Shown here: piece after piece, positions 1 through 64,000 of the stretch
How the letters are laid out: each line of letters opens with the position of its first letter
How positions within the stretch are numbered: position 1 is the stretch's first letter
Assembly (NCBI GenBank): GCA_048941625.1
Contig: JBHLNK010000006.1
Coordinates: forward strand, 1,652-65,651
DNA from: Promethearchaeota archaeon
GTDB taxonomy: Archaea; Asgardarchaeota; Lokiarchaeia; Sigyniarchaeales; SOKP01
Reading direction: 5' to 3'
DNA: 64,000 bases
Notes under the pieces: generated by a model
Databases searched by the model: none
What the model saw: the letters and a program-made list of their open reading frames with translations, nothing else
What the model was told of the DNA's origin: nothing
Made by a program: the position numbers and the translations under genes

Positions 1-259
1 TTAGATTCCATCCAAATAAGCTTGTTGCTGAGTTTAATGCTAATAAGTATAAATTAAGTTTGAACTTTTCCAAACGAATCGGAAAAACTGGAATTGAGTC
101 CGCAGCAAAAACTAAATCAGGGAATCCTGATGCAACAGAAATAAGAGTTTTTTTTTCTTTATTTTTTTTTTTCTGGGAATATTCTCTTCCAGTTAAGAAA
201 TTGTAAGCGATTTTTAAAACTGATGTAAAATTTACAATATCATCAGCATATACGCTCAT
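1..259 (-). CDS. 2-hydroxyacyl-CoA dehydratase / benzoyl-CoA reductase BcrB/C-family subunit, N-terminal part only (gene runs off the window start)
   Basis: Hand translation of the minus strand from ATG (257-259) gives MSVYADDIVNFTSVLKIAYNFLTGREYSQKKKNKEKKTLISVASGFPDLVFAADSIPVFPIRLEKF... This is colinear with the N-terminus of the 22565-23920 product (MSLIADDIVRFSSVLRIAYNLLTGRDYLKRKKFREKKKLISVALPFSDLVYGFPELVPVFPIRMHEF). The frame stays open to base 1. Confidence 0.6.
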   Translation of the reverse strand, partial: MSVYADDIVNFTSVLKIAYNFLTGREYSQKKKNKEKKTLISVASGFPDLVFAADSIPVFPIRLEKFKLNLYLLALNSATSLFGWNL

Positions 260-467
260 TTTAATAAACCTTACTTATACATTTTTTTTAATTCTAATCC
301 TCTAGAATCTATTTTTAATTTTTGATTATAGAATATATTAAGATTTTAAGATATAATAATTAATTTGTTAAATCTAGTAATTCCAATAAAGGAACAAGTA
401 CTTTTATTTTAAAAATAGATTATATAGACATAAAATTAATAAAAACTGATGCAAACAAAATATTAAG

Positions 468-950
468 ATGAAGTTTAAAAAAAAGTTGAAGAAGATTGAA
501 TGGAAGCAAAGTATTATCAAGAGTATAATCTATAGATCAATAACTTTATTATTAGGTACATTAACTGCATATCTAATTACAGGAAGTGTAGCCATAGCAA
601 CAGGAACAGCACTATTAACTGAAGCGGTTCAATCTGTGAATTATTTTATATATGAATTAACGTGGAGTAACATTTCTAGAAGAAAACTGGAAAAGAAGAT
701 AATTGAAAAAATTAAACGAAAACAAATTAACTTAAAATTAGATTATTCTTCAATAAAAGAATTAGCTTATCAATTATCTCAAATTGATACATTTGTTCCA
801 AAATTATATCTATCTACTATGCAAATTTTCAATAATATGTTGGAAAACGAAGAAATAGAGGAGATACATGATGATATTGTTAAATATAAAGCATATTTTG
901 AATCCGTTCATTCAGACAGAAAACTTTTCTTTCCAAAAGAAGAAGATTAG
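468..950 (+). CDS. Small membrane protein, DUF2061-like N-terminal two-helix domain plus charged C-terminal tail
   Basis: N-terminus KSIIYRSITLLLGTLTAYLITGS...LTEAVQSVNYFIYELTWS resembles the DUF2061 hairpin pattern. The remainder is hydrophilic and helical. Confidence 0.4.
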   Translation: MKFKKKLKKIEWKQSIIKSIIYRSITLLLGTLTAYLITGSVAIATGTALLTEAVQSVNYFIYELTWSNISRRKLEKKIIEKIKRKQINLKLDYSSIKELAYQLSQIDTFVPKLYLSTMQIFNNMLENEEIEEIHDDIVKYKAYFESVHSDRKLFFPKEED

Positions 951-1051
951 ATAAGAATTATAAAATACTTCTATTAATTGTTCATAAACTAAATTAGGGT
1001 AAGTAATATATAAATAAAATTAACATAAAAACTAAAAAGCAACATTCACTA

Positions 1052-2824
1052 ATGACAAAATTTTACCAAAAAATAAAAAACATTCATAGAAAAATAATTA
1101 AAAAGAAGAAACATAATTGGTTTTTAATATTCTCTCTTACATTTTTTATAGTTTCTTTAGGATGTTTGTATGCTTTTAGATTTGAAAGTTATTTAATTTA
1201 TGAGAGAGTAGTTTTTCAATCATCAAACATGACACTTTACGCAGATTTATATCACCCGACTAATCAAGTAAGTTTTCAACAAAAAGCCCCTTTAATTATA
1301 TTTGCTCATGGTTTAGGAAGTCAGAAGGATTTAGATCCACGTGTTCCGAATGAATTTACGAAAAGAGGCTTTTATGTAGCAAGTATAGATTATAGAGGAG
1401 ATGGTGAGAGTGGAGGGCATCTTTTAGATATAAATACTAATATGTATATGAACCGAACAAATATTCCATCTATAGCTCAAGACTGTTCTAGATTGCTAGA
1501 TACATTATCGAATATGAATTTTTTTATAAATATAAATACGTCACAAATTGGATTAGTTGGACATTCATTAGGGGGTATGGTCGCTTTAATGAATGGTGCG
1601 TTAGATGATAGGTTTAAGTTAACTGTTACGTGGGCAGGATTAGTAAACTTTTCTGCAGAGTTTTTTGGAATTTCTGAAGATCATCCTTTTATGAAATACA
1701 TTCCTGCTAGAATTATTAATGAAACCAATCCAAGTAACTTAATGGTTATCCACTCTATCTATGATACAACGGTGCCTTTTAATGAAAATGCATTAGTAGC
1801 AAAAAATCTCACCAATTGTAAATTAGTTGAAATCAAAAGTCATCTTTTTGGAGGGCCTCATTACCTCTTTTCAGATCAAGTAATTTCAGAAACAATAAAA
1901 TGGGTTGAGCTACATTTTTTCAATTCTGAGACAAAAAATGGACCTATTAGATTATCTTATGTTATAACTTACATTTTAATTGGTTCAAGTTTTATAGGAT
2001 TATTTTTAACAACCTTAGCTATTATGAAGTATTCATTTAAATACTTTTCAATTAAAAATGATCCTGACAAGCGTAAGAAAGTAAATTCTTCTACTATAAC
2101 AGATAAAATATCAAACAGAAAGCATATTATATTTGTTGTTCTATGCTTTTCTGGTTTTCTAACTCTTTGGATAATAATGTTAAAATTGTTCGGTTTAACT
2201 AGTTTACTAACTACTCCAATAATTTTCCTTATAGGTTACTTTCTCTACATATTAATAAAATACATAATTACTGCCGAAATAAAAGGTGAAAAAATTAGTG
2301 TTTATATAGAACTACGACTAAAAGATGAGATTAAATCTCAGTTTCACAAAAAAGTTATGCTTTATTCAATTCTTTCGTCTGCAATTTTTTTAGTATTATA
2401 TATTAGCTTTTCACTTACATACCCATTTGCATTTTTTTCTCCAGTAAACTTATTATCATACATCTTAACTTTCGAAATTTATCCTTTTTATTTGGCTATG
2501 GAATTATTTTATAGAAAAATTCTATATCCAAAACTTGATTTCATAAAATCAGCAAAAAACAAAACGATATTTATTTCATTATTGGAGATGATAAATATCT
2601 TTATTTTATTCTATTTTTCTTCTCCTTTATTCCTAATTAGTGCAATGCTCGTAACATATATGATATTTCTTGCTGTTATGGTAATGAACTCAATTATCTA
2701 TGAGAGAACTAACAAATTCAGTTCTGTTATGATAAGTTCCTTTATAATCATACAAATATTTTTTGGTTCAGTGGTTTCAACAATCTTAGGATTTGGCTCA
2801 ATTGTTAAATTGCTCCATGTTTAA
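1052..2824 (+). CDS. Alpha/beta-hydrolase (serine hydrolase) fused to a C-terminal polytopic membrane domain
   Basis: N-terminal anchor helix, then a nucleophile elbow GHSLGG (VGHSLGGMVAL) in an alpha/beta-hydrolase context (IIFAHGLGS...DYRGDGES). The C-terminal ~290 aa consists of many hydrophobic helices. Confidence 0.7.
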   Translation: MTKFYQKIKNIHRKIIKKKKHNWFLIFSLTFFIVSLGCLYAFRFESYLIYERVVFQSSNMTLYADLYHPTNQVSFQQKAPLIIFAHGLGSQKDLDPRVPNEFTKRGFYVASIDYRGDGESGGHLLDINTNMYMNRTNIPSIAQDCSRLLDTLSNMNFFININTSQIGLVGHSLGGMVALMNGALDDRFKLTVTWAGLVNFSAEFFGISEDHPFMKYIPARIINETNPSNLMVIHSIYDTTVPFNENALVAKNLTNCKLVEIKSHLFGGPHYLFSDQVISETIKWVELHFFNSETKNGPIRLSYVITYILIGSSFIGLFLTTLAIMKYSFKYFSIKNDPDKRKKVNSSTITDKISNRKHIIFVVLCFSGFLTLWIIMLKLFGLTSLLTTPIIFLIGYFLYILIKYIITAEIKGEKISVYIELRLKDEIKSQFHKKVMLYSILSSAIFLVLYISFSLTYPFAFFSPVNLLSYILTFEIYPFYLAMELFYRKILYPKLDFIKSAKNKTIFISLLEMINIFILFYFSSPLFLISAMLVTYMIFLAVMVMNSIIYERTNKFSSVMISSFIIIQIFFGSVVSTILGFGSIVKLLHV

Positions 2825-4098
2825 ATGGATTTAGGTAGAGTTGTAAAATTTTTATCAAGTGTTATCAAAAGTAATTGTGTTATTCTGCAAGCTTCAAGTA
2901 ATATTTGAGGATCCACTTTATCGGGAGTATCTTCAATGCTATGAGAATAGTTAGCGGCAGCTCTAGTTGTAATATCAATTGAATCAAACTTTCTTAAATG
3001 GAAAGGAATTGAATCTGTGTGAGCTCCAAGTGAAACATGAAATTCTTCATAGTCAATCTTCTCATGATTTGCTATATTTTCGAAATATTTACTTAATATT
3101 GGAGAAATTTTTTTTCTTGGAAGAATACCATAAGATTTTATATATTCTAAAAGATTTTTATTATGATTTTTAGCTGAAACCATGTCAAAGTTAATTTGAT
3201 AAGTAAAATCTTTAGTAAATTGACTTTCATTGAGATCTAGAAATTTTCGAGAGCCCATTGTCCCCAATTCTTCTGCTGAAAATTGGCAAAACCATAAATT
3301 GAAGTTGTTTAAAGGAAAATTTTTAAAAAACTTAGCTAATTCAAATACTATTGACATGCCACTAGCATTATCCAAAGATCCTCTAGAACGGTTTTCAATT
3401 CTTAGAATTAGTAAAAGAACATTCGAAATAACGGTTAAAATGGTAGCTAATAAAATAACAATTTCTATTAATAGAACTAATTGAATGAAATGTTCAGATA
3501 ATAGATGAACATCTACTAAATACAGTGTATAAAATGTAAATAACACAATTTCACTGTAAAGCCATGTTCTGGCTAATATGACTCTCCAAATAGTTTTAAA
3601 AGTTTGTGATTTTGAATCTAAATGGGCAGAAACAATCAAATTTCCAACTTTTTCTGACAATGAATTTTTAGCAGGTATCTTTACAAAAATGTTTGTTGCT
3701 TGAAAGAATTTCCCGAAATACTTTTCCCAAAATCCTCTTAATTCTGGGTATCTTAATGCTTTAAGCATTGAAAAGAATATTAAAACTAAAATTAAAATAG
3801 ATATGAACACTAGAAACCTATTTAAATATTTTATAAGCAAAATAATAGATACAAAAATCAAATTCAATAGAATAATTATTTTTACCATAAATTTTGAATA
3901 AAATGTTGAAAATTCAAAACCTTGCGAAATAATATGATCTTTTTTATAACCAATCTTCTTGAACGTCTCAATAGTAAGTTCAACTGCTCTCCTCTCTCCT
4001 TGTGTTCCAACTAATCTGGGAAAACTAAATTTTTTTACATAATCATTCAATTTATCCTTATCAAAAGGATTTTCTTCTATAGATTCTTCAAAAGTCAA
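2821..4098 (-). CDS. M28-family zinc metallopeptidase with transmembrane hairpins inserted into the catalytic domain
   Basis: M28 motif order is HxD (VSAHLDS), DNASG (SLDNASGMSIV), EE (FSAEELGTMGS), D (INFDMV), H (YSHSIEDT). Hydrophobic stretches lie before HxD and between HxD and DNASG. Confidence 0.7.
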   Translation of the reverse strand: MTFEESIEENPFDKDKLNDYVKKFSFPRLVGTQGERRAVELTIETFKKIGYKKDHIISQGFEFSTFYSKFMVKIIILLNLIFVSIILLIKYLNRFLVFISILILVLIFFSMLKALRYPELRGFWEKYFGKFFQATNIFVKIPAKNSLSEKVGNLIVSAHLDSKSQTFKTIWRVILARTWLYSEIVLFTFYTLYLVDVHLLSEHFIQLVLLIEIVILLATILTVISNVLLLILRIENRSRGSLDNASGMSIVFELAKFFKNFPLNNFNLWFCQFSAEELGTMGSRKFLDLNESQFTKDFTYQINFDMVSAKNHNKNLLEYIKSYGILPRKKISPILSKYFENIANHEKIDYEEFHVSLGAHTDSIPFHLRKFDSIDITTRAAANYSHSIEDTPDKVDPQILLEACRITQLLLITLDKNFTTLPKSI

Positions 4099-4196
4099 GA
4101 TATAACTTGTTTTTATTAATTTTCTATTTTATTTAATTAATTTCCCCATTTGATCTAAAAATTCTAGACAAAAGGTTTTAATATATAATTAGTAGT

Positions 4197-4706
4197 TTGG
4201 ATTATAAAAATTTTAAAAGGTGGTATATAATTTATAAAAAAATATTAATTGGTATTGATGGGTCCGAACACTCTTACAAGGCTTTAATGAAGGCAATAGA
4301 TCTCCAAATATTAACTAAAAGTAAAGTGATCATATTTCATTCAGTAGAGCATCATGCTGAGCCAGCAGGTGGTATGTTTATGGCACCATCATTTGGCGTA
4401 CCTCAAGTTTTTAATAATTCAAGTCTAGACATACAAAGAATAAAAGAAGTATACGAACAAAATGCTCAAGCCATTATAGGAAGAGCTAAAGAAATCTTTA
4501 TGGAGCAAGGAATAGAAGCAGACACACGATTAGTAATTGAACATGAACCTGTTTCATACATTAAAAACATGGTTGAAAAAGAAGGTGTTGATCTTGTCAT
4601 ACTCGGAAGTAAGGGTAACCATTCACTTCTTGAAGAAATTCTACTTGGTTCAGTCGCAGATAAAGTTTTAAGACATATTCCTGTTGATATTTTAATAATT
4701 AGATAA
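4197..4706 (+). CDS. Universal stress protein (UspA family)
   Basis: KKILIGIDGSEHSYKAL...DLVILGSKGNHSLLEEILLGSVADKVLRHIPVDILII is the typical USP ATP-binding fold pattern. The true start may be ATA/ATT at 4227/4230 downstream of AGGTGG (see findings). Confidence 0.85.
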   Translation: MDYKNFKRWYIIYKKILIGIDGSEHSYKALMKAIDLQILTKSKVIIFHSVEHHAEPAGGMFMAPSFGVPQVFNNSSLDIQRIKEVYEQNAQAIIGRAKEIFMEQGIEADTRLVIEHEPVSYIKNMVEKEGVDLVILGSKGNHSLLEEILLGSVADKVLRHIPVDILIIR

Positions 4707-4777
4707 AATATGCTTAAATTTTTTTTGTTTTTTAATTATTTTTAAGTAAGAAAGTAAAAATAAAATAGTAATTAGAA

Positions 4778-7234
4778 TTATTTTTTCAATTTTTTCTTAT
4801 CTCTTCTGTTTAAGAATCTTATTATCCAAACCTTTAAATAATTATTACCAACAAATACTAGTAAAGCAAATAACCATATAAAGCCTGCTAATGTCCAACC
4901 TATTGGTGACATAAATACTCCCATGGCAGCAAAAATAGTCGCTATTACTTGAGTTGATTCACAAGCGATAAAGAGAATTTTTGATGGAAAAGGTCGTTTC
5001 CAGAAGTGATTTTCTTCTGTTCTAGTGAGATAAATGGTCATATGACCCGCTACTGCTAACTTCAAAAATATAAATGTTTGTAGAACCCCAATACTTAGTT
5101 GAAATATAAATTTTCCAATTAGAAATACAGAAAAACTGAAAAGAACTCCCGCAATACCTAAAACTGATGATATAATAAGAATTCTTTGCATTCTCCATCT
5201 AACAGGTTTTTCAGCAATTTTTGTATTATCAAAAGCAATAGTCATTATTGGTAAATCATTTAAAAGAGCTAAAATAACAATCATTACAGCAGTTATAGGA
5301 TAAAATGCAAAGATTGTAATAGAAAGAACTAGAAATATTAGAATTCGTATAGTTTCTGCAATTCGATAAACAGCATAACTTTTCATTCTTTCAAATATCT
5401 TTCTACTTTCTTCTGTAGCCTTAATAATAACTGAAATACCAGGATCAGTTAAAACTATATCTGCCGCGGATTTTGCTGCATCAGTTGCATTTGAAACTGC
5501 AATACCAACATCTGCTTTCTTTAAAGCAGGAGCATCATTTACTCCATCACCAGTCATACCAACAACATGATCTTTTTCTTGTAGGAGTTCTACAATATGA
5601 TATTTATGTTCGGGATAAACCTCTGCGAATCCATCTGCCTTCTCAACAAGACTTATAGTTTCATTATCATCCTTCTCCATAATTTTTGATGAGACAACTA
5701 TATTTGTCCCAATTCCTAGATTTTCTCCTATCTGTTTTGCGATTTCAACGTGATCACCAGTTACCATTTTTACTTTTATACCTAATGATTTTGCTGTTTT
5801 AATAGTATCCAAAGAATCTTCTCTTGGAGGATCATGAAGCGCTACAATTCCAACATATTCCCATTGATTTTGATTATTAGTTTTCGCTACCGCTAGAGCT
5901 CTAAATCCTGAAGATGCGAATTTTTTACCTTGATTATTAACATTTTCTTGAAATTCTTGATTACCTTTTACTAAAGATAAAATTACTTGAATAGCACCCT
6001 TAGAAACACGAAATTCAATATCATTTTCATCTTTTATCATTGCTTCTGTTCTTTTAATAACGGGATCAAAAGGTTTAAATGACAATAATTGATAATTTGA
6101 ATATAAAGAGTGAATTTCTTGCTTTTCTTTTACAATATCGAAAAATGCATCATCAATAGGATCTTTACTTTCTTCTTTTGATGCTAAACTTCCATAAACA
6201 ATAACATCATTTTCTGAAAATTTCCCATATGGGTTAACATTTGCTATAGAAATTTGATTTTCAGTAAGGGTTCCTGTTTTATCACAACATAGAATATCTA
6301 TGCTAGCTGCTTCTTCAATAGAAAGTAATCTACTTACAATAGCCTTTTTCTTAGCTAATTGCATAGCTCCTACTGCCATTGAAACCATCATAACAGCTGG
6401 TAGTGCCACTGGAATCGCTGCTACTATTAAAACTAAAGCAAATTGAAGAATATAGAAGAAAGCTTCAGCTCTTAGGAATCCCACTAAAAAAATAATAGAT
6501 ACAAGTATTACTGCTAATATTATAAGATAATTACCAATCTTAACAACAGCTGTTTGAAAGTGGCTCTTAGTTTTTGCATCTTCAACTAGTTGTGTTGTTT
6601 TTCCAAAAAAAGTATTTAATCCTGTCCCTACAACCACTCCATCCATTTCACCTTGACGAATTATAGCCCCTTCATATGCCATATCTGAGATTTTTTTATC
6701 AACAGGTAATGATTCGCCTGTTAGAACAGATTCATCCAACGTGAGATATTCCCCTTCTATCAATTTTATATCTGCAGGAATAATATCTCCTAATCGAATA
6801 TGTACAACATCTCCAGGTACTAAATTAACTGCTTCTGTTTCTATCCATTTTCCATTTCGAAGAACTTTAGCCCTTAATGCAAGTTTTTCTTTTAATAATT
6901 CAATTGCATTATCTGCTTTGTTTTCTTCCCAGAAACGTACAACACTATTGATTAATAGCATTGCAATAATTATTATGAAATCATCCCATTCTTCTATAAT
7001 TGCAGAAAGTACAGCTGCGATTTCAATCATCCAAGGAATAGGTCCCCAAAAGTTTTTCAAAAATTTTACAATTGGTCGAGCTTTTTTTTCGGGTATCTCA
7101 TTACGACCATATTTATCTATTCTTTCTTTAATATCAGTTTCATCTAAACCATTTTTCGTTGTTTTAAGTTCTGAATAAACTTCATCTATGCTTAATTCTT
7201 TTGCTTTTTCGGTAGTTAAAATACTTTCAGTCAT
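4778..7234 (-). CDS. P-type ATPase, plasma-membrane H+-ATPase-like (P3A type)
   Basis: CDKTGTLT phosphorylation motif, TGES, MVTGDH, and GMTGDGVNDAPALKKADVGIAVSNATDAAKSAADIVLTDPGISVII. The last is nearly the plant/fungal PM H+-ATPase hinge. About 10 TM helices. Confidence 0.85.
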   Translation of the reverse strand: MTESILTTEKAKELSIDEVYSELKTTKNGLDETDIKERIDKYGRNEIPEKKARPIVKFLKNFWGPIPWMIEIAAVLSAIIEEWDDFIIIIAMLLINSVVRFWEENKADNAIELLKEKLALRAKVLRNGKWIETEAVNLVPGDVVHIRLGDIIPADIKLIEGEYLTLDESVLTGESLPVDKKISDMAYEGAIIRQGEMDGVVVGTGLNTFFGKTTQLVEDAKTKSHFQTAVVKIGNYLIILAVILVSIIFLVGFLRAEAFFYILQFALVLIVAAIPVALPAVMMVSMAVGAMQLAKKKAIVSRLLSIEEAASIDILCCDKTGTLTENQISIANVNPYGKFSENDVIVYGSLASKEESKDPIDDAFFDIVKEKQEIHSLYSNYQLLSFKPFDPVIKRTEAMIKDENDIEFRVSKGAIQVILSLVKGNQEFQENVNNQGKKFASSGFRALAVAKTNNQNQWEYVGIVALHDPPREDSLDTIKTAKSLGIKVKMVTGDHVEIAKQIGENLGIGTNIVVSSKIMEKDDNETISLVEKADGFAEVYPEHKYHIVELLQEKDHVVGMTGDGVNDAPALKKADVGIAVSNATDAAKSAADIVLTDPGISVIIKATEESRKIFERMKSYAVYRIAETIRILIFLVLSITIFAFYPITAVMIVILALLNDLPIMTIAFDNTKIAEKPVRWRMQRILIISSVLGIAGVLFSFSVFLIGKFIFQLSIGVLQTFIFLKLAVAGHMTIYLTRTEENHFWKRPFPSKILFIACESTQVIATIFAAMGVFMSPIGWTLAGFIWLFALLVFVGNNYLKVWIIRFLNRRDKKKLKK

Positions 7235-7371
7235 TTTTCACACTATAATTTCTCATAATATTTTTAATAAATTTTTGAAGTAATCTAGTTAATTCAAATC
7301 ACAATGAGATAAGATCTATTTTAAATCCTACACATAAAAATTATAAATTGAGAGAAGAAATTTGTACTAGC

Positions 7372-9081
7372 TTAATTAATCATACTTTTCCACAGTGGTT
7401 GTTTTAGTAATTTATAAGATTTTAAGGCATATTCCTCCATCATACGATTTGTATTAAAATAGGCTCCTAATCGTATTGCATATTTCATTCTTTCTTGCCA
7501 ATCGCTTTGATCTTGATAATAAAGTGGAATAATTTCATTTTCTAATTTAATATATAAGTCTTCAGCATCAGATTTATCATTCATTTCTTCTGCTTTTGGA
7601 TCAGAAGGGTCAGGTCCTATTGCCCATCCTGCCTTTTTATCAGACATATAATAACCTTCTATCCACCACCCATCTAATGTAGAAAAATTAAGTACTCCAT
7701 TAATAGCAGCTTTCATTCCACTGGTTCCACTTGCTTCTAAATATCTTCTAGGATTATTAAGCCACAAATCTACTCCACTTACTAACAATTTTGCCAAAGA
7801 AATTTCATAATTTTCTAAAAATACGAGTCCTATATCGTATGAATTCCATAAAAAATTACTATAATCGTATATCTTTTTAATGAAGGATTTAGATTGTATA
7901 TCAGCTGGATGTGCTTTCCCAGCAAAAATTAATTGGGCTTTTCCTTTAATAATTTTGGCTAATCTTTCAAGATCAGTAAACATTAATAGCGGACGTTTAT
8001 ATTCAGCTATTCTCCTAGCAAATCCTATCGTTAATAAATTTTTTTCAAATAAGATCCATGAATGAGAATTTTCGTATTCAATAAGACGATGTTTGGCTTT
8101 ATTATGAGTTCTCCACAGTTCATTTTTATCTAGATTTAAAGCATTATTAAAAAGCTCAAAATTGTGATGCCAATCTCTTGTTAATTCATTATTAAGAAAA
8201 TCTCTCATGTATGGAGTCAACCAATAACCTAAATGGACACCATTCGTTATTTGGTTTACTTTATAGTTTGGAAACATTCTTTTTGATACTTCTGTATGTT
8301 TTTTTGAGACGGCATTAATATAACCACTTGCATTTAAAGCTAGGAGTGTCATATTGAGTGTTTTCTCTCCAGCAAAATCACGAATATTGGTAGGTAAACG
8401 ATTTCGAAAGACATCATATACTAAATTGTAATCAAATTCCTCTAGTCCCGCTCTTACCGGAGTATGAGTAGTAAAGACACAATGATTTTTTACAGCTTCT
8501 AGATTGTTGTATTTTTCTAACAGCTCAAAAATTAAAAAAGCCGCATGCCCTTCGTTAAGATGATATGTTTTTATATTATTGTATCCAAGTTTTTCTAACA
8601 TTCTATAGCCACAAATACCAAGAATCATCTCTTGAGCTATTCGTTGAAATGGATTTGCGTCATATAACATATGGGTTAAATTTCTTTGCCATTGCTCATT
8701 TTGGTCGAGATCAGTATCTAATAATATGACATGTACTTTATGGCCATTTCGACCTATAATTTCGTACTTCCATGCTTCAACTGAAATGGATTTATCTTGT
8801 AGCTCAAGAATTACCTGTTGATCTATTCGCTCAAAATCATCACTAAAGTCCCACTCCATTTCTTTTTCGATTTGTTCTCCATTTGGACCTAATTGTTGAT
8901 AAAAGTAACCAGCATCATATACCAAAGTCACAGCTATCATTGGTATGCCCATATCAGCGGCAGATCGAAGTGCATCTCCAGCTAAAATACCTAACCCTCC
9001 AGAATATATTGGTAAACTACTTTCTAAAGCAATTTCCATTGAAAAGTAGGCAATTTCTTGAATTTTTTCTTCTTTTTTCAC
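7372..9081 (-). CDS. glgP: Alpha-glucan (glycogen/maltodextrin) phosphorylase, GT35 family
   Basis: SGGLGILAGD near the N-terminus, and EASGTSGMKAAINGVLNFSTLDGWW containing the pyridoxal-phosphate lysine motif. Confidence 0.9.
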   Translation of the reverse strand: MKKEEKIQEIAYFSMEIALESSLPIYSGGLGILAGDALRSAADMGIPMIAVTLVYDAGYFYQQLGPNGEQIEKEMEWDFSDDFERIDQQVILELQDKSISVEAWKYEIIGRNGHKVHVILLDTDLDQNEQWQRNLTHMLYDANPFQRIAQEMILGICGYRMLEKLGYNNIKTYHLNEGHAAFLIFELLEKYNNLEAVKNHCVFTTHTPVRAGLEEFDYNLVYDVFRNRLPTNIRDFAGEKTLNMTLLALNASGYINAVSKKHTEVSKRMFPNYKVNQITNGVHLGYWLTPYMRDFLNNELTRDWHHNFELFNNALNLDKNELWRTHNKAKHRLIEYENSHSWILFEKNLLTIGFARRIAEYKRPLLMFTDLERLAKIIKGKAQLIFAGKAHPADIQSKSFIKKIYDYSNFLWNSYDIGLVFLENYEISLAKLLVSGVDLWLNNPRRYLEASGTSGMKAAINGVLNFSTLDGWWIEGYYMSDKKAGWAIGPDPSDPKAEEMNDKSDAEDLYIKLENEIIPLYYQDQSDWQERMKYAIRLGAYFNTNRMMEEYALKSYKLLKQPLWKSMIN

Positions 9082-9379
9082 TTTTCTCGAATATTTCTTT
9101 TTTTTTAAAATTATAGAATGTAATATTATTTTTACTATTATAAGAATATCCCCTAAAAATCTTAAGTTAGCAATACTAATTATTGAAAATTTGAAAAATA
9201 AAATTAATGATTTAAGATGAAGAAATAGCCAAATAAATTTTCTCTTTAAATTGTAAGTTTTAAGATGTTAGTAGGAAAATGATAGACATATTATATCATG
9301 AATTTATAAAATTTTATCCATAGCTTTAAAAAGGCAATTATCTGTCTGACTTCAAATAAATCATAGAATGCGCTAAATT

Positions 9380-11449
9380 ATGGTTGGATATTATGACTTA
9401 TTATATTGGATCCTTTTTTATTTAGGGATTCTGCTTTCTGTTTTTGGACTGATTTATATTATCTGGATTCTAAAAAAGTTAAAAAGACTTGATAACGGAT
9501 CTAAAGAAATGGTGAAGATTCACAATTTAATAAAATTAGGTTCTAATACATACTTAAAAAGGCAATTTAAGACAATTAGTATAGTCTTAATAGTTTTGTC
9601 TATTATTTTGTTATTTGTTAATGTTCCATTAGCTGTTTCTTTTATAATTGGAGCTGTGACATCTCTCATTGCAAGTTATATTAGTATGATATCATCTACT
9701 TTATCCAATGTTAAAGTAACGCAAGCATGTAAAAGTGACTTAAATCGTGCTTTAAAAATAGGATTTAATGCAGGAATGGTTATTGGAGTTTCAGTAATTT
9801 CTATTTCTTTATTAGGAATTAGTATATTATATATTTCCTTTAATTTCAACATTCAAAATATTGTTGGATTTGCTTTTGGAGCATCTTTTTCTGCTCTCTT
9901 TGCTCAGTTAGGGGGAGGAATATATACCAAAGGGGCTGATATTGGTGCTGATTTAGTGGGGAAATTGGAACATGGATTACCTGAAGATGATATAAGAAAT
10001 CCCGCAGCTATAGCAGATAATGTTGGGGACAATGTTGGAGATTGCGCAGGGAGAGGAGCAGATCTTTATGAATCTTCTTCTGCAAATAATATTGCGGCTA
10101 TGATTATAGGAGTTTCATTAAGTGTTGTTACAAACAATCCTTTATTCATTATTTTTTCCTTGATTTCAAGAGCTCTAGGTAACATAGCAGGTATAACAGG
10201 AGGTTTTTTTGTAAAAGTTAAAGAAAAAGATAAATCTCCAATCGCAGCATTCGCAAGAAGTCTCAGTGTAACTGCAGTAATTAACATCATATTCTTTTTA
10301 ATTTTAACATTGATTTGTTTTCAAACTGGTTGGTTTTTCTTGTTTTTATCTTCCCTTTTAGGAATCCTATTAGGATTATCAACTTATTTTATAGTGGATT
10401 ATTACACATCTTCAAGGTATAGACCTGTAAAAAATGTTATAAAAAGTTCTGAAACTGGAGCAGCAACTAATGTCATAAGTGGTTTTTCTCTTGGCTTAGA
10501 ATCTCCTACAATTCCAGTAATCTCATTTGTCGTAGGAATCATTATAAGCTTTTTTCTTGGAGAACAGTATGGTATTGCCAATAGTTTCGATCCATATTTA
10601 GGAGGAGTTTTTGGGATAACTGTTGCAACAATGGGTCTATTATCAATCACAACAATAATTTTAGCTTTTGATGGTTTTGGACCAGTATCTGATAATGCTG
10701 CGGGGATAGCAGAAATGTCGCATCAGGGAGAAGAAGTTCGATATAATTTGGATAAGTTGGATGCTGTTGGGAACACAACAAAAGCTTTAGCAAAGGGTTT
10801 TGGTATCACTTGCGCTGCATTATCAGCTATAATATTATTTGAAGCCTATTTAGAAGAAGTTAAGACAATTGATGTTAATATTTATCATCCTGTTGTTTTA
10901 TGTGCTCTATTAATAGGAGCAGTGATTCCTTTTGTTTTTTCAGCATTTGCAATTAGATCTGCAGGAGTCGCAGCCTATGGGATGATTAAGGAAATTCAAA
11001 GGCAATTTAAAGAAGATCCAGGAATTCTTGAAAATAAATCATTACCAGATTATGAAAAATGTATTGATACTGGTACTAAAGTAGCTTTAAAACAAATGAT
11101 TTTTCCTGCTTTGCTCCCTACTTTGACACCTATTATTCTTGGTTTTCTATTTGGCCCTGTGGCTCTTGCTGCATTTTTGATATCTGGGACTATATCTGGA
11201 ATAATATTGGGATTTGTTCTAAATACAGGTGGAGGGGCTTTAGACAATACAAAAAAGGCAATTGAAGGAGGACTTTTAGGAGGAAAGGGTTCTGATGCCC
11301 ACAATGCATCCATCATTGGTGATACATTTGGTGATCCTTTAAAAGATACTGCTGGACCATCTCTCCATATTCTTGTAAAAGTAATAAATACCGTTTCGAT
11401 AGCCTTTGCCCCTATTTTTCTGACGATGGGGCCATTAATCATTTTATAA
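9380..11449 (+). CDS. hppA: Membrane-bound ion-translocating inorganic pyrophosphatase
   Basis: GGGIYTKGADIGADLVGKLEHGLPEDDIRNPAAIADNVGDNVGDCAGRGADLYES, GNTTKALAKGF, DNTKKAIE...GDTFGDPLKDTAGPSLHILVK. About 16 TM helices. Confidence 0.95.
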   Translation: MVGYYDLLYWILFYLGILLSVFGLIYIIWILKKLKRLDNGSKEMVKIHNLIKLGSNTYLKRQFKTISIVLIVLSIILLFVNVPLAVSFIIGAVTSLIASYISMISSTLSNVKVTQACKSDLNRALKIGFNAGMVIGVSVISISLLGISILYISFNFNIQNIVGFAFGASFSALFAQLGGGIYTKGADIGADLVGKLEHGLPEDDIRNPAAIADNVGDNVGDCAGRGADLYESSSANNIAAMIIGVSLSVVTNNPLFIIFSLISRALGNIAGITGGFFVKVKEKDKSPIAAFARSLSVTAVINIIFFLILTLICFQTGWFFLFLSSLLGILLGLSTYFIVDYYTSSRYRPVKNVIKSSETGAATNVISGFSLGLESPTIPVISFVVGIIISFFLGEQYGIANSFDPYLGGVFGITVATMGLLSITTIILAFDGFGPVSDNAAGIAEMSHQGEEVRYNLDKLDAVGNTTKALAKGFGITCAALSAIILFEAYLEEVKTIDVNIYHPVVLCALLIGAVIPFVFSAFAIRSAGVAAYGMIKEIQRQFKEDPGILENKSLPDYEKCIDTGTKVALKQMIFPALLPTLTPIILGFLFGPVALAAFLISGTISGIILGFVLNTGGGALDNTKKAIEGGLLGGKGSDAHNASIIGDTFGDPLKDTAGPSLHILVKVINTVSIAFAPIFLTMGPLIIL

Positions 11450-11477
11450 AAAAAATTAAGATAAAATTTTAGAAATT

Positions 11478-12155
11478 ATGAATAAAGTAATAAAATTCTC
11501 TAATGGTGGTGAAAAAATGACAGATAAAATCAAAAATCAATTAATTGATATACTTATAGAACATTCAAGAGTTATGTACTCTATAATGAGCGATTTGGGT
11601 GTTTTTTATGTAACTTGGGCAGAAAATTCAAAAAAAAATAGAAAATTATTAGAAAAGAAAGCAACTAAATTGAAATTTGATATAGAAGATGCTGCATTGA
11701 TAAAAAATCAAGTAATTAAAGATTATTCAGAATTAATATCATTAGGATCGGGAGATTGGGTCATTTTGATTCAGAAAATGAATAATTTATCAAATAAGGC
11801 TTCAAGATTTATTGATTTATTAATATACATTGAACTAAGAAACGTAGATTCTGAAATGAAAAGGATGTATCATAAATCAATCAACAAAATTTTAGAAATG
11901 GTAGAATTGCTAAAAGAATCAATAAAATTATTGCGAGAAAATCCTAGAAATGTAATTTTTAATATAAATAAGATTCATGAGCTTGAAAACTTTACAGATA
12001 CAATATTACATCAATTTCTGAATTATCTTTACAAAAGTAAAGAGTTAGAGATTAGAAATTTATTAATAATTAGAGATAGTGTGGTTACTCTAGAACAATT
12101 CGTTGATAAAATTAATCACATAGCAGAGATTATTAGAGTGTTGCATTATGAATGA
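11478..12155 (+). CDS. DUF47/PhoU-like helical protein (paralogue of 27650-28300)
   Basis: All-helical ~220 aa protein. LIEHSRVMYSIMSDLGVFY...ELEIRNLLIIRDSVVTLEQFVDKINHIAEIIRVLHYE is colinear with the second copy and resembles COG1392/DUF47 architecture. Confidence 0.5.
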   Translation: MNKVIKFSNGGEKMTDKIKNQLIDILIEHSRVMYSIMSDLGVFYVTWAENSKKNRKLLEKKATKLKFDIEDAALIKNQVIKDYSELISLGSGDWVILIQKMNNLSNKASRFIDLLIYIELRNVDSEMKRMYHKSINKILEMVELLKESIKLLRENPRNVIFNINKIHELENFTDTILHQFLNYLYKSKELEIRNLLIIRDSVVTLEQFVDKINHIAEIIRVLHYE

Positions 12156-12329
12156 AGAAACTATTTTTGGAAATTAACTTAAAGAAAAAGTTCGGACTGT
12201 TGCCTCAAGTGAATATATTATTATAGAAGAGACAATCCTCTATTCAGCAGTAAAATTGATAGGTGATTGGATTTTAAAACAGATTACAAAGATAAGAGAA
12301 TATAATGTATAAATCCCTTTAACAATGAG

Positions 12330-13046
12330 ATGATTGATACCAAAAATAACTCCAAAAACACAAAAAGTAGTTTAGAGAATTCATTTGATAAATTTTATAA
12401 AAGATTATTAAAGAAAAAGCTGGTACGAATTTGTATTTATATTCAATTTATAATTTTTTATCCTGGATTAATTCTTGCGATAATAATTGCTAATGAGTCT
12501 AATCCAAAGGGATACAATTTGATTTATAATTATATAAGTGATCTTGGTTCGGTAAAATTTACCCCCGTACCTTATATCTATAATTCCATAGTTATATTGA
12601 CAGGTATTATTACAATTCCTATTTTTTTGTATCTTGAAGAATATCTCTGCTCTAAATCAACAAGAATATTAGCAAGGTTAGGAAAAATTGTGTTTTTAAT
12701 AGGTTCAACTGGATTGTTTAGTGTGGGGATTATTAACGAGGATTTTTTGATACCTGCTTTACATATTTCATTCTCAATAATGGCATTTGCATGTTTTACG
12801 ATAGGTGGTGTAATTTCCGGATTCCTAATTATTTTACAAAAAACAATATTTCCAAAAATAATTGGATATTATATGACAACCTATTCTCTTGGGCTTATTA
12901 TATTGAGGATTTTTCATTTCATTCCTATAATAACATTACCACTTATTGAGTGGGCTTGGTTTTTAGGAATATTAATATGGTTAATACCAATAACATTAAA
13001 CTTATTGAGAGATATATATAAATATGATAAAAATGTCAATGAATAA
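12330..13046 (+). CDS. Polytopic membrane protein, DUF998-like
   Basis: Six to seven hydrophobic helices. The ISDLGS motif after the first helix is typical of DUF998 proteins. Confidence 0.4.
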   Translation: MIDTKNNSKNTKSSLENSFDKFYKRLLKKKLVRICIYIQFIIFYPGLILAIIIANESNPKGYNLIYNYISDLGSVKFTPVPYIYNSIVILTGIITIPIFLYLEEYLCSKSTRILARLGKIVFLIGSTGLFSVGIINEDFLIPALHISFSIMAFACFTIGGVISGFLIILQKTIFPKIIGYYMTTYSLGLIILRIFHFIPIITLPLIEWAWFLGILIWLIPITLNLLRDIYKYDKNVNE

Positions 13047-13095
13047 TCGATTTTGATTGACATTTTCTAAATAATGTAAGATGGAATCTATTAAA

Positions 13096-13404
13096 TTATT
13101 TTTTATTATTAAAATCTTTGAGGGCTTTATCGAAGAGAGTTTTCTTAACTCTTTTTTTCAATTTTTTAATATCATCGTATTTTAGATCAAGATGATTAAT
13201 TAAACCTGCTTTTTTAGCTTCTATTTCATAGGTAATAATTATTTCTTCCCCTAATTCATAATCTTTTATAGCTTCATCATAAGCACCAAGCGAATCCATT
13301 CCCTTCTCAATTAAATTTTTAACGTACTTCCAAATCTTGTTAACAAGTTTATTTATTGTGGATTTTTCAACGACTTTTTTCTTTAATTCAGAAATTATTA
13401 TCAC
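13096..13404 (-). CDS. Small lysine-rich hypothetical protein
   Basis: Intact 102-aa ORF with no recognisable motif. Confidence 0.3.
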   Translation of the reverse strand: MIIISELKKKVVEKSTINKLVNKIWKYVKNLIEKGMDSLGAYDEAIKDYELGEEIIITYEIEAKKAGLINHLDLKYDDIKKLKKRVKKTLFDKALKDFNNKK

Positions 13405-13619
13405 CTTATCTCTACAATAAAGATTTTCGTATTTTATATAAAACCTACTTTAATAATTAATAATTTAAATTCAGATATTCTATTTTAAAGCAATTACATA
13501 TATAGAAAAGTCTCATAAGTATTATTCAATAAAAAAATTCTCCTAAAGAAGTATTTTAAACCTTTTAATCAATATAACTTTCTCAAACTTCAATCATCAA
13601 TTTAACAAAGCTAATTCTT

Positions 13620-14153
13620 TTAAAAAATATGTATTTTATCCAAAATCATATTGATGTTACTTTGATAAATTTCATGAAAATCATCGGAGGGGATAATTTG
13701 TTTTATTCTTTCTATAAGACTTTGAATCATTTCTCTCTTAAGATCTGGAAATCGCTCAAAAAGATTATTATCATATTTATGAAGAAAAATTGTAAATTCT
13801 ACTTTAAGATTAAGTCTTTTTAGCTTCATTATAATTGTCTGTAGAAATTTTATAGCTAAATCATAACGGGTAGAATCTTGAACATCAATCACAAAGAAAA
13901 TCTCTCTTGTATTATTAATATAGCTATTAAAGTTATTTAGAAATTCATTTCGATATACTTCTTCACCTTTAAAATCCCATAAACTAAATTCAATATCACT
14001 CTTTTCTAATGTAAATATATTTGGACTTTTAGTATCACCAAGGGAGTTATAGTCAGATAAATTGAATTTACCAATAAAATTAAAGACAATAGATGTTTTA
14101 CCACTTTTTTCCAATCCTAAGACTATTATTTTTTTCTTTTTTAATGATGTCAT
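13620..14153 (-). CDS. Small GTPase, Rag/Gtr-like G domain without a C-terminal roadblock domain
   Basis: G1 is IIVLGLEKSGKTSI (compare RagC/Gtr2 LMGLRRSGKSSI). G3 is LWDFKGEE. FFVIDVQDS compares with Rag VIDAQD. G4 is FLHKYD, the His-containing HKxD typical of Rag/Gtr. Confidence 0.7.
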   Translation of the reverse strand: MTSLKKKKIIVLGLEKSGKTSIVFNFIGKFNLSDYNSLGDTKSPNIFTLEKSDIEFSLWDFKGEEVYRNEFLNNFNSYINNTREIFFVIDVQDSTRYDLAIKFLQTIIMKLKRLNLKVEFTIFLHKYDNNLFERFPDLKREMIQSLIERIKQIIPSDDFHEIYQSNINMILDKIHIF

Positions 14154-14192
14154 AATTACTTTTAAAGTATTGAGATGTTCAATTTCCTTTAA

Positions 14193-14528
14193 TTATTTTA
14201 ATTTTTCAAGGTTATCTGATTGTATCAAATTTTGATACCTGCTTTTATGTAGTTCGATTACAAATGAATTAATGGCAGAAATTACCCTAAAAATATTCTG
14301 ATTTTTTATAAAGTAATATTTAAGACTCCCCTTTCGCTTATAAGAGATAATTTTTGCCTTTTGCAATTGATTTAGTTGTTGTGATGAATAAGATTGACTA
14401 ATGTCTAAAAATTCTTCAATTTCTTTTGAAGTCTTTTGACCATTTTTTAGATACTTTATAATCTTCAATTTAAATGGATCACTCAATAATTTTAAAAAAT
14501 CTGATGTTTCTTCTGTTATTTCATCCAT
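14193..14528 (-). CDS. ArsR/SmtB-family winged-helix transcriptional regulator
   Basis: LKLLSDPFKLKIIKYLKNGQKTSKEIEEFLDISQSYSSQQLNQLQKAKIISYKRKGSLKYY is the canonical ArsR HTH-wing layout. Confidence 0.7.
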   Translation of the reverse strand: MDEITEETSDFLKLLSDPFKLKIIKYLKNGQKTSKEIEEFLDISQSYSSQQLNQLQKAKIISYKRKGSLKYYFIKNQNIFRVISAINSFVIELHKSRYQNLIQSDNLEKLK

Positions 14529-14651
14529 TCTAATTTACCAAATTTTCATTTTTTCTTTGAATTGTGAGAAATTAAATATTCTAAACCTAAATCAGAGTAG
14601 TTACTATATAAATTAGATATTAAAGAAATTTAAATATGATGAAAGAGAGAT

Positions 14652-14694
14652 ATCATAATATTATATAATCATAATATTTAAATATCATAATATT
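14652..14694. promoter_or_regulatory. Three direct copies of ATCATAATATT at an exact 16-bp period in the divergent ArsR/Lrp intergenic region (candidate operator array)
   Basis: Copies at 14652-14662, 14668-14678 and 14684-14694. The first is embedded in a perfect 10-bp palindrome ATAATATTAT (14655-14664). Confidence 0.5.
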
Positions 14695-14761
14695 ACTATT
14701 TTTTAATAAATAATCATTAAAAATTTTAACTCTAATCATAAAAAAGGAATTATAGCTGAAA

Positions 14762-15247
14762 ATGATGAATCAAACTCTTATTTTAGATGAAATTGATAAA
14801 AAAATTGTTACAATAATTCAGAAAAATCCAACTATCACTCACACAAAATTAGCGAGAAAAGTTAATAGAAGCCAACCAACAATTGGAATGAGAATAAAAA
14901 AGCTTGAGGAATCTGGACTCCTAAAATTCCAAGCGGGTCTAAGTGTGAAGAATTTAGATTGTTATTTCGCAAAAGTGAACATTCAAACATCTGATCCTTC
15001 AAAACTTAAACAAATAATCATATCCTGCCCTCATATTATCCAGGGTTACAGATTAAGTGGTTCTACGAATTTCGTTATGATTATTGCTTGTTCAGCTCTT
15101 AAAGAACTTGATAAAATTGTCAATTATCATTTCAGAAAAAATCCTGAAGTAAAGATTGTCAATACAGAGATTATTTCGGAAATAATTACTGAATTTGTGA
15201 TTCCTGTTGATTTTCGAACTGAGAGTTGTAATTGCTTAAAAAAATAA
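14762..15247 (+). CDS. Lrp/AsnC-family transcriptional regulator
   Basis: LDEIDKKIVTIIQKNPTITHTKLARKVNRSQPTIGMRIKKLEESGLL HTH followed by a RAM-like alpha/beta domain. Confidence 0.8.
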   Translation: MMNQTLILDEIDKKIVTIIQKNPTITHTKLARKVNRSQPTIGMRIKKLEESGLLKFQAGLSVKNLDCYFAKVNIQTSDPSKLKQIIISCPHIIQGYRLSGSTNFVMIIACSALKELDKIVNYHFRKNPEVKIVNTEIISEIITEFVIPVDFRTESCNCLKK

Positions 15248-15482
15248 ATTAAAGTACACAAAAATATTGAAAACTAAGAGGTATTTAAATTGAAAATATT
15301 TATCGATTTTGATAAAACAAGGTTAAAACATTATATAAATTATTATTTAGAAGAATTTAAAATTTTAATAAAAGTACCGTTGAAAAAAGATGATGGGAAA
15401 GAAGATAGCAGTATTTTAGTCGATAAATTTAATATTTCAAATAGAATTTACATACTTCCAATAAATTGATTCTAAATTATGA

Positions 15483-16412
15483 ATGATTGTGATAACGATG
15501 GCATCCTTAAACAGAATAAAATATGATAATATAAATTTGATGAATGAAAAAAAATGCTGTGCCTTTCCAAATGTTATAAGCTCTAATGGGTATTATGTTT
15601 GTACCAATTGTGGAACAACCCACTCTAAAGTCATTTCTTATAACCCTAGAAGGCAATTCTTTATAGATGGAGATATGATACAGAGCAATAACGAACCAGT
15701 TCGTTCTCCAATTGGACCTCGGACTACTTTTAAAGGCAATCAAGATGGAAAAGGAAAATATTTATCTCCAAAAGCAATAGCATATTTTAAAAGGCTATCT
15801 AAGATAAATAGTGGGCTTGTAAATGGATTTGAAAGAAATTTATGGGTAGTAATACCAAAATTAAATCAAATTAAGTCCAATTTAAATCTCCCTAATTTTA
15901 TTATCGATGATGCTTTTAGGATATATTTATATGCTGCTAAAAAAAAGCTAACACTTGGAAGATCTATTAATGGAATACTTTGTGCCTCGGTTTATTTTGC
16001 CCTAAAATTTCATAGCAAACCCATAATCATTAATGAATTACTTTCTACTTTTCAGATTTCTAAGAAAAAATTTGTGTATTGTTATAAAGCAATTATTAAT
16101 GAAGTCATTCCATCTTTAAATTTGAAAGTTCACAACTTTACACCTCAAGAATATATAAATAAATTTTATGAGGAATTGGAATTATCTGTTAATTGTCGGA
16201 ACATCGCAATAAAAGTTGTAGAAGAAAGCAAAATGAAAGGATTGAGAACTTCTGGAAAAGACCCTAAAGGAATTGCTGCAGCTTCTTTATATATTTCTTC
16301 AAAAAAGAATGATGAATTTCGAACACAAAAACAAATATGTAAAATTGCTAATGTTTCTGAAATAACATTAAGAATGAGATTAAAAGAAATCAGTAATTTA
16401 ATTTACAATTAA
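15483..16412 (+). CDS. tfb: Transcription initiation factor B (TFB/TFIIB family), divergent zinc ribbon
   Basis: N-terminal CC-x15-CxxC (KKCCAFPNVISSNGYYVCTNCG), a B-reader/linker region, and two cyclin-like repeats (GRSINGILCASVYFALKF...; GKDPKGIAAASLYISSK...ANVSEITLRMRLKEI). The real start may be an internal ATG. Confidence 0.85.
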   Translation: MIVITMASLNRIKYDNINLMNEKKCCAFPNVISSNGYYVCTNCGTTHSKVISYNPRRQFFIDGDMIQSNNEPVRSPIGPRTTFKGNQDGKGKYLSPKAIAYFKRLSKINSGLVNGFERNLWVVIPKLNQIKSNLNLPNFIIDDAFRIYLYAAKKKLTLGRSINGILCASVYFALKFHSKPIIINELLSTFQISKKKFVYCYKAIINEVIPSLNLKVHNFTPQEYINKFYEELELSVNCRNIAIKVVEESKMKGLRTSGKDPKGIAAASLYISSKKNDEFRTQKQICKIANVSEITLRMRLKEISNLIYN

Positions 16413-16526
16413 ATTTTGATAACTTTAGAAAAACACAATTTAATCTTCAATATTTAAATTAAAAACCTCTTTTAATCAGTTTTTTCTTGAAATTTCTACT
16501 TCTTTTCAATTTAGACTGAAATTGTT

Positions 16527-17573
16527 TTAAATCCACTTTTTTCTTTTAAAAAATCCAATCATGATAATTACAAGTATTATCATAATAAAAATTAGGATGG
16601 GATAAGCTAAAGGAAAAGAAAGTTCAGGCATATATTTGAAGTTCATTCCATAGAGACTTACCAAAAAGGATAAAGGTATAAAGATTGTTGAAATTATCGT
16701 GAGAATCTTCATAATATCATTCATTTTATTATTTACACTCGATAGATACATATCAAGCATCCCAAAAAGAATATCACGTTGCGTTTCTAGTAAATCACTT
16801 ATAATGAAAACATGATCATTTACATCTCTTAGATAAATTTCCAAATCATCGCTTAATAAGTCAGATTTATCTCTCTGTAATTTATTAACAAGTTCTCTTG
16901 TTGGCCAGATTGAATTGCGGATATCTATCATTATTCTTTTTAATGAATAAATCATTTTCAACGTTTCTGGTGCTGGATTTTGTATTATTTTATCTTCTGT
17001 ATCTTCAATTAATTCTGTAATTATTTCAAGGATAATAAAATAATTATCGATTACAAAATCAATCATAGAATATAATAGATAATCGGAATCCCTATTTCGA
17101 ATTATTCCTTTTGAATACTTTATTCTATCTAAGATTGGTTCAAAAATATCACTTTCTTGTTCTTGTACAGATATAACATATTTGAGTCCTAAGATTAAAC
17201 TAATTTGTTCTGTTTCAAATTTTTTTATTAGTTCGTTATAATGTACACTTTTTAGTACTATAAAAAGATAATTTCCATAATTTTCTAGTTTAGGTCTTTG
17301 ATTAGGATTGAGTATATCTTCTAAAACTAAATGATGAAGATTAAATTTTTTGCCAATATCCTCAATAATTTCAACACGAGATAATCCAGTGATATTAATC
17401 CATCTATTTCTTGATTTATCAAAACTTGATAAATCTTTATTAATTTTTTCTAACTCTAACAGATTATAATCTTCTTTATTGTAATCTATAATTTTAACTT
17501 TCGTCTTCAAATTTTTCTTTTTCCCAGTATAAATTAAAGTACCAGGTGGTTCTCCAACATTATGTTTTTCCAA
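16527..17573 (-). CDS. corA: CorA-family Mg2+/Co2+ transporter
   Basis: C-terminal two TM helices with the signature YGMNF (SLYGMNFKYMPEL). TTG start preceded by GGAGTGGAT. Confidence 0.9.
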   Translation of the reverse strand: MEKHNVGEPPGTLIYTGKKKNLKTKVKIIDYNKEDYNLLELEKINKDLSSFDKSRNRWINITGLSRVEIIEDIGKKFNLHHLVLEDILNPNQRPKLENYGNYLFIVLKSVHYNELIKKFETEQISLILGLKYVISVQEQESDIFEPILDRIKYSKGIIRNRDSDYLLYSMIDFVIDNYFIILEIITELIEDTEDKIIQNPAPETLKMIYSLKRIMIDIRNSIWPTRELVNKLQRDKSDLLSDDLEIYLRDVNDHVFIISDLLETQRDILFGMLDMYLSSVNNKMNDIMKILTIISTIFIPLSFLVSLYGMNFKYMPELSFPLAYPILIFIMIILVIIMIGFFKRKKWI

Positions 17574-17930
17574 TCTTTTAATCCACTCCCTCTATTCTAT
17601 TTTATATTTCACAAAAAAGTAATGATAAAAGAAATTATGATCAACTATCGAAAAAAAAGTTTTATCATCTTGCAATCAAGACATCTTTAGGTTATCTCTT
17701 TTTTGAAATTCAAGAGCTCTTTGGCTCCATTAAACGCATCAGAAGACATATCTATTCCAATTAAAATTTTCTTGTACAATCTCAATTATCACCCATGAAA
17801 TTCCAATTTTTTAAATTGTAAACTTATAAATAGTATTATAAAGGTTTGGATAACAAATTATTAGTTAATAAAACATATACATTATATGCTTTTTACTTAA
17901 AGCTATTGATTGATTTGGATTACCTCTAAA

Positions 17931-18845
17931 TTACTCGTTTGTTTTTAAATCTCCAATATGCTTAAATCTTCCTCCTAATATATTCACCATATCTGATGGA
18001 ACAACGATCCAAGCACCTCTTTCTTTCATTGATTCGTAAAGAATGTTCATTGCTCTTAAATTCAGTGCTACTTCGTCACTTTCATAAATGTGAGCTGCGT
18101 TGATAAACTTATTCGCAATTTGTTCTTCAGAACTAGCGAGTATGACCCTTGCTTGACGTTCTCTCTCAGCCTGTGCTTGTCTACTCATTGCATCTTGTAA
18201 CGCCGTTGGAATAACAACATCCCTAATTTCTACCGAAATTGATTTGACGCCCCATTCTTCAGTTCGCTCATCAATAATTCTCTCAAGATCATGGGAAATT
18301 TCTTCTCTACCTGCTAGCATTTGACTCAATTCTGTCTTTCCAATTATGTCTCGTAATGAAGTTTGAGCAGCCCAAGAAATTGCTGCCTTATAATCTTGAA
18401 CCCGAATTGAAGCTTTGTAGGAATCTAAAACTTTCCAAAAGAGTACTGCATCTACATTTACAGGTACATTATCTTTTGTTAGAGTTTGTTCAGCAGAAAA
18501 TGTCGTTGTTATTAATCTTATGTCAAGAGAAAAAGGAATTTGATAAACAAATGGAAAAAGCCATACAACACCAGGCCCTCGCATACTTTTAAACTTTCCT
18601 AATAATAACGTAGGCACTTTTATCCATTCAGGGATTATATATAATCCTATAAGAACAAAGCCAATAAAAGTTATACAACCCACTCCTATAATTAATGCTA
18701 TTATAAAACTGATTTCAATAAAATTCATAGCAATTAAAAGAATTATAAAAGTTATACCTCCAAAAATGAATAAGAAATATCCCAAACCTCGGATTATTCT
18801 ACCGCCAATTAAATTTGTTGTATTATATGATGACATCTTTATCAA
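17931..18845 (-). CDS. SPFH/band-7 (stomatin/prohibitin-like) membrane protein
   Basis: N-terminal hydrophobic helices, then an SPFH core (...VDAVLFWKVLD...AQTSLRDIIGKTELSQMLAGREEIS...) and a coiled-coil AQAERERQARV. Confidence 0.85.
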   Translation of the reverse strand: MIKMSSYNTTNLIGGRIIRGLGYFLFIFGGITFIILLIAMNFIEISFIIALIIGVGCITFIGFVLIGLYIIPEWIKVPTLLLGKFKSMRGPGVVWLFPFVYQIPFSLDIRLITTTFSAEQTLTKDNVPVNVDAVLFWKVLDSYKASIRVQDYKAAISWAAQTSLRDIIGKTELSQMLAGREEISHDLERIIDERTEEWGVKSISVEIRDVVIPTALQDAMSRQAQAERERQARVILASSEEQIANKFINAAHIYESDEVALNLRAMNILYESMKERGAWIVVPSDMVNILGGRFKHIGDLKTNE

Positions 18846-18999
18846 ATCTTATGAAAATAATTAAATATAAAATAGCAGGTACTAAAAAATATAAATAAAT
18901 CTTGGATGCAACTTAAGTTAATAATTCTTAAAGCTTTTTAAGGAAAATAATGAAAACTACAAATTATTAAGATCAAGACTATATTATAATAATCCTAAT

Positions 19000-19620
19000 T
19001 CATTTAACCATTAAATTAGAAAGTTTAGATGTTAAGTTTGCTACATCATTTTGAAATAATTTAACTTCATTTTCTTTCTCATTCAATTCTTTCAAAAGAT
19101 TACCTAATTCTTTCTTTTTTTGTTTAAACTTCTCTTTAGATATCATAGCTTTTTTAGCTGAATTCTTTTCAATAGCATTTATATATTTTAACTGTAGTTT
19201 ACCTAATTTAATTCGTGTATCAGCAGCATTCATTTTAGAATTTGCTACTTCTATTTTGCTTTTAGCTAGTTTTTCTTCAAGTTCTGCAATCTGTTGGTGA
19301 TTTTCTGCCAATTCTATTTGATTTTCAGCAGCTTTCTCATGATAATTTATGAAAGTTTTTTCATTTTCTATATTATCATCTGGAAATTTTAATAATTCCT
19401 TGGACTTAATCTTATTTTCTAATACCATTTTGTTGTTTTTAACGAGATTTTTTCTTACCTGTGCTAATTTTATTTCTTTTTTTACAAACGATTTTCTCGT
19501 TTTTGCTTTTTTTAAGAGGTTTTTCGCTAACTTCTTTAATTCTAACGCAACCAACTTTTCTTTTTTAGCAATAATTATATTTTCATTTGCTTTTAAATTA
19601 ACATTAAAAATTTTTTCCAT
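19000..19620 (-). CDS. Lysine-rich coiled-coil protein, function unknown
   Basis: Heptad-like K/E/L/N composition throughout with no catalytic motif. Confidence 0.4.
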   Translation of the reverse strand: MEKIFNVNLKANENIIIAKKEKLVALELKKLAKNLLKKAKTRKSFVKKEIKLAQVRKNLVKNNKMVLENKIKSKELLKFPDDNIENEKTFINYHEKAAENQIELAENHQQIAELEEKLAKSKIEVANSKMNAADTRIKLGKLQLKYINAIEKNSAKKAMISKEKFKQKKKELGNLLKELNEKENEVKLFQNDVANLTSKLSNLMVK

Positions 19621-19911
19621 TTTGAGTCCTACTTGAAAATAAATATTCTATATGTTGGATATATACATTGAAATTAATCAAATTGTATAAAGACATTATA
19701 ATACCAAATATAAAATCATATTTTTTAAAATTTAAAACTAATATTTTAATCAGAGAATTATCTTTTTAAAACCATTTATTAAATTTTATAAGAACTCAAA
19801 TTATGAACTTTTTTAATAAATTATTATTTTCAAAACATTCTACTTAGCAAATTAAAAAATCTGTTAAATATTAATTTTGAATTTTAAAATTATCTACATT
19901 TTATGTGTATT

Positions 19912-20661
19912 CTACAAAACATTATGATTTTTATTCTTGTAAGAACACATCCAAATAAAATTTTCAATAATATTTTCTCCTAAAATCCTAGTCTTTTCCG
20001 CAATCTTTTCATTAAATAAATATGGGTGAAAATAATAAGGATTGTGTGTCTCTGGATGAAATTGAAGTGCGAAAATTGGTTTACTTTTATGTTTCATATA
20101 CTGTATCATTCTGTAACCCATAGTTCTTGAAGTACTTACAATTTCAAAATTTTTTTGAATCATACAATCATTTGGAGATACAAAATCAAGATGATGAATA
20201 TTAACTGGAATATTTTTTTGAGTGATTATTTCATCTGTTTCTTTTAGTAAAATAAAAATTATGCGTCCTCCTAATCCATAGAGTCTCATTCTACATATTT
20301 GGGCACCAAAAGCATAAGATGTTAAATGAAACCCGAAACAAAGAGCTAAAAGTGGTTTTTGGTCTGTTTCTTGAATTAATTCCAATTGAGGACTAAATTT
20401 TCTTTTAAGTCTCTCATTATAGTAAAAATTAGAGACATCTAACTCAGATCCAGAGAGTATAATTCCTATATATTCCTCTGACATTTCTTTTTTAAACTGT
20501 GAAAAGTGGATTGTCTCCAACTTTACATTAGCAAGGCAGTTGTCTATAATACTTTCTATCCTTGTAATTCTATCTGTTGGAAGACCTCGAGAATAATTGT
20601 CAATTAGAAGTATTTTGTCTTTTTGATCAATATTTTGAGAATTTTCTTGCGTCATTAACAT
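19912..20661 (-). CDS. Class-I glutamine amidotransferase-like hydrolase (gamma-glutamyl hydrolase/PuuD-like)
   Basis: Nucleophile elbow LALCFGFHL and the His-Glu motif LQFHPETH. Confidence 0.7.
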   Translation of the reverse strand: MLMTQENSQNIDQKDKILLIDNYSRGLPTDRITRIESIIDNCLANVKLETIHFSQFKKEMSEEYIGIILSGSELDVSNFYYNERLKRKFSPQLELIQETDQKPLLALCFGFHLTSYAFGAQICRMRLYGLGGRIIFILLKETDEIITQKNIPVNIHHLDFVSPNDCMIQKNFEIVSTSRTMGYRMIQYMKHKSKPIFALQFHPETHNPYYFHPYLFNEKIAEKTRILGENIIENFIWMCSYKNKNHNVL

Positions 20662-20672
20662 CCATTTATTTG

Positions 20673-21038
20673 TTATATATAATTATTAATTAAGACTTTT
20701 GAAGGATAATAAGTACAAGCTTCTTTTTCACTTCCATCCTCTAATTTAACTTTTACTAATATTCTATGGTATAATTTTCCTTCTCCTTCAATCATATCAA
20801 GTTGATCAATTAAATCCTTACCAACACTATAATAGATCTCTCCTTTAACTTTTGAATTATTCTTAGAAATTATAAATGGAAATCCTAAACTTGGAGGTTC
20901 TACTTTCTTGTAATTAAATAAGATTGCATTTTCATATTTTAATCCTCTAAGGATATAATTACGGCTTTGACCATGCTGTAAAGTGCCATAGACGAAAATT
21001 TTATCGCATTTTATATCTCTTTTTTTAGTATTATGCAT
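20673..21038 (-). CDS. Gamma-glutamylcyclotransferase (AIG2/GGCT fold)
   Basis: IFVYGTLQHGQSRNYIL N-terminal signature and a later GEIY...IEG catalytic-Glu region. Confidence 0.8.
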   Translation of the reverse strand: MHNTKKRDIKCDKIFVYGTLQHGQSRNYILRGLKYENAILFNYKKVEPPSLGFPFIISKNNSKVKGEIYYSVGKDLIDQLDMIEGEGKLYHRILVKVKLEDGSEKEACTYYPSKVLINNYI

Positions 21039-21062
21039 TTTTCTATCATTTCTTTAATTTAT

Positions 21063-22526
21063 TTAGAAGAAGAAATCTCCAAATAACCTATCAAGTAGAG
21101 ATTCTGATTCAGATTGTCCTCTTAAAACGCGATCATTTTCTTTTAATGGTATTTTGAGATTCTGTACAACAAGACTGTTAATAACTCTTATTCCATTGAA
21201 ATTAGTTACCATTCCATCAACATCATCATAAGAAAAATTATACTTTGCTTCTAAAGTTCCTTGAACTTGAGTACCTGCTTTAATTTTATAACGATTCCCT
21301 CTATTATCTGATACAATTCTGGGATCAACTAATTCTATAACTACATATTTTTTACCTTGTTGTCTTATTTTTTCAATCTTTCTTGTATGATATTCAATAT
21401 TAAGCTCTTTTTGAGTTCTTTCAGCTTCAATCTTTTTATCTGGTAAATTTTTAATTTTAATATCTAAGTAATTTTGATAAACAGTAGTTTCGTCGATCCA
21501 TCTTGATACACTAGAATGTAATGATTCATTTTCTCCGTTTGGTCTTCTGAAAACTGCATTTGTTCCCTTCGCAATTGCATTTTCTATATTCTCATTATGA
21601 TATGGATCTTCTCTAATTTCCCCCATTGATTGAAGATGTATTGCATGAAGTGCTGAAATACAACCCAGATATGCAATATCGAGTAAATCTTCAGTATTAT
21701 ACTGTACGTCGATTACTCGCACCTCTATTCGGTTTCTGGATGGTAACTCATCATTATCATCACTAATATTAGTAAATGGACCTCTTGGAGTAATATCTAC
21801 TAAACGATCTCCTCTATTATTCGTAATAACCTTCTTAGAAAACTCATCTTCTTCAAAGCCTATTTTAAGCTTATATCTCATTCGACCATAATATCGCATT
21901 GGAACTAATGCAGGACGATTCTCAGGAACATGAATAGATGCAAAACCATTTGATTTAAGGACAGAACTATTAGCATTACGATTACTGGCAATGTTATTCC
22001 AATTTCCTCTGTAAACATATGAATTTGCTGTTATTCCAATTATTTCTGGAAGATAATCCCATAAATAATTATATACTATTCTCATTTCTTCTGGAGTCAT
22101 TAAATTTCCTTTCTTTTGAACAGAAACATTAATATGGGTTCCACAAATCGGATTTGGATCACTTTGTACAGGGTGAAGACTCTGGGCGAGTATTTTTACA
22201 CCAATTTGCTTTGCAGCCTCAGTTAATAATTTCCTCCCTTCTCTTACAGCTTGTTCCAACAATTTAGGTGGTAGTGGTAAAGTAACATATTCAATTTGTG
22301 AAGGTGAAGGTTCTGCGTCTAACCCACGAATTTTTACTTGAAGTGAATTCAAGAAATTTTGATCTTTTTCAAGAATCTCTGCTGATTTTACCATTATATC
22401 ATCAGCAACTTTCGTTAACCTTCCACTTTTACTAATAATTAGAAATTCTTCTTCAATTCCACAAAGTACTTGATAATCTTTATAAAATTTAGGGTCAAGA
22501 TCTCCTTTCTTATCATGAAATAACAT
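21063..22526 (-). CDS. Carboxylate-amine ligase, glutamate-cysteine ligase family 2 (GCS2/YbdK-like) with a C-terminal extension
   Basis: CGIEEEFLII, GTHINVSV and RIEVRVIDVQ match the three GCS2 metal/ATP motifs. About 100 extra C-terminal residues. Confidence 0.75.
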   Translation of the reverse strand: MLFHDKKGDLDPKFYKDYQVLCGIEEEFLIISKSGRLTKVADDIMVKSAEILEKDQNFLNSLQVKIRGLDAEPSPSQIEYVTLPLPPKLLEQAVREGRKLLTEAAKQIGVKILAQSLHPVQSDPNPICGTHINVSVQKKGNLMTPEEMRIVYNYLWDYLPEIIGITANSYVYRGNWNNIASNRNANSSVLKSNGFASIHVPENRPALVPMRYYGRMRYKLKIGFEEDEFSKKVITNNRGDRLVDITPRGPFTNISDDNDELPSRNRIEVRVIDVQYNTEDLLDIAYLGCISALHAIHLQSMGEIREDPYHNENIENAIAKGTNAVFRRPNGENESLHSSVSRWIDETTVYQNYLDIKIKNLPDKKIEAERTQKELNIEYHTRKIEKIRQQGKKYVVIELVDPRIVSDNRGNRYKIKAGTQVQGTLEAKYNFSYDDVDGMVTNFNGIRVINSLVVQNLKIPLKENDRVLRGQSESESLLDRLFGDFFF

Positions 22527-22564
22527 GATATTTAACCTCCAAATATTAAATTGTCAAATTATAA

Positions 22565-23920
22565 TTAAAACATTTCCATGAATGCACCAAGTCTTGTGCG
22601 AACCTGCTCTACATTCTCACCAATCTTATTGAAATTGAGAGCGATAGTTGGAATTTCTAACTCTCGACGAACTTTTTCCTTTAACATCGTGAAACAATTG
22701 GATATAGAATGACAACCAAAAAGTTGAATAAATACAAGACCATCTGCTTTTATCTTCTTTGCTAGTCTCATATATGAATCTGAAAGAGCATCATTATCGC
22801 ATCCTATTCCCTCAACTGTGGCATTCATTAAAAACTGAGCATATGCTTCAACAGGATCAGATATTTTATTAATTGGAATATCTTCTAAAAGTAATAGCAT
22901 GTCCCAATCAGCATATAATGCCCGTCCACCTAGTTCATATATAATTTCATGGCTTTTTGGTTCCCAGCCACCGAACATAGGAGTGATTAATATCCGTGGC
23001 ATATTACTTACATCCATCCCGATTTTATTATTAATTCTGTCTTTCATTTCCTTTAATAAAGCTGCCATATTGTCTCTATATCGAACAGCATTAGAATTAT
23101 AATCTTGAAAACTATTGTTCAATATTACTAAAATTTCACTAAATGTAGCGGGATTGCAGGGATAAAAGTCAGATAAGCTTATTTCGTAAAGAATTGATCT
23201 ATAATATTTTCTGATATCGTTTGCAACTAAGAAGTGGTTTCTTAAAGCATCTCTATCATAATTATTTCCGCTTATTTTTTCTAATTCTCTAATGGCATCA
23301 TATAAATTTTCTGTTAACAATTCTGAAGCATTCCCTATATTTCTAGGGGGGATATCTACCCAAATTTGTCTAGCGGGATTTGCAACGGTTTTCAATGATT
23401 CCAAATACTTGTTCCAAGCACTACATCGAATAGTATAATTCAATGTTGCTTCTATATTTTTCCCTTTACTTACATGCATTCCATAAAGAGATTTGATACC
23501 ATAACAAAAATCAGTTGGTACACCACTTTCGATTCCAAGTTCATACATCTCATTATATTTTTTATTTACAGTATCAATTACATTTTCGATTATTTCATCG
23601 ATTATTTTGTTGATATCTCCAATACCCAGATTTTTTAAAAATCCTAAAAAATTTGATACGTTTTTCCAACCAAAAATTCCAGATGCACTTCCTAAATAAC
23701 TTAGATATTGATGCATCTCAAATTCATGCATTCTTATTGGAAACACAGGAACTAATTCTGGAAATCCATAAACTAAATCAGAAAAAGGTAATGCCACTGA
23801 TATTAGTTTCTTTTTTTCACGAAATTTCTTTCTTTTTAAATAATCCCTACCTGTTAAGAGATTATAAGCAATCCTTAAAACCGAACTAAAACGGACAATA
23901 TCATCTGCAATAAGACTCAC
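22565..23920 (-). CDS. 2-hydroxyacyl-CoA dehydratase / benzoyl-CoA reductase family, D-component subunit
   Basis: Family-typical length and C-terminus (DGLVFIQLFGCHSISNCF...IPTIALNFN...RTRLGAFMEMF). Located 2 nt downstream of a homologous subunit and in an operon with the activase. Confidence 0.8.
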   Translation of the reverse strand: MSLIADDIVRFSSVLRIAYNLLTGRDYLKRKKFREKKKLISVALPFSDLVYGFPELVPVFPIRMHEFEMHQYLSYLGSASGIFGWKNVSNFLGFLKNLGIGDINKIIDEIIENVIDTVNKKYNEMYELGIESGVPTDFCYGIKSLYGMHVSKGKNIEATLNYTIRCSAWNKYLESLKTVANPARQIWVDIPPRNIGNASELLTENLYDAIRELEKISGNNYDRDALRNHFLVANDIRKYYRSILYEISLSDFYPCNPATFSEILVILNNSFQDYNSNAVRYRDNMAALLKEMKDRINNKIGMDVSNMPRILITPMFGGWEPKSHEIIYELGGRALYADWDMLLLLEDIPINKISDPVEAYAQFLMNATVEGIGCDNDALSDSYMRLAKKIKADGLVFIQLFGCHSISNCFTMLKEKVRRELEIPTIALNFNKIGENVEQVRTRLGAFMEMF

Positions 23921-23922
23921 TT

Positions 23923-25059
23923 TTAAATCATCTCCAAGAAGGCTTCTATCCTTGTACTAAGTTGACCTCTAATTGCTCTTGAATAATCTCTCTCCAAATT
24001 TAAAACCTGAATACCTTTTTCTTGTAAATTATTTTTCAAATGAGCAGACATAAGGGAAATGTGATCACAGAACTTTATAATATGATTTATAATTCCTAAT
24101 TTTCTTCCAGTTCTTTTAAAATGCTTTTGATAAATATTTTCTATTTGTTTTATCTTATTTTCTAAAAAATTAGGAACAGAATGATCTCCATAAATATTTT
24201 TCTTAAACCGCTGAACTAATAAATCATAAGGATCCTGGATTGATTCTAATTCATTGTCCTCAAAGATTTGGTAATAATAATTGTTTCCAATCCAAGTATC
24301 AAAATAAATAATATTTCCCCCACCTTCTTCAATTAGATCGATTAAATAATCATTTATAAACAAAGAACCTCCTGTTATTAAAATATCTTTAGAATTTGGA
24401 GAATTTAGATAACCTTCTTGTTTAAATTTTTGAAGGTGAGATTCTAATTGAGAAAGGAATGAAGGTCCATATAACATAGCCTGTTGAATTATGCTTAATT
24501 TTTCAGATCCACTAATTTCTAGCAAACTAAAATCTAGAATTTTTTTTTTAAATACATTATAGTTCTCGATGCTTTTCTTTAAATTTGCATCTACAATCTT
24601 AGTTCCAGTGATTTCTTCTAATTGATTTTTAAAATCAATTAATTCCAATTTAAAATATTCCAAACTTTTTTTTTTCATAGTATAGGGAATATAGAAATTC
24701 AAACGTTCTATTTTAAAGTATTTGGAAATTATCTCAGAAGCACAAATATCACTTACACAATGATTTGATACAATGAAGTAATCTATGAGATCAATAAATT
24801 CGAATTCATTAGGCTTCAATGAAAATAATCCAATACATGATTGAGCAAATGCACAGGTAGATGGAGGTAAATAATCATGACTAGCATCCATTAATTCATC
24901 ATTACCAGAAAAAATCATTCTTAATGGGATAAAACCAGCAGCATCTAATAACTCCTCTGGTATATTATCATGAGAAATGAATGCAACAATTTTCTTACCT
25001 TCTCCTTTTTTATCTTTTAAGAATTGAGTGTAATTGGAAAGAAGCTCTAAATTTTTCAT
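23923..25059 (-). CDS. 2-hydroxyacyl-CoA dehydratase / benzoyl-CoA reductase family, D-component subunit
   Basis: Cys-containing N-terminal region (PPSTCAFAQSCIG), C-terminus ...STRIEAFLEMI parallel to its partner subunit, and gene context. Confidence 0.75.
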   Translation of the reverse strand: MKNLELLSNYTQFLKDKKGEGKKIVAFISHDNIPEELLDAAGFIPLRMIFSGNDELMDASHDYLPPSTCAFAQSCIGLFSLKPNEFEFIDLIDYFIVSNHCVSDICASEIISKYFKIERLNFYIPYTMKKKSLEYFKLELIDFKNQLEEITGTKIVDANLKKSIENYNVFKKKILDFSLLEISGSEKLSIIQQAMLYGPSFLSQLESHLQKFKQEGYLNSPNSKDILITGGSLFINDYLIDLIEEGGGNIIYFDTWIGNNYYYQIFEDNELESIQDPYDLLVQRFKKNIYGDHSVPNFLENKIKQIENIYQKHFKRTGRKLGIINHIIKFCDHISLMSAHLKNNLQEKGIQVLNLERDYSRAIRGQLSTRIEAFLEMI

Positions 25060-25166
25060 TTTATATTTTTATCTCAATGAATTATTAATCAAAAAAGAGT
25101 TAATTATTCAAAAAATTTATTATAATAGTTAAAAACCTTATTTTTCAAAAAAAAAGATGATTTTAC

Positions 25167-25958
25167 TCAACCATGTTTTTGGTCTTGAGCTATTAATGCG
25201 GCTCCTAATGCACCTGTAAGTTGAGCACTGCTATTTCCGTTAAATACAGGTATAACTATTTCAAATCCCAATTCTTGCTCCAAAAACTTTTTAACAGCAA
25301 CATTTTTAGCAACACCACCACAAAATACTAAAAGTGGAGCAACACCTATTCTCTTAGCCATTCCTGCAACTCTTTTTGCTATAGATTTATGGATTCCTGC
25401 TGCAATATCTTCCTTTTTTGTTCCTTTTGCAAAAAGAGAAATGACTTCTGATTCAGCAAAGACAGTACAAGTTGAACTAATTGAAGCAGGATTTTTTGCT
25501 TTAAGCGCTAACTCTCCAATTTCTTGAATGGGGACTTCGAGAGCTCCTGCCATAACTTCGATGAATCGCCCTGTTCCTGCTGCACATTTATCATTCATAT
25601 TAAAATCAATAACACTTCCAGTTTTTTTTGATATAACAATAGCTTTAGAATCCTGACCACCAATATCTATAACAGAATTAGCTTCTGGATAGAAATATTG
25701 AACTCCGCGAGCGTGTGCCGTGATCTCTGTTATCCTATCATCAGCAAATGATACTGTATTTCTTCCATATCCCGTACTCATAACATAAACATCACTTTTC
25801 TTTAAATTGTGTTTTTCTAATAATTCATTAAACAAATTATTCCCCACACGTTTAAAATCAAAAGTAGAACGGCTTACACGATAGTCCAATATTTTTTTAT
25901 CATCAAGTAATACTACTTTTGTTTCTAATGAACCAATATCTACTCCACATGTCTTCAT
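25167..25958 (-). CDS. CoA-substrate-specific enzyme activase (HgdC/BcrA/BadF ATPase, ASKHA fold)
   Basis: CGVDIGSLETKVV, IDIGGQDSKAI, NDKCAAGTGRFIE (cluster-bridging Cys) and FCGGVAKN. Confidence 0.9.
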   Translation of the reverse strand: MKTCGVDIGSLETKVVLLDDKKILDYRVSRSTFDFKRVGNNLFNELLEKHNLKKSDVYVMSTGYGRNTVSFADDRITEITAHARGVQYFYPEANSVIDIGGQDSKAIVISKKTGSVIDFNMNDKCAAGTGRFIEVMAGALEVPIQEIGELALKAKNPASISSTCTVFAESEVISLFAKGTKKEDIAAGIHKSIAKRVAGMAKRIGVAPLLVFCGGVAKNVAVKKFLEQELGFEIVIPVFNGNSSAQLTGALGAALIAQDQKHG

Positions 25959-26034
25959 TTTTCTAATCCTATTATGTTTATTATCTAACTGAGTTGTAAA
26001 ATGAAAGTCAAAAATTAAAATTTATGATAGAGTT

Positions 26035-26742
26035 CTATCTCAGTAAGAAAACTGAGATAAAAAGGGTAAAGAAAAAAGCTATAGACATCTGAAAAACATT
26101 CTTAATAATCGATTCTTTTGAGACGATTCCCAAGAAAACACCCAATAAAGTTATACATATTAAAATAATCAAAAATGAAATAATGAAAGTAAAAATAGTA
26201 GCAGATGGTACAAACAAAAAAGGAATTAATGGTATTAGACCTCCTAAAAAAGGAGAACCCCCATTTATAAAAGATACAATAATACTTGCATATCTCTCAG
26301 CATGTTCTTGAAGTGTCTTTATTTTTTTTCTTCGCTTTTTCAAGGATAATTTTGGTTTAGAATTTGATTTATGATTTATTTCAATAAACATTGCTTTTTC
26401 AATCTCTTCTATCTCTGAATCGCTTTGTTCATAAATTTCATCAATTTGATTTATCCCCATCGCTATTCTTAACTCCTGTTTTATTTTTTTTTGTTCTGCT
26501 CTCTCTGAGAGATATGACCCTGTTAAACCAGAGATAAACATTGAGATGGAGCTTCCTATCCCTGTTAAAAGTACAAAATGACTATCAACTGTTGGTTGAC
26601 TTCCTTTAAAAACAAGTACAAAAAAACCCAGAAGTACCCCCAAAACAGTTAACATCCCATCGTAAAAGTTATTTACAAAATATCGTCTAGCAATTGCCCA
26701 CAAATTTGTTATTTTTGCGTATATCCTAATTTTTTCAAACAT
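26035..26742 (-). CDS. VIT1/CCC1-family (vacuolar iron transporter-like) membrane protein
   Basis: RRYFVNNFYDGMLTVLGVLLG N-terminal motif, an acidic cytoplasmic loop (SDSEIEEIEK), and C-terminal TM helices. Tandem paralogue of 26828-27484. Confidence 0.6.
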   Translation of the reverse strand: MFEKIRIYAKITNLWAIARRYFVNNFYDGMLTVLGVLLGFFVLVFKGSQPTVDSHFVLLTGIGSSISMFISGLTGSYLSERAEQKKIKQELRIAMGINQIDEIYEQSDSEIEEIEKAMFIEINHKSNSKPKLSLKKRRKKIKTLQEHAERYASIIVSFINGGSPFLGGLIPLIPFLFVPSATIFTFIISFLIILICITLLGVFLGIVSKESIIKNVFQMSIAFFFTLFISVFLLR

Positions 26743-26827
26743 TTTTTTATTGATTTTATACCCTTATTTAAAAAAGTAAAATAGTTTACTTCTTTATATT
26801 TTGTTTTATATAATTACACCCCAACAT

Positions 26828-27484
26828 CTAAATGCCTAGTATTATGGAGACAATTAGTGTAACAATCCCTGCAGTGATTAAATGTAAAGCATATCTTAAT
26901 CGACCACCACCAGAAATTTGTCCAAGAAAAATTCCTAAATAAACTAGTAAACCTGCCAATATAATATATGAAAAAATAAAGTGCATAAAACTCAATGAAA
27001 CTCCAAAGAAGAAGGGTATAAGAGGAAGAGAACTTCCTAGAACTGGAGCTCCTCCATCTACTAAAGAAGCAACAATTGTAGCAAATTTTTCAGCATTTTC
27101 TAATAAGGTTCTTGGTTTCTTTCCTTTACGGTATTTATTTTTAATATATTTTAATTCCACATTAGGTTCTTCCTCATCAACTTCTGCCATTTCTTTCTTC
27201 ATATCTGCCACTTTTTTCTTTCTTTCTGCTTCTTCTGAAAGAAATGCACCCCATAATCCACTTATACCTATAGCGAGAGCTGTAGCAAATCCGGTTATAA
27301 GAACATCTTGGGCTTCAAAAGTTGATGGTTCACTTAGAAAAATCATAAAAATCCCACTTACGATTCCCGCACATGTTAAAGCCCCGTCAAAAGCATTATT
27401 GAAGAACTTTCTTCTACTAATAATTCCTAAATCAGACATTTTTGAATAGCTTTTCCACTTACGAATAGTTTCTTTAACATTCAT
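26828..27484 (-). CDS. VIT1/CCC1-family (vacuolar iron transporter-like) membrane protein
   Basis: RRKFFNNAFDGALTCAGIVSG, an acidic loop (EVDEEEPNVE), and the same helix layout as the neighbour. Confidence 0.6.
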   Translation of the reverse strand: MNVKETIRKWKSYSKMSDLGIISRRKFFNNAFDGALTCAGIVSGIFMIFLSEPSTFEAQDVLITGFATALAIGISGLWGAFLSEEAERKKKVADMKKEMAEVDEEEPNVELKYIKNKYRKGKKPRTLLENAEKFATIVASLVDGGAPVLGSSLPLIPFFFGVSLSFMHFIFSYIILAGLLVYLGIFLGQISGGGRLRYALHLITAGIVTLIVSIILGI

Positions 27485-27649
27485 CTGATTTTATTCTTCA
27501 CCAATTAATAAATTAGAAATTTTTGTTTAATAAACTTTTAATTTAATCATAAAAAATTAATCTTTTTTATTTAAAATATTTCGATATTTCTTTAAATATT
27601 ATATTTTTATTGGTTTAATCATTTATTATTATTAGATTTTTTTAAATGT

Positions 27650-28300
27650 TTGAAGTGCATTCTTGTGAATAAATTAAAAGAAGAAATCATCTCAATGTTG
27701 ATAGAACATTCTAGGATTATTTATACAGTCCTAAGTGATATGGCTGTTTTTTATAATAGATGGGCGGAAGATTATGAAAAAAATAGAACCTCTCTAGAAA
27801 AGAAAAAGAGTAAGATGCAATTAAGAGAAGAAGATGCAGATGCCATTAAAATTCAATTAATTCAAAATTTTTCAGAATCAGGCGCGGGATGGGGTAAATT
27901 TATTTCATTAATATTAAAGATGGATAATGTAATTAACTATCCTTTAGAATTTGTCGATATGTTAACAAAAATTAAATTAGACACTAGATTTAAAGATGAG
28001 ATTAGCAAACGCTATGATAAATTGATGAATAAAACCATTGAAATGGCTAATGTATTAAAATCAGCTATAAAAAGCTTAAGAGATAAACCTGATGTTGTCT
28101 TTAAGAATACCACTACAATTCATGAGTATGAAAACGAAGTCGATACAATTTATAGGCAATTTCTTGACTATTTATATTCTAATTCTGAATTAGATATTAG
28201 AGTTCTCCTAAGATTAAGAGATAGTATTGTACTGCTTGAACAACTAGCTGACCGTATTCATGATATTGCTGATGAAATCAGAGTATTATTATATCAATAG
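27650..28300 (+). CDS. DUF47/PhoU-like helical protein (paralogue of 11478-12155)
   Basis: LIEHSRIIYTVLSDMAVFY...ELDIRVLLRLRDSIVLLEQLADRIHDIADEIRVLLYQ is colinear with the first copy. Lies directly upstream of the ATPase operon. Confidence 0.5.
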   Translation: MKCILVNKLKEEIISMLIEHSRIIYTVLSDMAVFYNRWAEDYEKNRTSLEKKKSKMQLREEDADAIKIQLIQNFSESGAGWGKFISLILKMDNVINYPLEFVDMLTKIKLDTRFKDEISKRYDKLMNKTIEMANVLKSAIKSLRDKPDVVFKNTTTIHEYENEVDTIYRQFLDYLYSNSELDIRVLLRLRDSIVLLEQLADRIHDIADEIRVLLYQ

Positions 28301-28426
28301 GTATTATATTTGAAATTTATGCTAATTTTTTTATACTTTTAACCTATTATAAGAAAATTTATACGCTTAATTTTATTCTTCTCATATAATTAATATTTTT
28401 TTACAGAAAAAATAGAAGTAATTAAT

Positions 28427-28792
28427 ATGAATGGTAAACAAAAATTTTATTTCTACCTTGCTATAGCTCAAGTTATTTTAGTTTTAGTTTTTCTTTTAAC
28501 TATGAATGGCCTTGTAGGATTTGTTAAAGCTCAAACAGAAACTTCATTTGACTATTATAATTCTCCAACAACACCGATCTTAGCAATTTCTGCAGCAATA
28601 GCTATCTCAATTTCAGGATTAGCAGCTGCTCATGTTATAAAGACTGTTGGTACTGCAGCAATCTCGGCTATTTCGGAAAGAGAAGGTGCTTTTGGGAAAG
28701 TAGTAGTTATTGTAGCATTGGGCGAAGCAATTGCGATTTATGGATTGATTATAGCAATATTATTAGTCTTTAATATCCCTGCTCCTCCATAA
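28427..28792 (+). CDS. atpK: A-type ATPase proteolipid subunit K (c) with an N-terminal hydrophobic extension
   Basis: Two-helix hairpin GLAAAHVIKTVGTAAISAISE...VVIVALGEAIAIYGLIIAILL with the ion-binding Glu, preceded by ~35 aa that look like a signal or anchor (...LVGFVKAQ). Confidence 0.85.
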   Translation: MNGKQKFYFYLAIAQVILVLVFLLTMNGLVGFVKAQTETSFDYYNSPTTPILAISAAIAISISGLAAAHVIKTVGTAAISAISEREGAFGKVVVIVALGEAIAIYGLIIAILLVFNIPAPP

Positions 28793-28819
28793 GAAATAAT
28801 AATTTATAATCATTTATTT

Positions 28820-29875
28820 TTGGTGAATTCTACGAGTGTTATTGTTCCATCTTATGCTTATACTCTTATCAAGATAAGTTTCTTAAAACAATTGATAATG
28901 GAGGACAATACTCTTCTTAAGTTACAGGAAATTACAGAGATAAAACAATTTATAGAATTTATTAATATCTTTTATCCTGGTTTTACAGTTGAATCTCCTA
29001 CGTTTGAAAATATAGAAAAAGCACTATTTCATACCTATATAAAATTAATTGGGAAAGTTATTTATATCTCTCCGGAAACAATGAGACTGTTCTTAAGAAG
29101 TTATTTAATGAAATATGAAATTATGAATATTAAACGTATAATACTTGGAACAATTCTAGGTATGAGTGTTGATGAGAAGTCAGCTATGGTAAATATGATG
29201 GTGGAAGAATATTTAGATAATGCAGAATTCATAAAAGAACTCATTGAAATTCCATCTTTAGAAGGAATACGAATTTATATGAGACCAACAATATATAACA
29301 AAGTTATAAGAGAAGGTATTCTCTACTTTAAAAAAACAAATGAAATATTTGTGCTAGAATCTTTCTTAGATCAACTCTATTATAACAATTTAAAAAATGA
29401 GATAACATTTCTCACTCAAAAAGAAAATGTAATGATTACACCATATATAAAATATATTTCAGAGATTTATAATTTGAGACTTATATATAGAGGAATTAAA
29501 AATAAGATTGAAAAAAATCTTTTATTGCAATTACTAGTAGACAATTATTTGTTTATGAATGAAAAGATATTAAGCGAATTAATCAATTTAAATACTAAAG
29601 AAGAATATGAAGATATCCTAACAAATTATTTTAGTAATATTAAAGAATTAAAATCACACTTGATCAATCTTGACAAAGAACATTTTATCTGGTCAATAGA
29701 AAAATTCTATCTAGATTATTACTTCAAATTGTTAGAAATTAAGAATGATGATATAGACTTTCAAGCTATATATAAAATTTTAGAAGTTTTAATAAAAAAA
29801 GACAAAGAAATTCGCTTATATCTTCTACCAAAGTTAACTAATATTATATATAAGAGATACAACCTATTAAAATGA
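28820..29875 (+). CDS. atpC: A-type ATPase subunit C (V-type d homologue)
   Basis: About 350-aa all-helical protein with a YAY...R...L N-terminus and an LMKYEIMNIKRIILG motif typical of subunit C/d. Operon context. TTG start. Confidence 0.7.
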   Translation: MVNSTSVIVPSYAYTLIKISFLKQLIMEDNTLLKLQEITEIKQFIEFINIFYPGFTVESPTFENIEKALFHTYIKLIGKVIYISPETMRLFLRSYLMKYEIMNIKRIILGTILGMSVDEKSAMVNMMVEEYLDNAEFIKELIEIPSLEGIRIYMRPTIYNKVIREGILYFKKTNEIFVLESFLDQLYYNNLKNEITFLTQKENVMITPYIKYISEIYNLRLIYRGIKNKIEKNLLLQLLVDNYLFMNEKILSELINLNTKEEYEDILTNYFSNIKELKSHLINLDKEHFIWSIEKFYLDYYFKLLEIKNDDIDFQAIYKILEVLIKKDKEIRLYLLPKLTNIIYKRYNLLK

Positions 29876-29920
29876 TTTAATAATATCAAGATTAAAGAAG
29901 TCAATTAAAGTTGAAAAAAC

Positions 29921-30232
29921 ATGAATATTTTTGAATGGATAAAGGATATCGAAAAGACATATGATGATTTAATCGATAATGCAAAAGAGGTAAATTTGAA
30001 TGATATTGAAAAATTTAGGGAAGAACAAATAAAAGAATTTGATAAATTTCTTAATAAAAAGAATGAATTAGTAGATAATGCTTTAATAAATCTCTCTAAA
30101 GATGTAGATTCTCAAATTAAAGTATTCAGAGAAAAGATGGATAAGGCAATTAATAAAATTGAAAAAGTATTTCAAAAAAATATTCAAAAAATACAAAATT
30201 TAATTATAACTGAAACAGGGTTGGATTTTTAA
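29921..30232 (+). CDS. atpH: A-type ATPase peripheral-stalk subunit H (V-type G-like), tentative
   Basis: 103-aa single long charged helix. Sits between C and F, and its stop overlaps the atpF ATG (TAATG). Confidence 0.5.
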   Translation: MNIFEWIKDIEKTYDDLIDNAKEVNLNDIEKFREEQIKEFDKFLNKKNELVDNALINLSKDVDSQIKVFREKMDKAINKIEKVFQKNIQKIQNLIITETGLDF

Positions 30233-30555
30233 TGTTAGATCAAAAAATTCACATTTTAGGACAAGAAGATTTAGTAGTTTTACTTGGACTTTTAGGTTTA
30301 GAAGGCACAATCATCAACTCTGAAGAACAATTCTCAAAAGAATTTAACAAATTAATAGATGATCCTTCTATTGGCATGATTGTAATCGCGATGGCTTTAA
30401 GTGAAGATTTAATAAATAATTTAATAAATTTTAAACTCAACAACAAACAGCCCTTCATATTTATTCTACCAGATATTTTCCAGCCTCGGATTGATGAGGA
30501 AGGAAAAATTTTAAACAAAATATTAGATGCAATAAGAGAAATTATATTATCTTAA
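30232..30555 (+). CDS. atpF: A-type ATPase subunit F
   Basis: KIHILGQEDLVVLLGLLGLEG...IGMIVI pattern and ~105 aa size typical of subunit F. Confidence 0.75.
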   Translation: MLDQKIHILGQEDLVVLLGLLGLEGTIINSEEQFSKEFNKLIDDPSIGMIVIAMALSEDLINNLINFKLNNKQPFIFILPDIFQPRIDEEGKILNKILDAIREIILS

Positions 30556-30607
30556 GAGGTGATTAAAAATTTCGGAAGAAAGAGAATTTAGAGAAAGAAT
30601 TGGAAAT

Positions 30608-31297
30608 TTGGGAATTTATTTAATTGAGAAAGCTCAAAAGGAAATTGAAGAATTTAATAAACAAACTCTTTTTCAAAAGGCAGAAATTAAGAAAAGGAAT
30701 TTAGAAAGAAGTCAAGAAAGAGCACAAAAATTAAAAGAACAATTCATTGAAAATTATAATCAGTTCCTTAATCAATCATTATCTACAACATTACTAGAAG
30801 GAAAAGAGAAATTTTTGAATTTAAAAAATTCCCTAATTAAGACTCTTAAAAATAATCTATTAAATCACCTTAAAAATAGAATTAACGATAATTATATGAA
30901 TTATTTAGATTTTTTATTTAATAACATAAACAGCATTAAAAACAATATTGATAAACCCCAAGCAATCGAAATTATTTTTAATTCAAAAGAATATAATTAC
31001 TTTATCAAGAACCCTGAAAAACTTCAAGGTCAATTCAAAAATCCTGTAGAAATTAATAAGGATAATATTGATTTTATTGGAGGGTTTAAAGTTTCATTAG
31101 GTACTGGGGTGATTTCTTATGATTACACAATAGATAATTTAATCGATAAGAAATCTTCATTCATTCAAAAGGAGATTTCTCAAATTATTGATGATTCAGA
31201 AATAAAAGAAATAGAAAATAAGTTTAATATTTTTATTCAAAATCAAAAATCAAAAATCGACGAATATATTAAGCAATATGATCAAATCCAAATATAA
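30608..31297 (+). CDS. atpE: A-type ATPase peripheral-stalk subunit E
   Basis: Long N-terminal helix (IEKAQKEIEEFNKQ...) and a C-terminal globular part (FIGGFKVSLGTGVISYDYTIDNLI). The start is ambiguous: TTG at 30608, or ATT at 30569 after AGGTG. Confidence 0.7.
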   Translation: MGIYLIEKAQKEIEEFNKQTLFQKAEIKKRNLERSQERAQKLKEQFIENYNQFLNQSLSTTLLEGKEKFLNLKNSLIKTLKNNLLNHLKNRINDNYMNYLDFLFNNINSIKNNIDKPQAIEIIFNSKEYNYFIKNPEKLQGQFKNPVEINKDNIDFIGGFKVSLGTGVISYDYTIDNLIDKKSSFIQKEISQIIDDSEIKEIENKFNIFIQNQKSKIDEYIKQYDQIQI

Positions 31298-33122
31298 AAA
31301 TAATCCAGAACATGGATATATTTCTGCTATAATGGGTTCATTAATCAAGGTTAAAGGATTAGAACGCAAAATCAAACTACATGAATTAATTAAAGTAATT
31401 AATTATAATCTTTTAGGGGAGGTTATTCAGATTTATGCTGATCATATTGTAGCCCAGTGCTTTGAAGATACATCAAACTTAAAGATAAATGATGAAGTTA
31501 TTTCTTTAAACGAACCACTTTCTATGGAATTAGCACCAGGATTACTAGGGAGAATTTTTGATGGAATTCAAAGACCGTTACAAAACGCATTCGCAAAATA
31601 TGAAGATGGTGGCCTTCAGCGAGGTTTAGAGATAGAAGCATTATCAAGAGAAAAAAAATGGCATTTTAAACCGACAATTAAAAAAAATCAAATAGTTTCT
31701 AGTGGTGATGTAATAGGAATAGTACAAGAGACACCTTTAATTGAACATAAGATAATAGTTCCACCATCAGTTACCGGAAATTTAACTTATGTTTCAAAAG
31801 AAGGAGATTATACTATAATTGATGAGATTTATAGAGTAAAAAAAGAAAGTGAAGAAAAAACTTTTCCAATGCTACAAAAATGGCCTGTGACTAAAGCAAG
31901 ACCGTTTAAAGAAAGAAAAATTCCGAATGAACCTTTAATCACAGGAATTCGAGTTATAGATTTATTATTTCCTATAACAAAAGGAGGAACTATTGGGGTT
32001 CCAGGAGGATTTGGGACAGGCAAGACTGTTATTCAACACTCTTTAGCCAAATGGTGTAATGCAGATATAATTATCTTTGTTGGTTGTGGGGAGCGAGGGA
32101 ATGAGATAGCTGATGTACTTAACCAATTTTCTGAATTGATTGATCCACAAACCAAACGTCCTTTATTAGAACGAATTGTTCTCATCGCTAACACTTCAAA
32201 TATGCCTGTATCAGCACGTGAAGCTAGTATTTTTTCAGGAGTAACTATAGGTGAGTATTATCGTGATATGGGGTATGATGTTGCAGTTCTAGCAGATAGT
32301 ACATCAAGATGGGCGGAATCTCTGAGAGAAATTTCCGGATTATTAGAAGAAATGCCTGCAGAAGAAGGTTATCCCGCATATTTACCTTCTAAACTTTCTA
32401 GTTTCTATGAAAGAGCTGGAGTCGTTGAATTGCATGGAAATGGTGTTAGTGGGGAAGAAAGAATTGGATCTTTGACTATTATTGGTTCTGTTTCCCCTCC
32501 TGCTGGAGATTTTAGTGAACCTGTTACTGCCACTACTAAAAATTTTGTACAAGGTATCTGGGCTTTAGACGCAGCACTTGCTTATTCAAAGCATTATCCT
32601 GCAATTAATTGGTTGAATTCATATTCAAATTATCCAGATTATATTTCTGAATGGTGGTTTGACAGAGATTTCGATTGGGTAGAAATAGATGCTGATTGGT
32701 TGAATTGTCGTGAACAAGTAAATAAAATTTTATCTAAAGATAATGAATTGAAATATATTACTCAATTAATAGGAGAAGAAAATTTGCCAGAAGATCAGCA
32801 ACTAATAATTTTCATTGCTAAATTAATTAAAAATGGGTTCTTAATTCAAAATGCCTTCGACGATATAGATAGTTATACAAGTATTAAGAAATTATTAGGT
32901 TCAATAAAATTAATTCTTTTGTTATATAAAGAAAGTAAAGAGCTTCTAAAGGAGGGTTTTTACACTGAAGAAATTAAAGATCTAAGGGTAATTGATGATA
33001 TTTTAAGATTAAATCGTACTATCCCTAATAATGATTTTGATAAAATAGAGAAAGTAAAAAAAAAATTATTAAATCAAATAGAGGAACTTAAATTAACTCG
33101 CAAGGTATATGGTAAAAAATGA
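31278..33122 (+). CDS. atpA: A-type ATPase catalytic subunit A (copy 1, canonical GER motif)
   Basis: [21 protein letters not shown], Walker [23 protein letters not shown], Walker [33 protein letters not shown]. The ATGA overlap with atpB indicates translational coupling. Confidence 0.95.
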
Positions 33123-34507
33123 GTATAATATATAAAAAAATACAACAGATAATTGGACCACTTCTATTCTTAAGAAATGAGCATAGTGCTCAATATGGTG
33201 AGATTGTAAAGATAAGAGCAGGAAATAATATCAGGACAGGACAAATAGTTAAAATGAGTGAAGATATAATAGTTGTTGAAGTTTTCGAGGATACTTCAGG
33301 ATTATCATCAGAGAATGCAGAGATTATCTTTACAGGCGATACTTTTAAAGTTAATATTTCAAAAGACATGTTTGGACAAACATTTAATTCTTTGGGAAGT
33401 CCGATTGATATTAGGTCAAAAAACATCGTAGATTCTGATATCTTGGCAGATGTTCGAAGGGATATTAATGGAACCCCGATAAACCCGTTTGCTAGAGAAT
33501 ATCCTGTCGATATCATCCAAACAGGTATCTCCGTGATCGATGGATTATTTACTCTTATAAGAGGACAAAAGCTTCCCATTTTTAGTGGACAAGGATTACC
33601 ACATAATAAATTAGCTGCTCAGATTGCGACTCAATCAAAAGTTACAACAGAAGAACCTTTTGTTATCATATTTTGTGGAATTGGCATTATTCAAGATGAA
33701 GCAATATATTTCCTAAAACAATTTCAAGAGAGTGGTACTCTTCAAAATATTATTTCTTTTATAAATTTCGCTGATGATCCTATTATTGAAAGATTAATTA
33801 TCCCTCGAGTTGCATTAACTACTGCTGAATATTATGCATTTGAAAAAGATATGCATGTACTAGTAATTTTGATTGATATGACTAATTATGCAGAAGCTCT
33901 TAGAGAATTAAGTTCCGCTAAAGAAGAAATTCCCAGTAGGAAAGGATATCCTGGCTATATTTACTCAGATTTTGCTTCAATTTATGAACGTACAGGAAAA
34001 ATTAAAGGAAAAAAGGGATCAATTACACAAATACCAATCTTGACAATGCCAAACGATGATATATCTCATCCCATTCCTGATACTACTGGCTATATTACCG
34101 AGGGACAATTAGTTCTCAGTCGTAACTTACACAAGAAAGGTATCTATCCTCCTTTTGAGGTATTAGCATCAATATCAAGATTGATGAAAGATGCTATTGG
34201 TGATGAAAAAACAAGAGAAGACCATGCTGATGTAAGTTCTCAATTATTAGCAGCATATTCCAATTATCTTGAAGTAAGAGATTTAATTTCAATTGTAGGA
34301 GAAGATGGTTTGAATATTGATCAAAGGAATTTACTCCAGTTTGGAGTTGATTTTGAACAGAAATTTATTAATCAAAAAGTAAATGAATCACGCGATTTCA
34401 ATCAAACCTTAAATATTTCTTGGCAAACTCTTTCCCATCTAAATAAAAATCAACTGATTAGAATCCATCCAAATTTTATAAATAAGTATTATAACCCTCA
34501 GGTGTAA
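33119..34507 (+). CDS. atpB: A-type ATPase non-catalytic subunit B
   Basis: [91 protein letters not shown]. Confidence 0.95.
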
Positions 34508-35149
34508 ATTATAAGTTTTAGAGAGATCAAGCCAACAAAAACAAATCTATTAAATCTAAAAAGAAGATTAGATTTTGCTGTCAAAGGTCAAAACTTTTTG
34601 GAATTTAGACGAGAGCAACTAATCCTTCAAATAAAAAAATTATGGAAGGAGTATAAAATACAAAGAAGAGAACTAATTATGTTATATAAAGAAACATTAG
34701 GTTCTCTAATTCAAACATATGAAGAAATGGGAAAAAATGAAGTTAATTTAATTAGTAAATTTAGCAAAATTCAGTATAAACCAAGAGTTAACATCCAAAC
34801 AAAAAAGAAAATGGGAATTGTAATTACACAAGTAGATTATCAATTATTCCAAGAAAAGAAACTTCCTGCTTATACTTTTGAAAATACAAGCCATTATCTT
34901 GATGATCTGCTTTTAAACTTAAAAAATTTCTTCAAAAATTTTATAGAATTTTCTGAATTTGAAGATTTACTACTCAAAGTAGCATCCGCCTTTAAAAAAA
35001 TAAACAGAAGGATAAATGGTTTGAAAAATGTTATAACACCAAGACTAGAAACACAGATTAAACAGATTAAAGATATTTTAGAAGAAATTGAAAGAGAGAA
35101 TTATGTAAGATTGAAAAAGACTAAAGATTTAATTATTAAACAAGAATAA
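34508..35149 (+). CDS. atpD: A-type ATPase central-stalk subunit D (5' end extended relative to the ORF track; no canonical start codon available)
   Basis: The frame upstream of the TTG at 34598 encodes ...EIKPTKTNLLNLKRRLDFAVKGQNFLEFRREQLI, the conserved subunit-D N-terminus. It is open only from 34508, immediately after the atpB TAA, and contains no ATG/GTG/TTG before 34598. Confidence 0.8.
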   Translation: MISFREIKPTKTNLLNLKRRLDFAVKGQNFLEFRREQLILQIKKLWKEYKIQRRELIMLYKETLGSLIQTYEEMGKNEVNLISKFSKIQYKPRVNIQTKKKMGIVITQVDYQLFQEKKLPAYTFENTSHYLDDLLLNLKNFFKNFIEFSEFEDLLLKVASAFKKINRRINGLKNVITPRLETQIKQIKDILEEIERENYVRLKKTKDLIIKQE

Positions 35150-35165
35150 CGTAAGTGAGAATATT

Positions 35166-37454
35166 ATGGGTAAAAAAGATGAATTTTGTTTAATGAAAGT
35201 AGATATTAATCAGAATTATAAAGATCAACTTTTAATTGAACTCTCTAACCTAAATATTGTTCATATTAAGCCTAAAGAAAAATCTAAAGAGAAAGTAGAG
35301 ACTGAAGAAAAAAGACCTATTATTGAGAAGATTAATCTTTTAAGAAAAAACTTAAACATCTTATTTAAAAGATTGAATATTAGTGAAACTGATATTAAAA
35401 GCCTAAGAATTAAAAAGTCAGAAAGAATCGAATTTACTGCTAATGATTTAGATGATTTAATTAATCATATCCTTGAAGAAATTGAATTTTTTACAAATCG
35501 AGTCACAGAATTAAATAGTTATGTGACTAAAGCCAATATCGAATTGGAAAATATTCAAATTGCTAAAAAATCTTATAAAGCTCTCGAAAAAATCAATATT
35601 ACGAAAAATTATTCCCAAAATTTAAATCATTTCAAATTTCGTCTTTTTACTACTTTTTCAAAAAATTTAGATAATTTAATTAACCTTTTTGCCTTTACTG
35701 AATTCCCAAATTTTTATAATACGTTCCAAATCTCAGATGATAGAATTGGCTTTTATATAATTTATCCAAAAGATAATGAACAGGAATTTAACGGGAGAAT
35801 AAAATTAATTCATTCTGAAGAAGTCCCGATTTTAAAGAAATATCTTACAGAAACTGGAATTAATTATGATCGAATTGAAATAGAAATTAATTTCATTAAG
35901 GATTTGTTATCTCGATATAATAAAGAAAAGGAGAGAATTGCTAATGATAATTTATTAAAATTTGCAGGAATTAATGAAATTGTTCAAAATATTGAAGAAT
36001 ATAATTGGGCCGCCCAACAATTCGAAACCACATCAACAAATAGAGTAATTTTAAAGTTTTTTGTTCCTTTATCAAAAAAGAAGACAACCCAAAGCGATTT
36101 ATTTGAGAAGTTTAAAGATAATATCATGGTCGAGTCAGTTGATATCTCAAAAAAACGCCCTATTTATGAATCTTATTCCAAAGACCTAATTAAGAAAAAG
36201 AAAGAAAAATTTAAAGAAAAGAGTGAAGATCTAAAGAAAAAGAATGAAAAAGACGAAAAACTAGAAGATTTAAGGGATGTAACTCCAAGGATTATGAAAA
36301 ACTTTTTTCTAATAAGACCCTTTGAAACAATAACTAAAATGTATGGTACACCAGCTTATGCTGAAATAGATCCTACTCCAATAATTGCATTTACATTTCC
36401 GATATTATTTGGTATAATGTTCGGAGATATAGGACATGGTTTAAGTCTAATAATTGCAGGTCTAATGGGTGCATTAGTATTTAGGAAACGAAAAAAGTCA
36501 ATTTCTAGCTTCTCATGGATTATTTTTTTCTGTGGATGGGCGTCCTTACTCTTTGGTTTTTTATATGGTGAATTTTTTGGACATCATGAAATTGAGCTTT
36601 TTGGTAATGTAATTTGGAATTTTGAAGAAAATCCAATAATAATTCCATTTTTTAATGTTAAGTTATATAATCCGTTAGGAAATATTTTATCTGTATTTTA
36701 TTTTGCTATTGTAATTGGAATATTTCATATAATTTTAGGATGGTTTATTCAGTTTTTAAACTATTGGAAGCAGCATAGGAGATATCTTGCTTTTAGTGAT
36801 TCATTAATGAAAATTTTCTTTTTATTAGGTGGGGCAACTCTAATATTTACATTTGGATTTGATCTTAATGTTTGGTTGACTTTTCCTTATCCTATATTAT
36901 TAGTATTGATCCCTGGGCTTTTACTGATACTATCAAAACCATTAGGAAAAATTTTAAAGATTTCATATTTACAGAAAGAATCAATAGGTAGCTTAATAGG
37001 TGAGGGATCAATCGAAACATTTGATACATTACTCTCAGTAATGAGTAACGTTTTATCTTATATTAGATTATTAGCCCTTGCGTTAGCTCACATTGCTCTC
37101 TTATTTGCTATAAACGAAATGGGGAATTTAATTGGAGGAGTAGGACTTGGATTTGATATATTGAAATTAATTGGTGCAATCTTTGGGAATATAATTGTAA
37201 TTCTAATTGAAGGATTACTTGTTTTTATAAATGTCATGAGATTACACTTCTATGAATTTTTCTTCAAATTCTTTCAAGGATCAGGTTCTGAATATTTTCC
37301 ATTCTATTTAGACAATGATTATTCAATTATTAGTTTCAGTAGAGAATTGGATAAAGATATCATATCTGAAGAAATTGACAAAGAAATCGAAATTAAATCA
37401 GTAAGAGAGGAAATTGATAAAGCTAAGAATTATATCATAAATAAATTTAAATAA
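35166..37454 (+). CDS. atpI: A-type ATPase stator subunit I (V-type a homologue)
   Basis: N-terminal cytoplasmic coiled-coil domain with a K/E-rich insert. C-terminal membrane domain has GTPAYAEIDPTP and the essential-Arg helix LSYIRLLALALAH. Confidence 0.9.
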   Translation: MGKKDEFCLMKVDINQNYKDQLLIELSNLNIVHIKPKEKSKEKVETEEKRPIIEKINLLRKNLNILFKRLNISETDIKSLRIKKSERIEFTANDLDDLINHILEEIEFFTNRVTELNSYVTKANIELENIQIAKKSYKALEKINITKNYSQNLNHFKFRLFTTFSKNLDNLINLFAFTEFPNFYNTFQISDDRIGFYIIYPKDNEQEFNGRIKLIHSEEVPILKKYLTETGINYDRIEIEINFIKDLLSRYNKEKERIANDNLLKFAGINEIVQNIEEYNWAAQQFETTSTNRVILKFFVPLSKKKTTQSDLFEKFKDNIMVESVDISKKRPIYESYSKDLIKKKKEKFKEKSEDLKKKNEKDEKLEDLRDVTPRIMKNFFLIRPFETITKMYGTPAYAEIDPTPIIAFTFPILFGIMFGDIGHGLSLIIAGLMGALVFRKRKKSISSFSWIIFFCGWASLLFGFLYGEFFGHHEIELFGNVIWNFEENPIIIPFFNVKLYNPLGNILSVFYFAIVIGIFHIILGWFIQFLNYWKQHRRYLAFSDSLMKIFFLLGGATLIFTFGFDLNVWLTFPYPILLVLIPGLLLILSKPLGKILKISYLQKESIGSLIGEGSIETFDTLLSVMSNVLSYIRLLALALAHIALLFAINEMGNLIGGVGLGFDILKLIGAIFGNIIVILIEGLLVFINVMRLHFYEFFFKFFQGSGSEYFPFYLDNDYSIISFSRELDKDIISEEIDKEIEIKSVREEIDKAKNYIINKFK

Positions 37455-37494
37455 TTTTAATAATCATAAATAAGAGAGCTAAAATATATAGTAT

Positions 37495-37911
37495 ATGGCG
37501 CCGAATAAAATCAGAAATACACATAAAATTTCTGTCATAAGACTTTTTGGTATTATTGTATACTTGGCTATTTTTATATTCATGTTTTATTTTTTAATTA
37601 CATTAGGCTTTAATCCATTTATTATCTTTCTTTTTCTTTTTTTTATCGTTTTAGCTACTATTGGACTTTTTTTCGGGATAAAAAAAAAGAAAATTTATTC
37701 CAGGATGTTTTCCAAAGATAAAAATATAGAGATAACAAGAGAAGATCAAAATGAACAAGTGGAAATATATAACAAAGAACAAATGATTCCTAGACCTGTG
37801 AATCTAGGTTCTAGTTATCGTAAACCATTAATAGATAAATGTAAACATTGTGGAAATATCGTACCAAATTTTGTAAAAAAATGTCCTTTTTGTAATAAAA
37901 ATTTGAGCTAG
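37495..37911 (+). CDS. Two-TM membrane protein with a C-terminal zinc ribbon, function unknown
   Basis: Two hydrophobic helices (IRLFGIIVYLAIFIFMFYFLI; FIIFLFLFFIVLATIGLFFGI), then CKHCGNIVPNFVKKCPFCNKNL (CxxC-x10-CxxC). Confidence 0.5.
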   Translation: MAPNKIRNTHKISVIRLFGIIVYLAIFIFMFYFLITLGFNPFIIFLFLFFIVLATIGLFFGIKKKKIYSRMFSKDKNIEITREDQNEQVEIYNKEQMIPRPVNLGSSYRKPLIDKCKHCGNIVPNFVKKCPFCNKNLS

Positions 37912-37942
37912 CATAAAAGAATTTATTTTATACAAGTAAATT

Positions 37943-39751
37943 ATGAGAGAAATCAATCAACATATGGGATTTATTTCCGAAATAATAGGATCTCTTATTA
38001 AAATAAAAGGTCTGGAAAATCATGTCCGACGTCATGATCTAATTAAAATACCAAAATATAATATTTTAGGCGAAATAATTCAGATTTATTCAGATCATAT
38101 AATTGCTCAGTGTTTTGAACCACTAACAAATATAAACTTAAACGAAGCAGTTATCACGCTTAATGAACCACTCTCCATGGAATTAGCTCCAGGAATTCTA
38201 GGGAATGTTTTCGATGGGATACAAAGACCTTTAGGAAGGCTTTTTAAAGATTTCTCTAATGGCAGATTAGAGAGGGGAATAAAATATCCAAGTCTTTCAA
38301 GGACAAAAAAATGGCATTTCATACCACTTAGAAAAAATAATGAGATTGTTTATGGAGGAGATATTGTGGGGACAGTTCATGAAACTTCATTTATTGAACA
38401 TAAAATAATGGTACCGCCATCCATTGAGGGAAAATTATCCTTTATTGCTCAAGAAGGAGATTATACTATTATTGATGAGATTTTTAAAGTAAAAAACAAA
38501 AATAAAGATCAAATTTTTACAATGCTCCAAAAGTGGCCAATTACCAAAAATCGTCCTTATAAAAGAAAAGAAAATCCTGATGAGCCTCTAATTACAGGCA
38601 TTAGAGTTATAGATTTGCTATTTCCTATTGCAAAAGGAGGAACAACTGCAATTCCAGGAGGTTTTGGAACAGGAAAAACAGTTATACAACAAATGATAGC
38701 TAATTGGTGTGATGCTGACATAATTGTATTTATTGGATGTGGGGAACCTGGTAATGAAATTGCAAATATTATGAAACAATTTTCAGAAAATCTAGATCAA
38801 AGCAGTGGCAAACCTTTATTAGAAAGAGTAATTCTTATTGTAAATACTTCTAATATGCCTGTATCTGCTCGAGAAGCAAGTCTCTTTTCCGGTGTCACAA
38901 TCGCAGAATATTTTCGAGATATGGGATATAATGTAACAGTTCTTGCAGACAGTACTTCGAGATGGGCAGAATCTTTAAGAGAAATTTCGGGATTACTAGA
39001 AGAAATGCCTGCTGAAGAAGGATATCCAGCATACTTACCCTCAAAACTATCTAGCTTCTATGAAAGAGCTGGTTTAGTAACCACTTTAGGAAAAGATCAT
39101 TTAGGGAAGGAAAGAAAAGGATCAGTTTCAATTGTTGGAACTATCTCCCCTCCCGCAGGTGATTTCAGTGAACCTGTAACAGCAACAACTAAACGTCTTG
39201 TTCAAGTTTTTTGGGCATTGGATCCTAATTTAGCATATTTAAAACATTATCCTGCTATTAATTGGTTGAACTCATATTCTAATTATCCTCAATTTATAAG
39301 TGAATGGTGGTATAATAGAGATATTGAATGGCCTGAGTTTGATTTTGACTGGTCTGAGTGTAGAAAACAAGTAAATGAAATCCTGTCAATGGAACAAGAT
39401 TTAAACCATGTAGTTCAGTTAATTGGAGAAAAAAACTTACCTGAAGAACAACGCTTGACTCTTTTTATTGCTAAAATGATTAAAAATGGTTTTCTTATCC
39501 AGAATGCTTATAATGATATAGATAATTTCACAAGTGTTAAAAAATTGTTAGCTACTATTAAACTGATTCTTTTAATTAAAAAAGAGGGTGAAAAGTTAAT
39601 AGAACAAGGGATATTGATTGAAAAATTTTTAGATCCAGATTTAATAAACTCAATTCTCCGAATAAGTCAGACTATCCCAAATCAAAACTTCAAAAAAATT
39701 GAAGAGATAAAATTTAAAATTCTAAAAAGAATAAGAGCAATAACTTTATAA
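37943..39751 (+). CDS. A-type ATPase subunit A paralogue (copy 2) with GEP in place of the GER catalytic motif
   Basis: Full-length colinear match to copy 1, including Walker [12 protein letters not shown] and Walker [33 protein letters not shown]. The motif reads [10 protein letters not shown], with the CCT Pro codon at 38747-38749. Confidence 0.9.
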
Positions 39752-39774
39752 AAAATAAATTTTGAAAAAGACTT

Positions 39775-40368
39775 CTATGGTTTAAACCACTCAAAAAAGT
39801 AATAGCTACATGTTAAAGGATTTGCAATTACAAACTTTTTTCTAACAGAAGTAGCTAAACGTCCTGCTCTAACCATATCAATTGCCGTAATCTCTGAATC
39901 ATGTGGTAAAACATGAACCATGAAAAGAGAATGTTCAAGTCCTGGTCCAAGACGATAAACTACAAAATCAGCACCAAATTTTAAACCAGGTCTAGGAATA
40001 TAACCTTTTTCTCGTAGATCTTTATAGATAACATATTTTTCATTGAATTTATGATGCTTTTCCATTGCTATACCATGAAATGTGTCTGGCGTTAAAAATT
40101 CATTACTCTTTACATCAAAAATAGTTATTTGATTCAATTCTAACAAATAATAAGCTTCAATAAGAGATAATTCACTTGGTTTGGAAAAATATTCTAATCT
40201 TGGTTTATGGATCCCTAAGGGAGACCCAAAAAAACCTTTTTTAACATATAAGTAGGAAGCATATAATGGATTGAAGACAATTACTCTAGAATTAATAAAT
40301 TTCGTTGGAATTTTATCTGGGACTTCAATATCATCAAGAGATATTTGCTCATTATTTGCTTGATTCAT
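39775..40368 (-). CDS. endA: tRNA-splicing endonuclease (tRNA-intron lyase)
   Basis: C-terminal catalytic domain LREKGYIPRPGLKFGADFVVYRLGPGLEHSLFMVHVL...SVRKKFVIA, carrying the Tyr/His/Lys catalytic pattern. Confidence 0.85.
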   Translation of the reverse strand: MNQANNEQISLDDIEVPDKIPTKFINSRVIVFNPLYASYLYVKKGFFGSPLGIHKPRLEYFSKPSELSLIEAYYLLELNQITIFDVKSNEFLTPDTFHGIAMEKHHKFNEKYVIYKDLREKGYIPRPGLKFGADFVVYRLGPGLEHSLFMVHVLPHDSEITAIDMVRAGRLATSVRKKFVIANPLTCSYYFFEWFKP

Positions 40369-40491
40369 TAATTAAGAGTTATTTTAAATAACTTAATAAA
40401 TCTTTCAATTTCTCTTAAATTTGATTAAATTATTTAAGCTCCAAAAATAATAAATTTAATATTGAAATATAAATGATCGGTGATTAGGATA

Positions 40492-41376
40492 ATGGTATTT
40501 AGGAAAGCAACTCATGCCGGTAGTTGGTATCCTGGGTCAAAAGAAGCTTTACTTGAAGCATTAAAAGATTATTTTACAGATACTAATTTCGGACCCTGTG
40601 AGGAACCTAAATTATCAAATAACGAAAGTAGAAATATTATTGGTGGTGTTTCTCCTCATGCAGGAATGGAATATTCAGGCCCCTGTGCAGCTTTTACTTA
40701 TTTAAATTTATTTAAGGAAAAAATTCCAGATTCTGTTATAATTTTGGGCACCGACCATTTAGGACATAGCAAAATCGCATTGATGGCAAAAGGAGAATGG
40801 GAGACTCCACTAGGAAACTTGAAAATTGATGAGGAATTATCAAATGCTATTCTTAATGAGAGCGAAATAATACAAGAAGACAACTCTCTCTTTATAGGAT
40901 CTTCTGAACAAGAACATAATATTGAAATTCAGCTACCCTTTATAAAATATTGTTCTCTTGAAAAAGAAGTGAAAATAGTAACGATAAAAATTGCTGGAAC
41001 CAGAAACTTTATGACAATGAATGATATATCAAATGATATTGCTAAAGCGATTGGTTCGATCAATAAAGATGTTGTTATTGTTGCATCTTCAGATATGTCC
41101 CATAAGCAGGTACTTAATTCAAAAGAGTTAAGTAAATTTAAAGAATTTGATTTTGCTGTAATAGATGAATTTGAAAAATTAAATCCAGAAAAAACACTTC
41201 AGAATGCTTTAAAAACTACAGTATGTGGTCCACAAACAATAACTACTTTGATGTTAATTAGTAAAAAGCTTAATGCAACTAAGGGTAAAATGTTGAAATA
41301 TTATACTAGTTCTGAAAGGACCGGGACTATAGGTGGGTATTGTGTAGGGTATTTTTCAGGAGTAACAATGCGATAG
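40492..41376 (+). CDS. MEMO1-family protein (AmmeMemoRadiSam system protein B)
   Basis: MVFRKATHAGSWYPGS..., VSPHAGMEYSG, GTDH, SSDMSH. The ATG at 40492 is preferred over the GTG at 40480 because GGTGA (40479-40483) lies 8 nt upstream. Confidence 0.8.
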   Translation: MVFRKATHAGSWYPGSKEALLEALKDYFTDTNFGPCEEPKLSNNESRNIIGGVSPHAGMEYSGPCAAFTYLNLFKEKIPDSVIILGTDHLGHSKIALMAKGEWETPLGNLKIDEELSNAILNESEIIQEDNSLFIGSSEQEHNIEIQLPFIKYCSLEKEVKIVTIKIAGTRNFMTMNDISNDIAKAIGSINKDVVIVASSDMSHKQVLNSKELSKFKEFDFAVIDEFEKLNPEKTLQNALKTTVCGPQTITTLMLISKKLNATKGKMLKYYTSSERTGTIGGYCVGYFSGVTMR

Positions 41377-41423
41377 ATACATCTAAATTAATATGAATAA
41401 TATTAAATAAGTTTTGAATTAAA

Positions 41424-42521
41424 ATGCCGGAAGAAAATGAAAAAGTTGAGGATTTTATAAGTTTATGGAAGAAAAAAATGGAAAGTAATGGTGAAAAACC
41501 TAGTGTAATTGGTGAAACTTTAGAGAAGATTAAAGAATTAGAAAATGAAAATAAGATGTTAAGAAGCAAAATTGAATCGAATATCGAATTAATAACTAAA
41601 ACTGAACAATTAGTAAGAAATACAATAGAAGAAAATGAACAATTGAAGAAACAAATTGAAACAAGAGGCAGTGTGGGTACAAGTAATCTCCAACAAAACA
41701 ATATTGAACTTAACAATAAAATTCTAAACCTAGAGAAGAATTTAGTTGAAAAAGAAGTAGAATTAAGAGGAAAGAGCAATGAAATAACCGAACTAAGAAA
41801 TAAATTAACTCAAGCTTCACAAGAAATTCAAAAAAAAGATTCTGAAACGAATCTCGGCCTTATTGAAGGTTTAAAATCAGATTTATCTAAAAAAGATCAG
41901 GAAATTGGTGATCTTAAAAACCAAATTAATGAATTGATAGAAGAAAATTCAGTCTTAAATCAACAGTTAATTGAAAAAATGAAAAAACTACCAATAGATT
42001 ATGTTGTTCCAGTAGAACAGCCGAAACCAACAGTGATTAAACCTCAATCATCAGAACCTTCTTCACACACTCTTGAAATATTATGCCAAGATCTTCAAAC
42101 CGATCTAAATAAATATAAGAAAATTGTTGATAATTTAACAAAAGAGAAAGGCGAACTTGAACAAGCTTTTAAAAATGGAGGTTTTCAATTAGAACCTGAG
42201 GAATTAAAAAGATTAAAAGTTGAAAATGAAAATCTTAAAAATGAAATTTCTCAAATACAAGACTCCTTAAAAAGAAAGCAGAAAGCAGAAGATTTAATGC
42301 CCCTAGTAAATAAAGCTGAAAAGAAAATAAGTGATCTTGAGAACCAGTTGAGAGAAAAAGATCATTTAATCGCAGAACTTAAAGTACAACAAACGAGTCA
42401 ACCATTAACTCCAAAAGGGCCAATGTCAGACTTAGTAGAAGAATTACAGAATACAATCAACAAATTAAAAATCACAATAGAAGAGAAAAATAAAATTATC
42501 GAACAACTTCAAGCATCCTAA
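41424..42521 (+). CDS. Long coiled-coil protein, function unknown
   Basis: 365 aa of heptad-rich E/K/L/N/Q sequence interrupted by a short P/S-rich linker (PVEQPKPTVIKPQSSEPSS). The stop abuts the next ATG (TAAATG). Confidence 0.5.
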   Translation: MPEENEKVEDFISLWKKKMESNGEKPSVIGETLEKIKELENENKMLRSKIESNIELITKTEQLVRNTIEENEQLKKQIETRGSVGTSNLQQNNIELNNKILNLEKNLVEKEVELRGKSNEITELRNKLTQASQEIQKKDSETNLGLIEGLKSDLSKKDQEIGDLKNQINELIEENSVLNQQLIEKMKKLPIDYVVPVEQPKPTVIKPQSSEPSSHTLEILCQDLQTDLNKYKKIVDNLTKEKGELEQAFKNGGFQLEPEELKRLKVENENLKNEISQIQDSLKRKQKAEDLMPLVNKAEKKISDLENQLREKDHLIAELKVQQTSQPLTPKGPMSDLVEELQNTINKLKITIEEKNKIIEQLQAS

Positions 42522-43508
42522 ATGAATAACCCTAATAAAGATCATGCTACCTTTCTTTTTGCGGGTCATTTTGCTATTGATCATACAATAAGATTTAAAT
42601 TAAAGCATAAACCTAGTCTAGGAGGGAGTGTGACATATTGTTCATTAGCTCTAAGTACCTATACTAAAGATGTTAATATTGGAATAATTTCTCACATTGG
42701 TACATTAAATTTCGATGAGTCATTACTAGATCTCATTAAATGTGCCAATATTGACTTAAAAGGAATCAAGTATTCACTAGTAAAAAACACTAATTTTATC
42801 TTAGACTATTTTGACCATGCCAGGAATTTAACCTTAAAATCAAGAAGTCCTAGCCTGAAATTTAAAGATATTCCTTTAGATTACCTAAATAATCCTCCCG
42901 ATAGCTTTGTACTTGTTCCTCTCTGCAATGAAATATCCTATGATTATGTTTTACAACTATTAAAAAAATTTCCTGATAGTCATATTGGGATAGATTTACA
43001 GGGATTTATCAGAAAGATAGATGATCAAGGGAAGGTTGCTTATATTTATGAGGAAAGTATTATTGATAATATGAAAAAAATTATTGATATAATCGGAGAT
43101 AAACTGATTTTGAAAGGATCCGAAGAAGAAATGCAATTACTTGCTGGAGAAACGAAAGATTATGAGAAAGTAATGAAATATTTCAATAAATATAACAACT
43201 ATGGTATTTATATTATGACTTTGGGTGATAAGGGTTCGATGCTTTTCAAGAAAGGAGAAAAAATCTTGAAAATCCCTGCATTCAAACCTAAGAAAGTCGT
43301 TGATGAGACAGGTGCTGGTGATGTATATCTATCAATATTTCTTTATGAATTCATTCATTCTGATAAATCTTGGAACTCAATTAAAGATGCTGCTTATTTA
43401 GCTTCTTCTTCTGCTTCATTTTTAATAGAAAAAAAAGGTCCTGCAGGTTTTGAAACAAAGATTGAAGTTTTAAAAAGAGTGAAAAAAAAGAAATATATTA
43501 TTTACTAG
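42522..43508 (+). CDS. PfkB/ribokinase-family carbohydrate or nucleoside kinase
   Basis: N-terminal GG motif (SLGGSVTY) and the C-terminal anion-hole/ATP motif DETGAGDVYLSIF. Confidence 0.8.
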   Translation: MNNPNKDHATFLFAGHFAIDHTIRFKLKHKPSLGGSVTYCSLALSTYTKDVNIGIISHIGTLNFDESLLDLIKCANIDLKGIKYSLVKNTNFILDYFDHARNLTLKSRSPSLKFKDIPLDYLNNPPDSFVLVPLCNEISYDYVLQLLKKFPDSHIGIDLQGFIRKIDDQGKVAYIYEESIIDNMKKIIDIIGDKLILKGSEEEMQLLAGETKDYEKVMKYFNKYNNYGIYIMTLGDKGSMLFKKGEKILKIPAFKPKKVVDETGAGDVYLSIFLYEFIHSDKSWNSIKDAAYLASSSASFLIEKKGPAGFETKIEVLKRVKKKKYIIY

Positions 43509-43525
43509 ACTTTTATAGATGTTTT

Positions 43526-44134
43526 ATGCATATCAATTCACATTTTGCTGTAGGGATTATTTTTGCTTCAATTTTGAATTTTTTTTTTAAATTCAACCTT
43601 TTTGATTTCTCTTTAATCGTTCTCTTCTCATTTATATGTGATTTTGATGTATTTTTTTCTAAATATGCAAAAGATCATAATCATAGGCTTTTAATTACTC
43701 ATTCTATAATTCCAAGTGTAATATTAATTATTTCTGGATATGTTATAGGTTGGCCAGCACTAATTATAAGTGGGTTTAATTACTTTCTTCATATCACTAT
43801 TGATACAATTGACTGGGGGACCAATTTCTTCTACTTCCAAAAAAAACAAATTGGTTTCAAACTTTTAATTACAAAAGAAGAATTTGAAAATATGCCTTTA
43901 TATTTAGCGAAATATAAAATTCCAGCATCATTTTTTGATGAAAAATATTATAAAAATAAGATTTGTTTAACAATCGAAATTCTGCTTTTTGTTATGATGA
44001 TAATTTTTCTATTTTGGTTTGCTTTACCATATAGCTTTCTAGTTTTTATTTATTTTATTGGTTTGTATTTTCATTTGCATCGTCATTATGTCCTGAAAAG
44101 AATCGAGAATACTGAAATAAACAACACCTTTTAA
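43526..44134 (+). CDS. Membrane-bound metal-dependent hydrolase-like protein (DUF457/YdjM-like)
   Basis: Conserved polar residues in a hydrophobic context: NSHFAVG, CDFDV, HRLLITHS, HITIDTIDW. Confidence 0.4.
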   Translation: MHINSHFAVGIIFASILNFFFKFNLFDFSLIVLFSFICDFDVFFSKYAKDHNHRLLITHSIIPSVILIISGYVIGWPALIISGFNYFLHITIDTIDWGTNFFYFQKKQIGFKLLITKEEFENMPLYLAKYKIPASFFDEKYYKNKICLTIEILLFVMMIIFLFWFALPYSFLVFIYFIGLYFHLHRHYVLKRIENTEINNTF

Positions 44135-44212
44135 TTAATAGGAATAAAATTTTTCAAAGAAATTGAATTTACTATACAAAAAATATTTCAATTAATTTAT
44201 TGTAGCATTAAG

Positions 44213-44731
44213 ATGAATCAAAATAATATTAAAACTTTTAACTGTGATTTAAATGATACTAATCTCTTCAGTTGTATCCTTGAAGAATTAGGAGAGGAAA
44301 ATGTTGTTAATTTATCAGAACCACCACAAATTGTTCAAGATAAAACTTTTATTAATTGCTTAAATGCCAGTTTAGTTAATTGTCTAAGAATTAATAGGGA
44401 AGAATTGGATTTTCCTAAAGTTCAATTAGAATTATCTCTAACTAAAGATGAAAATTGGCTTATTAAACAGGTTAATATTGTAGTTGATAAACAATTTGAT
44501 GATAATTTAATTTATGATAGGATTAATCAGTGTTTAAAATTTGTTAAAAAGGCGTGCAATACTGATGAGAAAATTAAATTTTCAATAATTAAATCAGAAA
44601 TTAAAGAAGATTTAAAGAATTATCAGGTTCAGTTGAGTGAACTAAATCAACTAATTAGACAAGTAAGAAAGGATGAATCTATAAAAGAGAAATTATTTTC
44701 ATTATTCAGAGATATTTCCTCAACAAAATAG
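44213..44731 (+). CDS. Divergent OsmC-like protein with a C-terminal helical tail
   Basis: Weak colinearity with the two downstream OsmC-like genes: TFNCDLNDTNL vs IFKCDLGKINM, INCLNASLVNCL vs VLGCLAASFAFC, RINQCLKFVKKAC vs RINQCKKFFEQYC. Confidence 0.35.
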   Translation: MNQNNIKTFNCDLNDTNLFSCILEELGEENVVNLSEPPQIVQDKTFINCLNASLVNCLRINREELDFPKVQLELSLTKDENWLIKQVNIVVDKQFDDNLIYDRINQCLKFVKKACNTDEKIKFSIIKSEIKEDLKNYQVQLSELNQLIRQVRKDESIKEKLFSLFRDISSTK

Positions 44732-44751
44732 AAAATTACAAATAATTTAAT

Positions 44752-45231
44752 ATGGTGATAATTATTTCAAATGAGATAAAGACAAAAGTAGGAATAAAAT
44801 TAGGTCAATCAGAATCTCAAATGATTTTTAAATGCAATTTAGGTGATATGAAGGTTAAAGATTGCTACATTGACGAAGAACATCACGAGGAAGTGGATAT
44901 GCTAGGTCCTAATCCTTCTAGGATGTTAGCGCTAGGTGTATTAGGGTGTTTGAGTGCCAGTTTTATTTTCTGCTTGAAAAAAAAAAATTTTACTGTAGAT
45001 GATTTTGAATCAGAAGCGGAGGTTACAATTTCTAGAAATGAAAAGGGTTTCTTAAGAGTGCAAAAAATTGATGTGAATATTGTCCCTAAAATAAAAGACC
45101 CTGAGACTCTTAAAAGAGCAAAACAGTGTTTAAAACCAGTGAAAGATGGAGTGAGCTTTTTTGAACAATATTGTATAGTAACACAATCAGTTAGATCTGG
45201 AATAGAGGTAAATGTTAATTTTAATTTTTAA
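44752..45231 (+). CDS. OsmC/Ohr-family protein (putative thiol peroxidase)
   Basis: GPNPSRMLALGVLGCLSASFIFC and C-terminal FEQYCIVTQSV, the two conserved Cys regions of OsmC. Confidence 0.65.
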   Translation: MVIIISNEIKTKVGIKLGQSESQMIFKCNLGDMKVKDCYIDEEHHEEVDMLGPNPSRMLALGVLGCLSASFIFCLKKKNFTVDDFESEAEVTISRNEKGFLRVQKIDVNIVPKIKDPETLKRAKQCLKPVKDGVSFFEQYCIVTQSVRSGIEVNVNFNF

Positions 45232-45308
45232 TTTCCTCTTTTCGAACTCTCAAAAACTTATAAAATTAATTTTTGTTATAATTAAAAATTCCAAAAAAAA
45301 GGATTTAT

Positions 45309-45746
45309 ATGTCTATTGAATTAAAATCTAAAGTTGGGTTAAAACAAGAAGAAGTAATGATATTCAAATGTGATTTGGGAAAAATTAATATGCATAACTT
45401 GTATATTGATGAAAATCACCAAAAAGAAACCGATAAAATAGGACCTTCTCCAACAAAGTTGTTAGCATTATCTGTTTTAGGTTGTTTAGCCGCTAGTTTT
45501 GCATTTTGTATCCAAAAAAAAAATCTTTTTTTATCAAATTTAGATGGAATAGCAACAGTTACAATTGCCAGAAATAACGAGGGTTTCTGGAGAATTAAAA
45601 AAATCGACACAAAGCTAATTGTTAAAACTAATGATCCTATTATCAAAAAAAGAATAAACCAATGTAAGAAATTCTTTGAACAGTACTGCATTATTTCAGA
45701 ATCAATTAGAAAAGGAATTGATTTAGATGTAATAATTGAAGATTGA
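45309..45746 (+). CDS. OsmC/Ohr-family protein (putative thiol peroxidase)
   Basis: GPSPTKLLALSVLGCLAASFAFC and FEQYCIISESI. Tandem paralogue of the preceding gene. Confidence 0.65.
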   Translation: MSIELKSKVGLKQEEVMIFKCDLGKINMHNLYIDENHQKETDKIGPSPTKLLALSVLGCLAASFAFCIQKKNLFLSNLDGIATVTIARNNEGFWRIKKIDTKLIVKTNDPIIKKRINQCKKFFEQYCIISESIRKGIDLDVIIED

Positions 45747-45750
45747 ATTA

Positions 45751-46749
45751 TTAGTCTACTATACCATCTTCTGTTATAGAAAATACAGTATCGTTTTCAG
45801 GGATATGTGGTGCATCTACTACCTTTGCAACCCGTTGTTCTCCTTTTCCTTTACGTAAAAAAATACGTATAGTTGCCCCATGGGCAACAATATGACCCCC
45901 AGTGTGAATTAATGGATTTCCATAAAAAACATCTGGTTTTGCAGACACTTGGTTTGTGTAAATAACTGCTAACTCATCATAAGTTTCTGTCAATCTTAAA
46001 AGATCGTGGATATGTGTATTTATAGCTTGTTGACGTGAAGCTAAAGTGCCCCTCCCTACATATTCACTACGAAAGTGGCCAATAAGTGAATCTACTACAA
46101 TAAGTTTAATATTTTTTTCTGTTATAATTTTTGGGGCTTCTTTGACTAATAAAATTTGATGATCACTATTGTAAGCCCTTCCAATTGTAATTTTTTTAAG
46201 CACTTGATTATGATCAAGATCTTTAGCGATAGCCATTTGGATTAATCTTTCTGGTCGAAAAGTTCCTTCGGTATCAATATATAACGCAGTACCTTCTAAT
46301 CCTCCTTCTTCATAAGGTAATTGAACATTTACACATAATTGATGAGCAAGCTGAGTTTTTCCAGTTCTATATTCCCCAAATAATTCTGTAACAGATCCGG
46401 GTTCAATACCACCAAGTAGTAACTCATCTAAGTTTCTGCTTCCCGTAGTTAATCTTTTTAAGGTTTTTCTTTTCTCCCAAATTTTATCGGCTGATTTAAA
46501 ACCCATTTTCTCAATATCTTGAGCAGCTTTAATGATCTTTTCTGCTGTTTTCTCCCCAATGCCTGCTTCATCCATTAACTTATTCAAAGGATACATAGCA
46601 AGATTTCTAATCGAGATAATACCTGCTTCTTTTAACTTTTTAACAGTTGCATCACCAACACCAGGTAAATCTTCTAAATTGTACGAAATCTCTTTTTTAG
46701 ATGATTCTGAATTGTTGGTACTATCTGATTCAGCCTTTTTTTTTGCCAT
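45751..46749 (-). CDS. radA: DNA repair and recombination protein RadA
   Basis: N-terminal HhH domain (LEDLPGVGDATVKKLKEAGI), Walker A GEYRTGKTQ, Walker B LIVVDSL. Confidence 0.95.
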   Translation of the reverse strand: MAKKKAESDSTNNSESSKKEISYNLEDLPGVGDATVKKLKEAGIISIRNLAMYPLNKLMDEAGIGEKTAEKIIKAAQDIEKMGFKSADKIWEKRKTLKRLTTGSRNLDELLLGGIEPGSVTELFGEYRTGKTQLAHQLCVNVQLPYEEGGLEGTALYIDTEGTFRPERLIQMAIAKDLDHNQVLKKITIGRAYNSDHQILLVKEAPKIITEKNIKLIVVDSLIGHFRSEYVGRGTLASRQQAINTHIHDLLRLTETYDELAVIYTNQVSAKPDVFYGNPLIHTGGHIVAHGATIRIFLRKGKGEQRVAKVVDAPHIPENDTVFSITEDGIVD

Positions 46750-46861
46750 TATGATACCTAAAGTATATGTTTTTTATATGAATTCCCAATAAATCTGATA
46801 TTTAACTAAATATAAAAATTATAATAAAAAGTTAATAGAGGATAAAAAAATTTAAATTATT

Positions 46862-47533
46862 TTACTTCGATTCTTGACCACTTCGCGTAATTAAAAGTAA
46901 TATAATGAATAAAATTACTGCAAATAGGAACGTTAATAGTCCAACAGGGGTACCAGTACCACCAATCCATACGTAATCTAAATATAGAAAGGGTACTATG
47001 AATAACGCAACGAAAACTATAACAATTGGTAATGGAACTTCCTCATCTTTTATGTCTAGAATTAACGGAACTATAATTAACATAATTAAGAATGTGGCAA
47101 GAAGTTTAAACCCTAAAGCTAATGATGCATCAACTACAGCAGAATGAATATTAGGTAACCAGAAAAACCAAAATAATTCTACAGGATCCGCTTGTAAAGC
47201 AGGAATAGATTGAGGTATAATAGCGCTAATGATTAATTGTATTAAAACTCCCAGAGCAAAATATAATAATATCTCATTTATTTCTTTTTCCTTTTTGCGA
47301 TAAACTCCAACAGTATCTCTTAATATTGCTGCAATCCAAAGTAAGAAAAGTAGTATATACATAAATACTGGGTCCCCTCCAATTGCCCAAAAGAAATTGA
47401 CTGGTGCTAAAGCTACAATATAGGCTAGGTATCCATATTTTTCATTTCTACCAAATAAATCAAACACTAAAAAAATCGTATAAATTATTGTTAGGGTTAT
47501 CAGAATTATAGTAGTGCTAATGTCAAATGCCAT
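46862..47533 (-). CDS. Polytopic membrane protein, function unknown
   Basis: Six to seven hydrophobic helices with no recognisable motif. Confidence 0.35.
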   Translation of the reverse strand: MAFDISTTIILITLTIIYTIFLVFDLFGRNEKYGYLAYIVALAPVNFFWAIGGDPVFMYILLFLLWIAAILRDTVGVYRKKEKEINEILLYFALGVLIQLIISAIIPQSIPALQADPVELFWFFWLPNIHSAVVDASLALGFKLLATFLIMLIIVPLILDIKDEEVPLPIVIVFVALFIVPFLYLDYVWIGGTGTPVGLLTFLFAVILFIILLLITRSGQESK

Positions 47534-47638
47534 GATAATATCAACTTTTTATTTACTTTTTTTGTAAGTATTATATTATTATATTATTAATTATATTTAT
47601 TTTAAATCTTAAACCCATATTATAGAGAAAATAATATA

Positions 47639-49027
47639 CTAGAGTTTTGATATAATTTCTTCTAATTCAAAAATCATTTTTTGAGCTTCTTCCTTATTTT
47701 CTGATTCTGAAGATAATAAAATAGCATTCCTATAAAGTGCTACTTTAATTACAGTATAGGTACCATCACCAATTATCTTCAATTCATTAATGATATCATG
47801 ATATTTGTATCCATTATCATCTGCCATTTCTCTCAACCGATTATGGATATTATTAATTATATTCGGTGAAACTGGAATAGTTTTGTTAATTTTTATTCCT
47901 TTTGGAAATCCTCTTGTTAAAGAACTTAGTAAATCATTTTGAAGCGTCATAATATCGAGAATCTTAAGAAGAATGAAATTTCCATCCGAAAATGGAGCAT
48001 ACTCTGAGAAATAGAATTTCAATGTATCTGCGGCAGCAAAACAAGCACGTTCCTCTCTTATTTGTCTTGAGATTTCCCCTGGATAATTCTCTACTTCCTT
48101 TATAGGATATCCTCCATCTTCAACAAATTTTTTAATAACTGGAGAGATTGATGGTGTTGTAATGATTGTATTACCTTTAGATTTTTGAATTCTTTTATCG
48201 AAAGTTACAAAAAGCATTAATAAATCTTCATAACTTATTTCTAAGCCGTTTTCATCAATTATCAAAATTCTTGAACCATCAACATCAAAACATACACCTA
48301 AATGACTATTGGATGCCTTAACAATATCTGCTGTATTTCGTATAGTATTAATACTCGGAACTGGACTTGAAGATCTTTCACGATAGTGAGTATTTAAAGC
48401 AATAACTTCAACGCCAATATCATTAATCAAAAGGGGAGTAATTCTTCCTGCAGGACCATAAGAACAGTCAACAACTAACTTTAAATTAGCTTTTTTAATC
48501 CTTTTTTTGTCAACAAATTGTTGAAGTGATTTAATATAGATGTCTGCAGTTTGCGGAATTGCTGTTATTTGTCCTATTTCATTTGGATCGACTCTTCTTA
48601 CTTGTTCAGGATAATTATTATAAGATTCAATTATTTTTTGAAGTTCTGACTGACTTAATTCAACTCCTCCGGCATCTAAAAAACGTATTCCTACATCTTC
48701 ACTAAATAAATGTCCTCCAGAAAAGTAAAATCCCCCACTAGCTCCAAATCTTCGAATTGTAAATTGAAGTAATGGAAAAGTGCTATCTGAGAGGTTTAAA
48801 AGATTAACACCTGTTGACATCACTCCTGACGCGTAAGCACGTTTTAACATCCGACTGTCGTTGTGGTAATCTCTTGCCATTACGATAGATTCTCCAGACT
48901 TAAATAAACTACCATGAATTGATCCTATTGAGCTTGAAATTTCTGGAGTAAACACGTAATTTGCTTTACCTATTATTCTACCATCTTTTTTCAACTCAGC
49001 AAGATTTTTGATTGGATTATGTATCAT
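47639..49027 (-). CDS. Phosphohexomutase (PGM/PMM)-superfamily homologue with degenerate catalytic motifs
   Basis: Four-domain colinearity with phosphoglucomutase/phosphomannomutase, but the motifs are altered. The phosphoserine loop reads SGGHLFSEDVGIRF (TASHNP expected) and the metal loop reads FDVDGSR (DGDGDR expected). No GEESG or RPSGTEP equivalents are seen. Confidence 0.65.
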   Translation of the reverse strand: MIHNPIKNLAELKKDGRIIGKANYVFTPEISSSIGSIHGSLFKSGESIVMARDYHNDSRMLKRAYASGVMSTGVNLLNLSDSTFPLLQFTIRRFGASGGFYFSGGHLFSEDVGIRFLDAGGVELSQSELQKIIESYNNYPEQVRRVDPNEIGQITAIPQTADIYIKSLQQFVDKKRIKKANLKLVVDCSYGPAGRITPLLINDIGVEVIALNTHYRERSSSPVPSINTIRNTADIVKASNSHLGVCFDVDGSRILIIDENGLEISYEDLLMLFVTFDKRIQKSKGNTIITTPSISPVIKKFVEDGGYPIKEVENYPGEISRQIREERACFAAADTLKFYFSEYAPFSDGNFILLKILDIMTLQNDLLSSLTRGFPKGIKINKTIPVSPNIINNIHNRLREMADDNGYKYHDIINELKIIGDGTYTVIKVALYRNAILLSSESENKEEAQKMIFELEEIISKL

Positions 49028-49216
49028 GAAAAATTACTTTTCCAAAATCTCATTAATAATTCTATTGGAAATTATATATGATAAAAAGCTAAATAAGAAT
49101 ATATAACTTTAACGATTTTTGAATATTACACGGTTCTCTTTATTATTTAAGAAAAGTTAAATTATATACTAAATATTATTTTAGAATAATAAATTTCAAA
49201 AGAGTATGTAAAAGTT

Positions 49217-50932
49217 ATGAAGGAAATCTTGGGTTCATTCTCACTTGTACTCCATAGTCATCTTCCTTGGGTATTAGGACATGGTGTTTGGCCTCATGGT
49301 ATGGATTGGGTTAATGAAGCAGCAGCTGAAACTTATATTCCTCTTCTAATAGAACTATATAAGCTTATTGATGATGATTATCATCCAAAACTAACTATTG
49401 GTCTTACACCAGTGCTTTGTGAGATGCTTCGTAATCCAAAATTTGTAGAAGGATTTTCAGGATATTTAGAAGAAAAGACTAATGCTGCTCTATTCGATTA
49501 TGAAGATTTTACAAAAAATAAGTATGAAGAAGGGAGAATTAGATTAACAAAATGGTGGCAAGAGTTTTATGACCGTGTACGTGATAATTTTTTCAATAGA
49601 TATAATAAAGACATTGTAGGAGCTTTCAAAAATCTACAGGATATGGGACTTATAGATATTATTACCTGTGGGGCTACTCATGGATATGCACCACTCCTTT
49701 CAAAAGATTCTTCTATTGATGCTCAATTTAAGACTGCTGTTGATAACTATAAACGTCATTTTGGCCGTACACCTACAGGTGTATGGTTACCTGAATGTGC
49801 TTATAGGCCAGGATATCGATGGAAAAATCCAATAACAAATGAAGAGTATGTTCGACCGGGGATAGAATATTTTCTTGCGAAAAATGGTTTAAAATACTTT
49901 TTCATTGATACTACTTTACTTTTAGGAGGAAAATCTCAGGGAGTTTATGCTGCTCGATTCCCCCTTCTCGCAGAATTATGGAAGCAATTTGAATCACAAT
50001 ATAAAGAAATCCCAACTTCTTTTGAAAAATCGCAATATGAAGCATATTTAGTTTCTACTGATCCCAAGACTCCCGGGCCAGTCGGATTTTTTACTAGAGA
50101 TGAAAAAACTGGAATTGTCGTATGGAGTGGTGAACATGGTTATCCAGGGTGTGCAGAATATCTTGATTTCCATAAGAAACACTATCCTGGTGGCCTACGT
50201 TATTGGAAAGTTACAGAAGCTAAATTAGATTTAGGAAAAAAAATGTTATATTGGCCAGATGATGTACCTGGTAAACTAGATGAAAATGCAGGACATTATC
50301 TAAATCTTATTAAAGATATTTTGCGAGATTTTAAAAGTAAATTCAATAGGAATGGAATCATAGTTGCCCCATATGATGCTGAATTATTTGGACACTGGTG
50401 GTTTGAAGGTAATTGGTGGCTAGCTAGAGTGCTAAGATGGGTAGAGGATGATCCAGAAGTAGAATTGACGAACACTAGGCTATATCTTGAAGCTAATCCT
50501 CCAAATAAAGTAGTTTCCGTAATTGAAGGCTCTTGGGGCCAAGCTTCATCTCATTGGGTATGGTTAAATGAGTGGACAACATGGACGTGGGAGAGAATAT
50601 ACGAATGTGAAGCAAAAAGTGAAGAAATTATAGCAAAATATAAAAATTCTCGTGATCCTAATTTAATTAAAATCCTAAATCAGATGGCGCGAGAACTCCT
50701 ACTTTTAGAAAGTAGCGATTGGCAATTTTTAATAACTACTTGGTCTGCTCGAGATTATGCAGAAAATAGAGTTGCTCTACATTATGAAAATTTTAATAAG
50801 CTTTATTCTATGGCTTCAAGATATGGTTCTGGTCAAAATGTTGAAGAAGGAGAGTGGCGCTTTTTAGGAACAATTGAATCTGTAGATGATATATTTGAAG
50901 CAATAGACCTTGAACCCTTTGCTAAAAAGTAA
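49217..50932 (+). CDS. GH57-family glycoside hydrolase, 1,4-alpha-glucan branching enzyme-like
   Basis: N-terminus FSLVLHSHLPWV, CGATHGYAPLL, WLPECAY, and APYDAELFGHWWFEG, typical of GH57 branching enzymes. Confidence 0.85.
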   Translation: MKEILGSFSLVLHSHLPWVLGHGVWPHGMDWVNEAAAETYIPLLIELYKLIDDDYHPKLTIGLTPVLCEMLRNPKFVEGFSGYLEEKTNAALFDYEDFTKNKYEEGRIRLTKWWQEFYDRVRDNFFNRYNKDIVGAFKNLQDMGLIDIITCGATHGYAPLLSKDSSIDAQFKTAVDNYKRHFGRTPTGVWLPECAYRPGYRWKNPITNEEYVRPGIEYFLAKNGLKYFFIDTTLLLGGKSQGVYAARFPLLAELWKQFESQYKEIPTSFEKSQYEAYLVSTDPKTPGPVGFFTRDEKTGIVVWSGEHGYPGCAEYLDFHKKHYPGGLRYWKVTEAKLDLGKKMLYWPDDVPGKLDENAGHYLNLIKDILRDFKSKFNRNGIIVAPYDAELFGHWWFEGNWWLARVLRWVEDDPEVELTNTRLYLEANPPNKVVSVIEGSWGQASSHWVWLNEWTTWTWERIYECEAKSEEIIAKYKNSRDPNLIKILNQMARELLLLESSDWQFLITTWSARDYAENRVALHYENFNKLYSMASRYGSGQNVEEGEWRFLGTIESVDDIFEAIDLEPFAKK

Positions 50933-51022
50933 ATGTTCTTTTAATTTTGAGAAATATCTTTTAATTTAAGGGTTTTAATATTATTTTACTATTTCTAGTT
51001 TTGTAATAAATATGTGTAATAA

Positions 51023-51421
51023 TTCTCGAAAAGTGTTACTAGCATCGCTGATCAAACAAATTTACTAGCTTTAAATGCCAGTATTGAAGCGGGACGTGCT
51101 GGAGAACATGGACGTGGGTTTGCTGTAGTGGCAGATGAAGTGAGAAAGTTAGCAGAAGAATCAAAATCATCTGTTCTTGAAACAAGCAAAGATATCATTG
51201 ATGTAGTTAATAAAATAAGTTCGACATTCAGTTCGATGGAAAGCATTAGTGCATCCGCAGAACAACAAACAGCTTCCATGGAAGATATTTCTGCAACAGC
51301 TAATAAACTTGGTACTTTATAAGAAGATTTAAAAAATAAACTCACTAAAATTGATATAGAGAACACTAAAAAAAAGGAAAAGACGAGAAAAAGCAAAATA
51401 TTAAGTAAATTGAAATCTTAG
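51023..51421 (+). pseudogene. Methyl-accepting chemotaxis protein remnant: 5'-truncated signalling domain with an in-frame TAA
   Basis: Hand translation from 51041 gives [41 protein letters not shown]...[21 protein letters not shown], the most conserved MCP hairpin tip. The frame is closed by TAA at 51020-51022 with no sensor, HAMP or N-arm upstream. After the TAA at 51320-51322 the same frame continues (EDLKNKLTKIDIEN...) to TAG at 51419-51421. Confidence 0.8.
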
Positions 51422-51463
51422 TTTACTTTTTTTTAAATTTATTTTTTTAAAAATATGGTTTGA

Positions 51464-52612
51464 TTAAATATTTTGTCCTAATTCTAAGGTTTTATCCCTT
51501 AGTTGGGAATTATCACAGATTTTACAATTTGGTGCGATTGTTGCTTTTTCTAAGATAACATTATCTCCAATTTCACAGTTATTGCAGATAATACTCTCTT
51601 TTATTATACAACCAGAACCTATTTTAATTTCATCCCAAATAACACTTTTCTCAATTACAGTATCCTCTCCGATACTCACATTACTTCCTATCGTAGTTAA
51701 TTCTTTAATTTTAACTCGATTTGCTAGTTTTACATACTCACCGAAGCATGTTGGCTTTTCAATAGTGATATTTTGCCCCGAGTTTATTATGCCCATTACA
51801 TAAACTCCATCATATTCAACCCCATTAGGCAAAATCGGCCATGCATACTTTCGCAACAAATCCCAATTTGCCCACAAATAAGTAGTAGCATTTCCCGCAT
51901 CCATCCAATAATAATTTTCGACAAATCCATATAAATCATATTTGTTTTCTAAGAGATATGGAAAGACTTCGCCTCCAAAATCCATTAATCCTGTTTCATG
52001 TAAAATATCCCCAATTTCATTTCTAAAACAGTATATACCTGTATTTGCCACATTAGTATGAAGGAAGAGATCTTCCTTTTGAGACATACTACTTAAATAT
52101 AATTCCATTGGTGCTGGTTTTTCTAAGAAAAGATAAATTTTTCTTTTTTTATCTAATAAAACAACACCATACTGAGAAATATGACTTTCTACAGTTTTCA
52201 TAGATATTGTAGCTAAACCTCCTTTTTCAGAATGAAATTCCATAAAACGCTTCATAGGTAGATTGGTAACTATGTCAGCCATTGAAACAACAATTTTATC
52301 TGAGTCTATGTTATCCGTTAATAATCTATACGCGTCTGCCGTACCCTTACTGTCTTGAATTTCACATTCTAATTCTACATCTCCCAACTTATCCGCAGTC
52401 CAAGTTTTATTAATGTAATCTTTCATTTCCTTACCCATATATGCTAAAGCGAGTATTATATGCTTAATATCAGCATATATTAAGTGTGCTATAGCATAAT
52501 CGACCATTGGAACATTTGTGACTTTCACAAGTGGTTTTGGAAATAATGAAGTCAAAGGCATCAAGCGTTTACCTATTCCACCAGCTAAGATTATCGCAGA
52601 CCAATCTCTCAC
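51464..52612 (-). CDS. Sugar-1-phosphate nucleotidyltransferase (NDP-sugar pyrophosphorylase) with a C-terminal left-handed beta-helix
   Basis: ILAGGIGKRLMPLTSLFPKPLV signature. C-terminal hexapeptide repeats (IGSNVSIGEDTVIEKSVIWDEIKIGSGCIIKESII...). Confidence 0.85.
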   Translation of the reverse strand: MRDWSAIILAGGIGKRLMPLTSLFPKPLVKVTNVPMVDYAIAHLIYADIKHIILALAYMGKEMKDYINKTWTADKLGDVELECEIQDSKGTADAYRLLTDNIDSDKIVVSMADIVTNLPMKRFMEFHSEKGGLATISMKTVESHISQYGVVLLDKKRKIYLFLEKPAPMELYLSSMSQKEDLFLHTNVANTGIYCFRNEIGDILHETGLMDFGGEVFPYLLENKYDLYGFVENYYWMDAGNATTYLWANWDLLRKYAWPILPNGVEYDGVYVMGIINSGQNITIEKPTCFGEYVKLANRVKIKELTTIGSNVSIGEDTVIEKSVIWDEIKIGSGCIIKESIICNNCEIGDNVILEKATIAPNCKICDNSQLRDKTLELGQNI

Positions 52613-52714
52613 TATTTTATCCTCAAGGAAATTATCAAATATATAACGATTTTAGTAGATATAAATCTAATTTAATTTGAATTATAAAGGTTATGTCTTT
52701 AGAACCTATAATAT

Positions 52715-53944
52715 CTATTCAATATATTTTTCTAAGGCAGATCTTATTTCTTTTGCTGCGATGTGGGGTAATTTCCTAGCTACGCGCATATCATCAGCCA
52801 TTTCAGCACCTCCTATTATTTCATGAGGAATAATATCAGCAAACATATGAAAATCTGCATCATAGCCATAAGGGCAACAATTAAATAATATATTGCGATT
52901 TATATCAATTTTTAAATCGTCTAAACTCTGAAAAATCATTTTTAAACATTTTGCTAAATCTTCGATCTGATTAATTTTTAACTGAGAAAATCTCCTTAAA
53001 TGTTCGTTTGGATGAAATCGTATATGGTAATTTCTTACTGGACTACCAGTATTATAGAAAGTCCAGAAATCTGTTTCTAATATTATTCTATCTGTTCCTC
53101 CATGAGTAGTTTGACATAAGTGACAATTATTCCCCATTTCTTTGAATGCTTCGAGATATCCTTCTAATCTACTCCCATGACCATCCATATTTAAATCAAT
53201 ATAAACCTGACTATGAATTCTGGGTTGGGAACCCCCTACTTTAGTTCCTATATTAAAAAATGGCATAACAGGGATATCATAATAGTCCTTGTTTATAGCC
53301 TCTTCAATACAGTAAAGAATAGCTGCTTTCATAGAAAGAAAAATTCCCGATAATACATTCTCTGGAATCAAATTAAAACACAAAGAAGGATAAAAATCTC
53401 GGGAAATAGTTACTAAATTAATTCCTTTTGATAATTTCAAATGAGGAGGTAAATTCTCTGAAATATCTTTTTCTATATCTGGATCAATAACTCTCGCCAT
53501 TGATGGATATTTATTTATTAAAGTTATTGCTTTGGTTATGTTAGGTAACCTATCAATCCGATGTGGTGTCTCTGAAAAAGGATTATCAAGCCTATTTTCA
53601 TCCTGCGTAATAATTATAGTAAATCCATTTCCTAAAGGCATTCCCCAATCATCACAGACTATTTTTCCTTCAATTACAGATGAAAACACATCCTTAAACT
53701 TTCCAACTATTTTCTTTGAACAATCATATAATTGCTTTTCATCTTCTATTGCTTTAAATCCTGAAGGTCTTTCTCCTCTGATGGGACTAATATAAGAATA
53801 ATGTCCGTAATACCTTTTCTTTTTTGTTAAACCAAAACCTTCAGTATGAATACTAACTGTTGATAAAGGATCCCATCTCTTAATTGGAACATCATAAGTG
53901 GTTTTAGTTTCAAAATTTTCTTTATTAATAATTCCCCACTCCAT
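52715..53944 (-). CDS. GalT/HIT-superfamily nucleotidyltransferase-like protein (tentative)
   Basis: RGERP near the N-terminus, GGSQPRIHSQVY resembling the GalT HxHxQ-type active-site strand, and CHLCQ as a possible zinc site. Sugar-nucleotide gene context. Confidence 0.4.
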   Translation of the reverse strand: MEWGIINKENFETKTTYDVPIKRWDPLSTVSIHTEGFGLTKKKRYYGHYSYISPIRGERPSGFKAIEDEKQLYDCSKKIVGKFKDVFSSVIEGKIVCDDWGMPLGNGFTIIITQDENRLDNPFSETPHRIDRLPNITKAITLINKYPSMARVIDPDIEKDISENLPPHLKLSKGINLVTISRDFYPSLCFNLIPENVLSGIFLSMKAAILYCIEEAINKDYYDIPVMPFFNIGTKVGGSQPRIHSQVYIDLNMDGHGSRLEGYLEAFKEMGNNCHLCQTTHGGTDRIILETDFWTFYNTGSPVRNYHIRFHPNEHLRRFSQLKINQIEDLAKCLKMIFQSLDDLKIDINRNILFNCCPYGYDADFHMFADIIPHEIIGGAEMADDMRVARKLPHIAAKEIRSALEKYIE

Positions 53945-54166
53945 AAATTGAGGTTCATAATGATCTTGGATTTTCCTATTATCAGAAATAAAAATTACCT
54001 CTTCTGTTTTTTAGCTTGGATTCTTTAAATATTGTTTTAATTATATTTATGTTTTACTCAACTAGGGAGATATCAGAATGTTAGATTTTGTAAAAATAAA
54101 AAAAAAAGGAAAAAATGTATTCTAACCAAAAATATTAGGCTTATATAGCTTTGAATATGATTTTGT

Positions 54167-54457
54167 CTAATGTTCTAGCCGTCTAATTATTTTGTATGTC
54201 TTAAACTCGCGTACTGGCTCATCCTTTTCATTTAGACGTTCAATTGGGACTCTAACAAAATTTTCATCGTCAAGATCCTCAATCTTAGACTCATTATATC
54301 TAGCCATACTATCAGCCATTTTTAATTCTCTTAAAAGAAAATCTCTAACGGCTACTCTAATTAGTTCTGATCTAGATGGATATAGCCCATTTTCCCCCAC
54401 TAACTTTTCTATACTATCCAGATATGTTTCAGGAATATTTACAGTAACAATTTTCAT
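54167..54457 (-). CDS. Ribbon-helix-helix (CopG/MetJ-like) DNA-binding protein
   Basis: MKIVTVNIPETYLDSIEKLVGENGLYPSRSELIRVAVRDFLLRE is a canonical RHH beta-alpha-alpha. GGTGGG Shine-Dalgarno-like motif upstream. Confidence 0.75.
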   Translation of the reverse strand: MKIVTVNIPETYLDSIEKLVGENGLYPSRSELIRVAVRDFLLRELKMADSMARYNESKIEDLDDENFVRVPIERLNEKDEPVREFKTYKIIRRLEH

Positions 54458-54480
54458 TTAACCCACCATTATCTTACATA

Positions 54481-54509
54481 GATACACCATATTGTAAAAT
54501 CGGTGTATC
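54481..54509. promoter_or_regulatory. Perfect 8-bp inverted repeat GATACACC-n13-GGTGTATC in the RHH gene promoter region (candidate operator)
   Basis: Arms at 54481-54488 and 54502-54509, 24-52 nt upstream of the RHH start codon (54455-54457, minus strand). Confidence 0.45.
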
Positions 54510-54839
54510 ACCAATAAGTTTTATTAAAATCTAACGCCTTAATCCACAAATTTTTTTATAAGTTATTTTATTACACATTAATATATAAGTATTTTCATTT
54601 AACCCATTAACATATTCTAAGAACGACTGATTTGTCATCTCTTAACTGTTCCAAATAGTATATTAATGCATTAATTTTTAAAATGTTTCTATACTCCTCA
54701 AATTTAAAAGCGGTTTTGGATTTCATTTTCATATATAAATGTGGTTAAAAATATTTTATATTGCTTCAAATTGAAAATAAAAAAAAGAAGAATATTGAAT
54801 TAAAAAAATAAACAAAATTCATTTATTAAAATAATCATT

Positions 54840-54863
54840 AAAAAAACCTTAATTTGATTAAGG
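54840..54863 (-). terminator. Hairpin plus T7 tract downstream of the 2-hydroxyacid dehydrogenase gene
   Basis: CCTTAAT-ttg-ATTAAGG (54847-54863). On the minus strand it is followed by seven T (54840-54846). About 80 nt after the stop at 54943. Confidence 0.35.
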
Positions 54864-54942
54864 AATTATTTGAACAAATTTATATTCCAATACGGTTTTA
54901 AGTAATTTCTTCTTATGTGTTAAAAATAACACTATTATATTT

Positions 54943-55971
54943 TTAATATTCCTCCTTCAAATTTACAACATTAATAAGATCTTGGCGCCTTTCAGCTATT
55001 CTAGTAATGTTTTCAATTACTTCATTCCATCTTAACAAATCAGCAAATGGGGAATAACCTCTGTGAGGAGAAAGTACAATATTTTTTAATTTATAAAAAG
55101 GAAAATTAAATGGGTACTTTTTACCATTTTCACTACTTTTAGGAGAGTAATTATACCATACATCAATTGCGGCACCTTGTATTATCTTCTTTTGTAATGC
55201 ATTAAATAGACTTTCTTCATCAATTATTTCACCTCTACTTACATTTATGACTAATCCGTTTGATCCTAATAAGTTCAACTCTTTTTCGGTAATTAAACCA
55301 TTTGTTTGTGAGGTAACTGGGACTGCAATTATTAGAATGTCAATATTTTTGAGAAACTGGTTGAGTTGAGATAATTCATACTTTTTAGCAGGTGTAGGTA
55401 AAGGTAATTTTTGTTTTTCCCAATGATTCCTTAAAATAGAAAATTCAACGTCAAAACCACTTAAAAATCTGTGAACTTTTTGATTAATAGCGCCATACCC
55501 TAGTAAACCAACATTTCTGAATCTTAATGGAATGGAAGCATCATTATCATCACCGGTTCTCCATCGACCTTGTTGCATCCATAGATGATGAGGGATAATT
55601 TTATTCATCAAAGTTAGTAATAAAGCAACTGTATGTTGAGCAACGAAATAAGAATTTCCATGGCCATTGATCAAAATGACCTCTCTAATTTCATTTAATT
55701 CTCGAAAAAGAGTTAAAAGATGATGGACTCCAGCTCCAGGGTTTATAAAGTACTTTAACTTTGTTGCTCTCGTTAAAATTCTTTTTGAAGGACGCCATCC
55801 GATCAAAAGATCTGCTAACGGAACAATATTTAATAGTTCTTCATCAGTAATTCCTTTTCGAAAGATAATCTTAATATTCTTTAATTTTTTCAAATTTTGT
55901 TCTAAATATTTTCTAACCGGCTCTGGAATCGTAGAAATAAAGCATATTGTAATATTATTAGAAGTATTCAT
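54943..55971 (-). CDS. D-isomer-specific 2-hydroxyacid dehydrogenase (NAD-binding; PGDH/glyoxylate reductase-like)
   Basis: Rossmann motif VGLLGYGAINQKV, INVSRGEIIDE, and catalytic His region LSPHRGY. Confidence 0.85.
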   Translation of the reverse strand: MNTSNNITICFISTIPEPVRKYLEQNLKKLKNIKIIFRKGITDEELLNIVPLADLLIGWRPSKRILTRATKLKYFINPGAGVHHLLTLFRELNEIREVILINGHGNSYFVAQHTVALLLTLMNKIIPHHLWMQQGRWRTGDDNDASIPLRFRNVGLLGYGAINQKVHRFLSGFDVEFSILRNHWEKQKLPLPTPAKKYELSQLNQFLKNIDILIIAVPVTSQTNGLITEKELNLLGSNGLVINVSRGEIIDEESLFNALQKKIIQGAAIDVWYNYSPKSSENGKKYPFNFPFYKLKNIVLSPHRGYSPFADLLRWNEVIENITRIAERRQDLINVVNLKEEY

Positions 55972-56130
55972 AATTATTTGATAATATTATTAATTTTCAA
56001 ACCATAGATACGTTTCTTGCTTTATTTTTTTATATTAACCGTAATTCAAATAAATTTTTATTTACATACCGTTGTTATAAATATAAATATCTTTTATTCA
56101 AAATTATCAATAGAAAAAAAGGGAAAGTAA

Positions 56131-57576
56131 TTGTCAGACACTGTTTTAAAAAAGCTTTTTCAAGTATTTGTAAATAAATTAGAGTTTGATCCAGCTGACT
56201 ACTTAATTTCTAGCAAAGAACAAGAACTATCAAATTTTCAGAAAGATTTCATTGAAAAAGCAACAAGTATTTTAAAAGAAAATATTGTTGGAGAAATTAA
56301 ATCGTTTGGAGGAAATGTAAAAGCAAATGAGGAGAAATTCAAAGAACTCGAGAAACGAGCAAATGAGGAATTGGAAAATGAAGAATATGATGATATTAAG
56401 AAAGAGTTAAAAAATTATGTTAAAAAGTTAAAGGAATTGATCGAGAAAACTTGTTTAGCGATAATACCCGTAAAAGAAATGCCTTGGGTTGACGTTTTAG
56501 TTCGAAGTGTCCCTCGTATATTATTTGATAAGAAACTAGAATTTTTAGAAAATGCTATTGCATATTATGGTGAGATAAAATGTGTTATTTCAAGACCTAC
56601 TATTTTTGGGAAAATGAAAAATGACAAACCGTTATTTGCTCCTGTAATGGGGAATCTCGACTTAGGAGGTTTTAAACTTGATGATTCTGTAAAAGAACCT
56701 AAATCTACAGTTTATTCTTATGTCACAGCTATTATTAATTCTTTTGATTCTACTATGACAAGAAATCATCTTGCAAAATATCATGAAGGTTATCAACGAC
56801 ATGGTGACCCTATTTGTGATTACTTAATGAAACATGATGAATTGAAAAATGCAATGGAAAGAATTACATCAGGTCTTGAATCAGAACGTATTAATTCAGA
56901 TATTGCAATATATAGTATAGCAATACCTTTACCTTCTGATAAGACCTCATTAGTAATAGTGGTAGATGAAGGTAAGGATCCAAACAAATTTTCAAGGTGT
57001 TTTGAAGCTCTTTTAAGATTTTCAGCTGAATGTTGTAATGTCCCGACTCAAGCACCCCAAGCACCTACACAAGGGGCAAGCCAGCAATCTGGAGCAATCA
57101 GAACTCCAGGAGGTCAACAATTAAAAGCGTGGACAGCTGAAGAATTAGCAGAAGAAGCACAAAAAAGGATGGAAGCTCAGCCTGAAATGCCAACTTGGTC
57201 AGAAGAAGAATTAGCTAAATTCTCTGAAGAGAGAGGATCAGGGTTACCCCCTGGAATGGAAGTTTGGACGGAAGAAGAGCTTACCGAATTAGCTAGGAAA
57301 CGACAAGGAGGTTTAGACATTCCTGAATGGAAGGTGGATGAGACTATGAAGGAATGTGTTAAATGCGGTTATAGTTTAAGGCCTGGATGGAGTAAATGCC
57401 CAATATGCGAGACACTAGTTGATGCAAAACCAGAAAAAGAATTAGTTGAAAAGAAAAATGGAAAAACTACTGAAGAATCAGTGTCAGAACTTAATGAATT
57501 ACCAAAGGAAGAAAAAACTGAAAAAGTAGAAGAGGAAAGCTTGGATACTAAAAATGAAAACAATAAAGAAGAATAA
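56131..57576 (+). CDS. Orphan multidomain protein: N-terminal helical region, globular middle, P/Q/A-rich linker, four ~22-aa Trp-acidic repeats, zinc ribbon, acidic tail
   Basis: PTQAPQAPTQGASQQSGAIRTPGGQQ linker. Repeats are WTAEELAEEA, WSEEELAKFS, WTEEELTELA and WKVDETMKEC (Trp codons at 57130, 57196, 57265, 57328). CVKCGYSLRPGWSKCPICE follows. TTG start. Confidence 0.5.
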   Translation: MSDTVLKKLFQVFVNKLEFDPADYLISSKEQELSNFQKDFIEKATSILKENIVGEIKSFGGNVKANEEKFKELEKRANEELENEEYDDIKKELKNYVKKLKELIEKTCLAIIPVKEMPWVDVLVRSVPRILFDKKLEFLENAIAYYGEIKCVISRPTIFGKMKNDKPLFAPVMGNLDLGGFKLDDSVKEPKSTVYSYVTAIINSFDSTMTRNHLAKYHEGYQRHGDPICDYLMKHDELKNAMERITSGLESERINSDIAIYSIAIPLPSDKTSLVIVVDEGKDPNKFSRCFEALLRFSAECCNVPTQAPQAPTQGASQQSGAIRTPGGQQLKAWTAEELAEEAQKRMEAQPEMPTWSEEELAKFSEERGSGLPPGMEVWTEEELTELARKRQGGLDIPEWKVDETMKECVKCGYSLRPGWSKCPICETLVDAKPEKELVEKKNGKTTEESVSELNELPKEEKTEKVEEESLDTKNENNKEE

Positions 57577-57756
57577 TAAATATATCAATTTCAATAACTA
57601 TATTCGTAGTTTTCTTAAAAATTATTACAGCAATTTATTAGTTCATATAAAATAAACCGAAAACTTTAAAAAGATATAAAAACAGCCAGATCCCAAACGT
57701 TTTTTAAGTTAATTTTATTTTTAACCTTATAAGAATTAGGAATTTTATGCTTTAAG

Positions 57757-58755
57757 TTGTTACATAACATCTTTTTATTTACAGGAAAGAAATATTGTGA
57801 TTTAGAAGATCTTAATATTTATTGTTATCCTAATGAAGTAATTGATATTAATCAAAAATTAATTGTTAATAAGATAATTAAAGAGCATGACAAAGAGGAA
57901 CTAACCAGTCAGAAAGATTCATTTCAATTTAAGATTGATGAACCCATTGCTCAAATCATTGGTGAGTTAAATATCTATTCTGTCTGTGTTAACGAAAAAC
58001 TTATTATTGGTTTAGTCTTTGAAGAAGATGATAATCCTTATGATTACATGGAAATTTTTAAGGAATTATTAAATGAACTGCTTAATAATGGTGAGGAATA
58101 TTCTTTTGATGATGAAATGGAGATTGAAAATTTTCTAATTTCAATGTTTATTGATATTCGAAGATTTGGAGATGAGGTTATTGAAAAAACTGCTGAAATT
58201 GAATATTATTATCAAAAAGAAACTTTTTTCAAAATATTTATTTTTGGAGTGGATGAAACAGGGAAATCAAGCTTAGTTAGAAGATTAAAAACAGGTGAGT
58301 TTAATGAGAATTATTTTACACCTACTCGCAAATTTAATATCGAATATCTCCCAGTAAAAGAAAAAGGCTTGCTAGCTTTATGGGATATGCCTGGTCAAAA
58401 AGCTTTTAGATCAAAATGGTTATTAGGTCTTCAGGATTCTAACCTTGTCATTTATATGATTGATATTTCCAACCAACGAAGATTTGATGAAGCTAAAAAC
58501 GAGTTCTGGAATGTAATTAATAACGAAGAATTAAAGGGAATTCCATTACTTATTTTAGGAAATAAAATTGATTTAGTTAAAACATCAAAAGAAAAAAATG
58601 AATTACAACTTCAAAACTTAAAGACTGAGCTTTATAAATTTTATAATTTTGAAAATATAAATAATAGGCAATGGGAATTTTTATTTACTTCTGTTAAAAC
58701 CAATTTCAATATCGATAATTTAATTGAAAAAGTTTTTGATTTAATTTCTTCATAA
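57757..58755 (+). CDS. Arf-family small GTPase with a ~160-aa N-terminal longin/roadblock-like alpha/beta domain
   Basis: G domain: IFIFGVDETGKSSL (Arf GxDxxGK[ST]), FTPTRKFNIEYL (Arf switch I, compare IPTIGFNVE), LWDMPGQKAFRSKW (DxxGQ..R..W), LILGNKIDL (NKxD). The N-terminal fold assignment rests only on the secondary-structure-like pattern (...KLIIGLVFEEDDNPYDYMEIFKELLNELL). Confidence 0.75.
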   Translation: MLHNIFLFTGKKYCDLEDLNIYCYPNEVIDINQKLIVNKIIKEHDKEELTSQKDSFQFKIDEPIAQIIGELNIYSVCVNEKLIIGLVFEEDDNPYDYMEIFKELLNELLNNGEEYSFDDEMEIENFLISMFIDIRRFGDEVIEKTAEIEYYYQKETFFKIFIFGVDETGKSSLVRRLKTGEFNENYFTPTRKFNIEYLPVKEKGLLALWDMPGQKAFRSKWLLGLQDSNLVIYMIDISNQRRFDEAKNEFWNVINNEELKGIPLLILGNKIDLVKTSKEKNELQLQNLKTELYKFYNFENINNRQWEFLFTSVKTNFNIDNLIEKVFDLISS

Positions 58756-58907
58756 ATGGCAAGCATTTACAGCTCTTTTCTATAAGAAAATCCTAAACTA
58801 AATATATTCAGAGTTTTTTCATTAAATTTAAATATCTAGCTGTTTAAAATTCTATTATATAAAAAACCTAATTAATTTGTTTGATAAAATAGATTTAGGG
58901 GAAAATT

Positions 58908-59495
58908 ATGTCAAAACGACTTAAAAAAGAATTACAAGTGATGATTGAAGAGAAATTAGGTCATTTGTTTTTTGGTGATCAAAAGAAAGATTTGCGTTTA
59001 TTGATGTTAAGACCAATTGATTTAATTGAATTCTCGGAGTTTGCAGGAACTAATGCTGATGACATATTAGTCTGGGTAGGAAAAACTCTAGGGAGATCAT
59101 ATATGGATAAGTTCTTTTATAATAAAGACTGGAGTTCAGAAACACTGCTAACAAAAAAAGAAGTCATTCTTGGGAATCTTGAAGCCTTAGAACTCTGGGG
59201 ATTTGGTGAATTATCAGCACATTTCAAAAAAGATCACATTTTAATTAAGGTAACAGAATCTTTAGCTTCTGAAGAAACCGATAATATTATGGCGAAAAAC
59301 TTATGCTTACTCTATCAAGGAATCTTTGCTGGGATATTTGAAACTCTAAAAATTGATGTAGATGTTCAAGAAATTGAATGTGTTTTATTAGGTGGGAAAA
59401 ACTGTGTATTTAAATTTAGTCTTCTTGGAGAACAGTTAGAAGATGCGGTTGTAGATTCCGAAGAAACTGTCTCTGAGTTCTTGTCTACCCTTTAA
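58908..59495 (+). CDS. V4R-domain protein (4-vinyl reductase fold, related to TRAPP Bet3 family)
   Basis: LWGFGELSAHF...ILIKVTES...NLCLLYQGIFAGIFE...VQEIECVLLGGKNCVFKF matches the V4R pattern ending in E-x-C-x3-G-x2-C-x-F. Confidence 0.75.
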   Translation: MSKRLKKELQVMIEEKLGHLFFGDQKKDLRLLMLRPIDLIEFSEFAGTNADDILVWVGKTLGRSYMDKFFYNKDWSSETLLTKKEVILGNLEALELWGFGELSAHFKKDHILIKVTESLASEETDNIMAKNLCLLYQGIFAGIFETLKIDVDVQEIECVLLGGKNCVFKFSLLGEQLEDAVVDSEETVSEFLSTL

Positions 59496-59513
59496 ATTTG
59501 TTCTTATTTAATT

Positions 59514-60410
59514 TCACTTTTTTGGAAACCAAGGAACTAATCGCGATACTTTTTCTTTATAAAATATATAATTCGGTTTTCTTTTCAAATTTCTACTTTC
59601 CATTATTGGTATGCTTACTACATTAAAGAGAATAGTAATCGATATTGGACCGATTATTGCCCAATAGAATGAAAAATCTGTTGCAATAGCAAAAAGATAT
59701 AAACCCCACCAAAATAATATTTCTCCAAAATAATTTGGATGCCTGGAATAACGCCATAAACCTGTAGTTATAAATTCTTGAGAACTTAAACGATTCTTTG
59801 TAAAATTATACAATTGTTGATCAGCCAAAGTTTCAAAAATAATAGCTATAGAAGTAATGAAAAGCGCTACGACATCAAGGTACCAAAAAGATTGTGTTCT
59901 TAATGAGAGAATTGGATATAATGATATTGAGCCTAGATAAACTAAAATTGTAGGCATTAATTGTAATCCTATAAGATTGATTAACCAAAAACTTTTACCC
60001 ATTTTTTGTCTATAACTAACATACCGCCAATCCTCGTGTTTTAAACCCTTCCACTGTCTAAGCCAGTTAAACGTCAGCCGAATCGACCATATCAGAATTA
60101 GTATGGATACGATTGTACTACGTAGACTGGCATAATTACTTACTGAAGGAAAAATCAAATAATATAATGATATTATTAAGGGCGCTACACTCCAATAGGG
60201 GTCATAAAAGCTTGTATTTTTAACTAGGGAGCTTATTATAAATATTGTTATCGTTGCTGCTAAATCAGCGAAAAATATCATTAAAAGAGGGTGAAAATAC
60301 CTAAATAAAAATCCAATTATTAAAGAAACAAAAAAGGCAAAAATATAAGAAATTAAACAATAAAAATAAGATTTAAATCTGTAGCTCTTTGCATTAGTGA
60401 AATCATTCAT
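59514..60410 (-). CDS. DUF1295 / steroid 5-alpha-reductase-like polytopic membrane protein
   Basis: C-terminal signature GLWRYSRHPNYFGEILFWWGLYLF, with multiple TM helices. Confidence 0.75.
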   Translation of the reverse strand: MNDFTNAKSYRFKSYFYCLISYIFAFFVSLIIGFLFRYFHPLLMIFFADLAATITIFIISSLVKNTSFYDPYWSVAPLIISLYYLIFPSVSNYASLRSTIVSILILIWSIRLTFNWLRQWKGLKHEDWRYVSYRQKMGKSFWLINLIGLQLMPTILVYLGSISLYPILSLRTQSFWYLDVVALFITSIAIIFETLADQQLYNFTKNRLSSQEFITTGLWRYSRHPNYFGEILFWWGLYLFAIATDFSFYWAIIGPISITILFNVVSIPIMESRNLKRKPNYIFYKEKVSRLVPWFPKK

Positions 60411-60525
60411 AATTTAAGGCAACATTTATCCCCTTAATATCTAATTATAATCTAATAAAATTATTAAACATAGATAAAAAATACAATTAATTAAAAAAAG
60501 CAACAATTTCTTCAGCTTTATATGA

Positions 60526-60569
60526 TAGTGTGAAATATCACACTAATGAACCATAAACAAGATGTTCAT
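60526..60569. promoter_or_regulatory. Two adjacent palindromes upstream of cdhA (candidate operator)
   Basis: TAGTGTGA-aata-TCACACTA (60526-60545) is immediately followed by ATGAAC-n12-GTTCAT (60546-60569). These lie ~125-165 nt upstream of the cdhA ATG. Confidence 0.35.
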
Positions 60570-60691
60570 ATAGATTTTAAAAGTTAATCAATAGCTTTTA
60601 TTTTCAGTGTTTAATTGTAACAAATATAATTAAAAATATTTAAATTACAAAACAAAAAATATCAAGATTAAATTTAATAAAGTGAATTAGT

Positions 60692-63037
60692 ATGGAGAAA
60701 AGAGGAGCTAAGATAAAAATTGATGAATATAAAGGAGCTCTTGGAACGATCAAAGGATTCGAATTGACTACTGGTAAAGTTTCATTTGGAGACGAAACGG
60801 AATGGGAACCAATGGGACCACACCCGATGCCTCACATTCCAACTTTACGTAATTGGTTTTTCAAGTTAATGGAGAGATACAAACCATTTTATATGCCTAT
60901 TTGTGATATGTGCTGCCTATGTACCTATGGAAAATGTAATCTTTCCAAAGGTAGAACAGGGGCATGTGGAATCAATATGGAGACACAACAGAGTCGAATC
61001 GTAGAAATTGCTTGTTGTATAGGTGCTGCTTGTCATTCTGCTCATGGTGATCATCTACTACATTGGCTTAAAGAGAAGTACGGAAACGTCCCAATTAATT
61101 TTGGAAATAATATTGCTGTAGAAATGCCACACACACGATTAGTAGTAGGCATGAAACCTGAAACTTTAGAAGATTTAGAGACAGCTATGGAATGGGTTCA
61201 TTATACAATTACTCACTTACTTGCTTCAGGTCACACTGGCCAAGAAAGTTCATATTTAGATTATGAATCAAAAAGCTTTTTAGCAGGATTAGCGGATTCA
61301 GTAGGTATGGAAATTTCCGATGCAGTTCAAATAGCAGCATATGGATTTCCAATGGGAGATCCTAATGTTCCTATTGTCGAGTTAGGTATGGGGACACTTG
61401 ATACGAGTAAAGCAGTAGTTTTAATGATTGGTCATAATGTTGCCCCAGGAGTTGAACTAGTTGATTTCATTCGAGAAAAAGGAATAGATGATAAAGTTGA
61501 CGTGGGTGCGATTTGTTGTACTGCTCATGATTTAACAAGATATTATGATGGAGCCAAGATTGTAGGTTCAATGTCAAGACAGCTTCATGTTATACGGTCA
61601 GGAATCCCTGATGTCGTAATGGTCGATGAACAATGTGTAAATTTAAGATCATTTGAACAAGCTCAATTAATTGGTGCACCATTTATTGCAACAAATGAAA
61701 AAAATATGAGTGGTTTACCAGATAGAACCGCAGATCCAGTAGATGAAATTATAGAAGATTTAGTAAGTGGAAAAGAACCAGGTGTTCTAATATTAGATCC
61801 TATTAAAGCTGGAGAAGTTGCTGCACAAACAGCCATAAAAGTTAAACCAATTCGAAAAGCAAAGAGTGGAGTTCCTGATGAGCAAGGTTGTATTGATATG
61901 GCAATGAATTGTAATGGCTGTGGAAATTGCCAACGAAATTGTCCAAATGATCTACCTTTAGTAGAGGGTGTAAAATTGGTAAAAGATGGCGACTTTTCTT
62001 TATTAGGGAGTGTATTTGATGATTGTTTAGGTTGTGGACGATGTGAAGGAGATTGTATGAAAGGTGTATCACCTTTAACTTTACTACAGTATGCAGGGAG
62101 AGAGTATATTAGAAATGAAACTTACAACTGTCGAGCTGGACGTGGGCCAATTATGGATACTGAAATTAGAAATGTGGGTGCTCCAATTGTTTTAGGAGAA
62201 ATCCCTGGAATCGTTGCTATAATTGGATGTGCTAGTTATGCTCATGAGATTCAGGAATTATATAAAATGGCTGATGAATTTTTAACAAGAAATTATATTG
62301 TTGTAGTTTCTGGATGTGGAGCAATGGATATTGGACTTGTTAAGGATGAAGAAGGGAAGACTTTATATGATAGATTTCCTGGAGATTTTGATCGAGGTGG
62401 TTTAGTAAATGTAGGGAGTTGTGTAAGCAATCCTCATATTACAGGAGCCGCAATAAAGGTTGCTAATATCTTTGCTCGAAGACCTTTACGTGGCAATTTT
62501 GAAGAAATCGCTGATTATATCTTAAATAGAGTTGGTGCAGTCGGTGTAGCTTGGGGTGCAATGTCCCAAAAAGCTGCTAGTATAGCAAGTATGGCTAATG
62601 GAGTAGGAGTTCCGGCTGTATGTGGACCTCACGCCGCAGAATATAGAAGAATGTATATCGGACGTGCTGATGATGAGGAAGTTTGGAAAGTTTTTAATGC
62701 TCGAGATGGAAGTGCTGATCATTTAGTTGGTCCAGGTCCTGAACATCTTTTAACTACTGCAGAAAGTATTGAGCAAGCCATCTGTCTTGTTGCCAAGTTA
62801 TGTTTAAGGCCTGCAGATAACTCGAAAGGTCGGATGATAAAGCTTTCACACTGGATCGATCTTGAACGAAAATACAAAGGTGTCCAATTTCCTAATGATC
62901 TTGAAAAGTTTATTCGTGTTGAGGCCGATATTCCTATCAATATGAAAGATGAAATCCAAGAATACCTTAAAGAAAGAGGTTGGGAACCTAAAGAAATTGT
63001 AGATCCAACACTTTTGAAAAGGTTATGTCGAACCTAA
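60692..63037 (+). CDS. cdhA: CO dehydrogenase/acetyl-CoA synthase complex alpha subunit (archaeal CdhA-type Ni-CODH)
   Basis: N-terminal Cys cluster motifs (CDMCCLCTYGKCNL...GACGI), a two-ferredoxin insert (CNGCGNCQRNCPN; CLGCGRCEGDC), and C-cluster regions (GCASYAH, SGCGAMD, GSCVSNPH). Confidence 0.95.
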   Translation: MEKRGAKIKIDEYKGALGTIKGFELTTGKVSFGDETEWEPMGPHPMPHIPTLRNWFFKLMERYKPFYMPICDMCCLCTYGKCNLSKGRTGACGINMETQQSRIVEIACCIGAACHSAHGDHLLHWLKEKYGNVPINFGNNIAVEMPHTRLVVGMKPETLEDLETAMEWVHYTITHLLASGHTGQESSYLDYESKSFLAGLADSVGMEISDAVQIAAYGFPMGDPNVPIVELGMGTLDTSKAVVLMIGHNVAPGVELVDFIREKGIDDKVDVGAICCTAHDLTRYYDGAKIVGSMSRQLHVIRSGIPDVVMVDEQCVNLRSFEQAQLIGAPFIATNEKNMSGLPDRTADPVDEIIEDLVSGKEPGVLILDPIKAGEVAAQTAIKVKPIRKAKSGVPDEQGCIDMAMNCNGCGNCQRNCPNDLPLVEGVKLVKDGDFSLLGSVFDDCLGCGRCEGDCMKGVSPLTLLQYAGREYIRNETYNCRAGRGPIMDTEIRNVGAPIVLGEIPGIVAIIGCASYAHEIQELYKMADEFLTRNYIVVVSGCGAMDIGLVKDEEGKTLYDRFPGDFDRGGLVNVGSCVSNPHITGAAIKVANIFARRPLRGNFEEIADYILNRVGAVGVAWGAMSQKAASIASMANGVGVPAVCGPHAAEYRRMYIGRADDEEVWKVFNARDGSADHLVGPGPEHLLTTAESIEQAICLVAKLCLRPADNSKGRMIKLSHWIDLERKYKGVQFPNDLEKFIRVEADIPINMKDEIQEYLKERGWEPKEIVDPTLLKRLCRT

Positions 63038-63146
63038 TTTAATTAATTTTCTTTATTTTTCTTTTTTTATATATTAAGTCAAAATTTTATTTTTTTGACA
63101 GTTATTTTAAGTAATAATAGAAATTTATATTCTGAAGTGAAAAAAT

Positions 63147-63359
63147 ATGGATAAAAAAGATAAGGATATTTTAAAATTGGCTAAGCTTTGTAAACATTGG
63201 GCTGATCATAATGACTCACATAAAGAAAGCTTTTTAAAGTGGCTTAATATTGCAAAAGAAAAGGGATTTGAATCAATAGTAGATCATTTAAATAATGCAA
63301 TACAGATGCTAGATAAATGTAATGAGTATTTACTTAAAGCAAATAAAGAATTAGAGTAG
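63147..63359 (+). CDS. Small helical His/Cys-containing protein, function unknown
   Basis: 70-aa ORF with GTGA 7 nt upstream of the ATG. Contains CKHWADHNDSH and DKCNEY. Confidence 0.35.
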   Translation: MDKKDKDILKLAKLCKHWADHNDSHKESFLKWLNIAKEKGFESIVDHLNNAIQMLDKCNEYLLKANKELE

Positions 63360-63363
63360 AGTG

Positions 63364-64000
63364 TTATAAAAAGAGATTAATCAATGGAAGTAGTTGTTCT
63401 TTAAAGTAATCGATTTTACCTTTTAACAATTCCGGATTTTGAGAAAGAATCCATAAATATACAGGAATTTGTAATTCCGAATATTCAAATAACTTTTCTC
63501 CTTGGATAGTAAATCCATTAAGAGGTAAATCTAATCTTATAGATTTTTCCCTTATTAAACCAATCGAATTATAGAAATTAGACAATGTTTGCAGTAAGAG
63601 AGCGGTATTATTTACCAACATTTCATCAGTATCAGATTTTGTATAATTTCCAAAAATCAACCCATCCATTGAGACTAAACTTGCAGCTTTTGCCTCAACT
63701 TGTGTCGTAAATTCTTCAAGGATATGTTCGATTATTTCAGAGGTGTCTGATACTTTCTTTAATGCTATACTAAACATTTGCATTATTGTTTCTCTTGTAA
63801 AAACTGTTGTATCACAATAATCAGCTGTAAATTCTTCGAACTCATCAGCAATACTATTAAATTTATTCTTTATACTAGTAACATTTTGTTGCCATTGAAG
63901 TGTTTTGCGAATGTCTTGATCACTCTTACTTAATACAATTAATATTTTAGGCTCTTCTTTTAACTCTCGGAAAATCTTCAAGACTTCCCTAAAATAATTA
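63364..64000 (-). CDS. Rag/Gtr-like GTPase with a C-terminal roadblock/LC7 domain (5' part outside the window)
   Basis: The frame is open upstream of the TTG at 63979-63981 through to base 64000 (NYFREVLKIF...). ILIVLSKSD is at the G4 position and TTVFTRETIMQMFSIALKKV at the G5/last-helix position. A roadblock-like domain follows (AKAASLVSMDGLIFGNY...LDLPLNGFTIQGEKLF...YLWILS). Confidence 0.6.
   Translation of the reverse strand, partial: NYFREVLKIFRELKEEPKILIVLSKSDQDIRKTLQWQQNVTSIKNKFNSIADEFEEFTADYCDTTVFTRETIMQMFSIALKKVSDTSEIIEHILEEFTTQVEAKAASLVSMDGLIFGNYTKSDTDEMLVNNTALLLQTLSNFYNSIGLIREKSIRLDLPLNGFTIQGEKLFEYSELQIPVYLWILSQNPELLKGKIDYFKEQLLPLINLFL

Follow-up and report, generated by a model that had tools for sequence, protein, structure and literature searches.

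A Second Subunit A Gene at the End of the ATPase Operon

What would a lokiarchaeal rotary ATPase do with a second copy of its catalytic subunit A in which the arginine of the GER motif has been replaced by proline? To our knowledge, each rotary ATPase complex contains a single kind of catalytic subunit, and the only "dead" head subunit we found is the ancient alpha/B subunit. The window (the whole 64,000-nt stretch of DNA that was analysed) contains an ATPase gene cluster whose last gene is this second copy, here called A2, and A2 is likewise the last gene of the cluster in more than 20 genomes. The genes of the region are:

27650–28300, + strand: PhoU_div/DUF47 gene, which heads the cluster; its synteny is kept and it shows no rate covariation with the ATPase
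28427–28792, + strand: subunit K
28820–29875, + strand: subunit C/d
29921–30232, + strand: H-like protein of 103 aa, with a weak match to subunit H
30232–30555, + strand: subunit F
30608–31297, + strand: subunit E
31278–33122, + strand: A1, the canonical catalytic subunit A, with GER (Arg codon CGA at 32094–32096)
33119–34507, + strand: B, the sole non-catalytic subunit
34598–35149, + strand: D, the central stalk
35166–37454, + strand: I, the membrane subunit a/I
37495–37911, + strand: zinc-ribbon membrane protein (Zn protein) of 138 aa, 3' of I, with a TM hairpin, a conserved LYSRMF, a linker and a C-terminal CxxC-x10-CxxC
37943–39751, + strand: A2, subunit A paralogue of 602 aa with GEP for GER (assigned by ORF, Pfam and NF003220)
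39775–40368, - strand: tRNA-splicing endonuclease EndA, convergent, 23 nt past the A2 stop

The original prediction had placed the small membrane protein and A2 at these positions, 3' of subunit I, and both ORFs were recovered there. Of the 24 GTDB species genomes found, 23 conserve the gene order PhoU-K-C-H-F-E-A1-B-D-I-Zn-A2, as does Loki_b31. Co-transcription of the Zn and A2 genes within the operon is plausible because they are on the same strand and their spacing is short, ranging in five loci from a 1-nt overlap up to 42 nt. The operon ends at the EndA gene, which also adjoins the site at which A2 is present or absent. The genome has a GC content of 28%, at which T-runs and TATA-like strings are uninformative. 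In the closed genome CP070831 the site held only I-Zn-A2, with the other ATPase subunit genes absent from the 10 kb upstream, and no A1 of this genome was among the best 120 matches of the A1 search.

A2 had been predicted to have no accompanying second B subunit, and none was identified in the window by tblastn or at about 30 related loci. If A2 assembles, it and A1 must share the single B subunit.

A2 Is a Full-Length Subunit A Paralogue That Lacks the GER Arginine

Sequence comparisons agreed with the prediction that A2 is a full-length paralogue about two-thirds identical to A1, as BLASTP aligned the two proteins with 388 of 598 residues identical (65%), 83% positives and 0 gaps. The domains of A2 (PF16886, PF00006 and PF22919) are the full subunit A set, and PF02874, which was sub-threshold in the A2 of the window, is recorded for several A2 orthologues. 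The subfamily model NF003220 ("V-type ATP synthase subunit A", cut-off 470) scored 727 bits for A2 and 765 for A1, and neither reached the cut-off of 972 for the equivalog TIGR01043 (728 and 756 bits, respectively). A2 failed the tests for subunit B (NF003235, 130 bits versus a cut-off of 349) and for FliI/SctN (TIGR01026, 158 versus 379.5; TIGR02546, 164 versus 605), and scored 103 bits against the mycoplasma-type model NF045858, whose cut-off is 850. A2 and B had 28% identity, and A2 retains the P-loop and catalytic Glu, unlike the B-type loss of the Glu.

The positions of A2 that bear on nucleotide binding or that define it relative to A1 are:

38657–38680, + strand: Walker A/P-loop GGFGTGKT (aa 239–246), intact, with columns G239–K245 invariant
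38744–38746, + strand: catalytic Glu268 of GEP, retained and invariant
38747–38749, + strand: Pro269 (codon CCT), which replaces the gamma-phosphate/Pi-binding Arg of GER (GCGEPGNE)
38765–38767, + strand: Asn275 (D279N in A1 numbering), six residues past the lost Arg in the "arm" helix; D in 18/18 A1, N in 23/23 A2
38882–38884, + strand: Leu314 (I318L), an A2-defining I-to-L change
38948–38950, + strand: Walker B Asp336 (LADSTSRW), retained and invariant
39239–39241, + strand: Leu433 (S437L), an A2-defining S-to-L change, three residues ahead of the Tyr in KHYPAINW

The Walker A, catalytic Glu and Walker B said to be kept in A2 were thus all present, and the invariance of GGFGTGKT, E268 and D336 refers to an alignment of 28 sequences (23 A2 and 5 A1). 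Between 32286–32420 in A1 and 38939–39073 in A2, 45 identical residues are encoded with 18 nt differences; 17 codons differ synonymously and none non-synonymously, so that our recount gave exactly the tally originally estimated.

The change from GER to GEP was confirmed at the codon level, with Arg (GCGERGNE) in A1 and Pro in A2 at the codons listed above, and the Pro aligned with the GER Arg of the Pyrococcus horikoshii A subunit (PDB 1vdz/3m4y). All 23 locus-derived A2 had Pro at this position, and all 18 A1 had Arg. More broadly, the Pro was invariant in every A2 seen, that is, in 107 clusters (among the best 120), in the 23 locus-derived copies and in the lineage L034. An objection raised in advance, that catalytic A subunits might commonly carry Pro at this position, fails, as all of the best 120 A1-type matches kept GER. 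Four substitutions define all A2 (R273P, D279N, I318L and S437L in A1 numbering). At each of these positions, both the single-copy lineages and P. horikoshii, as outgroup, carry the A1 residue, and A2 is therefore the derived copy. No new compensating Arg or Lys was identified at the positions of the nucleotide-binding domain that define A2.

The Tyr of KHYPAINW is, by motif position, presumably the counterpart of Phe425 in the Enterococcus hirae A subunit. Phe425 is a named ATP-binding residue of that protein (bioRxiv 10.1101/2021.12.07.471682), and residues 261–275 form its "arm" helix (PMC5095293). Arg262 of E. hirae A, at the GER position, touches the gamma-phosphate alongside Lys238 and Arg350 of B (PMC5095293), and the same residue in Escherichia coli F1 is betaArg-182. 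The betaR182Q/K mutants lost ATP synthesis and Pi binding, with low ATPase activity, and betaR182 is not involved in MgADP binding (PMC3268026). Based on these mutants and the E. hirae structures, it is a sound inference that A2 is catalytically impaired. However, alanine mutants of other key F1 residues still rotate, slowly, a property described as "catalytic robustness" (PMC5380711), and the GEP of A2 may mean that it is slow rather than dead. The AlphaFold2 model of A2, built from the 28-sequence alignment, was poor (pLDDT 59.8, pTM 0.42); in this low-confidence model, Pro269 is predicted to sit between a strand (260–266) and a helix (272–282).

Distribution, Age and Selection

The GEP paralogue with an intact Walker A was identified in 107 of the best 120 database clusters, a recurrence far beyond chance. 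Among the 24 species-level genomes of Lokiarchaeota (Promethearchaeota) that were found, 23 carry the A2 gene, two of them closed (CP070805 and CP070831). Because A2 thus occurs in more than 20 independent assemblies, closed chromosomes included, the objection that the second copy is an assembly artefact is refuted. The further objection, that A2 might be absent from all relatives, was false. Even so, not every relative has A2: three or more Lokiarchaeota lineages and the locus of the cultured Promethearchaeum syntrophicum MK-D1 are A2-free (L027, L033 and probably L030/L031), and A2 is thus dispensable in some lineages. A search for a cultured A2-bearing strain through the names of cluster members gave only MAGs.

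The A2 ORF was intact, at 597–609 aa, in more than 100 clusters. Pairwise NG86 estimates of dN/dS across genomes were 0.10–0.20 for A2 and 0.09–0.23 for A1, and A2 orthologues diverged at 1.24 times the A1 rate. Of 277 positions invariant in A1, 215 (78%) were conserved in A2. They lie in each of the four domains, the N-terminal barrel and the C-terminal domain among them. Relaxation in A2 was highest in the nucleotide-binding domain (ratio 1.46), which is nonetheless the most conserved region of the protein, and 217 alignment columns were invariant among the 23 A2 copies. Together, these data support the claim that A2 is not decaying but is an old, real paralogue under purifying selection. 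A reading of A2 as a functionless duplicate drifting to a pseudogene, or as an assembly or binning artefact, would fit the loss of an essential catalytic residue and the relatives without A2, but is refuted by the GEP clusters, the intact ORFs, the dN/dS values, the invariance of the Pro, the three other derived residues and the 217 columns, and the fixed operon position in closed chromosomes and many independent assemblies, and we consider it extremely improbable.

In a neighbor-joining tree of the A family, the A2 clade was monophyletic (89/100) and nested within lokiarchaeal A diversity. On this tree and on a neighbor-joining tree of concatenated C+B+D+I, the A2-lacking lineages may either predate the duplication or have lost A2. 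The long-branch genome L026 has A2, yet its A1 branches outside. Judged from these sequence relationships, A2 is a Lokiarchaeota-specific derived copy that appears to have arisen by duplication of a lokiarchaeal A gene.

The Zinc-Ribbon Membrane Protein

The original prediction described the protein encoded between I and A2 as a two-TM protein with CxxC-x10-CxxC, and both features were found. The predicted TM hairpin (helices 6–36 and 41–59) was confident in the AlphaFold2 model (pLDDT about 90, versus 71 for the whole protein), and the ribbon cysteines are C116-x2-C119-x10-C130-x2-C133. The protein also has conserved basic motifs, LYSRMF and YRKP. Searches of Pfam and NCBIfam gave no meaningful match, Foldseek against the PDB gave no E-value below 0.4 and only generic ribbons of the RanBP2/NZF type, and no kinship to V-ATPase subunits e/f or Vma21 was demonstrable.

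The same protein had also been proposed as the dedicated partner or tether of A2, and this part of the prediction did not hold. Its gene lies directly 3' of I without A2 in L027, L033, L030/L031, L032 and L029, and in L028 it is upstream of K. In MK-D1, a "Double zinc ribbon" gene (DSAG12_01692) between I and EndA is transcribed. We also considered co-evolution of the ribbon with A2 (CPFCN versus CPxCG) and rejected it, since the motif tracks phylogeny and not the presence of A2; the A2-bearing L026 and L034 have the CPxCG form of the A2-lacking lineages. Based on gene neighborhoods, the Zn protein is a member of the ATPase operon that travels with subunit I, and its family is wider than A2. 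As the family also occurs in A2-free loci, A2 was added 3' of a gene that the operon already contained.

Possible Roles of A2

The evolutionary rates of A2 co-varied with those of the ATPase subunits as strongly as those of A1. With flanking genes controlled for, rate covariation with the core subunits was 0.77 for both A2 and A1, 0.65–0.82 for other bona fide subunits, 0.65 for the Zn protein and -0.14 to 0.39 for flanking non-ATPase genes. These values derive from non-independent pairs of 13 genomes, and they could be too high if the whole operon has been transferred together.

We think there is about an even chance that A2 is an A isoform that binds nucleotide but is catalytically crippled, and that it takes the place of A1 at some head positions and probably restrains ATP-driven rotation. 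In this scheme, a lokiarchaeal A gene would have been duplicated and the copy inserted as the last gene of the operon, past I and Zn, to become a lineage-specific, neofunctionalised paralogue. The copy has kept the fold, P-loop, Glu and Walker B, and derived residues are fixed at four positions near its nucleotide site; the foremost change is the loss of the Arg that binds the gamma-phosphate, Pi and transition state. The resulting protein would still bind nucleotide, with the making and splitting of ATP absent or very slow. It would pair with the single B and, in some complexes or conditions, fill at least one A position of the A3B3 head. An A2 site that bound ATP without turning it over would stall ATP-driven rotation, and rotation driven by the PMF could still pass it. 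A2 might then serve as a built-in brake or nucleotide sensor that curbs wasteful ATP hydrolysis in energy-starved fermenters, and the Zn hairpin protein, rather than tethering A2, would belong to the membrane sector as an older accessory in its own right. The brake or ratchet role is drawn from the behavior of hybrid motors.

A bolder and more doubtful extension is that mixed A1/A2 heads, for example with two working sites and one ATP-binding dead site, might turn the enzyme into an ATP synthase that runs one way and resists hydrolysis, or into a motor gated by nucleotide. A2 would then be a recent natural replay of the transition from catalytic to regulatory subunit by which the alpha/B subunits came about, and the Zn protein an unrecognised accessory subunit of the membrane sector.

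We consider it unlikely that A2 acts outside the rotary head, as a free ATP-binding regulator or sensor or as a chaperone in the assembly of B or the stalk, possibly docked on I or Zn. Such a role would suit the location of A2 as the last gene of the operon, beside I and Zn, the lack of a second B, the lineages in which A2 is dispensable and the CP070831 site, where I-Zn-A2 stand alone and are thus separable as a unit. However, the 78% of A1-invariant positions kept over all four domains are hard to reconcile with a loss of contacts to B, D and the stalks. In addition, the rate covariation of A2 with all the core subunits equals that of A1, and the Zn protein is widespread without A2.

It is improbable, in our view, that A2 is a working catalytic isoform with altered kinetics, through low Pi affinity or an Arg supplied in trans, that is swapped in by condition. 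Such a swap can be likened to the subunit isoforms of eukaryotic V-ATPases. The invariant P-loop, Glu and Walker B, the strong conservation of the nucleotide-binding domain and the slow rotation of the F1 mutants described above would all be compatible with residual catalysis, and the basic motifs of the Zn protein, encoded beside A2, could be thought to provide the missing charge. Against this, betaR182K, the most conservative F1 change, already kills ATP synthesis and Pi binding; Pro offers no charge, and the A2-defining positions of the nucleotide-binding domain include no compensating Arg or Lys. The Zn protein, moreover, is older than A2 and shows no A2-linked change of motif in L026 and L034.

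Comparison with Known Systems

The A/B pair of A/V-type and the beta/alpha pair of F-type ATPases likewise represent a duplicated catalytic gene in which one copy lost residues and kept the fold. A2 appears to repeat the A/B-type split on the same scaffold and in the same operon, and the suggestion that it echoes this ancient event is a fair analogy, with A2 keeping the fold and having lost the Arg. The A/B split, however, is ancient and obligatory, whereas A2 is Lokiarchaeota-specific, still 65% identical to A1 and not universal within the phylum. The B of the window has I-I where A has E-R and is less than 30% identical to A; A2, unlike B, has kept the P-loop and Glu and lost the Arg alone.

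In mycoplasma F1-like clusters, alpha-like and beta-like paralogues occur in separate operons with their own partners. These clusters (e.g., the gliding-motor subunits MMOB1660/MMOB1670) resemble A2 in being extra copies of head subunits with a derived role. A2 differs from them in its low NF045858 score, its lack of a duplicated B-like partner and its place inside the canonical operon. The FliI/SctN ATPases of type III secretion, which keep the GER Arg, are homohexamers of the same A/beta superfamily that act without a non-catalytic partner gene. Unlike these, A2 has kept the A-specific barrel-sandwich insertion (PF16886), and one 10-residue segment is the same in A2 and A1. We take this segment to be the place where B carries its Arg finger. 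Eukaryotic V-ATPase isoforms show that alternative paralogous subunits can enter one rotary complex and tune its behavior; those known to us are catalytically competent or non-catalytic subunits, and we know of none without a core catalytic residue.

The closest experimental counterparts of Pro269, the betaR182Q/K proteins, are engineered single mutants of a sole catalytic subunit that no longer bind Pi, stabilise the transition state or synthesise ATP (PMC3268026), whereas the Pro of A2 is naturally fixed, beside an intact A1, and is accompanied by three further fixed changes.

Significance

Our literature searches found no description of the A2 paralogue, and it is unmentioned in the main text of a paper on ATP synthase evolution (PMC10656485) and of two papers on Asgard archaea (PMC10307638 and PMC11291895). 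As far as we found, A2 has apparently not yet been described. Current annotation names both A1 and A2 "V-type ATP synthase subunit A", and therefore metabolic reconstructions and ATPase phylogenies can take the wrong paralogue unnoticed.

The Lokiarchaeota, the phylum from which the first Asgard genomes and cultures came, are slow-growing, energy-limited archaea whose bioenergetics are central to models of eukaryote origins. If the proposed role of A2 is correct, a conserved, recently evolved subunit A without its phosphate-binding Arg would represent a natural intermediate toward the non-catalytic ring subunits. It would also represent a new mode of rotary-motor regulation, one that acts inside the catalytic ring and not via inhibitor proteins or disassembly.

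The ATPase cluster and its neighbors

The closest database matches of the window were MAGs of the Promethearchaeota, the present NCBI name of the Lokiarchaeota phylum of the Asgard kingdom. Its A/V-type ATPase cluster lies on the + strand at 27650-39751, in an AT-rich genome (~28% GC), and comprises the following genes, with the adjoining endonuclease gene:

27650-28300, +, PhoU_div/DUF47
28427-28792, +, K (c subunit)
28820-29875, +, C/d
29921-30232, +, H-like protein, 103 aa
30232-30555, +, F
30608-31297, +, E
31278-33122, +, A1
33119-34507, +, B
34598-35149, +, D
35166-37454, +, I
37495-37911, +, membrane protein, 138 aa (zinc-ribbon protein, Zn)
37943-39751, +, A2, second A subunit
39775-40368, -, tRNA-splicing endonuclease (EndA), convergent, starting 23 nt past the A2 stop

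The order K-C-H-F-E-A-B-D-I (28427-37454), with I last, was kept in all Lokiarchaeota loci examined and differs from the archaeal ATPase order H-I-K-E-C-F-A-B-D. Upstream of the cluster, on the minus strand, are genes for a 2-hydroxyglutaryl-CoA dehydratase D-component (23923-25059), a BcrAD/BadFG-type activator ATPase (25167-25958) and two VIT1-family proteins (26035-27484). This neighborhood (23923-27484) was also present in the related locus L033, and a VIT-family gene adjoins the cluster in MK-D1. A membrane H+-pyrophosphatase gene (9380-11449) is directly followed by a DUF47/PhoU_div paralogue (11478-12155) with 47% identity to the PhoU_div of the ATPase cluster (27650-28300), so that each of the window's two ion pumps powered by phosphoanhydrides is accompanied by a DUF47/PhoU-like gene. 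Nearly every locus, and MK-D1 as well (K07220), kept the copy beside the ATPase in synteny, but its rate covariation with the ATPase was low (0.33). A conserved 365-aa gene between Memo and PfkB (41424-42521), syntenic in almost all related loci, matched no Pfam family.

A2 has lost the GER arginine

All the factual statements of the original prediction hold. The Arg of the GER motif in A1 (CGA, 32094-32096, in GCGERGNE) is Pro in A2 (CCT, 38747-38749, in GCGEPGNE), and in the P. horikoshii A subunit, whose structure is solved, the GER Arg aligned with this Pro. A1 and A2 are identical at 388 of 598 residues (65%, the two-thirds estimated by eye; 83% similar) with 0 gaps, and the two 135-nt segments singled out earlier, encoding 45 identical residues, indeed differ by 17 synonymous and 0 non-synonymous codon changes. 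As had been claimed, A2 retains Walker A (GGFGTGKT), the catalytic Glu and Walker B; the GER Arg is the one sequence character of subunit A that it lacks. On family model scores it is neither a B subunit nor a FliI/SctN ATPase nor a mycoplasma F1-like paralogue. The noted lack of a second B extended from the window to every related locus examined. Both copies are publicly annotated as "V-type ATP synthase subunit A", and a full-text literature search found no description of the A2 paralogue.

Distribution of A2

Among the 120 database clusters that matched A2 best, 107 had GEP (98 with GCGEPGNE, nine with close variants), all with intact Walker A; the remaining 13 were A1 orthologues with GER. 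All 120 of the best matches listed for A1 had GER. A synteny scan of one genome per GTDB species, using a profile of the small zinc-ribbon protein, found 24 Promethearchaeota genomes, and in 23 of these, including two closed chromosomes (CP070805 and CP070831), a GEP gene lay directly 3' of the zinc-ribbon gene. The order in the 23 was nearly always PhoU-K-C-H-F-E-A1(GER)-B-D-I-Zn-A2(GEP)-EndA(-)-Memo. A2 was also found in Loki_b31 and Loki_b32. This recurrence, closed chromosomes included, excludes the assembly artefact that had been considered; A2 is a conserved gene family.

The further concern that A2 might be absent from all relatives was contradicted by these 23 genomes, and applied to some relatives. 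Loci L027 and L033 (a 261-kb contig) had the same Zn-to-EndA synteny with neither A2 nor a remnant, and no A2 followed Zn in L030/L031, L032 or L029. For cultured P. syntrophicum MK-D1, Supplementary Table 3 of Imachi et al. 2020 lists ...A-B-D-I-"Double zinc ribbon"-EndA at this locus, with no A2 there, though a copy may exist elsewhere in MK-D1. Such lineages may be either pre-duplication branches or cases of later A2 loss.

At the site in CP070831.1 (L001/L015; closed, 3.34 Mb) there was just I-Zn-A2, preceded by a PHP-domain gene on the opposite strand, and the 10 kb upstream contained no further ATPase subunit gene; the three genes are thus separable as a unit from the other ATPase genes. 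One lineage (L002/L023, 11936-14397) had universal stress protein, 508-aa and 72-aa genes between A2 and EndA, which suggests that this junction can take inserted genes. Some same-synteny MAGs were inconsistently labelled Hermod-, Odin- or Thorarchaeota (L007, L008, L019, L021, L025). We consider these labels, and that of Hodarchaeota, unreliable; one 90%-identity A2 cluster (protein clusters P0015/P0345) mixes members named Promethearchaeota and Candidatus Hodarchaeota.

Selection and origin

The dN/dS ratios (Nei-Gojobori, closer orthologue pairs) were 0.10-0.20 for A2 and 0.09-0.23 for A1, in agreement with the proposal that A2 is an old duplicate under purifying selection and not a decaying copy. 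Between A1 and A2 within the window, dN was 0.25 and dS ~1.5 (saturated). Over the same genome pairs, A2 orthologues were 1.24x more divergent than A1 (A2 > A1 in 119/120 pairs); the relaxation was greatest in the nucleotide-binding domain (ratio 1.46), which is still the most conserved part of A2. The A2 copies kept 215 of 277 A1-invariant positions, and only ten positions separated the two clades at a level of at least 90%.

When the comparison was widened to deep-branching A2 copies, to lineages with a single copy and to P. horikoshii as outgroup, four changes were universal in A2 and derived (A1 numbering): R273P, within the GER motif; D279N, six residues further on, on the "arm" helix; I318L; and S437L, which precedes the Tyr of KHYPAINW by three residues. 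From its position in the motif, we take this Tyr to correspond to Phe425 of E. hirae A. At all four positions A1 has the ancestral state, which makes A2 the neofunctionalised copy. In a neighbor-joining tree with P. horikoshii as the root, the A2 sequences formed a monophyletic clade (89/100) nested among lokiarchaeal A sequences, which points to in-lineage duplication, not foreign acquisition.

The zinc-ribbon membrane protein

The description of this protein as two-TM with a ribbon was confirmed: a TM hairpin was predicted with confidence, and the C-terminus carries CxxC-x10-CxxC. By the positive-inside rule, the ribbon is predicted to face the cytoplasm. Searching 1.8 billion representative proteins with a profile gave ~70 related clusters, all of 125-160 aa with the same hairpin, a LYSRMF-like motif and the C-terminal ribbon. 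The family was restricted to Lokiarchaeota. DSAG12_01692, at the same position in MK-D1 and probably a member judging from position and annotation, is listed as transcribed at 180 RPKM (I, 203; D, 196).

The suggestion that this protein tethers A2 was not upheld. Its gene was 3' of I in lineages both with and without A2 (5' of K in one divergent contig), and its motif variants tracked phylogeny and not A2 presence, so co-variation of the ribbon with A2 was rejected. It is thus an older ATPase-associated membrane protein. Structure and HMM searches gave no link to a known V-ATPase accessory subunit, and the membrane sector may have in it an overlooked accessory subunit or an assembly factor.

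Rate covariation of A2 with the ATPase complex

Rate covariation was calculated from pairwise protein distances in 13 genomes after the distances of flanking non-ATPase genes had been regressed out; the pairs are non-independent.

Mean partial correlation of each gene with the core ATPase subunits
A2: 0.77
A1: 0.77
Established subunits other than A1: 0.65-0.82
Zn protein: 0.65
PhoU_div: 0.33
EndA, Memo, PfkB, conserved 365-aa gene: -0.14 to 0.39

These values support A2 and the Zn protein evolving as parts of the ATPase complex; operon transfer as a unit could add to the signal, and the sample is small. With A2 covarying as A1 does, we regard action of A2 outside the head as unlikely.

A possible role for A2

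Three residues of E. hirae V1 hold the gamma-phosphate: A-Lys238, B-Arg350 and A-Arg262, the last of which is the first residue in the "arm" helix (261-275; PMC5095293). The equivalent of the missing GER Arg in E. coli F1 is betaArg-182. Pi binding, transition-state formation and high-affinity MgATP binding all depend on it, MgADP binding does not, and betaR182Q and even R182K gave no ATP synthesis and left low ATPase (PMC3268026). Pro cannot stand in for these functions. F1 continues to rotate slowly when other key residues are mutated to alanine (PMC5380711), so "crippled" is a safer description of A2 than "dead". An A2 that remains active, as an isoform whose kinetics are altered or whose Arg comes in trans from another protein, we nevertheless consider slightly less likely even than action outside the head; no compensating basic residue was present among the A2-specific changes. 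A functionless duplicate or artefact is refuted by the conservation of A2 and the selection on it.

There is an even chance, in our judgement, that A2 serves in the head of the same enzyme as a non-catalytic or regulatory subunit. Such an A2 would fold like A1, bind nucleotide, pair with the single B and fill at least one A position of the A3B3 head. With ATP bound and no turnover at the A2 site, ATP-driven rotation should stall, and ion-gradient-driven rotation could still go through. A2 could then be an internal brake or nucleotide sensor that curbs ATP hydrolysis, and its position as last gene, past the single-copy subunit I, would fit sub-stoichiometric expression. The specific brake role is the more tentative part of this proposal.

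The closest concept to A2 is the ancient catalytic/non-catalytic A/B (beta/alpha) pair, an echo recognized in the original prediction. A2, having lost the GER Arg, resembles an early stage of such a path, but is recent and lineage-restricted and keeps the P-loop and Glu. The mechanism is a proposal; the observation of A2 itself is solid and would surprise rotary-ATPase specialists.
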